From assembly GCA_958009085.1 (NCBI GenBank), contig OY253675.1, positions 930,001 through 994,000 of the forward strand: a DNA stretch of 64,000 nt. The letters run 5' to 3'. The DNA is from Protoeuglena noctilucae. Its lineage: Eukaryota. Both the position numbers and the translations under genes were made by a program. The notes beneath the pieces are model-generated. The model was given only the letters and a program-made list of their open reading frames with translations, did no database searches and was not told the origin of the DNA. Shown piece by piece: positions 1-64,000 of this stretch (positions within the stretch are counted from its first letter, which is position 1; each line of letters opens with the position of its first letter).

Positions 1-1729
1 GGAGGAAACAAAGCACCGTTTGGTTGCGTGCTCAACGTGTGTGCGCACAATGTGCCCCTTGCAGTTTGCGACGCAGCTTCTCGTCACCTTAATCACGGTC
101 TGGGGGAGGCGCTTCAGGTATTCCTCCTTCGTCAGTGCGCGCGGCTTTCCAAGGTCCCCCATACTGCGCACATTGCCCTGCTGCGACTGAGCGGCACTGG
201 CATCGCTGGCGCGGGACAACCCAGGAACAGGGGCGTCCCCGAAGGAGAGGTCGGTCTTGTCAATGAGCACGAGGTTGGCCCCGTCAGGGAAGTCCTCCCG
301 CAGCTGCAACGAGACCAACGAATTGCAGTTGCACTTGCTTGAGTGCTCCAGGCCCAGGACAATGCAGTCAGCATCTCATGGCAGCATTCTCGCGCAACTG
401 CACGAATCATAGGCCACTGGGACCGGCCAACATGTCAGGCAATGTAATGAAGATCAACTTTGCGGTCCGCTTACAGGAGGCCATGGCGATCTGCAAGTTA
501 TTTGACGACACGGTGCACACCTGGAACGGATGGTACCCGTCCAAAATGTCCTGTAGCAGGGCGCGGCTGGAGATGTCACTGAAAGGCTGGAAGGGGAACA
601 CGTGAAGCTGCAGACCATCCCTGCAAGCGAGGTAGAGCCGAGGGGTGCGCAAAACATGCCGACAGCAAGCAGCGCGGCACAACGTCGTATCCTGGTGCAC
701 GCAAGGAGCGATGCATCCGCGCCGCTTCTGCCTCACTGGTACAGCGTCAGGGGGACGGTGGGCGCGCTCTGGCCCGTCTGAAGGTTCAGCCGTGCGACAT
801 GACGCTCCAAAGCCTTGACGTCCAGTCCCAGCGAGGCAACGGTGCTCTTGCCCTTCTCCTCTGAAGGACGAGCGCGCGGATCATCCCGGACCGAGGCAGG
901 CATCGCATTCCCACCGCCTTCGACCTCGACGTACTTGCCAGGGTCATCCTCGCCCACCCAGACCATGCCGTAATCGTTCAAGAACTTCTTGATGTCCCGC
1001 ACCTGCGGATGCAAGAGCGGCCGCGTGGACTCTGCGCCTGCACTCGAGTCCCGGTCGGATAGAGGAGGGGGGCGGCGAAACAGCCATCGGACCTGCCCCC
1101 ACGCCACGTTCAGCTCCCGCCTGAGCCGGCCGTTCTCGGCCCGCAGCCCCGCGATGATCGTCTGCTCGGTGTTGGACGAGGACTCCGCGGCATCTCCAGC
1201 CGTGTGCGCAGAAGCCAGGCGCTCCTGCAAGTCCCGGACCCTGCGTGCCTTGCAGGGCGAGGTTCAAGAGTCTAGCACGCGGCTGCCCAGGCTCAGCGCG
1301 CCACACGGTGGTCAAAAACGCCTACACTGCCCTCCCTGGCCCTCACTTGTCCTCCAGCTTCTTCTTGTCGATGTGGACCTGCTGGAACGTCGCGGCTTTC
1401 GCCTTGGCATCCGCCTCCAGGTCCCGAAGGCGACGAATGAGCGCCGTCATGAGCCCCGCTTCGCTCGTTATCGGCGCCCCCTGCGTCTCCCGACTGTCCT
1501 GAAACCGCGGGCCTTCCAGGGTGCTGTCGAGGACCTCGGGCGGCACGTCCAGCTTGCCCCTGAGACGTGCCACCACATTGCTGCAGAGCGACGGGCGTCG
1601 CGCGAAAAGCCATGGGTCGTGCGCGGCATGTTGACATTCACGAGGCAGAGCAATCGCTCTGCTCGACGGAGTCTGCGCACTCGCGCTCGTCGCGACGCAC
1701 CGGTCCATGTGCCTGTCCAGCCCGTTCAT
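1..1729 (-). CDS. UBXN11: UBX domain-containing protein 11 (socius)-like, multi-exon, 3' end runs off the window
   Basis: Spliced exons give MNGLDRHMDR|GKLDVPPE, a coiled coil, QVRDIKKFLNDYGMVWVGE, SEP-like LLQDILDGYHPFQ|LREDFPDG and LTKEEYLKRLPQTVIK. These match motifs remembered from UBXN11. The last visible exon ends at about 88. Confidence 0.75.
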
Positions 1730-2537
1730 GGCCGCGAACGACGCAGGGGATCGGGAGGAGCCCTCCTTGGCTTGAAATCAATGCCTTGTACCCTGCTACC
1801 TTCTTGCCGTGCAGTCTCAAGCGCTCCCTTCTCACGACGTTCCCAAAAAACTCTCCCAAGCTTCTCCAAGCTCGGGTCTCCGACGAAAGGCTCGCAAATG
1901 CACAGATTCGAAGCGAAACGTCACGTTCTACAAGCGACTGGGTCGCGTGACGCCGGCGGGGCGTGGGGAATGGATCACGGGGCTGGCGCAGCGTGGACTG
2001 GCGCGAGACGCAGTGGAGTCGGCTCCGGCGGAGCCTCCGCGCGCTCGACAAGACCATTGTTTCCTTCGGTATCATCTGCTTCTGCACGAGCGCATAGAGG
2101 TGGTACAGCGGGCTGAGCCTCGAGTTTCTTTGCAGTTTTGCAGTGAATTCGTGAATTCATGGACGCTGTGCGCTTGCAGCGGGCGCAGGAGGTGCTGGAA
2201 GGTCAGGTCAAAATGCCTGCACAAGAATCCGGCACTGCCTCCCGCTCGTTGCGCCCGAAAAGTCATGCTTCCTGGTCCGCGCAGTGGCCCACCGCCTGTC
2301 CACCATCCTGAAAACTGGGCTGGACCGTGAAACTCTCAGCACGCTCATCGCGCTTTTGGAGGCGGGCGTCAGCCCCGAGGCCCTTGCTGCGTGAGGAAAC
2401 GCCCCCAGGCGCCACAGCCGCACGCTGTGCGATTTTCGTGTGCGCGAGCGGTGTCCCGGGCCCTGTCGTCCCGCAGGATCGTGAAGGAGCTGCGGAAAGA
2501 GGCGGCAGCTCTTGCGGAGACGGCCCATTGAGCGCGT

Positions 2538-3214
2538 ATGGCTCATGTGGCCTCCACGAGGGGCCTGGGGCCGCACCTGCGGCCCACACCCACACTGCGC
2601 GGCGGGCCGCGGCAAGGGCCCGCTCATGTAATTCTGGCACACGGCGGACAGGGACGTCGGGCGACCGCCGTCGCGTGCGGGCAGTGCCTGGGACCGGTGG
2701 GTGTGTCCAGTCGTCACTCGTCCATGAAGGAGGGTGTCAAGTGTGCCTCCGCGGAAGCCTCTCGGGACGAGTGCCGGCACGGGACCAAAGGAGGCGACTC
2801 AAATGTGGTTGACGAGCGCAACGAGGAAGGCGCAGACGTGTCGGTGCCCGACAGCGCGCGCGACGCTCAGCCAACCCCTGCTGTGTCGGCAGCGATGGGC
2901 CTCCTTCGCTTCTACAAGTCCCAGATCTCGCCGCTGCTGCCCCCGTCGTGTCGCTACATTCCCACGTGCTCTGGTGAGGTTGTGTCTTTGTGCAGCAGGT
3001 CCCTGCGCTCCCCAGGGTGACCACGGTGGACGACCGCCCGCCGCCGCGACGCCGTGCAGAGTACGCCATGATGGCCTACAAACGCCACGGTTTCGCGCGG
3101 GGCACGGTCATGACGGCGTGGCGGCTTATGCGCTGCAACCCTCTGGGAGGGCACGGGTACGACCCCCCCGTGTGGCCCCCCCCGGGGCTCCGCTTCCTCA
3201 GCTGGATTGAGTGA
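2538..3214 (+). CDS. yidD: Membrane protein insertion efficiency factor YidD homolog with N-terminal extension (probable organelle transit peptide); intron 2974-3059
   Basis: [35 protein letters not shown]...[17 protein letters not shown] is the three-Cys YidD signature. A GT-AG intron restores the frame. Confidence 0.92.
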
Positions 3215-3298
3215 CTGGCCCCGCTTGCTGCTCAGGCAGTCGCATCTCGCTTGCTGTTCAATTTCCACATCGACCGCGCGCGGCCCAGGTCTAGTTCT

Positions 3299-6200
3299 TC
3301 ACGAATCGGAGCGGGGAGACGGCGTTCCAGAGCCTCTGGACAAACGTACCCGCGGCAGCCTGCACGTCAGGGTCGGGGGACGTGGGTATGGTCGCATCAA
3401 GCACGCATCGGCCATAACCGGGCCCTCCCTCGCGCCACTTGCCTCGCTGCCGCCCGGCGTCTTGGCAGGCGTCCCAGCAGCCGTCGGGGCCGTGTTCACG
3501 TCCGTGGGGAGCAGCGGGGCGCGCTCGGTCGTGCCAGCCAGAGTCGCCTGCGTCGGCATCCAGGGGTACGGGTTGACATGGGGCTGCTCCATGCACGGAC
3601 CGCGGCTCTGGTCCGGCACTGCCGACCGTGGCACCTGGTCTTCCGCCGCCATTGCCCTCGCCGCTTCCCCAGCAGCCTTCCCCGGCGTCTTGATGCCCGC
3701 GACTTGGGCGGGCGACGTGGAGCCCAGGACTGTGCGGAAGGCTTCCGGCGTTGCCTTAGTGCACCTGGGGACAGGTCTCAGAAGCGGACGACTTGATTAC
3801 CGCTGCAGCGCCCCGCCGAGCGACAGGCGCAGGTCGCAGGCACCCTCGCTCACCTGTGCTTCCGGTCCCGTGCCTCCGGGGTCACCGTGTCCCCGGCACC
3901 TGTGGTGGCCAGGGCGGCGGCCGCCGCTTTGCGCCTCCCCGCCACCGTCTCTGCCATTCTGGGCGTGACGGGCCGCGACTTCTTTACGGCCGGGGTCCCC
4001 GGACCCCGTAGCGTCGGCAGACCCCTGGACACTGCACCGGGGCCCTCCTCTCCAGCCGGGAAGCCCTGGGCCGCAGGGTTGAGCTCCACCTCCTCCGCCG
4101 CCCCCCGCAGGCCCCGCGCCCGGGTCTCGGCACCCGTAGCCGTCTGCAGCGAGCTCAAGGGCATGTCAATCACATGGCATGCTGCGGGCACCCTCGCTGG
4201 CCGGCATGGACTGCGCAGCTAGCACCGATGGTTCCAGCCCTGCAAACTCACTCTGGCTTTCTCTAGCTGCTGCTGCAAGAACTTGATCTTGGTGGCCAGC
4301 TGGGCCGTTTTGCGCTTCAGTGCCCGGTTCTCCGTCACGGCCGCGTCGGCTGCCGCCATGAACTGCCGAGCCTCCTCTTCCTGGCTCCGCAGGCGGGCCC
4401 GCAGCGCCGTTGCATCACCACGCCCCACGAGCGGCGTGGCGCCAGCCGCCCTGCGCACTGGCGTCGCGTCCACCGCTGCCGATGCTGCGACGTCCCCCGC
4501 ACTTGCAGCCGAGTCCTTGGGCGCAGGGGTGGCCTTGGCAGGGACAGCCTCCACTGCCACGATGTCGACCTTGTTCCTGCCAGCAGCCCGTGCCTCCTCT
4601 GCCCCCTTCGCGGCCTCCAAGGCATCCCTCAGCTCCTTCGACGCCTGCCTCTCCGCGGCCAGCTCGTTTTCTCTCTGCGAACCCGCAGCTGGCCTGCTCG
4701 CGCTCCCACTCCACGCCATGCCCCCCCCGCATGCGCTATGAAACGTGACTGAAAGCATCCGCGCGTCAGCGACTCACCTCCGCCAGGGCTGCCCGTGCCT
4801 CCGCGACCATCGCGTCCCTGGCCCCCAGCGCGCACTCCCAGTCGCCCGCCCGCGTCTCCATCTCCGCCAGCCGCGCCTCCAGGGCCGCCACCGCCTCCGT
4901 CGCCTCCTGGCCCATCGCCCGCAGCTCCTCGCACTCGGCGGCGTGCGCCGCGCGCTGCCGCTCCGCCTCCTCCTGCAGCCTCCCCACCGCGGCCTCTGCC
5001 GCCGAGAGGGCACTCTCGGCATCCGCCGCTCTCCTCGTCTCCGCCTGCAGCTCCGCGTCCCTCGCCTGCGCCGCGGCCCTCGCTTCCGCAACAGCCACCT
5101 CCAACTCGGCGACCCTGGCCCTCTCCGCCCCCAGCTGCTCCTCGACCTCCGACGCCATGGCCTGCGTTTCCCGCGCCGCCACCTCGGCCGCCCGCAGCTG
5201 CGCCCTAACAGCCTCCACCTCGCCTTCGAGATCCCCCACGCGCGACGACAGCGCCGCCCTCGCGGCGTCCGCCTCCTTCCCAAGGCCCTCCGCAGCAGCC
5301 GCCAGCGCCGACTGCAGCCGGGCCACCTCCCCGCTCCGCTCCTCGGCCGCGTCCCGCGCCGCGCGCGCCTCCACCTCCGCTGCCCCCAGCCTCTCCCGAG
5401 CCAACGCCAGCTCCGCCACCGCCTTGGCCCGCTGCTCCTCCGCGCACTCCGCGGCCGCCCCCGCTTCCACCGCCTCAGCCCGCGCGGCCCGGGCCTCCTC
5501 CGCCGCTTGCCCCAGCCTCTCCTCCGCAGACCTCGCAGCCTCCCGCAGCCGCTCCGCCTCCGCCTCAGCGTGGCCCAGCCGCATGCTCGCCTCCTCCCCA
5601 AGGCTCCTCGCATCCGCCAGCGCGCGCTCCAACTCTGCTGCCTGGGCCGTGGCCGCTGCCAGAGCGGAGCGCGTCTCCTCGGTCTCCCGTCTCGCCGCCA
5701 CGCACGCGGCCTGCAACTCCGCCTCTCGCGCCACCCAGACGCGGTCGCGCTGCGAGGAGGGGATGCACGCGTGAGCGACGCAGCAGCCCGTCTTCACCTG
5801 CACCCGCTCGCAAGCCCTTACCTCTCCGGCGACCTCCTCTGCCCGCTGGGCTGCGGCCTGCAGAGCCCGGGACGCCTCGTGCTCGCGCGCGGCATGGTGC
5901 GCGGCTGCAGCCCAGGCCTCGGCGCACTGGCGGGCGTTGAAGAGGACGGCCCACGTGGCGGCGGACAGGTGCTGCTCGAGCCGCGACAGCTGGCTGGCAA
6001 GGTCCTTAACTTTTAGCTCTAAAAAATGTGCCTGCGCAGGGTAAACCTGATAATGAAGATGGGTCGCCCGCCACTCATCTGCCGTGAATGGAATGCAGTG
6101 GCAGCGACGCTTGCCTTCTCCGTGGCTGTCGCCGCAGCATTCCTGTGGGTCTCCAGGGATTCCTCCACCACCACCACCGTCTCCTGCGCGCGCCCCTTCT

Positions 6201-9200
6201 CAATCGCCAACGACGCAGCACGGCCCTGCGTCCACGCACGGCCCCATGCCATCATTCAGACCCCAAGCCACCAGTCACCTGCACCTCCCGTGCCTGTCCA
6301 CCTCCTCACCTCCGCCTCCTCGAGGGACTCCTGGAGGTCAGCCACCTCCGCGCGGAGCTCCTCAACCTCAGCCGCGCGTGCCTCCAGCTCCGCACGCGCG
6401 TCCTCTGCGGGGACAGACGGCCAGGGGAGCAATTGAAACCACTGTTACAGCCCCACGGAGCGCCAAGCCACTGTCGGAGGCAAGCGCATGCAATCTCCTC
6501 ACCCAGCTCTTGCTCGCGCTCTTCGTCCGTGCGCGCCTCGGCCTCCATGACCCGCTGCGCCATGTCCAGCAGCTTCCGGGACTGGTCCCCCGCCAGCTCC
6601 GCTAGCCCGCTCTGCTCCACCTGCAACGGCGTCCAGCCAACTCACGGTACGATCACAAGCACGCCACAGCGCCAGTGCAGCATTCGTGATTCCCACGCAC
6701 ACGAGCCACACCTGGGAAATGGACAGCAGTCGGGCGACGAGAGCATACTGCTCGGCATTGAAGAGCGTCTGCCACTCAGCCGCCCCCAAGCGCTGACGCA
6801 GGACCTCCGCCTCTGCCCGGGCGGCCCCCATCTCCGCCTCCACGCGGGCGCAGCGGGTCGCGGCCTCGTCCCTCGCCGCAACGGCCTCCGCCAAGCGGTC
6901 CGGCTCCGCTCGCAGCTCCTCCTGCGCCGTCGCCAGCTCCTCCTGCGCCGTCGCCAGCTCCTCCTGCGCCGTCGCCAGCTCGGCGCTCAGCCGCTCGACA
7001 GCGCGCCGCAGCTCCTCCTGCTCGGCCTTCGCTGCCGCCTCCGCCCCTGACAGGGCGACGCGCATCCGCTCCACCTCCCCCTCCATCGCAGCCAGGCGAG
7101 CTGCAGCTTCCGCCTGGGCTGCCTCCCGCGCAGTGACGGCCTCCCTTGCCGCGACCCCCGCCTCCGCCGCCTCCACTGCCGCCCTGTCACGGGCCTCCTC
7201 CGCTGCCGCCAGGGCCGTCCTCGCTTCCAAGACGCAAACCTCCGCGTCCCGGCACGTTGCCTGCAGGGTCGCCACCTCGGCCTGCGCGGCTGACAGCCGT
7301 GACTGCATCTCGTGCACCTCCTCTCCCTGACGGGCCGCCTGCTCCTCCGCGGCCCGCTGGGAGCTCGCTGCCTCGGACAGCTGCGTCTGAAGCGCTGCCA
7401 CCTTGTCCTCCAGCGCCCTGCAGGCCGCCCGGGCAGCCTCCGCGTCCTGCATGGCCGCCTCGCGCATCGCAAGCGCCTCAGATGCTGCAAAGTCCTGGCC
7501 GTCGATCCGGGCCTCCAGCTCCTGCACCCGGGCGCTCCGGGCCTTGAGCTCCGTCCGCGTACGCTTCAGCTCCTCCTGCGAGGCGTCCACAGCGGCGGCG
7601 AACTCAAGCTCCCGTCGTGCAGGCGATGTGAGGCTGGGCCAGCGCTGCTCCTCAGGCCACGTGCGGGAGGAGAGGCAGTCACCTCGAGCAGGTCGCAGCA
7701 CGCAGCACAGCTCTCCGTCACTCGCCTTGACGCGGTCCACCCTGCCTTCGGCCTCCTCCACCTGCCGCTCCAGCCCCGCCGCACGCTCCTGCGACGCAGC
7801 CAGGGCTGCGCTGCTTTCGCCCAGGCGGGCCCGCAGCTGCTCGATCTCGGCGTCCTTCTCTGCGCACTGCTGCCGCGCCGACTGCAGGAGGCCTGCCATG
7901 GACTGCGATGCACGCGTCGGGAACGTGCTTTTAGAAGCCCCCAGCGGTGCAGGATCGGTGATGGTGCGCCACTGCGCTTTAAAGTATCGCGCAGCTCACC
8001 TCCAGCTGCAGCACTTGCTCTGCGATGTCCCTGACCTCCCTCTCCTTGCCCGCCAACTGACGCTCCCGCTCGGCCAGTTCCCCGCAGAGCTTCTGCAGCT
8101 CCGCGTCCCGCGCCGCCACGGCGGTCCGCGCATCGTGCAGCTGCACCTCCAGGCGCTTGTTCGACGCGGCCAGATCGTCCTTGGCGGATCGACACGCCTG
8201 GAGGTCCGTCTCCAGGCCCTGGGCGCAGTGCGTCTGCGTCTCCAACTGCGAGGCAACACAAACACAGGAGGGATGCAAGGACGATGTACCAGAACTCGCA
8301 GGACAGCCATCAGCACGGCCTGACCGCCGCTCCTAGCACTCGCCTCTGCGCGGAGGGACGCCACGTCCGCAAGCGTGGCAGACGAGGACGACAGGGCCTG
8401 CGAGGCCCTGCCCTCCGCCGCCTGGAGTGCCAGCTGCGGGGAGCACGATGGGAGACGAGTCGGCAAGCTGTCACGCCTTGTGACTCACCCACGCATCTCC
8501 CTGCATGGATCTGGCAGCTGCATGCCCCGGTGTCACCTCTGCCTTGCCGAGCTTGTCATGGGCCGTGGCGAGGGCGCTCTTTAAGTCCAAAATCTCCGCC
8601 TCCCTCCTGGCGCTCAGCTCCTCCATCGCCGCCACCTGCGCAAGGGCCCGCGAGCTTGTGGCTGAGTCCCGGAGCAAAGGGCACGCTCTCCCAGCAAAAG
8701 GCCGGCCACCATCTGCTGCTCTACTCACGTCGCGCGTGATGCTCTCGATCTCCTCCTGCACTTTGACCTGCTGGCCCTGCCCGGCATCCAGGGACGCCTC
8801 CAGCGTCCGGCAGCGTGCCTGCGAGGCACCAGAGAGCGCCGCCATGGCCCGGGCACGGTTCCCTCTGCGGCCGCACCCATCCCCGCACGCCGCAGACCTA
8901 TTGGTGGTCACGAGTGTCTCACCTGGGCCTCCTTGAGCTCCTGCTCCGTCTCCGCCATGCGCCGTTCGAGCGCGCCGTAGGCCTCCGCGCCGCTCTCGTT
9001 ACTCGCGCCTGCCTTGGCCTTCAGGGACGCGACCTGGTTCTGCAGGAACTCGCCCTTGTCCCGTGCCTGCACCAGCTGGGCGTGCAGGTCGTTGCGCTCC
9101 GTGGTCAGTGCACCGTGCTCGTCTGACAGGCGGTCCAGCCGGGCCTGGAGCTCCCGCAGCTCCTGTTCATGGGCGCTCTGGGGACACGGGGAGAGCATCG

Positions 9201-10377
9201 GGTTTGCACACAGACGCAGCTGCTGGTGCGCATCTCCAAACTCCACGCAGCCCCTGGGGAGGCCACTGTCTCTGCCGAATCCACTTCCTCGCCTTGGCTG
9301 ACTGGAGGGCCTGCTTCGCCTGGTCCAACTGCGTGGGTAGGACCCTGAGCCTGCGGGAGACGGTGTTAAGGGGTGCTGTGACTTTGACACACACTCCCGG
9401 GGTGCGGGGGTCGACGAGCGCATTGCCACGGCAGCCTGGGCATCCCACCGGCTAGCCTCGTCTTGGCTGGCCTTGAGCTGCCGCTGCAACTCGGCGTTGG
9501 CGCCGACCTGCGGTGGAAAACACGGGCGGGGCGTTCTGACCTGACTGCCTGTGACCCTCTCTGCAAAGCCCCTCTGGGCCGTGCACGCATCAGATGTCTT
9601 ACCTTCGAGGCCAGATCCCTTTGCGCTTCTTCCTCCCGGCGTTTGTGCAGCGTGCACTCCTTCTGGCACTCGGCCAGGGCGCTCTCTGCACCGGCCAAGC
9701 GCTCTGCCTTGCGCTTCAGCTCCCGGCCCGTCACCTCGCCGACCGTCAGCGCCTGGTCCAGCTCCTGCATCCACAAGGGGCGGAGTCACTTGCAGGTGAA
9801 GGGAAGGAGGCTCAAGATGCTGCTCGTCTGCATCGGGAAGCTGCAACTCGTGCCGCACGTGCTGGGTCTGCCGAAGGGCAGCCTGTAGCCGGGCGCACTG
9901 CTCCTTGACGTCGCGGATGTCGGCATCCTGCGAATACGACGGCGCCAAAAACGTTCAGCAGCGCGGGGCGGAGGGGCAAGAACACGGAACAAGGCAAACA
10001 GACGCTCACCTTCTTGCTCAGCGTGTTCTGCAGGTTATCCACGTTTGCTTCCCGCTGCTGAAGGACGCGCTTGAGCTGCAGACTCAGGGAAGGACTCGCA
10101 TGGGTGATGGGGCGCGCGACCGCGACAACGGCTGGCCAAAAATGCGACGCAGAGCGCTGGGGACTGGCCGCATGCCACAGGAACGGAACATGCAGAAACT
10201 AAATGTAAGTTGAAAAGCAAGCAACGCTTCGCACGCTGCCCCGGCGACGCTGTGCGGCCACACGGTGTGGACTCGCGTCGCCCTGAGGCCGGTTCCTCCT
10301 CCAACGGACTCGCGCACTTTCCTACGGAATCACCCAATTACCTTGTCGACCTCGGGATCGGATCCGAACGTCGCCAT
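3299..10377 (-). CDS. Large multi-exon coiled-coil protein of unknown family
   Basis: Starts MATFGSDPEVDK|LKRVLQQREANVDNLQNTLSKK. Successive exons are A/E/R/L/Q-rich heptads with plausible splice sites, ending in a disordered P/T-rich tail. Exact exon count is uncertain. Confidence 0.7.
6913..6981. repeat. Perfect 21-bp tandem repeat (3 copies plus a partial) inside a coiled-coil exon
   Basis: cagctcctcctgcgccgtcgc x3 encodes (ELATAQE)3 on the minus strand. Confidence 0.95.
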
Positions 10378-11082
10378 TCCCCGGGCGCGTGCGCCCGGGC
10401 GCGTGGGGGTCGGCGTCGCCTACGAAGCTGATTTCGAAAACGCAGCAAGGGGCCGACAACCCCCGGCTGCCGTACGACGCGGGTGATCTTGCAGTGTCAG
10501 TACCTGCGCCCAGTGTCCTGGACTGTCCAGACTCTTGACGCATGGGATGCCATGACCGGCTGTTCCTGACGTGAGACTGGCCATTGCCCGTGACGCCGAC
10601 TCAGAAGGCTCTCTCACGTTTCTCGTGCTCGCCTACAGCATGTAACATGACACGAACCTGACAGGGCCGTTACTTATGCGTCTTGCACGCTGTTGCTTGC
10701 CCAAACCCATGGAGGTTTGAAATCCACTCGGCGTCCGCTCCTCGGCCGCGCCTGCCGACCCCGCCGCGGCTTTTTGTTACTGAGAGGTGAAGAGATGGCG
10801 TGGCGACCGTCCTGATTATATGCGCGTCCGGGTCGTGGAGCCCAGGAGATGCATGTGTCGACAACCATTGGACCTTTGCAGGTGCCGGTTTCGAGCTGTC
10901 GTCGGCCTCGCTCGTCTTGCCTGCTAATTCTCTGCCCGACGCCGCTATGGCATAGGCGGCCGGAGTGAGGGCGCATCGCGAGGCCGGGTCCAAAGCCGCT
11001 GCACGCTTGGGCGCATCCAAGCTTCCTGCTGTGGGCCCCGCGGGCAGGGAGTCCCGGTCGAGACAGATGGTGGCGGCGGAGG

Positions 11083-14000
11083 ATGAGCAGCGCACGGTCA
11101 TCAGTGCGAGGACCGGCATGTCTTCCCCCGTCCTCATGGCTCGGTGACGGGCGCTGCTTGGCCGCGCAGCATATGACAGTGCTGTCCGTGTGAGCGCTGG
11201 TGCAGGGAACCACAGGGCCCACCGGCACGCTCTTCACGCTCCCAGGGCCATCAACCTGATCGACATCCTGGTGGGGATCACCGAGGAACCGGAGGTGGCC
11301 CCTCCCCCGGAGGACCCCAGGGCGGGCGCTGCCAAGGCGGGCAAGGGGCCCCCGAAGGAGGTGACGGGGTGGCGGAGCGCCTGTCATGCCTGGCGGAGGC
11401 ATCACTGTCAGCCTCGCAGCTGTGGACGAGACGGAATAGGGTCGTTCGCTCTGTTGCCGCAGAAGCGGGAGAAGAAGGTCCAGAAGCGCAAGACGAAGAA
11501 CGTGGGGGATGACCTGGCGAGGGCGCTGGAGGACGGGTGGATCGACCTGAGCCTCGGGTCGCTGTCCCAGGCTGACCTGGTCGAGCTGATCGACAAGGTG
11601 ACATTGTGGCCAGGGTCAGCGCAGCCTGGGACGCGTCCCTGCATCTCATGCAACCCCTGCGCGTGCCGTGGCGCCCTTCCCAGATCCGCTTGACGCCCAA
11701 ACCCCTCGCTGGCATCCGCCTGGCCGTGGTGGCCAAGGGCTATGACGACCTCCTGGGGGACATGGCCTCGGGTGCCATGGTGCTGTCCTCCCGGCCGTAC
11801 GACTTTACCTCGAACAAGCACGCCCAGGCGCAGGACGCGTTCCGGGACGCCCTTAAGTCGGAGAAGTACCGCACCAAGTTTGCAACGCTTCTGCAGGCGA
11901 GTGGCGGTGGCACACATGCCAGATGTAAGAACACCTTTTTCCCGGCGGGTGTGCTACAACCGCAGGCCACCTGTCGTCCCCGCAGCGCATGATCGGGATG
12001 AGCAACGTCCAAAAGGTCCAGGAGCTGTCGCTCTGCTTCCCGCTCCCCAAGGCCCTGCCCAAGCCCCTGGGCCTGACCCTGCAAACCTATACCGGGCTGC
12101 GCGTGCTCAACCTCAGCGGCAGCCGCATCGGCGACCGGGGCATGATGGAGATCGTGGCGGGGCTGAGGCCGTGCAAGTCTCTGCGACGCCTGATTCTGGC
12201 CGGGTGAGGAGCCAACAGCGCGTTGCACAGCGAGGCGCGGCTGTCCATTGTCGGCCAAACTGCCTACACTCTGCGGCTGTGCGCCCACAGGTGCGGGCTG
12301 ACGGATTTCGCCGCCTCTGCGCTGTCGGGACTCATCAAGGGGTACAACGCCAACCGGGAGGTCCGCGTGTGGGAGGCCAACCTCCGCACCTACCCGCCGC
12401 TCCCGATGAGCGCCAAGGCGAGTCACATGGCTGGCCTCAACGCGTGTCCCTCGCCACGTGCACATTCACCCCATAGCCGCAACGTTGCATCCGACACTCA
12501 GCTCGCCTCCCCCTCCCCGCAGCTCCGCCGTCGCATGCAGTGGACGGTGAACCACGACGCCTACACCCAGGTGCTCGACGACGGGGCCAACGCCGGGGGG
12601 CTGCACTTCCTGGATCTCAGCTGCAACGCGCTGACGGACACTGCCATCTCCGAGGTGCGTCGCCGCAAGGGTCCCTGGCACGCCACTGCCGCACTGCTGC
12701 CGTTCCGAGGTGCGACTCACTGCCGATGCCCCTGGTGCCCGCAGCTGCTGGACGCCATCATCGCCGACTTCAAGATGGTGGGCCTGTCCCTGCGCCGGAA
12801 CGCCATTAGCCCCGCGGGGGTCAAGAGGATGCGGGAGGTGCTCAACCCGGACGACGCGGACCTGACCAAGTGCCACCGCAGCCTCGTCTTCGTGGACATG
12901 AGGTGGGCGCGGCCGGCGCGCTTTGTTGGTTCCGCCGTAGCGCCCAGCGGATGCGCCCCGCTGCATGACGAGGCCCTGCGCCCGGGTGCAGGTTCCAAGG
13001 GGACGGCACGCGCGTCGACGACCCGTCCTCGGTCGTGCTGGTCAACCCCCTTTTCGCGGCCAAGATGCCACGCAAGACGGGCGTCCAGGCGTCCCTGGCC
13101 ACGCATGACATGCCGGGTCAGTGCATGCCCCCCTTCCCATGGCGCAAGCGCAAGGAGCAGCTGAGGAGGGCCCGTGACCCGCACTGTTGCTTCCCTGTTG
13201 CAGGCAGCCGGCCGCCTTCCCGCCTGGATGCGCGCCCCGGCTCCGTCAGCCCCACCCCGACCCCGCGGCCCGCCACTGCCACCGCCGCGGGGCCAGGGCC
13301 CACCCCCCGGGTCGCACGGCCGGCGTCGGCGCCGAGACTGGCAGTTGCGACGCCACGGGGGGCGGAGGTCGCGCGTTCGGCGGGCCTGCTGCGGCCGTCC
13401 ACCGCGAGGGGGCAGGGCGCGAAGGGAAGCGGCGCTGGGGTGCGGGGGGGAGGGGGCGCGGCGACGACGGACGCAAAGCCTGCCCAGCTATCTGCAAGGT
13501 GTGAGCCGCGCCTGGGGTCGTATGAGGCACGGCCAACCGATCTGGTAGTTTTTCAGACGGGCCACATTGAGTCGCGGAATGCTCCCGCAGGGGCTCGCGG
13601 GCTGCGAGGGACAAAGCTGCTACCGGGAGCGCTGGCCCCCACGGACTCACGGCCGCCAACCTCAAGCAGCACCAGAGGTGAGTGAAGCTTGCTGCACCTC
13701 GCATGATGGCAATGCGGACTCACCCTGCTCGGCGAATTCGTCATCGGCCTTCCCCCGGCAGGGTCGTCAGCGGAGAGGCGGGGTTGGACGGCGCCCCGAC
13801 TCTGCGATTGGAGAGTGCACGTGGCAGCCGGCCGGCAGAGGAGCCCCAGCCTGCCCTCAGCAGGGATGAGACGGGTAATGGCCGACCGGCCCACTGGACT
13901 GCAGATCAGCGTGGTTCTCACGTTGCCCCGCACAGTGGGTCCGTGCCCGCGCCCACAGCCGCGGCGGAAGGGGGGGTCGTCGCGGCGCTAAAGGACGGGC

Positions 14001-14402
14001 TGGCGAAGTGGGGCATTTCGGACAACGTCAGCGAGGGGCCGCCACTGGCCTGGGCGCGGCAAGCCAGCGACGCGCACGGGAGCCGAGGTCGGTCGCAGCA
14101 GGGTGGTTAGGGAAGACCAGCAATGCCCTTGGCCCTAGCTGCGAGCGCACCCCGCCCTCGCCCTCGCAGAGCTGCACCCCGAGCCCTCCCTGACGCCCGC
14201 CCTGTCGCAGCAGCTCGTGCCTGCCGCGGCGTCCCAGGAGCAGATCGAGATGGCCATTCGTGTGCTCGCAAAGCACATGGATGAGGTGCAGGCGCAGTTC
14301 CAGGGCCTGCTGGAAGAGGTGGTGCACATGAAGCGGAGAGAGAGGCGAAGGAGGAGGGCGGCTGGCGTGAACGGCCGGTCTTCCGCGAGGGGGGAGGCGT
14401 GA
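11083..14402 (+). CDS. CEP78: Leucine-rich-repeat protein, CEP78-like (centriolar), multi-exon
   Basis: LRRs LRVLNLSGSRIGDRG...LRRLILAG|CGLTD, then REVRVWEANLR (compare CEP78 WAESLR), GLHFLDLSCN and LVFVDMR, followed by a disordered region and a short C-terminal coiled coil. The start codon is inferred from splice phase. Confidence 0.7.
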
Positions 14403-14593
14403 GAACTTGCGCGAGAACAGGCAGCGCAGCGTCAGTCTCGCTCTCTCTGACGAATGGGGTCTCGCCAGGCAGCATCTTCTTTGAAACGTCGAGTGGCAGC
14501 GAAGATCGTTTGGTTGCCACCGAGCGCAGGGCACGCGGCGCACGCAGCGCACCGTGCTGCTCGAACAGGGCTTCTTGGCTCGCAGCCGCACCG

Positions 14594-17500
14594 ATGAGCA
14601 GCCTGGTCCGTCGGGATGTGGTCAGCAGTCACCTAAGTCACTGCGACTCCGTCTTGCGCGACTGGGTGGACGCGCTCGCGGCAGGATCCGTTTGCCAGGG
14701 CTCGCTGGCGTCTGCGTTGGCGTCCCGCGTGTCCGCGCCCTGCATACGGCAGCTTGCAGACCTCGGCTGGAATTTCATGAGCGCCTTCGCTGTCCAAGTA
14801 ATGGACCGCGAGCTCGCGCAGGCCATATCGGCCATCATTGGGGCGGCCAAGCTGTGAGTTCGCTGCGAGTGCGCGGGGCCCGAGCTCCGTTGCGTCGTGG
14901 TGGATTTCAGACACATTTACGATCCGTCTCCCACAGGGCCGCGAACCTGCTCCACAACGAGCCAACGCTGGAGGAGTATTTGTCGCGTGCGTCCGTGAGG
15001 AAGCTCGAGGAAATAAGGAAGTTTCCCAAAGCGAGTCCAGGGCGGACCGTAGGAGACTTCCTTGGCTCCCCGACAAAGTACGTGCGCGGGGGCAGGGCCA
15101 GCAACGGGGGAATTGCGGGGCTTCGCGAGGGATGAAGCTTGTCTGCCTCGTGGCCGCAGTTCCACCGTACTGACGACAGCGGTCGAGTTCATAATTATGG
15201 CGTGTGTCAACCACGATTTCGTGCCATGTGGTGCGTGCGTGCGTCGTGTGCTTGGCTGCGCACCATGGCACCTGCGTTGCTGCGAACTCCCTCACATCAC
15301 GATCTGTGGCTCTCCCGCCCTCATCCACCGCCACGGGTCAGCGCTTGCGCCTGCAGGGCCCCTGGTCAAAGATAGCGGCGATCATCTGGCAGAGCTGAAG
15401 ATCCCCCTGGAGAGGACCGAGGCCGTGGACACCTGCCTCTCCGAGTTCGCCCTCCACCACGTGCAGGCCGCTGTGTACTTCACCGCCGCGATGCAGTTCG
15501 CGGAGAGCGCACCGAGCGGGCCCGAGCCCGCCATCGTGATGGAGCACCGGGCCAAGGTGTTCCGCATGCTCGCGGAGACAGACTTCGGCGAGGGCACACC
15601 CGACCACCGCCGGCGCGATGCCACGCTCGAGCACGACTTCGTGGCAAGCCTGGGCGACAGCGTCTTCTGCCGGGCGTTCATCCACGACAAGCGCCTCAGC
15701 CAGGCCTACGCCATGGCATACATGGCCGTCGAGAAGCATGACGGCAGCGAGCTCTTTCAGGTGCCGGATGCGGCTGCTGTGCGTCGCCTTGCTGCGAGTC
15801 GTGCTGCGATTGTGATGCGGCCCTGATGTCGCGCACCTGCATCGCGAACCGAACCCGCACCTGCAGCTGGCCATGCATGAGGAGCACGTCCCCCTCATCG
15901 GTAGCGAGCTGATATCTCAATTCCTTGCCCCCTCCGATCTGGTCACGCTGTCGATCATGCAGCGCTGCGTCCAGCTTCGCAATCTGCGCGGCATCATGTT
16001 CGACGGCGCTGTCGTGGCGGAAGCGGTGAGCCGTGCGCCATGGCAGGCTGCCTGGCGCCTGTGCACCTTTCCGTCCATGTATCTGTGACGGCGGGCAGCC
16101 CCTGCGCCCAGATGCGTTGGTCGCTGTGCTACGGCAAGGACGTCTTCGACCCCAAGGGGCTGTACACTCCCCCGGGGAGGGGTCTGTGGCCGCGACTGTA
16201 CGCCAAGTTTTGGAAGCTGCCGAGGGATGCGCCAGAGGTCGCGTTCTGGAGAGCTTACATCTTCCAGCGGGACGTGACCATGGGCTGCAGCAGGATGATG
16301 CTTGAAATCGAGCAGATACGGTAACCGGCGGCAGATGGGAAGCGCTAGGAAGCGCTGCTTGCCGTCGTTGGCTCTCGCCCGGCTGTCACATGTATAATGT
16401 CATCCTCCGGTTGGCGCAGGCTGGACCTGTTCAAGTCCATTGCCATGGCACAGGAGGGGTGCCTGGGAAGCGGGGGCTCCGTGTCGTTGACCGAGGCCCT
16501 GTCGATGTGGGGGGACATCAACGTGGGCCTGGGCCCCATCGCCAGCCAGGCCCTGTCCTTCCGCGACGAGCTCGACGGCGACGACAAGGCCGCCGTGCAC
16601 GACTTTGAGCTGTTCTGGCTCGCCGTGGCAGAGGCGCGTGGCGCGGACCGGCTGGGGTTGCGGGGCCAGTGGCTCTGCTCTTGCACGCATGACCGTGAAC
16701 CCCCTTTCCTCCCTGCTCAGGTGGCGTACGAAATGGGCCTCCGTTGGCACGCCGTGAATATGCATTGCCTCAACCCCATCAACCCCTGGAAGCTGCAGGT
16801 GTCAGGGGAGCTCCTTGGCCTCCTCGCCGACCCCGTGCAGCACGTGGTGTGGGTCGGAGGCGAGTGCTTGCAGTCCCGGCGCCCCCGGCGGGCGGAGTCG
16901 GGTCGCCGGCTGACCCCTGCCGCCCATGCATGCAGACGGGCCGTGCCTGGCCCGGGACATGACGCTGGAGGCGCGTCTCATTGCCAAGCTCGCAATCTAC
17001 CTCGTCCTCCACCCGCCGCCGTTCGTCGTGGGTGTCCGACCCGGGGAGCCCCTTTGGGGCGAGAACCTGCGCCCCCTCACTAAGGATGAGCCTCCCAAGC
17101 CCGACATCACCACGGTCCCCTGGCCCACGGACTCAAACGCCAAGGCCTGGCTCTTCTACTTTGGCGCCATCGGGTGCGCGGCTGCCGGTCCTTGGGCAGC
17201 CCCCCCGACAGAGCCACGAAGCGCACGGCTGCTGCAGACCCAGCCATGTTTGCCCTCGCAGGCCTAACGGGCACGAACCCCGCCACGGCGAAAAGACCCT
17301 GTGCGTCTACACCAGCTTCCTGCTCCGCACTCTTGCCTGCCAGCCGAGGCCGCTGCCGCCCGTGCTAGGCGCGCCCAGCCGCGCGCCCCTCACCCCCTGG
17401 GAGGCGGACGCCACGCGTTACATGTGGTCCCGCATCGAGGACACGGACGCGCTCGCGAACATGACGGTCGACACGATCAGGGACTCGACGAAGCTGATTG

Positions 17501-20500
17501 AGGAGACGGTGAGGCTGTCGATCGCGAGAGGAGACGAGGCCGCGTGCATGGCAGGAACTCGCCTACACCTGACTGGCCCGCTCTGTGCCCCCGTCCTCGC
17601 AGGTGATCGAAGCCAACCCGATCAACAGCCGGTGTCGCCCCGGCCTGGATTTCTTCCTCACGTGCCGGGCCTACGTGCCCTGGACGCGGCTGCGGTTCCT
17701 GCCTTTCGACGACGACAGGTTCCTCACCGCCTACTTCGAACTGATGCACTACGTCAGGTGACCTGACACGCCACCTGCGGCGCGTGCCGGGGGAGAAAGG
17801 GCCAGGCCCCCTTGCCACGCGTCATGTCTCAGCGTGGATGGCCCATCGCTGTTGCGTCCATCCACGCAGTGGGGGTCTCGAGGGCTTTTTTCGCTCCAAG
17901 TGGGCCTTCATCACCGCCGCGTGCCAGGCACGCAACGCCGAGTTGGCCTCCCCCGAACCACTCCTCTCCGACCTCCTCACCCGCCACGCCGTCTCAGTGG
18001 CGTTCCCCGCTGTCTTCATCCTCTGCCAGAGCGCCGTCGTAGCTCCCGTCCTCCTCGCGTGCGCGGACTATCTGGTGCACCCCAAAAACAAGGACGTCTT
18101 CGGCCCGGTGAGCGGTGCAGGTGGAACGGAGTGTCGGCTGTCCGAACGTAGCGACGTGGCGTCACGGGCCCCGGCTGGGTACTCTCGCCACCACCGTGCT
18201 GCGTGCCGCTGCGAGAGCCGCTTGCGGCCCACTCCTCCCCCTTTCACTGCTCCTTCTACTGCGACTCCTCCCCACAGGGCCCTCCGGAGTTTGAGCGCAT
18301 CTTCTCGACGGCCCTCGTGTCTCCTGTCCTGCCCTACCTCGAGTCGCTCATGCCCAGTGAGATGGCCGCGGGCCGCGCGGATGGCCAGCTGCCCTAGGAG
18401 GGGTGCGGACTGCCTGCTTACGCACGCTCACCCCCGCAGGCATCCTGCAGCCGGGCCCCGTGCGTGACGCCCTCAAATCCAACCCCACGCGCAAAAAAGA
18501 CGCGGCCAAGTCCTACGTGCGCCTGACCGTCATCGTCACCGCCATCCTCACCCAGTGCGTCACTAACTTGCCGATCAGCATACCCTGCAGCCGGATGCTG
18601 GGCGTGCGTGGGGAACGGGCCATCGAGGGAACTTATCGCCTCATGCAGTTCCTGGAGACCCGCGTGCGCCTGTGCTCAGATACCGTGGACCGCGCGCCCC
18701 TGACGGTGATCAACCCAGGTGACGCCGATGGGGCGCGGCTCGACCCATTCCGCTCGCTGGCGAGCGGCGGGTGCGGCGGCTAGTTCGCCCTACATGCTGC
18801 CCTTGAGCTTCTATGTGCATGCCTGAGCCTCCACCGACGTCTCTGTGCCGTGCAGATGACCTGGTGAGCGTGTTACGGAAAAGCGGATTGGACCGCACTG
18901 ACCTCAAGAAGCAGCATTTCAAGCAGAACATCACGAGGCCTCCGGTGACGAGAGTGGGCCAGGAAGGGGCAGCGGGCAAAGCGGAGGTGAGTGCCAGCGC
19001 TGCGCTCAGCGGGACGAAGGGGCATTGGGGGTGTGCCATTAACGCAGCCGCCCCCTCCGCTGCCCTTTGTCAGGTCGACATGCTCGACCACTTCGTCATG
19101 GCGGTCGTCAACGTCATGTCCGCCATCCGCGAGGGCATCACCAAGCCCATCCCGGCACGCAAGGGCGCTGCCAGGCGCGAGGCGGCGCCGCAGCCGGTCC
19201 CTGTGGAGGTCACGGCAGAGGCAGAGGACAGGCGAGCGGCAATGCAGGCAGTGCCACGGCGCAAGTTGCGTCGGCCGCAGTCGCTGGCGACGGCACGGCT
19301 CGTTGAGTGCCCCGTGGCTCTGCTGGGCGCGGCGCATGATGGAGCAGCTGTTGCTGGAGGAGTCGGGGCAGTCGGAGCCGCCGGCAGCGCAGAAGCCGTC
19401 GCAGGGCGGGGGAGGGAAGAAGCGTGGGAAGAAGGCCAAGCACGAGGCGCGGCGGGCGGAGGGGCGGGCCGGGCCGAGCGGGGCGGGGCGGACGGCGGTG
19501 GCGGCAGCGCTGGATGCTGCGGGGGAGCTGGAACTGCGCAGGGAGCAGGCCAGGGCGGCACCGGATGGGTCGACGGTGGACGCCGGGTGGTGGGAGGGGC
19601 TCGTGCAGGCGGCGCGGGTGGAGCTCTCGGTGCGGGTGGGCGGCCGGCCGACGGACCCGCTGACGTGGGAGGTGTCGGTGAACGCGGTGGACCCGGGCGC
19701 AGCGCAGGCGTTCCGGGCGGTGCGGGCGTTGATCAAGGAGCTGGTGAGGGCGAGGCTGCGAGGGGATGTTGCGCGGGGGCCGCGGTGAGCAAGCGGACCA
19801 CAGTCGCAATTCCATAGCCGCGTCGCCCCTCGACGTCTGCAGGTCGAGCCTTGCATCGGGGATGGCGTGCACTTGCCGACGCCTTGCTGCCCGGCGCTGC
19901 TGGCGGCCCTGAGCCGGGGCCTGGGAGGCTCGTCGGGGTCAAGCGCAGGGGCCAAGGGGACGGAGGCGGTGGCCGGGTGGCTGCGCGTCATCGGGGTGGC
20001 GATGCTCAGCGTCAAAGAGCTGTATACGATGGCCATCGTGGTGGCTTTCCTGAGGTGAGGCCGCCGCGTGGGCGTGTGGTGGGGCACACGTGCCAGTTAC
20101 CCGGCGCTGTTGATGCCGGCACTCGACGATCGCAAATCGGCTCCACGTGCAGAGGCGCCCGGGTGCCGCTGAGTGAGGAGGCCTTGCTGGCGCCTGACAG
20201 GGAGAGCGACGCGGCGGCTGTGAAGTGGCGCGCGGAGCTGCTGGCGAGCGTCAAGGCAGCGTGGACGGGGGCGAACGGGAGGACCCCGGGAGCGCCGACA
20301 GCGACGGGTGAGCGCCCTCGCCCTCGGCCTTTGCGGGACGCGCATGCGACACTGCTTGAGGCCAGAGAGCATCCATCGCGTTGCGCCCGGCTTCTGCGTT
20401 GCAGCGGTAGAGATGGCGTTGGTGGAGGATACCCTGCGTGCCACGGAGAAGAGCATGCATGGCAGCGCGGGAGTCGGGGAGAGCAGCCAAGGGGACGCGG

Positions 20501-21485
20501 GGACGAGGGGGGCTGGGGCCTCGGAGGGTCCGAAGCCGGGGAACGCCAGCAATACCGCTAGCAAGGAGAGCAAGCAGGGCAAGGATGGCAAGCAGGTCAA
20601 GGAGGGCGGTGCAGGTCGGAAGAAAGGTGTTGGTGCAGTGGCCACGGCGTCGCAAGGGGGAGAGCCACCTCGGCAGCAGCAGGCGCAGGCGGCACCTACC
20701 CCTGCCCCGGCCGCCCCCCCCGCCCCGCTTCCGTCGGCACCTGCTCCCGCCGTGGCGCCCGGGCCCAGACCTCCTGCGCCGCTCCCGGTGGCACCTGTCC
20801 CGGCTGTGGCGCCCGAGCCCAGCCCTTCTGCACCGCGCCCGGATGGTGGCTCTGACACGGTGGCGGCGCTGGAGGAGGCGGTGCGGCTGCTGAGTGCGGG
20901 GGCGCAGGCGGACGTGAAGGCCCTCTCGCGGGCCAAGCGCCGGGTGGGGACGGCCATCACGCGTGCGGCGGCGGTGGGGGAGGGGCCGGAGGTGGTGGCG
21001 GCACTGCGGGCGGCCCAGTCGCGCCTGACAGCAGCGATCTCCGAAGCGCAGTTGCGGAACATCGCCGGCAGCACAGTCATGCATGCGCACCCCCCCGCGA
21101 CCCCCTCCGCGCCAGCCCCAGCCTTGGGACCGCTGCCACCCCCTCCCGCGACCGCACGTGCACCGCCGCCCCCTGCCAGCCACCAGCCCGTGTCAGTCGA
21201 AGACGAGCACGAGGACGACGACATCTGCACCATCTGCTACGTGAGGGCCTCGCGTGTCTGCGTGCTTGGCACAGTCTCCCAAGCATTCCAGCAAGCGCTA
21301 CAGAGCGACCCGCTTCCCATCGTGTGACGCAGGAGCGCGAGCGTTCCGTGACTTTCCTCCCTTGCGGGCACCACATCAGCTGCCTGGAGTGCGCGACGGC
21401 GTGGCGCCGCAAGGCGGGGACGTGCCCCAAGTGCAGCGCAAAGATCGAGCGCATGACGGACGTCGAGGAGGGTTTTGTCGACTAG
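14594..21485 (+). CDS. Large multi-exon protein with a C-terminal C3HC4 RING finger (putative E3 ubiquitin ligase)
   Basis: The last exons splice to DICTICY|ERERSVTFLPCGHHISCLECATAWRRKAGTCPKCSAKIE. Upstream exons show coding-like codon bias. Whether it is a single gene, and its start, are inferred. Confidence 0.7.
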
Positions 21486-21567
21486 GGCGAGGCTCCCTTA
21501 AACGTGCCCCCTGGACTGTTGTTGCGTGAGGCGGTCAGTTGCGTCTCAGAGTGCTCATGAATGTCAT

Positions 21568-23154
21568 TCATCGGAAACGCAGCACCACCTTCCCGTGGCG
21601 AGCCCCCTCTTGCGCCCGCACCACCGCCTTCTTCCAATCCGCGAAGTCAAAGCGCTCCACGGGCATGGCGAAAAGCCCCTGCGGTACGTGCAGTGGGCTC
21701 CGTCGACACTTCCCACCACGTGACTTGCATGAGTTATCACGCTCTTGCTAGAGCAAGCTCTCCTGACCCCCTGGCTCACCTTTGCCGCATATCCCATGAC
21801 CTCTTCCAGGACCTTCCGTCGCTGTGCCAGCCAAGCGTCTCCCCCTTTGCCCCCAGACATCCAGTAACCCCGAAGCTGGATGTCCTTGAAGATGAGCAGA
21901 CCCGTAGGAATGGTCACTGGCTCTTTGGACATCCCGCCGTACGTCACGAGGACGCCACCCTTGGCCTGCAGAGGCACGGGATGGTCGGCGTTCGCAACAC
22001 GCAACGCACCGCCTTCGGATCACGGCAGGGGCCTGCCCTGGCACTCACCAAGACCTTGCTCAGGTCTGCTGCGCTCTTGCCACCCACGGCATTCAGCGCG
22101 AGCTTGGCCGACCCCAGCCGCTTGGCCGCATCCTGGGTCTGGCCCTCCGTCACCACCTCGTCCGCACTGGAGAAGCCAGCGAACGAGTATAGAACGTGAG
22201 CGCATGCGGGTTGATGCTTGCTTCGCTGCCAGAGCACCCTGGCGGCCTCACCCGAGCTCGCTCAGCTCCCGCATGACTGCGTCGATCCCTGGGCGGTCGC
22301 GCACCACGTTGAGGGTGCGCAGGCCCATCTCCTGGGCGAGCTCGATCACGGCGCGCCCGACGCTGCTGTTGGCCGCGTTCTGCGCCACCACGTCCCCCGG
22401 CGACAGCGACACGAACTCGCGCAGCATGCACAGTGCCGTGGGCGGATTGATGCCCAGCATGGACGCCGTGTCGTCCGACACCCCCTCGGGCACTCGCAGC
22501 ACATCGACCTCCCTCGTCACAAGCCCCTGCCGCCACGATCTGGGGCGGGGTCACGGGGCCGGGTCAGGCACCTGGCACGAGATGGGGGTGTGCAGGACCT
22601 GCACGCGTGTCTCTCACTCACCCGAAGCCCCACGAGACGGGGATGACGCGGTCACCCGGTGCGAGCGTGCATCCGCTGCCCGCCTCCACCACCACGCCCA
22701 CGCCCTCGTTCCCCGGCACGGCTGGAAGCGGGGGCACGAGGGGGTACTTGCCCTCGATCGAGTTGATGTCGGACGGGTTCATAGGGGCCTGAATCATTTC
22801 TACCCTGACTTCCCCAGCTTGTAATGCGCGTCGCCTCTCCTGCAAAGAAGGCAGGAATCCGCGGCTCTCGTGCCATCGCGCCGATGACCGATGGCGAGTC
22901 CGGAACCTCGGTAATCGATCCTCGCTGTGCGCGATCGATGCGCGCGCCTGTGGTGAGCAGATGCAGGCTGGCAACTACCGCACCTCTTGCGTGACCCGTT
23001 TCAAGGATTCCTCCGGCACACCGTGGGTCTCAAACACCAGGGCATCGTATCCCCGAGATTGAGATTGGACCGCAAGGCGCGATGGCCCCCTGCCAACCCC
23101 GCGGCTCGCTAGCCGGCCCCCGAGAGCGACGGTGCGGACGACGGACCCAATCAT
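21568..23154 (-). CDS. MECR: Mitochondrial trans-2-enoyl-ACP/CoA reductase (MDR family)
   Basis: Arg-rich presequence [19 protein letters not shown], then [58 protein letters not shown] and [10 protein letters not shown]...[11 protein letters not shown]. Five GT-AG introns. Confidence 0.93.
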
Positions 23155-23792
23155 CGCGATGCAAGAGACACATGAAAGAAACAGAGGTCAAAGCGATGCA
23201 AATGCGAGGCAGAGGGCTCATCCGATCGATGGACAGCGCGAGTTCATGCTTTCTGACGTGGGTTTGCCCTCAACGTCGTCCGCGGACCGCCCGCTTCTCA
23301 ATGCCTGAATACGTTGCTGTGCGTAGTACATAGGGTGCTCAACGGCGTCTTGGCAGGTGCTTGCGCCCCAAGCGCGAGAGGGTTTGGTTGGGCGTCACCC
23401 GAGCCTACTTCACGCGTGAAGCAGGCCAATGCCACCCGCTTCGGCCGGGAGACTCGGCCCCGACCGTGCAATCGACGCTTTTGAGGTGCTGGGCAGCCTA
23501 TCGCGCTGCCCTGGCCGGCGAGCCGAGCTTCGCATCCATGTTGCTGTTGTTGTGCGTTGTTGTGCGACATTCTGTGTCCTGGGCGCACGTTGCGGCGCAG
23601 CAGTCTCTCCAGTATAGTCTTCATGTAATATCGCTTGATTCGGAGGCTAAAACCGTCCGGATCTTTTCCACTTGGCGCCTTTAGGGCTGCCCTGATGTCA
23701 CGCATCGCCTTTGCCCGCAGGAGGAAGGGGATCGCGTGTGCGGCAAGGCCAGCAGCGACGACCTGACGGTTCCTGCCTCCGGAGGATCGGGC

Positions 23793-26700
23793 ATGGACCC
23801 GAATGAGGGAGCTTCCTTCCCGAATCGCGGCGCACATGACAGGTGTCGTTTGCGCGCGGGCTTGGCACGGATTGCGGTCCGGTGGCTCGAAACGATGCTG
23901 ACATTGCCGAATCTCAAACTCTCGCCCAGCGCACGCCCATTCTGGATGTTTGCAGCCCCCATGGCAATGACTCGCACGACGTGAGCGACGGTGGGATGGA
24001 CTTGGGGCACCATGTGGCCTCCGGTGGCGTGGCCAGCGAGCGGAACTCGGAGGTCGGGACGTTTCGCAGCTCGGCGTCAGAGGTGCGATGACGCCGGAGC
24101 GCTGTGGCGCCTGCTGCAGCAAGCCCTTGCCAAGCAACGTCGACCGCCCCCTCTGGACGCAGGCGAGCGCGGCCAACTACCTGGCGGGCGCGGCCCGCCG
24201 ACGCACGCTCGCTGCGTGGATCGGTGAGGTTTGCCACGGCTGCTCTTACTGGATGTGCCTTGCCTGCGTGTTCCACGTGACGTGAGGCCGCCGTCCCCGT
24301 GCAGGGCGCATGACGGGAGAGCAGCCCACGGCCGTGTCGGACCACCTGTTCCGCCGCAACCTGCGCAACGGCGTGCTCCTGTGCCGGCTCATGGCCGCCG
24401 TCCACCCCGAGGGAGGGTGCAACCCCGTCCACGATGCGTTCGGGGGTGACGGCGCGCGACCTGTGCATGTGGCACGCCAACGCTGGGTGCCATGCCACGC
24501 GGCCTCAGACGCTGTATCGTGCTTCGTTCGCAGCCTCCAACGACGCCGCGTGCGCCCGCCGCAACGTGGAGGCATTCCTGGAGGCAGCGCGCCTGTATGG
24601 CTTGTCGGTGCCCCTCTTTGGCTTTGCGGACCTGGACGATCGCCACTATGCGGACAAGCCGTACGTGGTGGAGTGCCTGCTGCACCTGAAGGCGATCTGG
24701 GAGGAGCGCAACGGTGGCGCTGGAGTGGCTGGTGGCGACGGGGTCGGTGGCCCGTATGGCCAGGGTCCCGTGTCGCCCCAGGGACGGACACGGAGGTCGT
24801 CGCTGACGTCGTGGGCGGACGCGCAGGCGGCCGGAGCAGGTGCGGCTGCAAAGGAGTGGATGCTCTGTTGCCGGAAACGTGTGACTTCCTCACGTCTCCA
24901 CACGTGACACCTGCCGTGACTTCAATCGCAGGCGTGACGGTCGATGTGCCGCGTCCGTCCGAGCAAGGCTCCATGGCGCAGGGGTCGCCTGTGCGGCCGG
25001 GGGGGTCGGCACCCATGGATGGGACCCCCAGCGTCGCGGGCGCCCGGGCTGCCCTTGCGGAGATGGTGGCGGGCATCAGGTGACAGGCCGACCAGCGTCA
25101 GGTCTTCCAGCACCGCCCCCACGCCCGCGCCTGCCCACCCCCGCCTCTCCCACCGCTGCTCTGCAGGAGGAGTACGCACATGGACTTGCGAGGGTCGCGG
25201 GTGGCGGGTGGCTCGGGGTGGGAGGACCCGGGGGCGTCGGTGTCTCTTCCGGACCCCGAGACGAGGTCCAACGCCAGCGCCTTGCCGCCGCAGCCGCAGA
25301 GGTGAGGCTGCACGACGCATGCAGTATCGGTTATGCCTGCTCGTGTGTTGCTCGACCGAAGCAGCCCTACCCTCGGTACCCCGTCACCCAGTTGCCACCC
25401 TTGCAGGAGCCCTGGGTGGAATCTGGCGCGCCGCGCCGTGTCTGTGCGGGGCTCGATGACCCACCCTCGCATGCCGGACGCGGGGGAGGGCGAGGCGGTC
25501 GGCCCTGTGATGGAGTCGGTGATACGCAGCCTCACCCTCGAGTACGAGAGGCAGCTGGTCGCCAAGGACGACTCCCTCAAGGTGCAGTCAGCGGCAGGCA
25601 GCCACGCATCGTGCTCTGATCACCTGCAGGATGGCAAGAAAGTCATCTTTCCATGCTTGCGCCCCGCAGCGTTCCGAGTCGGAGCTTGCGGCCCTGCGCA
25701 CCGCCTCCACGGCCGCGCGCACCGAGATCGAGGCCCTCAGGAAGGAGTTTGAGGTGAACCACGCTGCGGACCCCAACGCAGCTGTTTGCGTATTCGCGTC
25801 GTCGGGGACGGTGGGCCCTGGCGTCTCCGTTCCCCTGCTAAGGCACCTGTCCTGCCCTTTGCCCCACCCAGGAGGTCCGCGTGCAGCTGAGGGAGCGGGA
25901 CGCCGAGCTGCGGACCGTGTCCAAGGAGCACCGGCAGGAGATGCGGGAGGTGCTGGAGGACTACCGGCGCAGGGCGGAGGCCATGGAGCAGAGGGCGCAC
26001 GCGGAGCTGGAAGCGCTGCGGGCGAGGGTGGAGGCGGCGGAGGCCGAGGCGGCGGGGCTGCGGGCGGCCGCGGGCGGGGCGAGGGCCGCCGAGGGTCGCG
26101 CGGCGGCGGCGGAGGCGGAGGCGGCGCGGCTTAGGGATGAGTCGGAGAGGTGGCGCGCCGAGATGGAGGCGCTGCGGGCGGCGCTGACGGCGGCTGACGC
26201 CGAGCGGGGCCGACTGGGTCAGGAGGCCGAGCATCTGCGTCGGACGGCCACGGATGCCGAGCGTCGCTGCCAAGCGGCCGAGGCCGAGGCGGAGTCCCTG
26301 CGGGGCGCGACGGTGGAGGCGCAGGCGCGGGGGGAGCGGGAGAGGGAGCGAGCCGGGGAGGAGGCACGCGCCCTCGCACGGGGCCAAGGTGAGAAGGGCG
26401 CCAGTTGCGTGCTGCACGTCCTGTCCACGATCATGCGCTCACCCGGCAGTGGCGGTGCCCCCGCAGTGGCTCTGGCCACGCTGACGTCGGCCTTGGCAAG
26501 CCCGCGTGCGCGACTGGCGGAGTTGCGCGAGGAGGTGGACGGGTTGAAGGCCGAGGCGCTGGGGGGCTTCCAGGAGCTGCGGAGGGAGGCGCAGGGGATC
26601 CGCTGGGCGCTGGGGGAGCTGCGGGGCGTGGGGGACAAGCTGCGGCGCGCCCGGCGGGAGAACGCCGAGCTGTGGAACCAGGTGCAGGACCTGAAGGGGC

Positions 26701-29700
26701 AGGTCAGGGTGTTCTGCCGCGTGCGCCCGAGTGGCGTGACGGGTGACGCCTCGACGCCCTGCGTGGAGTGCTCCGAGGAGGACCGGGAGGTGCAACTGTG
26801 CGTCCCGGGGACACGCGGCGGCAAGGGGTTCACGTTCGACCGGGTCTTCGGGCCCAGGGCCACGCAGGTGAGGGGTAGAAGGGCTGGCATGCCACCGTGT
26901 CATTGCGCAATGGCCACGGCAGGGTGTGCCACACGCGTGCTTGCGCCATTCGACCGCAGGAGGACGTTTTCCGCGAGATGCTGCCCCTGGTGCGGTCGGT
27001 GGTGGACGGCTACAACGTGTGCGTGTTTGCGTACGGCCAGACAGGGTCGGGGAAGACGTTCACGATGACGGGCCCGGAGGGGGCGGGGCCGACGGACGCG
27101 TCGCGCGGCGTCAACTGGCGGGCGCTGGACGAGCTCTTCCGGCTGCGAGCCGAGCGGGAGGAGGAGGGCTGGGCGGTAGACATCGAGGTGCAGGTGCTGG
27201 AGATCTACAACGACAACGTCCGGGACCTGCTCTTCGTGGCGGGGGCCGAGGGGGGCACGGGCCTGGTGCACGTGGGGTCCAGCCGCAAGGACCTGGCGCA
27301 GGCGGGGCGGGAGGAGGACTCCGAGGCAGAGGGCGGGGAGGGGCGCAGGGGCGGGGGGGAGCGGGGGATGCTGGGCCGCAGCCGCACGGCGCGAGACCTG
27401 CGCGCCTCGGCGACGGCGTCCCCGCAGCTGCAGCGGAGTCCCTCGGACGCCGGGCGGCGCGGGGCCGGGCGCCCCCCGTCGGCGTGGTCCGAGGCCCCCC
27501 GCGCCGCGCGGTCGCTGAACGTCATGTCGACGCAGCGGTCGGGGCTCAACGTCCCTGACGCGACGCGGGTGGCGGTGCAGTCGGCCGCGGAGGCGTGGTC
27601 GGTGATGGCGAGGGCCGAGGCGGCGCGGGCGTTTGGGGAGACGCAGATGAACGAGCGGTCCTCGCGCTCCCACTGCGTGGCCTGCGTGGTGGTGCGGGCG
27701 TCCGAGCCCGGCGAGGCGCGCCGCACCGTGTCGTGCCTCAACCTGGTGGACCTGGCGGGGTCGGAGCGCCTGGAGCGGTCGGGGGCGGAGGGCGACCGCC
27801 TGCGCGAGACGGGCCACATCAACAAGTCCCTGAGCGCCCTGGGCGACGTCATGGCGGCCCTGCAGAGCCGCGCGCGCCACGTGCCGTACCGCAACAGCAA
27901 GCTGACGCGGCTGCTGCAGGACTCCCTCCAGGGCCAGGCCAAGACGATGATGTTCATGCACGTGGCCCCCGAGGGTTCGTCGTACGGGGAGTCCCTGTCG
28001 ACGCTGCTGTTCGGTCAGAAGGTGGCCTCCGTGACCCTCGGGCAGGCCCAGCGCAACGTGGAGCGCACCGAGGCCACCGACCGGGCGCAGGCGCGGGCGA
28101 GGGAGAGCGAGGCGGCCGAGGCGTTGTCGCGCATGCGGGGGGAGCTGGAGGAGGAGAGGAGGCGGGCGCGGAGGGCGGCAGAGGAGAGGGACGAGGTGCT
28201 GGGGTGAGCGGGGCAGAGGGATGATTGCACATGTGTGGGGGAGGGGTTGAAAGCGAGGTTGCTAGCTGGCGCTCCCTCGAGCATTACAAACCCTTTGGCC
28301 CCCTCCGCTTCCTTGCGTTGGCTTAGCTGCCCTCCTGTCGCCTCGCAGTCGCCTCGCGGAGGCGGAGCGGCGGCTGTCCGAGCGAGACGCCGGGGCCTCC
28401 GCAGCGCTGCTGAGCATGCAGGGTCCCCAGGGGGCCCTACTCCGCGCCAGCCGTGAAAGCGGGCCCGTGCTGTCTCACGCCCTGCCGAACGTGGATTTGG
28501 AGGCTGAGGAGGAGGGCCACGACGATCACGGGACGAGCGTGAACCGGAGGAACCGAGGGGCCCGGGCCTTGGGTGCGGAGGGGGCAAAGGTGCTGTCAAG
28601 CGATGGGCCTGGGACGCCGGGCGGGCCTGCGAGCGCGGGGCTGCGGGCAGTCGAGGCAGCGGTGACGCCCATGGATGCGTACGGAGAAGAGGGGTGGGGC
28701 GAGAGCGCACCACGCCCGGCCTGGGAGCCAGCCTTGCGGGAGCCGTCTCTGCCTGGGACACCGGACCGCAGCCCGGCTGTGGAGCCAGGTGACGACGCGG
28801 GGCTGGCGTGGGAGGCGCGGCTGGGAGCGGGGGAGCCCCGCATGTGAGCAACACGTCCCGTCTCCTCCCCTCCTCCGCAGCCCTGGATCAGGATACGCCC
28901 CAGTCTCCTCAGCCTCTCCTGGAGTCCCCACTCCCGATACGCGCAGCCACGCGCCCGCACCCCGTGTCCCTCCGCGCGTCGGCCGAGGCTGCGCTCGACC
29001 CCACAAGGGGACCGTCTGCCTCGGCGTCTTCCTCATCCAGGCAAGTGACAGTGGCGATGCGGTGCGCATGCACTCCTCACCCAGACAATCGTTGCAACTG
29101 CCTGGGTGAAATATTCAAGCGGCAACCGTGACACTCTGCCCTCGTGCTCTTCGCCACCGCAGGCCCTCCCGTGCCCAGTCGCCCTTCGCCACCCTCCTCG
29201 CTTCGCGGTCCGTCTCCTACGCCCGCCGCCCCACCTCATCCGCCACCGCGCCCGCCACCCCGGTGCACGCGCGGCACCACGGCGGGGGCCCCTCCAACCC
29301 CAGCACCCCCCCGCCCACTCCCTACGACGACAGCTACGCCCACCGCGGCTGGGCCAGACCCGACACCTCCAGCAGCCGCCGCAGCAGCTCCGGCGGCCAG
29401 GCACCCCGCGGTCCCCCGTCCGCGTCGCCGTCCGTGGCCTCCTCCCGGGCCGCGACCCCCGTCGGTGCGGCGCTGGGGCCCTACGCCCGCTCCGCCACGG
29501 GAGTCCGGGCGGTGCGGTGCTCGGCGTCGCCGTCGCCGTCGCTGCCCGGGGCCAACGGGGTGGCGGACAGGGACGGCGTGGCCGCCATGCCGCGACACGT
29601 GTCGTCCGGAGCACTGACGGGGGTGCGCGCCAGCACGGGCACGGCGGTGTGGGCGAACGACTATGCGTCACGGTGAGGGGCGATGGAACTGGCGCTTCTC

Positions 29701-30116
29701 TTGCCCTGCCAAGTCTGCGATCAACCGCACTCACCCTGACACCGCCCGCCCTCTTTCCTCATCGCAGCGCCCTGGCCCGCCCTCCCCTCACCCCCGAGAC
29801 CTCGGCAGCGGATGCATTGGTCCCACGCCGCACGGGCACCACCCCTTCGCTGGCATCGGGCAAGTCCGGCCGTGCCACGCGACACGCGGCCAGCGAGGCC
29901 ATCCAGCGGCACGTGGAGCGCATGCAGAGCAAGAGGAGGCCGGCGATGGCCTTTTGGGCGCCCGTGGCTGGAGCGGCGGACAAGGGGCCCGGTGCTGGCG
30001 CCAGCGGCAGCGGCCGCGTGTCGAGCGCCTCCGGGAGCCTCTCCGGCGCCCGCTCCATGACGCGGTCGTTCACGGGGGCGGCGGACCCGGGCAGACAGAA
30101 GCGCGAGTGGAACTGA
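23793..30116 (+). CDS. Kinesin-14 with N-terminal calponin-homology domain (KCH-like), multi-exon
   Basis: CH domain (LAAWI...LRNGVLLCRL...NVEAFLEAA...FGFADL...VVECLLHL), a coiled coil, the kinesin-14 neck LWNQVQDLKGQVRVFCRVRP, P-loop GQTGSGKT, SSRSH, LVDLAGSER and HVPYRNSKLT, then an S/P-rich tail. Start and tail exons are less certain. Confidence 0.88.
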
Positions 30117-30222
30117 ACACAAGTGGCGCTGGGAACCTACATAGCGGCCCTCCAGGCAGGACTTCAGCGGCCCTTGTGGCCCTGCAGACAGGGTTAAGGG
30201 CCTGCACTGGGCATAGCCAATT

Positions 30223-30227
30223 TTACA
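30223..30227 (-). promoter_or_regulatory. Possible chlorophyte-type poly(A) signal TGTAA
   Basis: TGTAA on the minus strand about 260 nt downstream of the stop at 30487. A 5-mer can occur by chance. Confidence 0.3.
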
Positions 30228-30486
30228 GAGACAAGGTAGCCACCGATTTTCAGGTTGATACAGTGGAGCGTCGCGAGTGGCACCTAGTGCAAGCATAGCA
30301 TACCATAGCACCTCAAAGGGACGACGTTGTGTCCCGAGGCATGTGACAATTAGCTTTCAACGCTCGCACCATCACTCGGCACACTGCTTCAGGACACAAG
30401 GAACAGCTTGCGCAATGCCGTTTCTGAACTGGTGACGCGCCCAGCTTGACTGCCCTGTCAGGGCAATGCACCACTCCAATGCCGCC

Positions 30487-33400
30487 CTATCCGCTGCTCT
30501 GCTTCTGCGCCTGGACCGTCTTCTGCACCATCTGGAATTCCCCCCGCCACACTCGACGCGGCTTGGTGGCTTTTGAGTCGTGCACGGCCATCCGCGGCGC
30601 CTTGGCACCCTGCAGAGGTCGACAGACATGGACCCCAGGTCAGTCGATGCTCAGCAAGTGACATGGCCTGGGCTCGCAGGGCCGCCAACCCCGCGAAGGT
30701 CTTCGCTTCTGCACAACGCGGCCCTCACCTGCCTCCCTGCCGCTGCTCCCCCGCCTCCTGCCAGGCCCAGCGCTTGCGACAGTCGCACCGACACCTGCCC
30801 CCGCACGCGCTCCAGCTTGGCTGGGGACATGTCCCGCACGGATCCTGAAGACGCGAGGGCACAGACGCGCCGAAGCTCCGTCAGAAGCTCCGCGAGCTCC
30901 GCCTCCCCTTCCAGCCCCAGCCACGCTGCCGTGCATTGGTGTATGTCACCCGCCCCTGCCCCTCGCACCGGGGTGCGACGCAGCGGCGTGCCTGCTTGTC
31001 TCCGGGGTGGCGTCACAAGAGGCGTGGCAGGCACCGCAGCCTGGGTCGGGGTGGTCTTGACGGGAGTGCGCAGCACGTCACGATCGCCGAGCCCCGCTCC
31101 CCACCCCTGCCCCCCCGGCGAGCACCCAGCTAGCACCGGCGCCGCTCGTCCATGCAAGTCTTCCCGGGTCGGGAAGAGCTCCCGCCGCACCGCGCTCACG
31201 AGGCCCCACACGCCAGGCAGACGCGTGCGCCACAACCCAGGCGAGGGTCCGGGCTCCTCCCCCGACCGTCTCTGCCCCCGACCCACCGCGCCGGCCCGCC
31301 CTGCACCTCTCTCGCCAGTCCCAGGGCCCCTTGCCTTTCCCCGGTCAAGTCCTTTCAGCGCCTCCAGAAGCACCCCGTTGGCTTCCAACCCCCTCAGCGC
31401 CGCTGACACATCGGTCAACAAGCGCCCAATGGCGGAGAGGACCCTGGCAGGGGAGGGCTGAAGGCTCTGGCCGGCTTGTCTGCCGCGATCCGCCTGCGTT
31501 GCGGCGAGGCGGGCAAGGGTGATTAACAACCGTGGGTGACGAGACCCACCGCTGCGTCATTGACGGAGACCGACCCGGCAGTCAAAGCACGCGCTGCGTT
31601 GCTAGCGTGAATGAACAGACCACAATCACTCACCAGAATGTCATCCTCCACTTCCGGCCACAGCCCTCGCCACGCCTCCCTCGCCGCAGCTGCCACCCTC
31701 CCATCGGCCACGCCAGGGCGCGCAGGTGCACGGCCGCGGGACCCCGCTCTCCTCAGTGCCGCCCCATCCCTCGGCTTCACTCTTCCCTGCTCATTGGCAG
31801 TGGGCACCCCCACCTCTGTTCCCACGCGAGCCGCCAAGTCCGCATTGTCAATGACCGGGGCCCCCGACGCAGTTGCACCGGCGTTGCTGCGCCCCCTCCC
31901 GTCCACCATTGCCCCGATGACGCCCGCCCCTTCCCGTACCCCCACTCGCTCCCCACTCACAGCCCCTTTGCCACCCGCCCCCACAGCCCCCTGTGCCCCA
32001 GCATCCCCGGCAGCCACCGCCTCCAGTCCCTCGCCCTTCCCGTCGCCCCTCCGCTGCCCCCCCGGCGTCTCCTGCGTTCCCACGCGCCTCCGCTTCAGCG
32101 GCGAGGTCACTTCCTGCTCCCAGTCCCCCACTGGGCGCCTCTTAGACCCCGGCGTTGCTTTGGATGACACGCACCCATCCAGCCCCGTCTCAGACGCCCT
32201 TGGGCACTCCATGGCCTGAGTCGGAGGGCAATCCTCCGACACAAGCGGCTGCGGCGGCGCCTTCCCGGCGCTCCCCTCCATGTCCCAGTCCGTCGGCACT
32301 GACCCGAGCGCCACCCCGCCCCGTTCAGACTGCGCCTGTGCGCCGACCAGGTCCCCTGCGCCTCCCACCTCTCTGCGCCTCACCCCTCCACCCTCACCCA
32401 GACCCAATCCCATGACCTGCTCCACAGGGTTCTTCTCGGCTCTCTCTGTCACCCGGTGTTGCCCCGCGCTTTGCAGGCCGGCCATGTGACGACTCCCCCT
32501 CGCACCCACCCCCGAGTACGTCTCTTGACGTGCACCCACGCTCGCCGCACCGTTCGCACCCCTCCCGGGCCCTGCACCCCTCTGCCGCCCCACCGCAACC
32601 GCTTCGCTCAACCCCCTGCCCTCACGGTTTCTTCCCAAGCCGTCACGGCTTGTGGGCGGGCCAGGCACCAGAGTCCGCGAGACAGTGAGAGCGCGGGAAC
32701 CACGCAGGGTATCACTAACGCTTGCAAGCTGCTGGCCTTTGCCAGTAGTCGTCCTGCCACTGGCACCACCCATGCCCGCCGCACCGCCCCTGCCCCCTGC
32801 ACTGGTGCGAGCCGACGCTTGCGCGTCCGCCCTGCTCGCCGCCTCCCCATCCGCTAGCATGGCCTCCCAGGCCGCATGCAGCTGCGCAGCCGTGGCGTCC
32901 CAATGCCTGACCAGGCCCACTATGCCCCTCTGCCACCGTGCCATCTCTAGAGACTCCTCCTCCAGCCCCTGCCCCCACAAAAGACCACCGCTACCGCTGA
33001 GGCCCAGCCCCTGTGCCACCCCACTCGTACCACTGGCGGCACGCAGAGCATCAAGCACCCCTCCCTCCTCTAACCAATTCTCAGAAAGCATCGTTGCGTC
33101 ATGCTCGCCCCTGCCGCCTTCCCAAGGACTGACATGGACCTGAGCACTGGCAGCTTTGCCTAGACTGTGGAGTTTGTTCCTCAGACAAGAGACTGGGTCC
33201 ATTCGAAACTCCATCGCCCAGGCCCACGCAAGGTCCACTGACAGCGTCCCTCGTCCCTGGTCACCCACCCCAGCGCTGAAACCCACCGGTAGCAGGCTCA
33301 CAGCGAAGGTGAGGGTCTCCCCGCAGTTCTCGTCCCCAGCCCTGCGCCCCTCTTTGCCATCCCACCAGCCATGCCCAGCAACCTCCCGCTCAGCCCGACT

Positions 33401-35253
33401 CAGCACAGGTGTCAGCAGCATGTAGGGCAGGGACGCGTCGTACCGATCCCTTTCCCTCGTCACGGGAGCCACGGGCGCCTTGCCGCGCACCTCGCCCGCC
33501 CTGGCACAGCGGCTGACGTCCCCGGTGGTCGCACCCCTCACCGTTGCGGCGCGGCTCTGGGCGCCAGCGAGGCCCTCAGAGCGGCGCGAGGGCCGCACCA
33601 CGAGGCCAGCCACGCAGGGGTCTCCCTGCGCGTCCCCGTCGTGCCAGAGACTCTGCAGCGCCCTCAGCGCCTCAAACGCCATCCGGGCTCCACTAGGCCC
33701 GGTCCCATCTGCGCGTCCCTCGTTGCGGGCTTTGCTAGCCAGCGCCTCTGAGCCATTTGCCGCCCCTGGAGCGGCCTCTCTTGACTTGGCAGGCAAGGGG
33801 CTTGGCTCGGGGGGAGGGGCCACGTGGAGTTGGAGGGCGCCGGCCGTGAGCGGGGGCAACGCTCGGACGAAAGAAACCACCTGCGAACGGGACAGAATGG
33901 AGCGCGATGGCCATGCAGATGGGGGCGCACACTTGCATAATCCAGGAGTGCAAGGGAGGTTAGAGACTCTTACCTCCAGGTCCAAAGGCTCGGCCTGGTA
34001 ATACCCAGCCCCTTTACGCGACAAAGAGAGCCCCTTTCCTTGGGACGCTGGCATGCCCGGCGCGCCCGGGGCGGCAAGCGTGGCGCGGACGGCAACGGGC
34101 GGACCCTGGCCCCTCCGAAAGAGCAGGTGCTTGGCGGGGAAGCGCAGAGGCCCGGCCCAGAGCGTCGTGATGCCCACGTGCGCGCTCAGCGCAGACACGG
34201 TCCCGGCCCAGCGCTGAGAGAGGGTGCTGAAGTCCCCCTGGGGGCCACTGGACGGCGTCTGCGCCATTGCGGCAGTGTCGCCATCCCGGCCGAGTGGAGA
34301 GCCCATCACTTTCGTCGCTTGCGGCGGGGCTGAGGGCGGCTCCAGCACGGAGCAGGACAGGAACCTCTCCAGGACTTGGACCCAGGAGGGCTCCATGGGG
34401 GCGTCCGGCACCACTAGCGCCCGCATCCGCTCCGGGCCGAGGGCGTCCCTGGGAGGCCGGAAGTTGGCATAAGCAGGGTTGGTAAGCGAAAGGGCGCTAG
34501 GACGGGGGCGTCACAGCTAAGCATGGCCACTCACACATCCCACGCCCTCACCTGCACCGCTGCAGCAAATCGGATGCCGACGCCTCCCTCTCCGACCAGC
34601 CCTGCACGCCGGCGAAGGCACGGGCGAACCACAGCACGGTCAGGTCGCTGTCAGGGCCGACCGTGGACACCAAATCCCCCAAGAGCCCCACGAAGCCCAC
34701 CATCGACTCGAGGACATCGACATCTGGGCCAGGGGACGCCTGGGGGACAGCCTCCCCCGCGGGAATCTCCTTCCCCGGTCCCAGCACGATCCATGGGCTG
34801 GCCCCTTGTCCTCGAAACAGGGTTTGCCTGCGGGCTTGCAGCGTGAGCGGGGGTGCATCTGCTAAGAGCAGAATGCAGATGCGACCTGGAGTCGCAGAGC
34901 GGGCCAGGCGGGGTCCTTGACTTTACCGCGCAATGTGGCGGCCCGGAAACTCACCCGTCGCTTGCGGCGGCAAGCCATGTGGGGAGGCGAAGGGCCGTTC
35001 CGGCCCATGGCGCGCTGGCGTGCTTGGCGGCGCAATGGGCCTCTCTGAGCTCCACTAGAACGCGTCGAAGAAAGTCATTTTGTTGGTCCGGTGCCTGCGG
35101 GGGACCGTGCAAAGCCAGTCTCGCGCCAAACGCAGAAGCAAGCACGCTGTGACCGCACACACGGTGGCGGGGAACGGGGTCGACACGACGTGGCGGGTGC
35201 TTGCGCGCGGTGACCTCCTCAAGCGTGGAGAGCAGGATAAGGTGCTTTGGCAT
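30487..35253 (-). CDS. Large uncharacterised protein with folded-looking N-terminus and CDK-site-rich disordered C-terminus
   Basis: Exons can be joined in phase from MPKHLILLSTLEE through the 967-aa ORF (which probably hides a small in-frame intron near 33880-33970) to GAKAPRM...KQSSG*. Confidence 0.6.
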
Positions 35254-35730
35254 CCCGGGGCGATCGGAGCAGTCTTGGCCAGCGCCGCGGGCGCTGAGGT
35301 CTGAATGTCGTCACTTGTAAAAGAGCCCGTCAGCTAAGACCCATGACAACACCATTCATGCTAGTTGTCGGCTGATGGGCGCATGTTTCGGGGAATATGG
35401 GCGTCTCCGGAGCGGCCACTGCAAAAGACAGCTGAGGGGGTCTCAAAGGGCGGGAGAGACCTTGCACGCGACGTTATCGCCGCTTCCTAGCTCAACCTAG
35501 CACATCGCTTATATAATATTGATTTGACAGCAACGTACGGCCACTTTACCCCTCCCTCGCACGCGCAGCCCGTGTGCTGCACAGCGCAGACTGACTCGCT
35601 TTCTTGCGCGGCCCAACTCCCGGCGTTTCGTCACGCCGACCGAGTATGCATAAGCGCAGTCTTGCTTCCGAACGCTCGCCGACTTCACAATTGATGGTTA
35701 CCGACCCTGGTTGCCTCTGCCGCCCTGCCT

Positions 35731-37529
35731 CTACCGTGCGTGTGCCCGGTCCTGCTTAATCATCATCTCGGTGTAAAACTCCCCCGCCTTGTAGGAGGAG
35801 CGCACGAGCGGACCCGACGCCACGTAGCGGAAACCCACCTCCTCCTCCCCGTAGCGCTTCCAGAAGTCGAACGCCTCGGGCGTCACAAACTCTGTGACGG
35901 GCAGATGACGTGGGGTGGGCTGCAGGTACTGTCCGAACGTGACGATGTCCTGCGAGCGAATCCACAGCGATGTGTCCAACTGCCGGCCCGCATGGGCGAC
36001 CGAGAGCTGCACGATCATGACTGGTCATCCCAGCGCGACGCACCACGCCGACCGTCTTGAGGTCCCAGAGCGCCGCCTTGATCTCCTCGTCCGTCTCGCC
36101 AAGCCCCAGCATGATGGACGACTGCGGACCAGGAAGGGGCGCACACTGTTGCGGCGCCTGTGCCGCTGGACAGAGCCTGGGGAAGCAAGTACGCATGACG
36201 AGAGGAGCATCGCATCACGGGACGCAGTCATCGGCGTGCATGCACCTTCGTGTACACCTTCTCGCGCTTGGCCGCCTCCAGCACCAGCAGCGACTGCTCG
36301 TACTTGGCGCGGGGGTCCCGGACGCGGCGCTGCAGGCGCTCCACTGCAAGCAGGAGCCGGCCGGGGTGGGCGGCACGCATGGAAGCCCAGCACTGCACCT
36401 CGCGCTGCGATGGGGGTGCCGCCGCTCCCGTCAACTCAACTCTCGCTTGCAGCCCGCGCTGCTCCCGCCCCACCTGTCTCGATGTTGTGCGCGTAGACGT
36501 CCAGCCCGGAGCGCGCGAGGTGCCGGACGTGGTCCACGTTGCCCTGGAAGTCGGGCGTCAGGCATTCCACGAGGATGTCGGGCCGCAGCTCCTTGATCGC
36601 CTTCACCGTCTGCACAGGGACGCAGACGGGCGCCACCGTCACGCCCCCTCCGCTCGTGCGCTGGGCTCACACGCCGGACAGACCACGGCGGCAAAGTAAG
36701 TTGCTAGTTGGTAAAACGCAGGCAGCCGCCCCGTCACCTGCGCAAAGTGGTCCGCCCCGCTGTCCGGCACGTCGTCTCGGTCGACCGAGGTGAGCACCAC
36801 GTAGCCCACGCCCCACGACGCGACGGCCTCTGCCGTGTTCCTCGGCTCGTCGGGGTCCAGGGGGTCTGGGGTCTGGGATGTTTTCACCGCGCAGAACCGG
36901 CACCCCCGCGTGCACGTGTCGCCCATCACCATGATCGTCGCCGTGCCCGTCGCGCCGTTCCAGCACTCGCCGATGTTCGGACACTGCGCCTCCTCGCACA
37001 CCGTCGCCAGCCGGAGACCCCGCAGCTGCCCCGTCAGCTCCTGGTACCGCTCGCCCTGGGGGGCACGCTGCTTCAGCCACGGCGGCTGCGATACAGGAGA
37101 CGGAGGATATCAGATGCGCACCTCAGGGTGTCGAGACACACGGCATCGGGCACCAAGGCGGCGCGCGCCCTCGCCTTCACGGTCCCGGGACGCTTGCCGC
37201 TGGTCCCCGCATGGCTGGCCAGGCTCCGCTGCGCCCGATCCGCCAGCGACGGGTCCTTGGCGACGGCAAGCTTGACGAGCTCGGCAAAGGCGTCCTGCTC
37301 CCACTCAAGCTCCTCGGCCTGGGCCGATGTCCCATCCTGTGTTCAAGGGGGCACCGTCTTCCCGCACTGTCTTCCTCGACAGCCATCGTTGCATGCATCG
37401 CTAGGTAGACAAAAGCCTTACCCTCGCAGCACGAGACGGCAGACGGCGTCCCCGAGCCGGGGGTCCCGGGCGCCTCGGGGCGCGGAGATGGATAGAAAGG
37501 CGTCCAGCGAGGGGACCCGACGCCATCAT
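35731..37529 (-). CDS. LIP1P: Lipoyl synthase, plastid type (radical SAM)
   Basis: Transit-like N-terminus, then [47 protein letters not shown] and [15 protein letters not shown]. Six introns. Confidence 0.95.
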
Positions 37530-37883
37530 TGCCTCCTCGACCGGCTGACGTGTAGGATAGTCTCGAAAGAAGGGGCGAGCGCCGATTACGGGAGGCCGAC
37601 GCGGTCCTGCGCGTGCGCGTCTGCTCTGGCCACGGGCACCTCGAGCGGCAAGCTTGTGCGACGCGCAAACTCGTGGCGAGGGCAGCAGGCTCGCATACGG
37701 CGCGGCAACAGCGTTTTCAGGAGCAGGGGTGGTCGCAGGCGGAGATTTGGAGCCCAACCGGGGAAAATCCCTGCCAGCAAGCCGTTTCAAGAAACTTGCC
37801 GAGCCCAGGCGCCTCCCCGCGACTCGGCCAGTCCGCACCGTCCCCAACCCGGCTGTCGTCGCATACTCCAATCGCTTGTCGCC

Positions 37884-39571
<1,688 letters not shown>

Positions 39572-40273
39572 GGGCAGAGAGCAGGGACGGCGACGGCGAT
39601 GCTAGGGGAGGAGAACATAGCAAAGACACGGGAGGTGGCTGTGGCACTTTGGGGAGCCGGTGCAGGCACATACACGGGGTTGCTTGGTGGGCGAGGCCTT
39701 GCCGCGCCCCGTTGCGCCCGCCAGCTCTTGTGGCCGTGCCGCTCCCATTGCGTGTCGAGGATTTCCTGCGCTGCATACGTCGCCTCGGTGCATGGGATGC
39801 CACTGCCGGGGAACAGATAAGTTCGGCAGGTTCAGGGCATACGTGGGGCTCGCGTGTTGGTTTGGCGTCGGCTGGCGATGGCGACGTGCACCCCCTGCGC
39901 TCGACTCGCCGCGGCCAGGGCCACGCCCGCCTGCCTGTTTGCAACCGTGGTCCGTTGTCTTGTCGAAGCAGCTAGCAGCGAGGAACGCCTAGCGGGCATT
40001 CAAGGGCGCATTGGGATGCGGTGCAAGCGCATGGCAGTCTGCGCCTTGCCATGCAAGCGGCAGGGTCGGCGACGCCCCTTCCAAAGGACAGCGTCGAGCT
40101 ACCGCCCGAGGCAGTGCCGGAAAGCAACGCAGACGGAAGTCGCTTCCGACAGCCGAGTTGCAATGCTGTGCGCAGCGTGGTATAAGAGACACAAGGTTGG
40201 CCACCCGTTTACCCTCCAGTGCTCAGAACGCCGTAGCGTTGGGACGACACCCAGCAGACATAAGCGAAACCCC

Positions 40274-42441
40274 TCAGTCCTGCATGCCGTTCTCGAGGAG
40301 ATAGTTGGCGGCCATCTCCTCGTTCTTGTCGCAGATGAGGTACGCCTCCACGCACGCGTGGCGGTCAAAGCCCAGGGCCTCCAGGCGCTGAATGGCCGCC
40401 ATCTCCTCCTGCAACGCGACGACGGCGCTCCTTTACCTTTCCTGAGGTCAAGCAGCCCGCAAGTGCTGGCTGACTCGAGATTGCCAAGGCAGCTCACCTG
40501 TGTCAGCTCGATGGTCTCGGCCCCCTCCATGCCCTCCGCATCCTCCCCGCCCTCCCCGCGGATAATCTGCAGGAACTCCTGCTGATTGCGGAGGATGGCC
40601 TCCACCAGGTCCGGCTGCGTCTGGGCCAGGCCGTGCAAGAGCTGGGGGAGGAGGTTGGGGTTGGACCCAATGGCCGCCCTGCGGGTGACAGGGGAGGAGA
40701 CGTGTGCGAGGATGAAGCACATGCCGTACGGGGACACTTGAGCGCAGGCTGCAAGGGGACATTTCAAAAGCAAAGGCAAAACACGCACCGGAAGGCCTGG
40801 AAGGACGGGTGGCTCTGCATGTCCTGCAGCATGGCCAGGTCTGCTGCGGGGTCCGGCGAGCCCCCCATCTCCTGCGCAGCCCCACCGCCCCCGCCCCCGC
40901 CACCAAAGATGTTGAGCGGCTCGCCCGCGTCCGCATCCGCGCCCTCACGGGCCGGCGCCGCGGGGGCCTGGGCTGCCGGGGCATGGGCCGCGGGTGAAGC
41001 CGCCGGAGGCTGCCCCTGCGCCCGCCAATGCAGAGGGTGGTTTGCTACGATGCACCACACGCAGTCAAGTCAAGAGACAAATTGCGCCCATTGAATGCGA
41101 CTCTGTCACCCTGCGCCACACACCTGCCCGCCCTGCGCTCCGCCCATCTCCGGGATGCCCGTCATCAGGTACTCGACCGCGCGCTCGGGGTTGTTGAAAG
41201 CCGCCCTGCGACGAGGACGCCATTGCCAGTAGCACAGCTCGGCAGGTCGACTGTGCCGCTCGCCAACCGCCGTCCGCGTTGCACAAGCAAGCCTCAATAG
41301 GCACCCTGGGACCCAAGAATGCAGCAACCGAGGACAAGAGCGAGCAGCAGCAAGCGCTTGGCACTCGCCTCATGGCCTTGAGGACCATCTCACGCTCAAA
41401 GCCCATGTCCACGATGCTGGAGACCGCCTGCTCCAGCTCCGGCCCCACGGCAAACACACTCGCCCCGCTCGGCGCACCGGGCGCAGCATGGGCCTCCTGG
41501 GAAGGGGCAGCAACGGGGGCAGTCTGCGGCGCAGGCTTCTCCTCCGCCTTCTCCTTTGCCGGCTCCTGCGAAGCGAGACGGGGTAGCCAGTGGTGTCGGG
41601 AGCGCCACAGACAGTCATGGGAGACCCCGGACGGTAAGTGCCGCGGGGAGCACAGGCGGGCGCGCGGCTGGAGGACGCGTGGCGCTCACCGCGACCGGGG
41701 CCGTGCTGGGCTGCGCGGCGGGCTTGGGAGCCGCGGCCTTGGCGCCCTTCGGCCTCGTAAATAGCACGAAGAACGAGGCCGGGGTCAGGTTGAGCGCAGA
41801 GAGCGCCTGGTCGTCAGCTAGGATCTGCGGACAGAGCGTCGCACAACGGGTGCCAGCGCCGGCGGGGCGGGTTGGCATGCCTCGCAACATGCGGCGATGC
41901 ATGAAGTTGCCACGCGGCCGAGTCGAGCGTAAGCGACTCGATCTCTTCCGGCGCAGAGGCACCGCACGAGCTCCCCCCACCTTGCCCTGCAGAATGAGCT
42001 GCTGCTGATCCGTCTCGTAACCCTCGCCCTTGATCTCGAAGATGCGCGCCTTGGCGTCCGCAACCTGGCAAACACCGAGAGCCGCAGATGTCGAGAGAGC
42101 GCGGCCATTCGGGCGGGCACGAGCACGGTGTTCACGCAGAAGCCCCAGGCCACTGCAGCCCTGGCCGGCGGCGACAGCTGCAAGTACATCGAGCCCTGTG
42201 TCATCCGCCCGGGCCAGCCCCGCCAACGCCGGGCGAGATCCCCCAGAGGGCGCAGTGACCGAAGGCTGGCTCGCTGGACCCGGCGAGGCCGCGCCACTGA
42301 CCCCGCAAGCGCACGGGTCGCTCGAGTCGCAATATCAGGGAGCTGCGCGCGCCGCAGAACGGCGCGTAGCCTCGCCTTGGCGTCGTCGGGGACTTCGACG
42401 GGGAACGACTCGTTCTTGATGGTGCGCACGTTCAGCTGCAT
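40274..42441 (-). CDS. RAD23: RAD23 ubiquitin receptor / excision repair protein
   Basis: UBL (MQLNVRTIK...LILQGK|ILADD), UBA1 ([34 protein letters not shown]), STI1/XPC-binding region (NPNLLPQLL) and UBA2 ([10 protein letters not shown]...[13 protein letters not shown]). Seven introns. Confidence 0.97.
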
Positions 42442-42784
42442 CGCCGCGGTCCACGTCAACGAACCCGGGGTCGCCGGCTGGATCCGGACTCGCGCCCTCC
42501 AAGTGAAGGGGGCCGCTGGGAGCGCTCTCCTGACCCAAGCCTTCGCGCAATTGGCTCCCCAGCTGCACCACCGTGCCGACGAATGCTGTGTGGAGTGCGA
42601 GCGCGAGGAGCCACCCCAGGTATTCGGCCAAGGGGCTGCAAGTGACGTGACCACTTGCAGTGCAGCACGCCGGCTCTGGCTGTCGAATCAAACGCTTCTT
42701 CCGTCTTCAAGCCACAGGCACGGCCTCCGCGTGTCAGGCACGACCGCGCGGCGCCCCAGTGCACCCCGGCTACCGGCCCCAGCC

Positions 42785-44697
42785 TCAGTTGCGGGGGACC
42801 TCCTCCTCCTGCTCCTCCTCCTCCGGCTGCCGGTCCTTGACGTTGTGCTTGTCCAGCCACGTCGCGAAGGCCTCGAACTCCTCGCCCTGGTAGTCCGAGT
42901 CCCTGGTGAGGGACTTGTAGAAGGCCATCTTGGCCGCCCGCTTCGTCCCGACCTGCTTCTTCTGCGCAGTGGTCAAACAGGGGCTGGGTCACGACCGGCC
43001 TTTGACAGCGAAGCCACAGGAAGGTGCCCCCCACGCCGCCCGGTGCGGTGCCGGTGCCCTGCGTCAGTTCTCACCTTGGCGGCCTTGCGGTTCGACGCGG
43101 CCATGGCGGCCCGGCGGACCTCCGCGAAGTAGGGGTTGAGCTTGAGCATGGCGCCGAGGTTGCGCAGGGGGTTCTTGCGGAGCTTGGCGCGGCGCGTGCC
43201 CTCCTTGGGTGCCGCCACGATGGACTGGACGGCGCCGTCATTGACCAGGCGCGAGGCGTCCGAGTTGGTGACGCACGCCCGCGGCAGGCGCCACCCCTTC
43301 TTGGCCTCCGAAGTGCTGGCGTGCGTGCCGAACACCTTGTCCAGCGCCTCCACCGCCCCCTGGGTCCAGATGCAGAAGCGCCCAAGGTGCCCGCCCGGCG
43401 CCAGCTGCAGGAGGTTGAGCGAGTGGACCGACGCCACCTCCACGCCGGGGATGTTCCGGAACGCCTTGGTGATGCCCTCGTCCTTGTCGAAGATGACCAT
43501 GGGGCCCTTGCGCGTCACGTACCGCCGGTTCCTCCACTTGCCCTTGCCCGCCCGGATCTTCTTGGTGTCCACGCACTGCAGGGCGAGCGAGGGGTACGTG
43601 AGGAACAAGCACAACGCGCATTCAGCCAGGGCAAGGCATGAGCCCCGTGCCCATCCGCTCAGTGCGCGCCATCGTGGCTTCCCTACGCGGCTCGCCTTCT
43701 CCACGTCGGGGAGCGCGCCGACGGCCTTGAGGACTGCCATGGCGTCCTTGGTCTTCTTGATGGACTCGGCCGCGTTGGAGAGCACCAGGGGCACCTCGCT
43801 GACCTTCTCGATGCGGTGGCCGCGGGCCATGACCAGCGCGGGCACGGCCGAGGCGGCCAGCGCCGAGCAGACGGCGTACCGCTTGTTCTTGATGTTCACC
43901 TTCCGGTGCCACCGCCTCCACGTCTTGGTCGGCGCGAACATGTGGCCGCCGCGGCACATGTTGCCGAAGGCCGCCTGGCCGGAGCGGTGCGTGCCGCCAC
44001 CCGGCACACGGGGGATACGGGACACAGCCCTGCGCACGGAGAGCAGGAGAGTCAATGTAAGAAGGCGCCGCGTCCGGCGAGGATGCCCGGGCCCTCCCGG
44101 CGCGCCAGGCGGAGGGCGGCTGTGCAGACGCGCGCGTCGCCCTCCCGCGCGTCCCCAAGGCGCGCTCGCGCCGCGCAGTGGCACCCCACAGGTGGACGGT
44201 ACGTCATACGTGAGGCAGGCGCACGTCTCGCGCCCCAATGCGCGTCGCACCTGCCGGTGCCCCACGACTCGGCCGACGTCTGGTGGCCGGCCTTGGTGGA
44301 CACGGCGTAGGGCTGGCGGTGGTTCTTAGCCATGTTGGTGTGGACCATGGACACGATATCGGCACGGATGGGGGCCGTGAAGACGGCAGGCAGGGGCGCC
44401 TGGCCGACCTGCGGGGAGAGGGGGCGCGCCGCGGTGCGAACGGGCGCGAGAACCAATGACGGACGCGCTTGGTGCTCCAGCCGATCCCCGGGCGCCGCCG
44501 GTCGCCCGGGACGGCCCCGGAGTCGGCCAGCGCTCGACCGGATCTCCCGAGGCACGAGCGGCGCCGAGGCGCGAAGGCAGGCGATGAGACGCAAAGCATG
44601 CGGCGAGGGTCCTCCCGCGGGGCCCAGGGGCGGCCCCACGGCGCACCTTCTTGCCCTCCAGGTCCTGCACGGTGACGATAGGCCTCGCCGCCGCCAT
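42785..44697 (-). CDS. RPL4: 60S ribosomal protein L4 (uL4)
   Basis: [10 protein letters not shown]...[41 protein letters not shown]...[16 protein letters not shown]. Four introns. Confidence 0.99.
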
Positions 44698-45112
44698 GAT
44701 GTGTCAATTTGCAGGACGCCGTTGCCGGCCTGTGGAAAAGGACCGGTCAGAGGGGCCCGGCGACGGCGAAGGGCGCGACGAGGCGGTTTCAAGCACCGGG
44801 CTGGCAACCAGCGATCGCACGCGTCGGCTCCCCCGTCACGCTCACTCGCAAAAGAACGATCATATTCGCCAACGCGGGGACCCTGGGACCTCGGCTACCT
44901 TCAGGCTGAGTGGGCATCTCCGAGGCACCCGCGGTGAAGCAGGTTCTTGTGGCTCAAGGCCGGCATCCGCTCCCGTCGCTGGCTGCGCGAAGCTGGGCAC
45001 GCGGGCGCCAGCCGGGAGGGCGGGGCCGGGGAGATCGAGGCCCGCGGGCGGGTTCCAGGAACGGGGACACATCTGAGGGCGCCCCGCGCGCTGAGTCGAC
45101 GTTGCGGCAGCC

Positions 45113-47482
45113 ATGGTGTGCCTGGCTGCTGCGATCGTCTCCAAGACGGGGCGAGGTGGGTCGCACCGCGGTCGAATGCCGCTTCGCGCTGCGGTGCCTT
45201 GTTGGGATGCTCGTGAACATCATGTACCCGCTTCCGCGCCCTCCTCGCAATGCGTTGCACGATTGTTCTGGCGAAGAAGTAGCTGCTCGCACAGCGCGCC
45301 CGCGCGGGTTGCGGTAGGGGGCTGCTGCGACGCGCGCGATGCGCGGACCGACGCGCGGCCCCTCCCCCTCCCCCGATCCGCGCAGCGCTCGTCGCGCGGC
45401 AGTACCACAACATGAGCCGCATCCGGATCGAGGGGCTGCTTTCCGCGTTCCCAAAGCTGCTGGGATCCGGGGCCAAGCAGCACACGTTTGTTGAGACCGA
45501 GGTGCGAGCCCCCCGCGCGCCTGCGCCCCGCCGTCGAGAGGCGCGGAGGCAGTGTTGCCCTCGATCCGGTCCGCGCTCCGCGCTCCTGCGTCCGGGCGCG
45601 ACGGCCCTCACCTCTGTCCCGCGCAGAGCGTGCGGTACGTGTACCAGCCGATTGAGGGCATGTTCCTGGTCCTGGTGACGAACCGGCAGTCCAACATCTT
45701 GGAGGACCTCGAGACCCTTCGGCTGCTGGCCAAGATCGTGCCGGACTACGCGCCGACGCTGGACGAGGCGGGCGTGGCCCGCGCTGCCTTCGAGCTCATC
45801 TTCGCGTTCGACGAGGCCATCTCGATGGGCCACAAGGAGAGCATCACGCTGTCGGAAGTGCGGGAGAACACGGAGATGGCGTCGCACGAGGAGCGCCTGC
45901 ACAAGATGATCCTGCAGTCCAAGATGGACGAGGCCAAGGCGGCGATGAGGAAGAAGGCGCTGGAGATCGAGAAGACCAAGATCGACAGGAGGAGGGGCGC
46001 GGGGCCGGACGCGGGGATGCCGGGGCCTATGCCGGCCGCGGCAGCGCGGATGCCGGACACTTCGGCAGCAGTGGCGGCCATGGCGGCGGCGGCGTCTGCG
46101 ACGGCCGCGGGCAAGGCCTCCGGGATGCAGCTGGGGGCGGCTAAGGCGGTGGGGAAGGCGCCCGCGGTCGGCGTCGGGCGCAAGGCCGGGGTCGCGATCC
46201 TGGAGCAGCTGCGGGCCGAGGGGGAGGTGGTGGATGCGGCGCCCATGCAGGTCGCGGGGCACTCGGCAGCGCAGCAGCAGGTCCTGCAACAGGCAGCCGT
46301 GTCGTCGGACCCCGTAACTGGTGGGTGGCTGGGGCGCTTATGCCTCCGCGGATGCGGCACCGTTTGCCGTTGCACTTGTGCAAGCCACCGCATGGCCTGC
46401 AGCCACCGCGTGCCAGCACGTGTTGCGCTCCGTGCAGCAGATGCAGAGTGTGCCTATCTCCCGCGCCTGCCCGCAGTGCTGGTGGAGGAGCGCGTCTCGG
46501 CATCGCTGTCCAAGGACGGCGGCGTCGAGGCCACGGACCTGCAGGGCCAGATGTCCCTGACGATCAACACAGACGAGGCCACGTTCGTGTCCCTGGGCCT
46601 GTCGGGGCCGCAGGACGGCTTCCAGTTCAAGACGCACCCCAACGTGGACAAGCAGGCGTATGCGTTGGGGACGCTGCAGCTCAAGGACCCGAGCCGCCCC
46701 TTCCCCACGGGCACGCCCCTCGTGGTGCTCAAGTGGCGCCTCCCCTCCCTGCCCGAGTCCAAGCTCCCGCTCCTCATCACGTGCTGGCCCAACCCGGGCG
46801 CCGACAGCACGTCCATGACCCTCGAGTACGAGGCCTCGGAGGCCATGGACCTTTCCAACGTGGCCATCGCGAGTGAGATGCGCACTGGCGGGGCGGGGTG
46901 GATGGGCTGGGGGGCGCACTACGGCAGTAGATGTGCGACCCTCTTGGTTCTCACTTCAACCGCTTCGTGGCCATGTCATCGCTTCATGCGACCCCAGGCT
47001 GGGATAGTAGTCAGGGTGTTGAGTGACGCGAGCCCTCCGCCCCCGCAGTCCCTCTCCCGGCATTATCCAAGCCCCCCGCAGTGGGGGACTGCGAGGGTCA
47101 GTCGCGGTGGGTGTCCAAGGACAACCTGCTGCTGTGGGAGGTGCCCCTCATCGACGCCGGCAACCGCAGCGGGTCCCTCGAGTTCTCCGTCCCGGGACAA
47201 GTCGACACGGACGTCTTCTTCCCCATCTCGGTCGCCTTCGTGTCCAAGGTATGACGCATGGACACCTTGGTGTGTTTGTGGACCCATCCGGACCGCTTCG
47301 TGACGCATGCAAAGGCAGGCGTGACCCACCTGTCGGCCGACTCAATTGCTGGCCCCTTGGCCCTTTCGCAGACCACGCTGTGCCCCTTGACGCTGGCCGG
47401 GGTCACCAACCTCAAGGACGGGTCGCCTGTCAAGTATGGGATGCACAAGCAGCTGTCGTCGGACAAGTACGTCATCGGTTGA
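45113..47482 (+). CDS. ARCN1: Coatomer subunit delta (delta-COP)
   Basis: [39 protein letters not shown]...VRYVYQPIE...[13 protein letters not shown]...MASHEERL, plus a mu-homology domain with [11 protein letters not shown]. Five introns. Confidence 0.97.
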
Positions 47483-47883
47483 TTGCGTGTCAATGCGGCG
47501 CACCTGTGGCCGCGTTTGGCACCGCTGGCGTTGAAACGCTGCCGTCAAAGGACTCGAAGCGCTTTCGTCCGCTGCCGCTTCATGCTCGTTGACCACCAAT
47601 GTGCGACACTTCCGTTCCGCATCCACGTCATCGCTCTCGCACGCCGTCATCTTGCTAACAGCTGCCCCACAAGGAGGAGCGCCAGTCCTCAGCGGCCTGA
47701 CGTGTCGTCTGGCAGCTTGTGTGGCTTGAAGCCTGCGACTGCGCGCGCCCCCGTTCACTCCTACACTGAAAGGGACTCCATTATCAACCCTTCATGCTCA
47801 TTTCATGTGAAGGACAGGGATGGGGCAGCAGCGGTGAAAATCTGCTCGTGTGCGCGCCCGCACGCCTACGATACCGACCAGTC

Positions 47884-50800
47884 ATGCGGAATGCAGATGT
47901 TGCTTCTTCCTCGGGCAGGTATGATGCTCGCGTCGTCGCCCGGGACACCGGCGGCGCTAGGCCCTCCTTTCTTTGCATGTCGATGCACCGTCCATACACC
48001 CCGCGGACACTCGCAGCGAGGCAGCTGTTCCAGACTCAATGTTAGTATACGAGCCACCCGTCCACGCATTCCTGCTCTTGCGCGGTCGCGGCGCTTTCGA
48101 ATGCCTGCGCGCCATCACAACCGTGGCAACTCCTGGCAGCTCGCGCTCGATGGCCGGCTTCCGGTAGTGCTAGATGGCATGCTTGGGTGTTTCTTTGACA
48201 TGGACTGTCCGCGACCTGAAGCAGCGGGGGATGAGGCGCGGGAAGTGTGCTCCAGCTGTTTTTCACATCGCAGGGAGCTCGCGGAGGAGACTTCCTCGGA
48301 CGCACACGTCAGGAAGCTGACGGCAGAGAAGAAGTATCGCGACGCGTGGTTGGAAGGCCTGGAGCTCTGCCGGCGAATCGCTGCGTGGCCACGGTGACGA
48401 CCCTGTGTTCCTGAACGCCGCCCTGCGGGTGATGACGCCGCTGGCGGACGCTTGTGACGACCGACTCTTAGCTATGTTTCTGCAGGGATGCACAGGCGCG
48501 CTCCAGGGTTCCCAGGGATCGGCCCTCAGATGGCACCGGCAGCGACCCTCTCCATACTCTCCCGACTCCGCTCGACTGCGCCACTCCCGCCCGCGTCGCT
48601 GCTCCTCTCGTCGTTGGCGCAGTCATGCACATGGCGTTGAGCGCGGTTGAGCTACTCTCTGCCGGAGATGCGCGCGGTCCCGGGGGCGCCGACCCAGGCC
48701 GCATGGTGTGCTCTTGCGCACCCGCGGCTCGCGTGGCACTGGCTTGGCTCGCGCAGATGGACATCTCGGAGGCTTCCAAACACGCGGACCAGCTCTTCCG
48801 CCTTCTGTACAAGGGCTCGCTGGGGTGAGGGAGGCCAAGCACACCATGCTCAGCCTATGTTTCGTCATGTCACCAAAACCGCCCTCACATCCCTCTCCTC
48901 GTCCGCCCTCTCAGCCTTCTCGCCCGGACCACCGCCACAGCACCACCTGACGAGTTGGCAGCGTGCCTGGAGGCCACCGTATCGGCATGCGCGTCCTCAC
49001 CCAGTGCCAGCCACACCGCACAGGTCGCCGTCCGGCTAGCCGACGCCCCGCGAGCGCCCCCCGCTGCTGCTGCTGCTGTGCTCCGGTGTGCCCTGGACGC
49101 CATGGTGGCACCGGCCGCGGACCGGCCATCGGTTGCGGATCAGGGGCGCAGTGGCGAGAGGAGGGGCTCAGGAAAAGCGTCAATGCCGCCGTTGGCGAGC
49201 ACGTCACACGCGGAGTGCCCTGTCGCTGACGGAGACACTGCAGCCGAGGACGCAGCGTCCGTGGCGGAGTCGCTCGTGCGTGCGGCATGCCTGGCCCTGG
49301 AACGGGCCGACGCCGAGGGCACCGCGGAGGTCGGTGAGTTGTGCACCAGAGCGCACCCATCCATGTCATGAACGACGACACGTGTAATAACCATGTCCTG
49401 TGCTTGACATGCACATTGACTGGTGCCCTCAGGCATCCCCCTGCTCACCCGGGAAGACCTGGACCGCCTGGCGAGCATGGCTTCCATCACGGGCGGTCCT
49501 GCCGTGAACATCTTCCTCGCGGCGGCACACCTCGTCACGGAGGCGCACCGGCACCGGTCTGGCTCCGCGCGCCCCGCCGGGATTTCCGCGCGCCTTCTGG
49601 CCCCGGCCATCGCCAGGGCTCCCAAGGGAGACGGTGGGAGGCTGGCCACACCTGCCGGCATGCGGGCTTTCTCGGCGCTCCGCCGGGCGGCCCTGGCGTT
49701 CATGGGAGCAGCTGCAGACAAAGAGGTGACTTGCAGCGACCAGCTTACTATGACACTTGTCCAGGCGACATGTGTGTGGCTTGCGACCTTGGCAGTTGCG
49801 ACAAACTCCCACACCATATTTCTGCAGGACGGCGTCCACACGGCCCGTGCTCTCTGGGCGCACGCCGCCATCGCCGCCGCGTGGTCGGGCCGTGACCCCG
49901 AGGCTGCTGCGCCCTTCCTGGTCGGGGCACTCTCCAGCGCCGTCGCTGCGCTCAAGACCCTACGACGGTGCGGGGGGGGCCTGGCCGACCTGTCGATGAC
50001 CGTGACCCTCGACTCCACGGCCGGCGTCAGTGGGGGTCGGGTTGCTCCCAGGAAGGGGTCTACATCGAGGAGGCAGCGAGGTGCGGGGGCGGCAGAGAAA
50101 GAAAATGACGCTGAATGCGCGAGTGTCGAGAGCTGCGAGGTACCAGGGGTGCTGGAGGCGCTGTGTGGTGGGGTGGCAGGGGCGTTCCGGGCGGGGCAGC
50201 TGCGGGCCGAGGAGCTGTCCTGGGCTGCCGGGACGTACGTGGAGCTGCTGGAGAGTGGCGACCCAGGTAAAATGGCTGCAGCGAGTACGCGTGGATAGAA
50301 TGCCTGATGCATTGGTTGCTTTGTCACGCTTCACCCACCTTGCACCCGAGACTGACCAGCACGCCTGCCCTCGTCTCGCAGGCGAGCGTCCCTGGCCTCT
50401 CCGACTGCTCCGCGACCCCTCCGTGTCTGCCCTGCACCCCATCCGCTCCGCCTCCTTCCACCTTCGTCGCGTCGCGGATACTTTGGCCCAGGTTTGCGTG
50501 CCCGGCTCGCCCCAGGGCGCCCCGCAAGGCGCAGCCTCTGGCGTGGAGTCCTGGGCCGACGTCCGAAGGAAGATTGCCGAGTGTTGGGCTGCGCTCGAGG
50601 CGTGCTGCAGTAGCGACAGTAACAGTGCAGCAAGGGGTGGCACGGCGGAGTGCCACGACCAGAGCAAGCTGCAGGCAGATGCCCCGGCCGACGCGAGCTT
50701 GGACGGGGACTTGCAACCCAATGCGCCCCTGGCCGCGTGCTGGGCGTGCGCCCTGGGGTGCCTGGCAGAGGTCCTGGTGCCGCAACGAGGGCTGCGGGAC

Positions 50801-53800
50801 TCGGACGCCGATGCGGGTGCAGGTTTCGAGAAGAACATTCCATGTGGCCCACAGGAGTGGTCTCATGCAGCACTGTCTGCCGCCGAGGCGCTCCACGCCA
50901 GGCAGAGGACGCCAAGCGAGGACACCAGTGGCTCAGAGGGCGGTGGTCATGCATGTGCAGCAGCCCAGCCTTCAGCGTCCTCCGGGGCTCCCTCGCCGCC
51001 GTCCAAGGGCGGGCGAGGGTGGGCCGCGCGGCCCTCCCGCTGCTCCCTCGAAGGCGCCCTCCCTGCGCTGTTGCTGGCCAGGGACGCGGCGGCGGCGGCA
51101 GGCGACGCAGGCGCGGCGCAGGCGATGGGACGCACCGTGGCCCTCGTGGCCTCCTGCGGCGCGACGAGCACGGTGAGCTGGCGTGCCATGGCTCGTGCCG
51201 AGGTCAAAGCTGCATGGACCCAGCCGCTTCTGGTCATGCTGTTGCTGCCATTGCCTCTCAACCGTTCCGCCCTCCGCCTCCTCAGCACCCTGCCACTCGC
51301 AACGCCTGTCTCCAGGCGCTGTCGGGCAGCGCCACCTCCGTCCTCGTCAGCCCCTGGAGTCTCGGGCCGATCGGCGGCGCCCTCGGATATGGGGCCTCTC
51401 TGACGGAGTTCCTCTCTGCCAGCCACGATGGTATCGACGACAACGCAGCTGCCGCGTGCGTGGATCGATACCCCGCATGTCTCCTCAGCGCCCGCCTGGC
51501 CATGGCTTCGGCTGGGGTCGACACGGGCGGCGGAAGCATCGCCGACCACCCGGGCGCCCTGGCCAGCCTCGCATCGTGGGTGGAAAGCGCGATGGACGCC
51601 TCGCGTCACGCCAGCGCCTCGGGATACGTCCACCTGGCTTCCGCCCACGTGCTGCTGTCGTCCGCGCACCTCGCGGCCGGTGACTCTGCGCGTGCGTCCC
51701 GCGCCGCCAGCAGGGCCTGCGGGCTCCTCACTGCGCTGGCGACCACCTCCAGGGAAGCAGCGGGGGCTGGCCTTGACGCGACGACCCGCACGGGCCCTTC
51801 CGCGGGCAAGGCGGCTGTGCATCGCGAGGGCGCCAGCAATGGGGCCTCCGCGGCTCCCGTGCGCCCTGCGGGGGGCTTGTCTCTGGTGGGGGTGGCGGGG
51901 CTGTACTGCGGGGCGCTCCTGGCGCTGTCGGATGCGCAAGAGAGCATGGGACGCGCGGACGAGGCACAGGTGGCGGCACAGGAGGCGCTGGGGTGAGGCA
52001 CGCGGCCTGGGGGCGACCAATGCCTCGCCGACCAACGTTGCATTCCCACAGCCATGGGTAGTGACACTACCCAGGCCCTGCTGCTCACTGGTGTCCCGTC
52101 TCGCCCCCGTAGCGTCGCCTCGAGTCTCCCGGTGGCCATTCGGGACGCCCTGACCCTGGCATGCCACCTTCGCATCGAGACTGTGCTGGTCCGGTCCCTC
52201 GGCTCCACCGCCGCCCTCCTGGGCCCGGACGCTGGCACCAGGCTTCACGCGGACGCCACCCACGATGACTCTTCGTGTGCGCCAGCATCGCGCGGCACCG
52301 CTGAGTGGCCAGGGTCGGCGCCCAGGCAGGCGTGCGGGTGGCTCCTGCGAGCCCAGGCGCTTTCTGCGAAGGCAGAGGGGGCGGTGCTGCGAGAGGAGCC
52401 ACAGGAGGTGAGGCTCGGCAGTCATGTGGCATCGACCTGCTCCCTCAGTACTCCATAATCGCTCTCTGCAGCTTTGTGGCTGCACATGCCCTGCCCCGTG
52501 TGCCTCCACAGGCGCTGGCCTTGCTGTCGCGAGCATCGGCCGCTGTGGACGCGGCGGAACGGTCGCTCGGCATGCTGGAGGGACAAGACCCACATTGCCG
52601 AGCTGCAGCTGCGGAGGAGGGCAGTCAGGGAACAGACGACCGCAACTGCGAGGACACCGCGTCGGCCGTCGACGGGGCTGGGACCCGGGGCCGCCGTGGC
52701 CGCCGCTTCAAGGCTGCGAGTACCGCGCCTGCGCAAACGCAAGCGGTGGGGGACGCCGGGGGCCAGGGGTGCCACCATGGGGATGGCGGCAATGGCTCAG
52801 GGGCTGCCGAGGGCGTCCATGCCTTGGGGAGCAGGAGCTTCAGTGGTCACGCGGCCAAATGGGTGGCCTCTTGCCGCTGTCAAGTGCACCTCATCACCGG
52901 CCAGGCCCTGGCAGCGGGGGGCGACGCCGGCGGTGCTCGGGAGGCCACTCGCATGACCCTGCAGCTGGCGACTATGGGGCAGCTGACGCTGGGGGGGGCT
53001 CTAAAAGCTGCGACGCTGCGTCAGGCGTGGCAGCTGCGGGAAGCGGTGTTGCGCGGGGAAGCAGGGGCCGCGCGTAGCGAAAGCCGGGGTGGGAGGGCGC
53101 GCAGGGCGACGCGGGGTGCAAGGGACGAACATCGAGAGGAGGACGCGGGTGCTGACAATGCCACCTCCCTGTCCAGCCTTGTGCGGGCGTTTGCGCTGTC
53201 CCGCGGGTGCGCACGCGAGAGGGCGGCCACGGGGGCGCTGCTGGCTGCTGAGCTCGCGCGTCGGGGTCGGCATGTGGGGGCGGCGTGGGCGGTGGCGGCG
53301 GCGGCGGGGGCTGGGCAGAGCATGCACTACCGCCACCACCTGCTGACTGTCGTGGAGCGGGCGAAGAAGGCAGGAGCGGCACGTGACGACGACGACGTGG
53401 ATGCACGCGGCAGCACTGAGTGCGCGCTGGGGGCGTTGAACGCAGGTGCGTGGGAGCTTCCTGCGTCGCTCAGTGCCCCGACAGAGTCGCCCGATGTTCT
53501 GGGTGGGAGCATGGAGGCAGATGCGGACGAGGACGAGGCCCTCGCGGCGCGGCTGGAGGCGTGGGGCGCGGAGGCTTTGGGGTGTGCCCTGAGGCCGGTG
53601 CTTGCGGCGGCTGACGTGGTTGTGGCCGTGGCTGTGCCCCCGCCGCCGGGGCAGGCGCCACTTGAGGTGCGGAGGCATGCGTTGCAGCTGCAGCATGCTT
53701 GTTGCTCATTTGATGGGCCACACTGTGACAGCGGTGCCCTGTTCTCCTTGCAGGCGCTGCTGGGCCCGGACTGCCAGGAGGGCGACAGGGCTGGCGCACA

Positions 53801-55813
53801 GCAGGGCGACCCAGGCACGCCGCCCGGCCGAGGGACGTCCAACGATTCCCTCTTTTACCGAGTGCGGCAGGGCCGCGTTTCCCAGATGCTGGTCGTCGTC
53901 GTCACGGGCCCAGCAAGGCAACATGGGGCGGTGCAGGCGTGGGCGTCGCTTGTGGGACCCGGGTCAGCAGAGGGAGCCCGCGAGACAGGCCAAGTGGGAG
54001 GGTCGCCGGGCAGCAGCAGCGACGAGGAAGCGCGCGACCCGCCGACGTTGGCGTCCGTGCTTTGGGGCTTCGGGTCCGTCCTGCGCGCGAGCGCTGAGAG
54101 CATGCGTGGGGCCGCGGCGCTGGAGGGGGAGCGTGAGAAGCGGGCGTGGTGGTCGCGGCGCGTGGAGGTCGACGCGATGCTGTCCCGGGTGCTGCGGGAC
54201 ATGGGCGAGGTGCTGGGGGCGCAGGTGGCTGCGCGACTGGCGGGGGGCGGGGACGACTCGCAGATGGGCCAAGGCCTGGCCTCCCGGATGGCGAGGCTGC
54301 AGCTGCGGGAGGACGGTGACACAGACATCGCTGGGACGCGTGAGGGTGGGGACACAGAAGAGCCCCCCGGTGCTTCATCGCGATCCGTGGTGCTGGTCCT
54401 GGGTCACCCGCTGGACGCGCTTCCCTGGGAAAGCGTCCCCGCGCTCCGACACGGCCGGCGCGGCGTCTACCGCATGCCGTCCGCCCCCCTCGCCGCCGCG
54501 GCCGCCGCCCGACTCGGTTCCGGCCTCAGCCAGGCACCTGGGGAGTCGCCCGCGCTGCCCGTGCCGGTGGACGCGTCGCATGGGGTGTGCGTGGTCAACC
54601 CCGGCGGCGACCTGGACGCCACCCAGTCTACCTTTGAGCCCTGGCTCTCCTCCATCCCCGGCTGGACGGGGCACTTCGGGCCACCGCCCCCCGACCCCAG
54701 GCGAGGCCATGCCATGGAGCGCAGCACCTGCTTCCTCCCATGCTCCCTTCGACCAGCCATCAGCTTCGCTCCTTTGCATCTCCTTACCCTCGCGTCGCCC
54801 AGCCCATGCCATCCCACCCCATACGCATCTCTTCCGCCCCCAGGCACGTGCGGGCGGAGGCCGCCGACGCAGGTCTCTTCGTCTACATGGGGCACGGGGC
54901 GGGCGAGCACGTCCTGGGCCTCGCGCCGACTTCTAAGGGCATCTCGCCGACGCCTGCATCGGTCCCTGCCAGCGTCCTGGTCGGCTGCAGCAGCGCGCGG
55001 ATGCGTCCGCGTGGCCTCTACGCCCCCTCGGGTCCCCTGGGGCACTACCTGGCCTGGGGCGCGCCCGTCGTCGTGGGGACGCTGTGGGACGTGACGGACC
55101 GGGACATCGACCGGTTCGCAGCCAGGCTCTTGCGGGGGTGGGTGGGTCCGGGTGCCAAGCCTGAGGGGTGCGCCGCGGCTGCCAGGGACCCGGCCGGGGA
55201 AGGGCTGGTGGTGGAGGCCGTCCGGGATGCGGGACGACAGGTGGGACACGTGGGGCACGTGAGTGGGGTCGGGGATGGGGTGGCGGTGATGATGACGCCT
55301 GCGCCAAGGAGGCGGGCGGGGCGGCTGCAGGCGATGGGCCTCGCGACGCCGGCCGCGACGCCGGGGGTGGCGACGACGGTGAAGAAGTCGCTTTTCTTGG
55401 AGGCGCGCCGTGGGGAGGGTGACGGTGGTGTCGCTCGCACGCCCGGGGCGGCACTCAGGGGGCGGCGGGCGGCCCGGTCTCTGGCGGCAGAGCTGGCGGG
55501 GGATGAGGCGGGGGAGGCGTGCAGCGCAGACGGCGACGCGGGGATGAGCGAGGGCGAGGGAGGTGGGCGGGAGGCGCGCGGGACGGGGGTGTCCAAATTG
55601 AGGGGCGGACGTGGCAGAGACAAGGCCCACGATTCGCAGTACAGCGAGGCTGTTGGATTGGACCACCGTCTTCCCTCGTGCCCCGCCGTCGCGGTCACGG
55701 ACGCGAGGGGGGCGTGCCGGCTGGCGCGGCTGATCGGGGCGGCGCCGGTCTGCTACGGCCTGCCAGCGGCGGTGCACCGGGGAGCGGGGCCAGCCGGGAA
55801 GCAGGCCTGGTGA
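47884..55813 (+). CDS. ESP1: Separase (peptidase C50), large multi-exon; 5' end uncertain
   Basis: C-terminal WWSRR, LPWESVPAL...YRMPS, VVNPGGDL, FVYMGHG (His at 54893), VGCSS (Cys at 54986), GTLWDVTDRDIDRF and LIGAAPVCYGLP. The long Ala-rich helical N-terminal exons are assumed to belong to the same gene. Confidence 0.9.
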
Positions 55814-55997
55814 AGTGGAGCTGGCTATGTGTGAACCGCGTGACATGGGTCCCATGATTGAAGGGCAAACCTGGACATGTGCGTGGCGCTCAGAGTCTCT
55901 CTAAGAAAAGTGAGAAACTAAGAAAAGGAGAAGATGGCCGGAATCGAACGATGCAAGCAGCTCGAGCCCCCCTATAGAATATTCCCCACCTATAGTA

Positions 55998-56868
55998 TCA
56001 CGCAGACCCCTGCCTCTGCGCCAGGCAGTCCTCCAGCACCTCCTCAAACGCCTCAGGCGGCTGCGCCCCGCTCAGCTGGTGCTGCCCGTCGATCACGAAG
56101 AAGGGAACGCCCGTGACCCTGTACTTGGACGCGGGCCCCGACGCCAGCTCCGCCCGCACCTCGGCCGCGAAGGCCCCCGGGTCCGCCAGCACCGCCTCGG
56201 CCCCCTCGAGCCCCGCCCGCTTGGCGCACGCCGCCAGCACCTCCGCGTCGCCGATGTACTGCTCCTGGGAGAAGTAGGCCCGGAACATCTCCTCCGCCAG
56301 GGCATGCTGCGCCTTCGGGCCCCGCGTCGCGGCCCAGGCCATGAGGCAGTGCGACGTGAAAGTGTTGCCCGTCAGGCCGCCCATCTTCAGCTCCAGGCCC
56401 TCCTCCCGAAACACGCCCCGGAGACGCTCGAGGATCGGCTCGGCGCGCGGGCCGAACTTCGCCTGGGACGGGCGACGCGATTGGGGCGTGGCCGTGGCAC
56501 TGCTGGCGGCAGCGCAGGGTCGAAGAGGTGCCGCAATGCCTCCAATTGTGCGTCGACACCGCACCTGGTACATCTCCAGCTTGTTCTCCCCCTCGGCGGG
56601 CGCCCGCGGGTTCAGCTGAAACGCGTGCCACACGACCTGCGACTCGACGCGCCCCTTCAGCCGCTCCAGCGCAGTGTCGAGGCGACGTTTCCCGATCCAA
56701 CACCATGGACACTGCGAAAAGGCCCGGGAGGCTCGGCGCGTTTGACGTGCCGCGTAACGACCCAAGCCCTCCAGGGGGTCCTGGGGCCACTGTAAGGCCC
56801 TCGACACCTCCCACACGCACCACGGTGTCCGAGACAATGTCGATGCGGATCCGCGCGGGCGACCCCAT
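55998..56868 (-). CDS. DsbA/FrnE-family thioredoxin-fold oxidoreductase
   Basis: IRIDIVSDTV|CPWCWIGKRRL...HAFQLNP...GNTFTSH...VTGVPFFVID...LSGAQPPEAF. Two introns. Confidence 0.92.
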
Positions 56869-56999
56869 CGTGCGAATCGTGCAAAATGTCTTGTCAATCT
56901 TCCACCGACGGAACGACGGGCTATCGCGTTGTCTGGGGCGAAGGAGTTGAGTCTGAGTGCTCGCCACGAAAGAGGAGCAGTCGGTCGGGATGATCCCAG

Positions 57000-57640
57000 T
57001 GGGCCCATCAGCGCTAGCGTGCCCAGGTTTCTCACTGGCGCCGCAGGTTCTCCCCCGGCCGCGGGCGGGGTAGCCCAGTAGCCATCGAGCGCCCAGCACT
57101 GCTGGGCATGGTCACAGACAAGCGAGTCGAGGCCCTGGGCCAGGAGAGCGTGGAGGTGCTGGTGGAGTGCTGGTGGGTTCTTCTCCACTGCCCAGCGGAA
57201 ATGATGCGCGCCCGTCTTGGCGGGGCTGGGGCGGAGACAGCTGGTGAGACCAGTTGCCTGGTGACAGGTCTCCAAGCCTTGGAATACGTTGTGCATGGAT
57301 TGCACCGTGGCCTGCACGAACTGAGCATCGTCTGCAAACTTGCTGGAGGCTCTCCTGGGCGAGGTGTTCATCGGTGCGGAACGCACGGAGGGGAGGTTTG
57401 CAGGGTCCGGGCACAGGGAGGCCCTTAAGGTCAGGATTGGAGGCGACCAGCTCTTGGAGTGCGAGCGCCACGAGGATCAAGAGGGAGGGGGCGAGCGGGC
57501 AGCCCTGGTGGACGCCCGTGGAGACGGCTGAGGCCATGGCCCGGCTTGAAGCTGGAAGGTGGCCGGAGGGGTGATTTGCCCGGAATGCCGTGTCTGAGGG
57601 AGACGCTGTGCTGCACCTGTCAGAACAACATGCCAGAGCG
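57000..57640 (-). mobile_element. Degenerate non-LTR (LINE-like) retrotransposon reverse transcriptase fragment
   Basis: GVHQGCPLAPSL at 57516-57481, then a frameshift, FADD at 57338-57327, followed by ATGL and a YLG-like VRNLG at 57035-57021. This is the order of non-LTR RT motifs. Boundaries are approximate. Confidence 0.75.
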
Positions 57641-57845
57641 TTCGGCTGACCCTGCGCGCCGCTTTCGCGTCCCCGTCGCCCCCCTCGCGGCCACTTCATC
57701 ACCATGGGCTTATAGCTCTCTTGGTGGAGGAGAGGGGCCCCGCTACTCACACGCGCAAGCCTGAACGGGCATCAGCGCACCAGCGGGCTCATCCGCTAGC
57801 CCTCCTCCCCAATTTCAGACTTCTTGTCCACGGGGCCAACCTTCT

Positions 57846-59718
57846 ATGGACCTGTCCCTCTACCTTCCCGGCGCCCATGATGGCAAAGGCCGCGGGGCCA
57901 GTCCTCGCGCCTCGCGCGCGAGCGTGGACCTCCCGCCGCTCGACATGACCGAGTTCGCCGAGGTAAGCTCGGCTGCCGCGTCGGAGCCGTATCGAAGCCT
58001 CCGCCGGCTGCAGTGCCGCCTTGAGATGCCAGGCGCTTGGTCCCGTGCGGCGGCATGGAGGCGGGCGTCGCCCCCCTCTGCGGCCTCTCATTTCGCGTTA
58101 CCCGTGCTTGGCAACGCATCGGCCCCCGATCGCGACCTGAGCGGCCCCAGCCACGTTGCAGGTCCCGGCCTGGCCCGGCGAAATCGACGCGGGCACCGTC
58201 AGCCCGCTGCCCACGGCCCGCTCGGCGCGCGCATACCACGTTGAGGGCGCTGCGCCCGCGGATAAGGAGGCAATTGACGCGTTCCAGATGGCCCAGTACG
58301 CCGGCGGGGCCTGGGGCGGGGACGACCTGCTGGAGCTCTTCGCCGACTACGTGTACGACGGGGAGAACGATGGCGCCAGCGGATTCGCCGGCGGCCGCGA
58401 GACGCTGTCGCTCAAGGAGGCGCCCTCCCCCTTCGGCCTCAGGGCGGCCGTGAACGGAATGGTGAGCGGTGCGGGGGCGTATCCCCGCGGCCATGCGGCT
58501 CCTCGGGTGCCTTTCGATGCGGGGTGGCGCGGACGGCCGGCGTCGAGCCCCGTGGCGCGCGCGCGGGGCGGTGGGGAACTCACCAATCCCGCGGCGTTAG
58601 CGCCCCCGTCGCGTCCTCAACCCGCCGATTCCCGCGCCCGATGCGCGTTTTGAGTCCATAGGGGCCCCTGAGGCCTCTCTCCGGGCGCCGCGCGGGCCGC
58701 TGCACCGCTTCCTGCCCGCCTCGAAGGGGTGGCAGCCAGGGGCGCCCCGTCGGGACACGCTTCGCGCCGCCGCGCCGCCCACGGCCGTCATTTCAAACCC
58801 TCGATTTTCTCGCAGGATCCTCCCGTGGACGCGGCCGCGACCATGAGCCCCTCCGTGTCGGCCAACTCGGACTCGTCCTACGAGCCGGGCGACATGTTCG
58901 TCCCCAACTACGCCCTGTCCCCCGACGTCGACGGCGGCGTGTTCGTGCGCGACACCGACACCTACGCCACCTCGAAGCGCGCCAAGCCCGCCGCGCCGGC
59001 CCGCCCCCGGGCGCTGGCGCTGGCCCCCGCCGCGGGCGTGGCCAAGCCGCGCCCGGCCTCCCGCCCCCGCCCCCGCGCCCCGAGCCCCGCGCTCCCCGTG
59101 CCCGTGAGCTTCAAGTGGGTCGCGCCCTCGCGCAGCAAGGACCGCCCCCTCCAGGGCAACGCCAAGTCCAACGCCACGGTGCTCCTGACGGGCTGCCGCT
59201 ACGACATCTCCGTCAACTCGCTGCTCCTGGAGGACAACGCGCTCTTCGAGGGTATGGTGCCCCCGGCCGTGATCGCCAACGGCCTCACCCTGGCCCACCC
59301 CCCGCGCCTCTTCCTGGCCGCCACGCTGCTGTGCCTGCTGGACGGCATCTCCGACGAGGACCTTATCGCCAACTACGGCCTCAAGGACATCCCGCGCATG
59401 CGGCAGGGACACCCTCTGGACAAGGGCATCATGAAGGTGCGCGGGGCAGCGGCTGTGGGAAGTCGCCAGCTCGTGCGGTCGGCACAGCACACCTATGCGC
59501 TCGCCCCACCACGCGCTGTCCCCCGCGTGCCCCCCCGCGTCCCTCGTCCCGCCTCGCCCCCTCCGCAGCGGCTCTTCCCCCGCCGCAAGAAGGGCACCAC
59601 CAAGTACGAGCTGTCCGAGGGCATTGAGGCGCTGTTCCGCGAGCGCAACGTGGCGTGGCCGGCGCTGACCATCACCGAGGCGGACGCGCAGTACCTCCTC
59701 GACAAGTACGGGAAATAA
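57846..59718 (+). CDS. Hypothetical 395-aa protein, 4 exons (57846-57962, 58162-58461, 58816-59436, 59569-59718)
   Basis: Three clean phase-0 GT-AG introns and very strong C/G third-position bias in exons 3-4. No family recognised. Confidence 0.75.
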
Positions 59719-61204
59719 CCCGTGCCGGCTGCCGCCGCCTACGCGCCTCGTCGGGCAGGGGCGCGCGGGCGGAGGGGCAGCTGGGGCCAGGGCGGCACGG
59801 GGAGGCGCCGCGGGGTTTGGGACTCCTGTGTCCGGGGGCAGCGACACGGGGTCACGGGTTGGGCAGGTTATCTTCACTCGGCAGGGCCTCTTCACTTGGG
59901 CAGGGCTTCGTGGGCAGGATCTGAGTTATCTTCGGGGCGATTGCCATCGCCCCGACCCCCGGGGGTCTCCCCTCAGGCGGGATTCACGGGGGTGGCCAGG
60001 ACAGGATTCGTAGCGCAGAGTAGAGCAGCGATTAGGACAGTCAGGACAGGTCATGTTACTGCAGGCAGATGTTCAGCACCAGGGCAGGTTGTCATTCCGT
60101 AGGGTAGAGTAGCGCAGCGTATGGGCAGACACCCCAACACACTTTGGCTGGCAGGCGACTCCACATGCACCCGCGGCCGCCCGGCGCGCGGTCCGTGCTT
60201 GGCGTTCCCAGGCAGGCATTCCCTTCTCTCACGTCACTCCCGGTCTTCACCTGACCCGACCCGGGGGGTCCGACCCATGGCTCCCGCGCGGCGGCGCGTC
60301 TCCGGGCCCCTCGTTTCCCGGGGCCGGAGACGCCATGTGCCGCTCCGCGTCCGCCATCGCCATGGGCCGCGTCTCCACCCGGGTGCCCCCCACCGCCAGC
60401 CCCGCCCCGACCCTCCCATCCATTTCCATTGGCCGGGGCGGCGGGCAGCGCCGGCCTCCGTTTCGGCCGCGCGGGGGGTCGCGACCCGCATCACCGCACG
60501 GGCGCGCGGGCTTTGCCACCTCTGGTCGACTTGGGCTGTGGGGCGTGGGCTCGCCGGGGCACCCCTCCCGGGCCCCGCCCTCGCGGGACAGTAAGGTAGT
60601 CTGATAGGCCGGTGGGCCAGCTGGCGGAGGTCCTCCGGGGATGGTTTTTGTGATGCGGCGGCGGCGGCCAGGAAGCGGCGACGCCCCCTGCCACTGTTGC
60701 CGCAGCCACCCCCGCTCCGCCGGGCCTGCCGAATTGCGCGCGCTTGAGGCGCGCATCATGCATGTCCTTGTTTGGATGGTTTGGTTTGGTTCGTTCCCCT
60801 TGGCCCGCCTCAGCCCGCGCGGCCGGCCGCTCTCGATGGGGCAGGCCGCACAGGGCAAAGGGCGGATGGGGTGGAGGGCTCCGTGGGTTTAACGGAGAGT
60901 AGCTTCCGCCGCGAGCTGACAGGCGCATGCCTGGGCCGCCGGCGCGGGTTTGGGCTGTGCAGGGGCCGGGGCAGTGAGCCGCGCGCGACCCTCAGACAGC
61001 AATATCTGGATTGTGCATGTGATGCGGGCCCCGTCCCGATCTTGCACCGTTTTCTTTGCGCAGGCACGTGCTGTCATCCGCCCGGTGATCGCATGTAGAG
61101 TTCCTTGTGACTTCCGGCACCTGTGTGGCCACCAACACCTAGACTGATTGAACGAGCGCATTAGGAACATCGAGGGTACCACGAGAGTAGAGAGGGCGCG
61201 GCTG

Positions 61205-61209
61205 TTACA
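61205..61209 (-). promoter_or_regulatory. Possible chlorophyte-type poly(A) signal TGTAA
   Basis: TGTAA about 120 nt downstream of the stop at 61332, on the same strand. Confidence 0.35.
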
Positions 61210-61331
61210 AAGCACGCCGCGGGTGCTGTCCTGGCTAAAGCCTGAATGAGAGGAGTCATTTGGGAAGAGAGAAGACGCATGCTGTGCCACTGCCAGGTAC
61301 GCCATGCCACCGCCCATGTGGAGGGCAGCGC

Positions 61332-64000
61332 TCAGGGCTCTTGTGCCGCAGCTCTCCTCTGGTATTCCCGCTTCTCCTCGTCGCTCGCCTCGCGCCACAT
61401 CTCCGCCAGCTTGGCCATCACCTCACGGGGGGCAATGCCGGGGTGGCGAGACGTGACCTGGGGTATGGGAGGAGGCACGCGTGTGAGTGGGATGCAAGTG
61501 GCCGAGATATCGCAACAGTACAGGGAAGGTGATGAGAAAGCGATCGGGTTCTAGACCGCTCTCAGCCCTCACCTCAGCGCGCCGCTCCTTGGTGAAGAGC
61601 AAGTAGCCCGACAGCTTGCGCCGAGGCTTTGCCGCCCCCGCCTCCACCTCCCCGTCAGCCTCGGCCTTTGCTTTCGCCTTCCGCCCCCTTGCCCGCTTCT
61701 CCCCGCCGGCCCCCGCCCGCGCCCTCGGCCCTGCCGCCTCCAGCGCCGACGCGACCTCACTGGCGTACCGCTCGCTGTCAGAATGCGCCAGGGCCTCGTA
61801 CTGCGGGAGACGAGACCAGGAGAAGACATGAGCAGAGGAGGGACATAGGCACATGGCCTTTGACCGGAGGACTGACTAACCATCCTTCCACCGTCACAGA
61901 ATGTCACGATGACCAACCGTCTCCGTCCTTCCCTAGTACCTGTGTCCCACATGCAGCGTCTCCCTCACCTTGGCCCTCTCCTCCGCCCCCAGCGCCTTCC
62001 ACCCCTCGCCCAGGCGCTTGGAAGCGTCACCCATCGAGATGCCAGGCGTGGCAGCCCGCACCGCAGGCCCGTGCTCCAGGCAGTAGAAGACGAAAGCCCC
62101 CCGGGGCCGTTTGATGTGCCGCAGGGGGTCCGGCGCCGCCCCTGACTCGGGGCCTGACTCAGCGTCGCCCGCGTCAAACGACTGTGTCAGGGACGCCTTG
62201 GGGGGGTCCTCGGCGCGGGGCCTGCAGAGAGGGACGGGGCAGATCGTGTGAATGTGACTAAGTGACTGGATGACAGAGGCTGAGCTGTCAGTTGCGTGCA
62301 TGTCAGCAAGCAGACCCCAACCCACCAATATGCAGCAACCACCCCCCCCCTTGCCTGCTCACATCCACTCGCCTACACCTTTACGCCCTCTCCTCCCCAG
62401 CGACCTCACCTCCCCCGCCCCCTCGCAGCTTGGCCCCTCCCACCCGCGCCCCTGCCCCTCCCGCCGCCCCTGCCCCCCGTGCCCCTCAATCGTTTCTTGT
62501 CCACCCACTCCACCGCCGCCTCCATCGTGACCTCCCTCCCCGCCTCTGCCCATGCCTTGGGCACCGTGGCCATCACCCCCTCGTGCTCCACATAGGGACC
62601 GTACTTGCCTGCCTTGAGGTACATGCTCCCGCCGCGGTCGGGGTGCGTACCCAGCAGCTGACCCTTCTGCAAGGCGCCAGGCAGGGTGAGGTGACGGTGT
62701 GCGAGCTGTGTACATGATAGTGGTGCACAGGAAGCGACGTGTAAGGCCACCAACCGCGGTTTGGCAAAAGCCGACGGTGGTTGTGTGGCCGCAGCTGTGA
62801 ACAGAGCGAATGAAAGGGACGAAACGAATGAGTTGCATCTTGCAGACATGTTCCGTATCACATTGACGCATCCCCGTGCCACCATCCCACCCTGTCCCTC
62901 GCCTTGAGCGTGAAGAGCTCCGCCACTTGCGCCGCAGTCGCGGTGGTGGGGTCCCATGCCTCGGGGCAGTTGGCCCTCTCGAGACCACTCGGGGTGTCCA
63001 TCTCAAAGTACACGCCGTAGGGGCCGTTCTTGGCCACCATCCTGCGAGGTTGGTATGCAGGGGGGGCAGTGAGTGTACAGCCACACACGCATCGCCACGC
63101 ACAACCACATTCCAGCCCACACCCCCCTACCATCACACGTTCCCTCGCCTGTACCCCGTCTCTGAGTGCAGCCCCACGTCGCGCGGCAGCCCCGGGTCCC
63201 TCCCCTCCGCCATCGCCCGCTGCACCTCCGGCCACCCGCTGCCCAGCACCGGCAGAGAGAAGTTGCAGTCCCCCGGGCCAGGCACCCCCTCGTCACTCCC
63301 CCCATCTAACGCCTGGCTCGGGTGCTTGTCATGCGAAACCCCGTTCGTTCCCTGTGCATGTGCCTGTTCCTCTTTTTGTGGCTGATCTCCCTTGGGTGTC
63401 TTTTTGCGGAAGTTGCTGCATCCCAGGAAGGGCGCCCCCGTCTTTAAGACCTTGAGCTCCAGGCGACCGGTGCGGCACCTGCGAATAGTGTCGGGAGAAG
63501 GGAGGTGTTTGAACTTATGACTAGCAGCCAGGTTGCCACTGCAGACAACGCGCGGCTGAGTGGGCAGGGCGCACCCACACCCACACCCACACTGTTACCC
63601 ACACCCACACCCACACTGCTACCCGCACCCGCACCCACACCCACACTGCTACCCACACTGCTACCCACACCCACACCCACACTGCTACCCACACTGCTAC
63701 CCACACCCACACCCACACCCACACCCACACTGCTACCCACACTGCTACCCACACCCACACCCACACTGCTACCCACACTGCTACCCACACTGCTACCCAC
63801 ACCCACACTGCTACCCACACCCGCACCTGGGGCACGCCCGTGGGTCGCTGCCGTCCTCCCTCGCCAGAAACAGCTGCGGCGCCAGTCTCTCCGTCAGCCT
63901 CTCCAGTACCTGGGGTCGGTCGAAGCCCATGGCCCCACGCACCGCCCCCTCGAACGGCTGCCAGAAACCCCCAAGCACGTCGCGCCACGCGGCCGCACCG
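61332..64000 (-). CDS. topA: 3' part of a bacterial-type DNA topoisomerase IA (probably organellar) with C4 zinc ribbon, C-terminal repeats, RGG linker and two HMG boxes; 5' part outside the window
   Basis: [12 protein letters not shown]...[20 protein letters not shown]...PFLGCSNF...GDCNF, then [23 protein letters not shown] and LLGTHPD...GKYGPYV, then HMG boxes [11 protein letters not shown]...LGEGWKAL...AK|YEALA and [12 protein letters not shown]...[16 protein letters not shown]. Confidence 0.85.
63572..63822. repeat. Intronic microsatellite built from hexamers ACCCAC and ACTGCT
   Basis: About 250 bp of interleaved acccac/actgct units inside topoisomerase intron 63479-63826. Confidence 0.95.

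Follow-up and report, generated by a model that had tools for sequence, protein, structure and literature searches.

A bacterial-type topoisomerase IA gene of Protoeuglena noctilucae with probable in-frame splicing to tandem HMG boxes

Described type IA topoisomerases and tandem HMG-box proteins

Type IA topoisomerases differ from one another mainly in their C-terminal DNA-binding appendages, and HMGB-type boxes bind duplex DNA and bend it, with a preference for distorted DNA. Against this background, we consider a gene in the window (i.e., the whole 64,000-nt stretch of Protoeuglena noctilucae contig OY253675.1 that was analysed) in which exons for the C-terminus of a bacterial-type topoisomerase IA (TopA) are followed by exons for two HMG boxes. 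According to the available part of the source (PMC4166229), AtTOP1 is dual-targeted and the type IA TOP1 of green plants is of alphaproteobacterial origin. The organellar type IA TOP1 enzymes treated there (Arabidopsis At4g31210 and C. merolae CMI252C) resemble the window gene in having a TopA C-terminus with Toprim_C_rpt repeats, encoded in a nuclear gene with introns; the TOP1 of green plants also has a Zn ribbon and an alphaproteobacterial-like backbone, to which the backbone of the window gene probably corresponds. However, organellar TOP1 is described there without HMG boxes, whereas in the window approximately 200 residues with two such boxes probably come after the tail.

Appendages of other kinds are found on related enzymes. 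In Chlamydia trachomatis, TopA carries a C-terminal SWIB domain, and thus a eukaryotic chromatin-type domain on a bacterial-type TopA, comparable to the arrangement in the window (PMC12445093; PMC4758235); there, however, the domain is SWIB and the gene bacterial (PMC12445093), whereas here the domain is HMG and the gene a spliced eukaryotic one. Processivity of Streptomyces TopA comes from Lys-repeat tails (PMC5714199), and TOP3B activity needs an RGG box (PMC10969213). As presented in the available parts of these two papers, the Lys-repeat tails of actinobacterial TopA and the RGG box of TOP3B are basic C-terminal appendages that strengthen nucleic-acid binding, to which the Arg/Gly tail in the window may be compared; those tails are solely unstructured, whereas the window gene probably adds folded HMG boxes beyond the tail.

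The HMG module itself has counterparts in TFAM, Abf2p, and Chlamydomonas HBD1, which, in the available part of PMC8157925, have two tandem HMGB-type boxes with a basic linker, as in the window. Each of these is a small protein on its own, complete with a targeting signal, whereas in the window the module probably forms the C-terminal part of an enzyme. In the accessible portions of two recent surveys of type IA diversity (PMC9369019 and PMC10969213), HMG boxes have zero occurrences.

Exon structure and domain content

The gene occupies the minus strand throughout and is seen from 64000 down to the TGA at 61334-61332; it is known here from its C-terminal exons alone, with the core and N-terminus lying beyond coordinate 64000. 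Reading of the ORFs gives one continuous frame across these exons, in the order topoisomerase IA C-terminal exons, 188 nt, then three HMG exons (Table 1). RNA evidence consists of contigs assembled from marine metatranscriptome runs X1, X2, and X4 of a single study, which support five of the six introns, two of these five being of the GC-AG type.

Table 1. Exons and introns of the window gene, listed in the direction of transcription
Feature	Coordinates	Strand	Content and evidence
Exon A	63827..64000	-	Last part of the TopA core-to-C-terminal connector, then start (first Cys pair) of the Zn ribbon; 5' end cut by the window edge
Intron 1	63479..63826	-	GT-AG, 348 nt; absent from RNA contigs of three runs
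Exon B	63149..63478	-	Rest of Zn ribbon, ~45-residue stretch, start of Toprim_C_rpt; RNA-covered
Intron 2	63042..63148	-	GC-AG, 107 nt, donor AG/GCGAGG; absent from X1 and X2 RNA contigs
Exon C	62903..63041	-	Toprim_C_rpt repeat (Pfam PF13368, E 2e-5); RNA contigs
Intron 3	62667..62902	-	GC-AG, 236 nt; absent from X1, X2, and X4 RNA contigs
Exon D	62410..62666	-	Last Toprim_C_rpt (~62645-62472; Pfam PF13368, E 4.4e-14) and Arg/Gly (RGG-like) tail (~62486-62410)
Candidate intron 4	62222..62409	-	GT-AG, 188 nt; TopA/HMG junction; donor, composition, phase
Exon E	61969..62221	-	Low-complexity acidic linker ahead of HMG box 1 (first ~49 profile positions, from ~62115)
Intron 5	61801..61968	-	GT-AG, 168 nt, inside HMG box 1; absent from X1 and X4 RNA contigs
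Exon F	61573..61800	-	HMG box 1 (last part) and HMG box 2 (first part, from ~61626), joined by a basic Lys/Arg/Ala linker
Intron 6	61458..61572	-	GT-AG, 115 nt, inside HMG box 2; absent from X1, X2, and X4 RNA contigs
Exon G	61332..61457	-	Remainder of HMG box 2 (to ~61344) and stop TGA 61334-61332; Pfam E 3e-9; RNA contigs

Pfam profiles were scored on single-exon translations, and the domain coordinates, being derived from exon lengths and Pfam coordinates, are approximate. Exon A, for which the translation alone gave no Pfam match, aligns to bacterial TopA, and its junction with exon B (63827/63478) is present in RNA contigs from X1, X2, and X4. Intron 1 is filled by an array of 12-nt tandem repeats (63572-63827; TRF). 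RNA cover of exon D is limited to 62520-62666, 62522-62666, or 62558-62666, as the contig starts differ; in exon F it comprises 61571-61676 and 61701-61800, with 61677-61700 present in none of the listed contigs.

Across approximately 310 residues, the TopA part is 33% identical to the C-terminal regions of bacterial TopA. Two Toprim_C_rpt repeats are recognized (one each in exons C and D), the ~45-residue stretch of exon B occupies in the alignment the place of the first C-terminal repeat in bacteria, and the Arg/Gly tail falls opposite the basic tails that end the bacterial proteins. The match of exon B to Zn_ribbon_Top1 (PF01396) is below the cut-off (E 0.12); in the Zn-ribbon alignment, three Cys are in place (the third at 63420-63418), with the canonical fourth position lacking Cys. 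Judged from its sequence, the gene appears to have the backbone of a bacterial-type topoisomerase IA of the Zn-ribbon, alphaproteobacterial-like kind; the earlier note had assigned it to this type, and bit scores, alignment, and tree (see below) agree, with the proviso that this assignment goes with three aligned Cys and the E value of 0.12.

Two complete HMG boxes had also been described. Both regions indeed match HMG_box (PF00505; cut-off, 25.4 bits), exon E with 40.6 bits (E 3.4e-10; profile positions 1-49) and exon G with 37.6 bits (E 3e-9; profile positions 21-56); box 2 is slightly short, ending at approximately profile position 56-58 of 69. The best PDB match of exon E is HMGB1 box B (3.8e-13).

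The TopA/HMG junction

The TGA of the TopA frame (62408-62406) sits within the donor AG/GTGAGG; exon D thus read unspliced would stop there, and the exon itself ends at 62410. The acceptor CAG lies at 62224-62222 and exon E begins at 62221, in phase, with Arg as the split codon. When donor, acceptor, and Arg codon were re-read on the sequence, the sites and frame given in the earlier proposal of an in-frame join between a donor near 62408 and the acceptor at 62222, with about 185 bp separating the two parts, were confirmed, the separation amounting to 188 nt. The candidate donor, AGGTGAGG at 62404-62411, has the same letters as the RNA-verified donors at 61963-61970 and 61567-61574. This motif occurs 13 times in the window versus 3.0 expected, with 0 of 100 shuffles reaching 13; on the gene's strand there are three of the 13, i.e., the two RNA-verified donors and the candidate donor. 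The GC content of the 188-nt interval is 0.59, that of the verified introns is 0.57-0.63, and exon GC3 is 0.79-0.87; in exon E, GC3 is 0.86, starting with the first codon.

On the RNA side, contigs covering the HMG exons end at 62223, in the AG of the exon E acceptor, in all three runs, and two of these contigs carry two to three extra letters that do not match the genome. Contigs that end at 62223, together with none in the interval, are as expected if exon E is internal and is spliced to an upstream exon whose last letters are AG. No contig from X1, X2, or X4 joins 62410 to 62221, and none lies on 62224-62519, with the TopA contigs stopping at 62520-62558; since this stretch is repetitive and of higher DNA k-mer depth, the RNA gap across 62224-62519 is uninformative as to the junction. 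The RNA check that had been suggested for the junction thus yielded the exon E acceptor as a contig boundary in three runs, but no contig across 62410/62221. An argument from a poly(A) signal (TGTAA, 122 nt after the HMG stop) was discarded; RNA contigs continue beyond 61200 for over 1.6 kb.

What is directly established comprises the reading frame, the domain content, five of the six introns, and the bounding of exon E by its acceptor in RNA contigs. The best reading of the locus is that TopA and HMG exons are spliced in one gene, to which we give a probability of about 0.7; the exons are probably fused given (i) the donor identity, (ii) the acceptor as an RNA-contig boundary, (iii) the phase, (iv) the coding composition, and (v) precedents elsewhere. 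The donor at 62410 would pair with the acceptor at 62222. With the stop codon lying inside the 5' splice site, removal of the 188-nt intron would therefore delete the TopA stop and join the Arg/Gly tail in frame to approximately 200 residues, comprising the two HMG boxes, the second slightly short, with an acidic linker ahead of the first and a basic one between them. Such a gene probably originated when a splice donor evolved across the ancestral TopA stop and captured a 2xHMG gene lying downstream, and intron retention would still give a TopA-only product.

It is improbable that the locus instead holds two neighbouring genes with no splicing between them, namely, a TopA gene ending at TGA 62408-62406 and a 2xHMG gene (HBD1/TFAM-like) starting at an ATG at 62301 or in an unseen upstream exon. 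An unspliced HMG mRNA beginning at 62301 or farther upstream should pass 62223, yet the contigs stop there in three of three runs, with nongenomic letters in two; moreover, the candidate donor matches the gene's verified donors letter for letter, the composition of the interval is intron-like, and the distance from the TopA stop to the ATG would be just 105 nt. This ATG does bear on the earlier claim that the HMG exons have no convincing start of their own: within exon E no ATG precedes the box, but the in-frame ATG at 62301-62299, upstream and inside the 188-nt interval, opens 27 codons into exon E and might serve as a 2xHMG start in a compact genome. The TGA also coincides with the aligned end of bacterial TopA homologues, which have a basic tail there too, such that a stand-alone TopA would be natural; 2xHMG proteins that stand alone are described as ubiquitous among green algae (PMC8157925, available part), and the count of zero contigs across the junction would likewise suit separate genes.

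We also consider it unlikely that both forms exist with separate products as the main ones (or a TopA-only product via intron retention or early polyadenylation), the fused mRNA being a minor read-through (conjoined) isoform. A stop codon inside the donor would let the choice of splicing toggle between TopA-only and TopA-HMG, and contigs ending at an AG common to spliced and unspliced contexts may reflect a branching assembly graph; against this, no RNA contig in an unspliced context lies in 62224-62409, and fused proteins encoded elsewhere as single ORFs indicate that a gene of this kind can make the fused form and nothing else.

TopA-HMG proteins elsewhere and a possible nucleoid role

Among 105 relatives of one database match, 69 combine Topoisom_bac (PF01131), Toprim_C_rpt (PF13368), and HMG_box (PF00505) in a single ORF; the named organisms among the 69 are diatoms, and one member (P0219) is a transcriptome-derived ORF. 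Another single ORF, P0144, encodes Toprim, Topoisom_bac, Toprim_C_rpt, and four HMG boxes. The Logan ORF P0109, with Toprim_C_rpt, an Arg/Gly linker, and two HMG boxes, is collinear with the spliced model of the window gene (E 5e-22). The earlier note knew of no description of this architecture. In the literature examined, we likewise found no TopA-HMG fusion described; in public databases, however, such proteins are numerous (the 69 of 105).

Searches begun from the window exons recovered less. ESM Atlas returned generic HMG clusters for exon E and no usable match for P0109, and a word-indexed search for longer proteins with exon E gave 404 candidates, 0 at E ≤ 0.001. The corresponding search with exon D gave, apart from the genomic ORF of the window itself, only bacterial TopA, with an HMG box in 0 of 14; the cluster members of the window's own ORFs (P0015, P0001) are all genomic read-through ORFs, with no spliced form among them. 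No orthologue from a close relative appeared in the protein and metagenome searches with exons E and D. The host is a GC-rich, alga-like marine eukaryote; for its RPL4, the best PDB matches are to land-plant uL4 (351 bits, versus about 335 for fungi), too small a margin to name a lineage. Four metagenome loci matching exon E were set aside as unrelated HMG genes, with only 43% identity over 36 residues.

The diatom proteins entered as 'DNA topoisomerase 1' (Seminavis robusta P0167 and Nitzschia inconspicua P0202, as database entries) resemble the window gene in that Toprim_C_rpt repeats are followed by C-terminal HMG boxes, two to four in number. Their TopA backbone nonetheless appears to differ from that of the window: Zn_ribbon_Top1 is in the Pfam list of 0 of the 69, and no score against the TopA part of the window exceeds 47 bits, versus 114-119 for Zn-type bacterial TopA; their genes are also single ORFs without an Arg/Gly linker, unlike the window gene. 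In a tree to which the window's C-terminal fragment was aligned by fragment addition, the window, on a very long branch, groups with Zn-type bacterial TopA (SH-aLRT 98), apart from the diatom clade (100). A joint clade of window and diatoms was not rejected by the AU test (p 0.144), that group having been named after the tree was seen. We tentatively consider the possibility, in itself rather doubtful, that HMG boxes were fused independently onto differing bacterial-type TopA backbones, i.e., a Zn-ribbon, alphaproteobacterial-like one here and another in diatoms, and that splicing versus intron retention could switch between TopA-only and a nucleoid-anchored TopA-HMG. Independent fusions, if true, would point to recurrent selection for tethering an organelle relaxase to nucleoid DNA via a eukaryotic DNA-bending module, and the presence in diatoms and in the window organism would offer a tractable case of repeated domain capture.

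As to function, the enzyme would relax negatively supercoiled DNA, as does TopA, with the HMGB-type boxes extending or replacing the basic C-terminal tail of bacterial TopA. It is from the family that we infer a role in mitochondrial or plastid nucleoids, where the boxes would keep the enzyme bound to the nucleoid DNA, making it locally more concentrated or more processive. A real fusion acting in the nucleus instead has little probability: RGG tracts and boxes of the HMGB type are typically found in nuclear proteins, and among PDB sequences box 1 is best matched by nuclear HMGB1/2 and NHP6A, with Abf2 weaker at 8.4e-5, but plant and algal bacterial-type TopA is reported in plastids and mitochondria only (PMC4166229, available part), and the DNA of mitochondria and of the Chlamydomonas chloroplast is also packaged by tandem HMG boxes (PMC8157925, likewise in part). 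The organellar role, if true, would couple a relaxase to a DNA-bending module of mitochondrial and Chlamydomonas chloroplast DNA packaging, thus tying supercoil control directly to organelle nucleoid architecture. The practical value is modest; for annotation, the TopA proteins with HMG_box carry in the databases only the plain name 'DNA topoisomerase 1'.

Gene structure and the candidate TopA-HMG junction

The minus strand was read from 64000 to 61000 and candidate splice sites were located along it, yielding seven exons that share one open frame from the window edge to a TGA at 61334-61332 (minus strand). Third-position G+C of these exons is 0.79-0.87 and G+C of the intervals between them 0.57-0.63, in a window of 68% G+C. 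Domains were called by Pfam on single-exon translations. An intron interrupts each of the two HMG boxes, with the remaining box parts, and a basic linker, encoded in exon F; an Arg/Gly tract forms the 3' end of exon D.

Exon features, skipped introns and other genes of the window
Feature	Coordinates	Strand	Evidence
Kinesin motor	26879-28204	+	Pfam, long ORF
PCNA	38005-38703	+	Pfam, long ORF
XPC-binding (RAD23-like) protein	40102-40944	-	Pfam, long ORF
Ribosomal protein uL4	42976-44325	-	Pfam, long ORF
Adaptor-complex mu subunit	45495-47300	+	Pfam, long ORF
Separase (Peptidase_C50)	52305-55091	+	Pfam, long ORF
DSBA-like thioredoxin	56001-57476	-	Pfam, long ORF
Exon G	61332-61457	-	HMG_box, Pfam E 3e-9, profile positions 21-56
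Intron	61458-61572	-	Skipped in RNA contigs, 3 runs
Intron	61801-61968	-	Skipped in RNA contigs, 2 runs
Exon E	61969-62221	-	HMG_box, Pfam E 3.4e-10, profile positions 1-49
Exon D	62410-62666	-	Toprim_C_rpt, Pfam E 4.4e-14
Intron	62667-62902	-	GC donor AG/GCGAGG; skipped in RNA contigs, 3 runs
Exon C	62903-63041	-	Toprim_C_rpt, Pfam E 2e-5
Intron	63042-63148	-	GC donor AG/GCGAGG; skipped in RNA contigs, 2 runs
Exon B	63149-63478	-	Zn_ribbon_Top1, weak, Pfam E 0.12
Intron	63479-63826	-	Skipped in RNA contigs, 3 runs

At the junction, the exon D frame ends at a TGA (62408-62406) that itself lies within a donor, AG/GTGAGG; the acceptor CAG (62224-62222) is preceded by a pyrimidine tract, and joining 62410 to 62221 preserves the frame. 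The earlier note, which had proposed this in-frame splice, is thus correct in its coordinates and its description. The candidate donor is the sole full consensus match among all GT/GC sites of exon D, and its phase is correct. The window contains 13 copies of the motif AGGTGAGG where 3.0 are expected, a count reached by none of 100 shuffles; three copies lie on the gene's strand, i.e., two RNA-verified HMG-exon donors and the candidate donor.

About half of the words of the stretch are contained in four marine metatranscriptome runs from one study, and 98% in DNA-type runs. When contigs of the RNA runs X1, X2 and X4 and of run X5 were aligned to the window, the RNA contigs proved 100% identical to it and skipped five intervals (see table). 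No RNA contig of X1, X2 or X4 (one study) covers or bridges 62222-62409. Those over TopA end at 62520-62558, shortly before the repetitive Arg/Gly-coding tract, and those over exon E end at 62223 in each of X1, X2 and X4, followed by 0, 2 and 3 extra letters that do not match the genome. In these contigs from a single study, the ends fit an internal exon E, joined by splicing to a preceding exon whose last letters are AG, which is also how exon D ends; they do not fit an mRNA running unspliced across the acceptor.

That last point bears on the rival reading, in which TopA and the 2xHMG protein are separate genes, each readable on its own from the DNA. By alignment, the C-termini of Zn-type bacterial TopA proteins fall on the window's TGA or close to it, and their basic tail aligns with the window's Arg/Gly tail. 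The earlier note had also held that the HMG exon lacks a convincing start of its own, overlooking ATG 62301 within the 188-nt interval, which is in frame with exon E, opens 27 codons and has its nearest upstream in-frame stop at 62361. In our reading, the TopA-like end and ATG 62301 are relics of the fusion's origin, in which a donor evolving over the old stop codon would have captured a downstream 2xHMG gene; the rival readings start from these two features as well. Overall, we consider the TopA-HMG fusion probable, at about 0.7.

Several features of the locus stand beside this question. Within 63149-63420, the Zn ribbon has no Cys at the canonical fourth position, and ~45 low-complexity residues, with a lone Cys near their end, replace the first C-terminal repeat of bacterial TopA; zinc binding may have been lost. 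Two of the five RNA-verified introns have GC-AG boundaries; the organism seems to use GC donors often, and GT-only gene finders will therefore mis-model the gene. Intron 1 is nearly all a 12-nt tandem repeat array (63572-63827) of ~21 copies at which DNA-run contigs break; k-mer depths there are 9,666 and 27,791 versus about 226 elsewhere, so the repeat unit is dispersed in very many genome copies. RNA contigs over the last HMG exon and 3' flank extend ~1,630-1,900 letters further, beyond 61200; they indicate an unusually extended 3' UTR or else an overlapping (convergent) transcript from a neighbour.

Relatives and the number of fusions

Word-indexed protein searches returned no relatives for exon E and, for exon D, only the genomic ORF of the window itself besides bacterial TopA. 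When exon E was searched exhaustively with HMMER, 966 matches reached E <= 0.001. Among the best 150, the 20 matches of at least 600 residues were scanned with Pfam, and one, the database protein P0144 (1425 aa), carries Toprim, Topoisom_bac, Toprim_C_rpt and four HMG boxes in a single ORF. The remaining 130 were screened for motifs, which singled out P0109 (a Logan ORF, 324 aa), in which Pfam finds Toprim_C_rpt, an Arg/Gly-rich linker and two HMG boxes plus an upstream partial box; it is collinear with the spliced model (E 5e-22, 25% identity). The partial box is the end of an HMG box and precedes the last Toprim_C_rpt of P0109; HMG boxes may be interleaved with TopA repeats in that organism, or an intron may have been read through in this ORF.

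With P0144 residues 880-1260 as query, 105 proteins were retrieved, 69 of them with PF00505, PF13368 and PF01131; an MMETSP transcript ORF is one further protein in this set. Named carriers are Seminavis robusta, Mayamaea pseudoterrestris, Nitzschia inconspicua, Cylindrotheca fusiformis, Amphora coffeaeformis, Epithemia clementina and a Bacillariaceae MAG; diatom identity was confirmed for two, and the rest we take to be diatoms. These relatives are annotated merely as "DNA topoisomerase 1/I" or "hypothetical". Several N-termini (e.g., P0144, P0226, P0182) show a hydrophobic signal-like stretch and then an Ala-x-Ala-Phe type site, resembling diatom bipartite plastid presequences; many other starts are uncertain gene calls.

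Against Zn-ribbon bacterial TopA, the TopA part of the window reaches 114-119 bits (33% over about 310 residues). None of the 69 diatom-type proteins gives it more than 47 bits, and PF01396 is absent from all their Pfam lists. In a quick ML tree (68 rows, 326 columns; 18 of the 69 fused proteins, i.e., the first 18 listed longer than 1150 residues), the window groups with Zn-type bacterial TopA (15 rows, SH-aLRT 98), on a very long branch (2.93) and with odd composition; the diatom-type proteins and 10 relatives without HMG form a clade of 28 (SH-aLRT 100). An AU test of "window + diatom clade", a group named after the tree was seen, did not reject it (lnL difference 21.2, p 0.144). The two fusions may have arisen independently, which is the favoured reading. 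The 10 relatives without HMG (P0233-P0242), nested within the diatom TopA-HMG clade, are either truncated gene models or secondary losses of the boxes.

The literature search, of main texts, returned no description of a TopA-HMG fusion: HMG has no occurrence in the main texts of two surveys of type IA C-terminal diversity (PMC9369019, PMC10969213), nor "topoisomerase" in that of the HBD1 paper (PMC8157925). The architecture is common in public protein sets, and the window gene is therefore a further, structurally distinct case and not a first sighting; its Zn-type backbone, Arg/Gly linker, two boxes and splicing over a stop codon would set it apart, if the fusion holds, as it probably does.

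Proposed function and neighbouring genes

TopA activity would be expected from the family, the catalytic part lying beyond the window. The best matches of box 1 are HMGB1 box B (E 3.8e-13), HMGB2 and NHP6A, with Abf2 at E 8.4e-5 and SOX-type boxes weaker; such matches point to non-sequence-specific duplex binding and bending. The Arg/Gly tail and two boxes would keep the relaxase bound to DNA, probably that of organelle nucleoids. Analogues of this C-terminus are the Lys-repeat tails to which Streptomyces TopA owes its processivity (PMC5714199), the RGG box that TOP3B needs (PMC10969213) and the SWIB domain of Chlamydia TopA (PMC12445093; PMC4758235). We favour organelles because plant and algal bacterial-type TOP1 is reported to be plastid and/or mitochondrial (PMC4166229); tandem HMG boxes serve to package DNA in mitochondria and in the Chlamydomonas chloroplast (PMC8157925). 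By analogy, an organelle nucleoid role is plausible.

No Pfam domains were found in the long ORFs of 57847-59925. The other genes of the window, identified by Pfam on long ORFs, are nuclear, at a density of roughly one gene per 3-5 kb.
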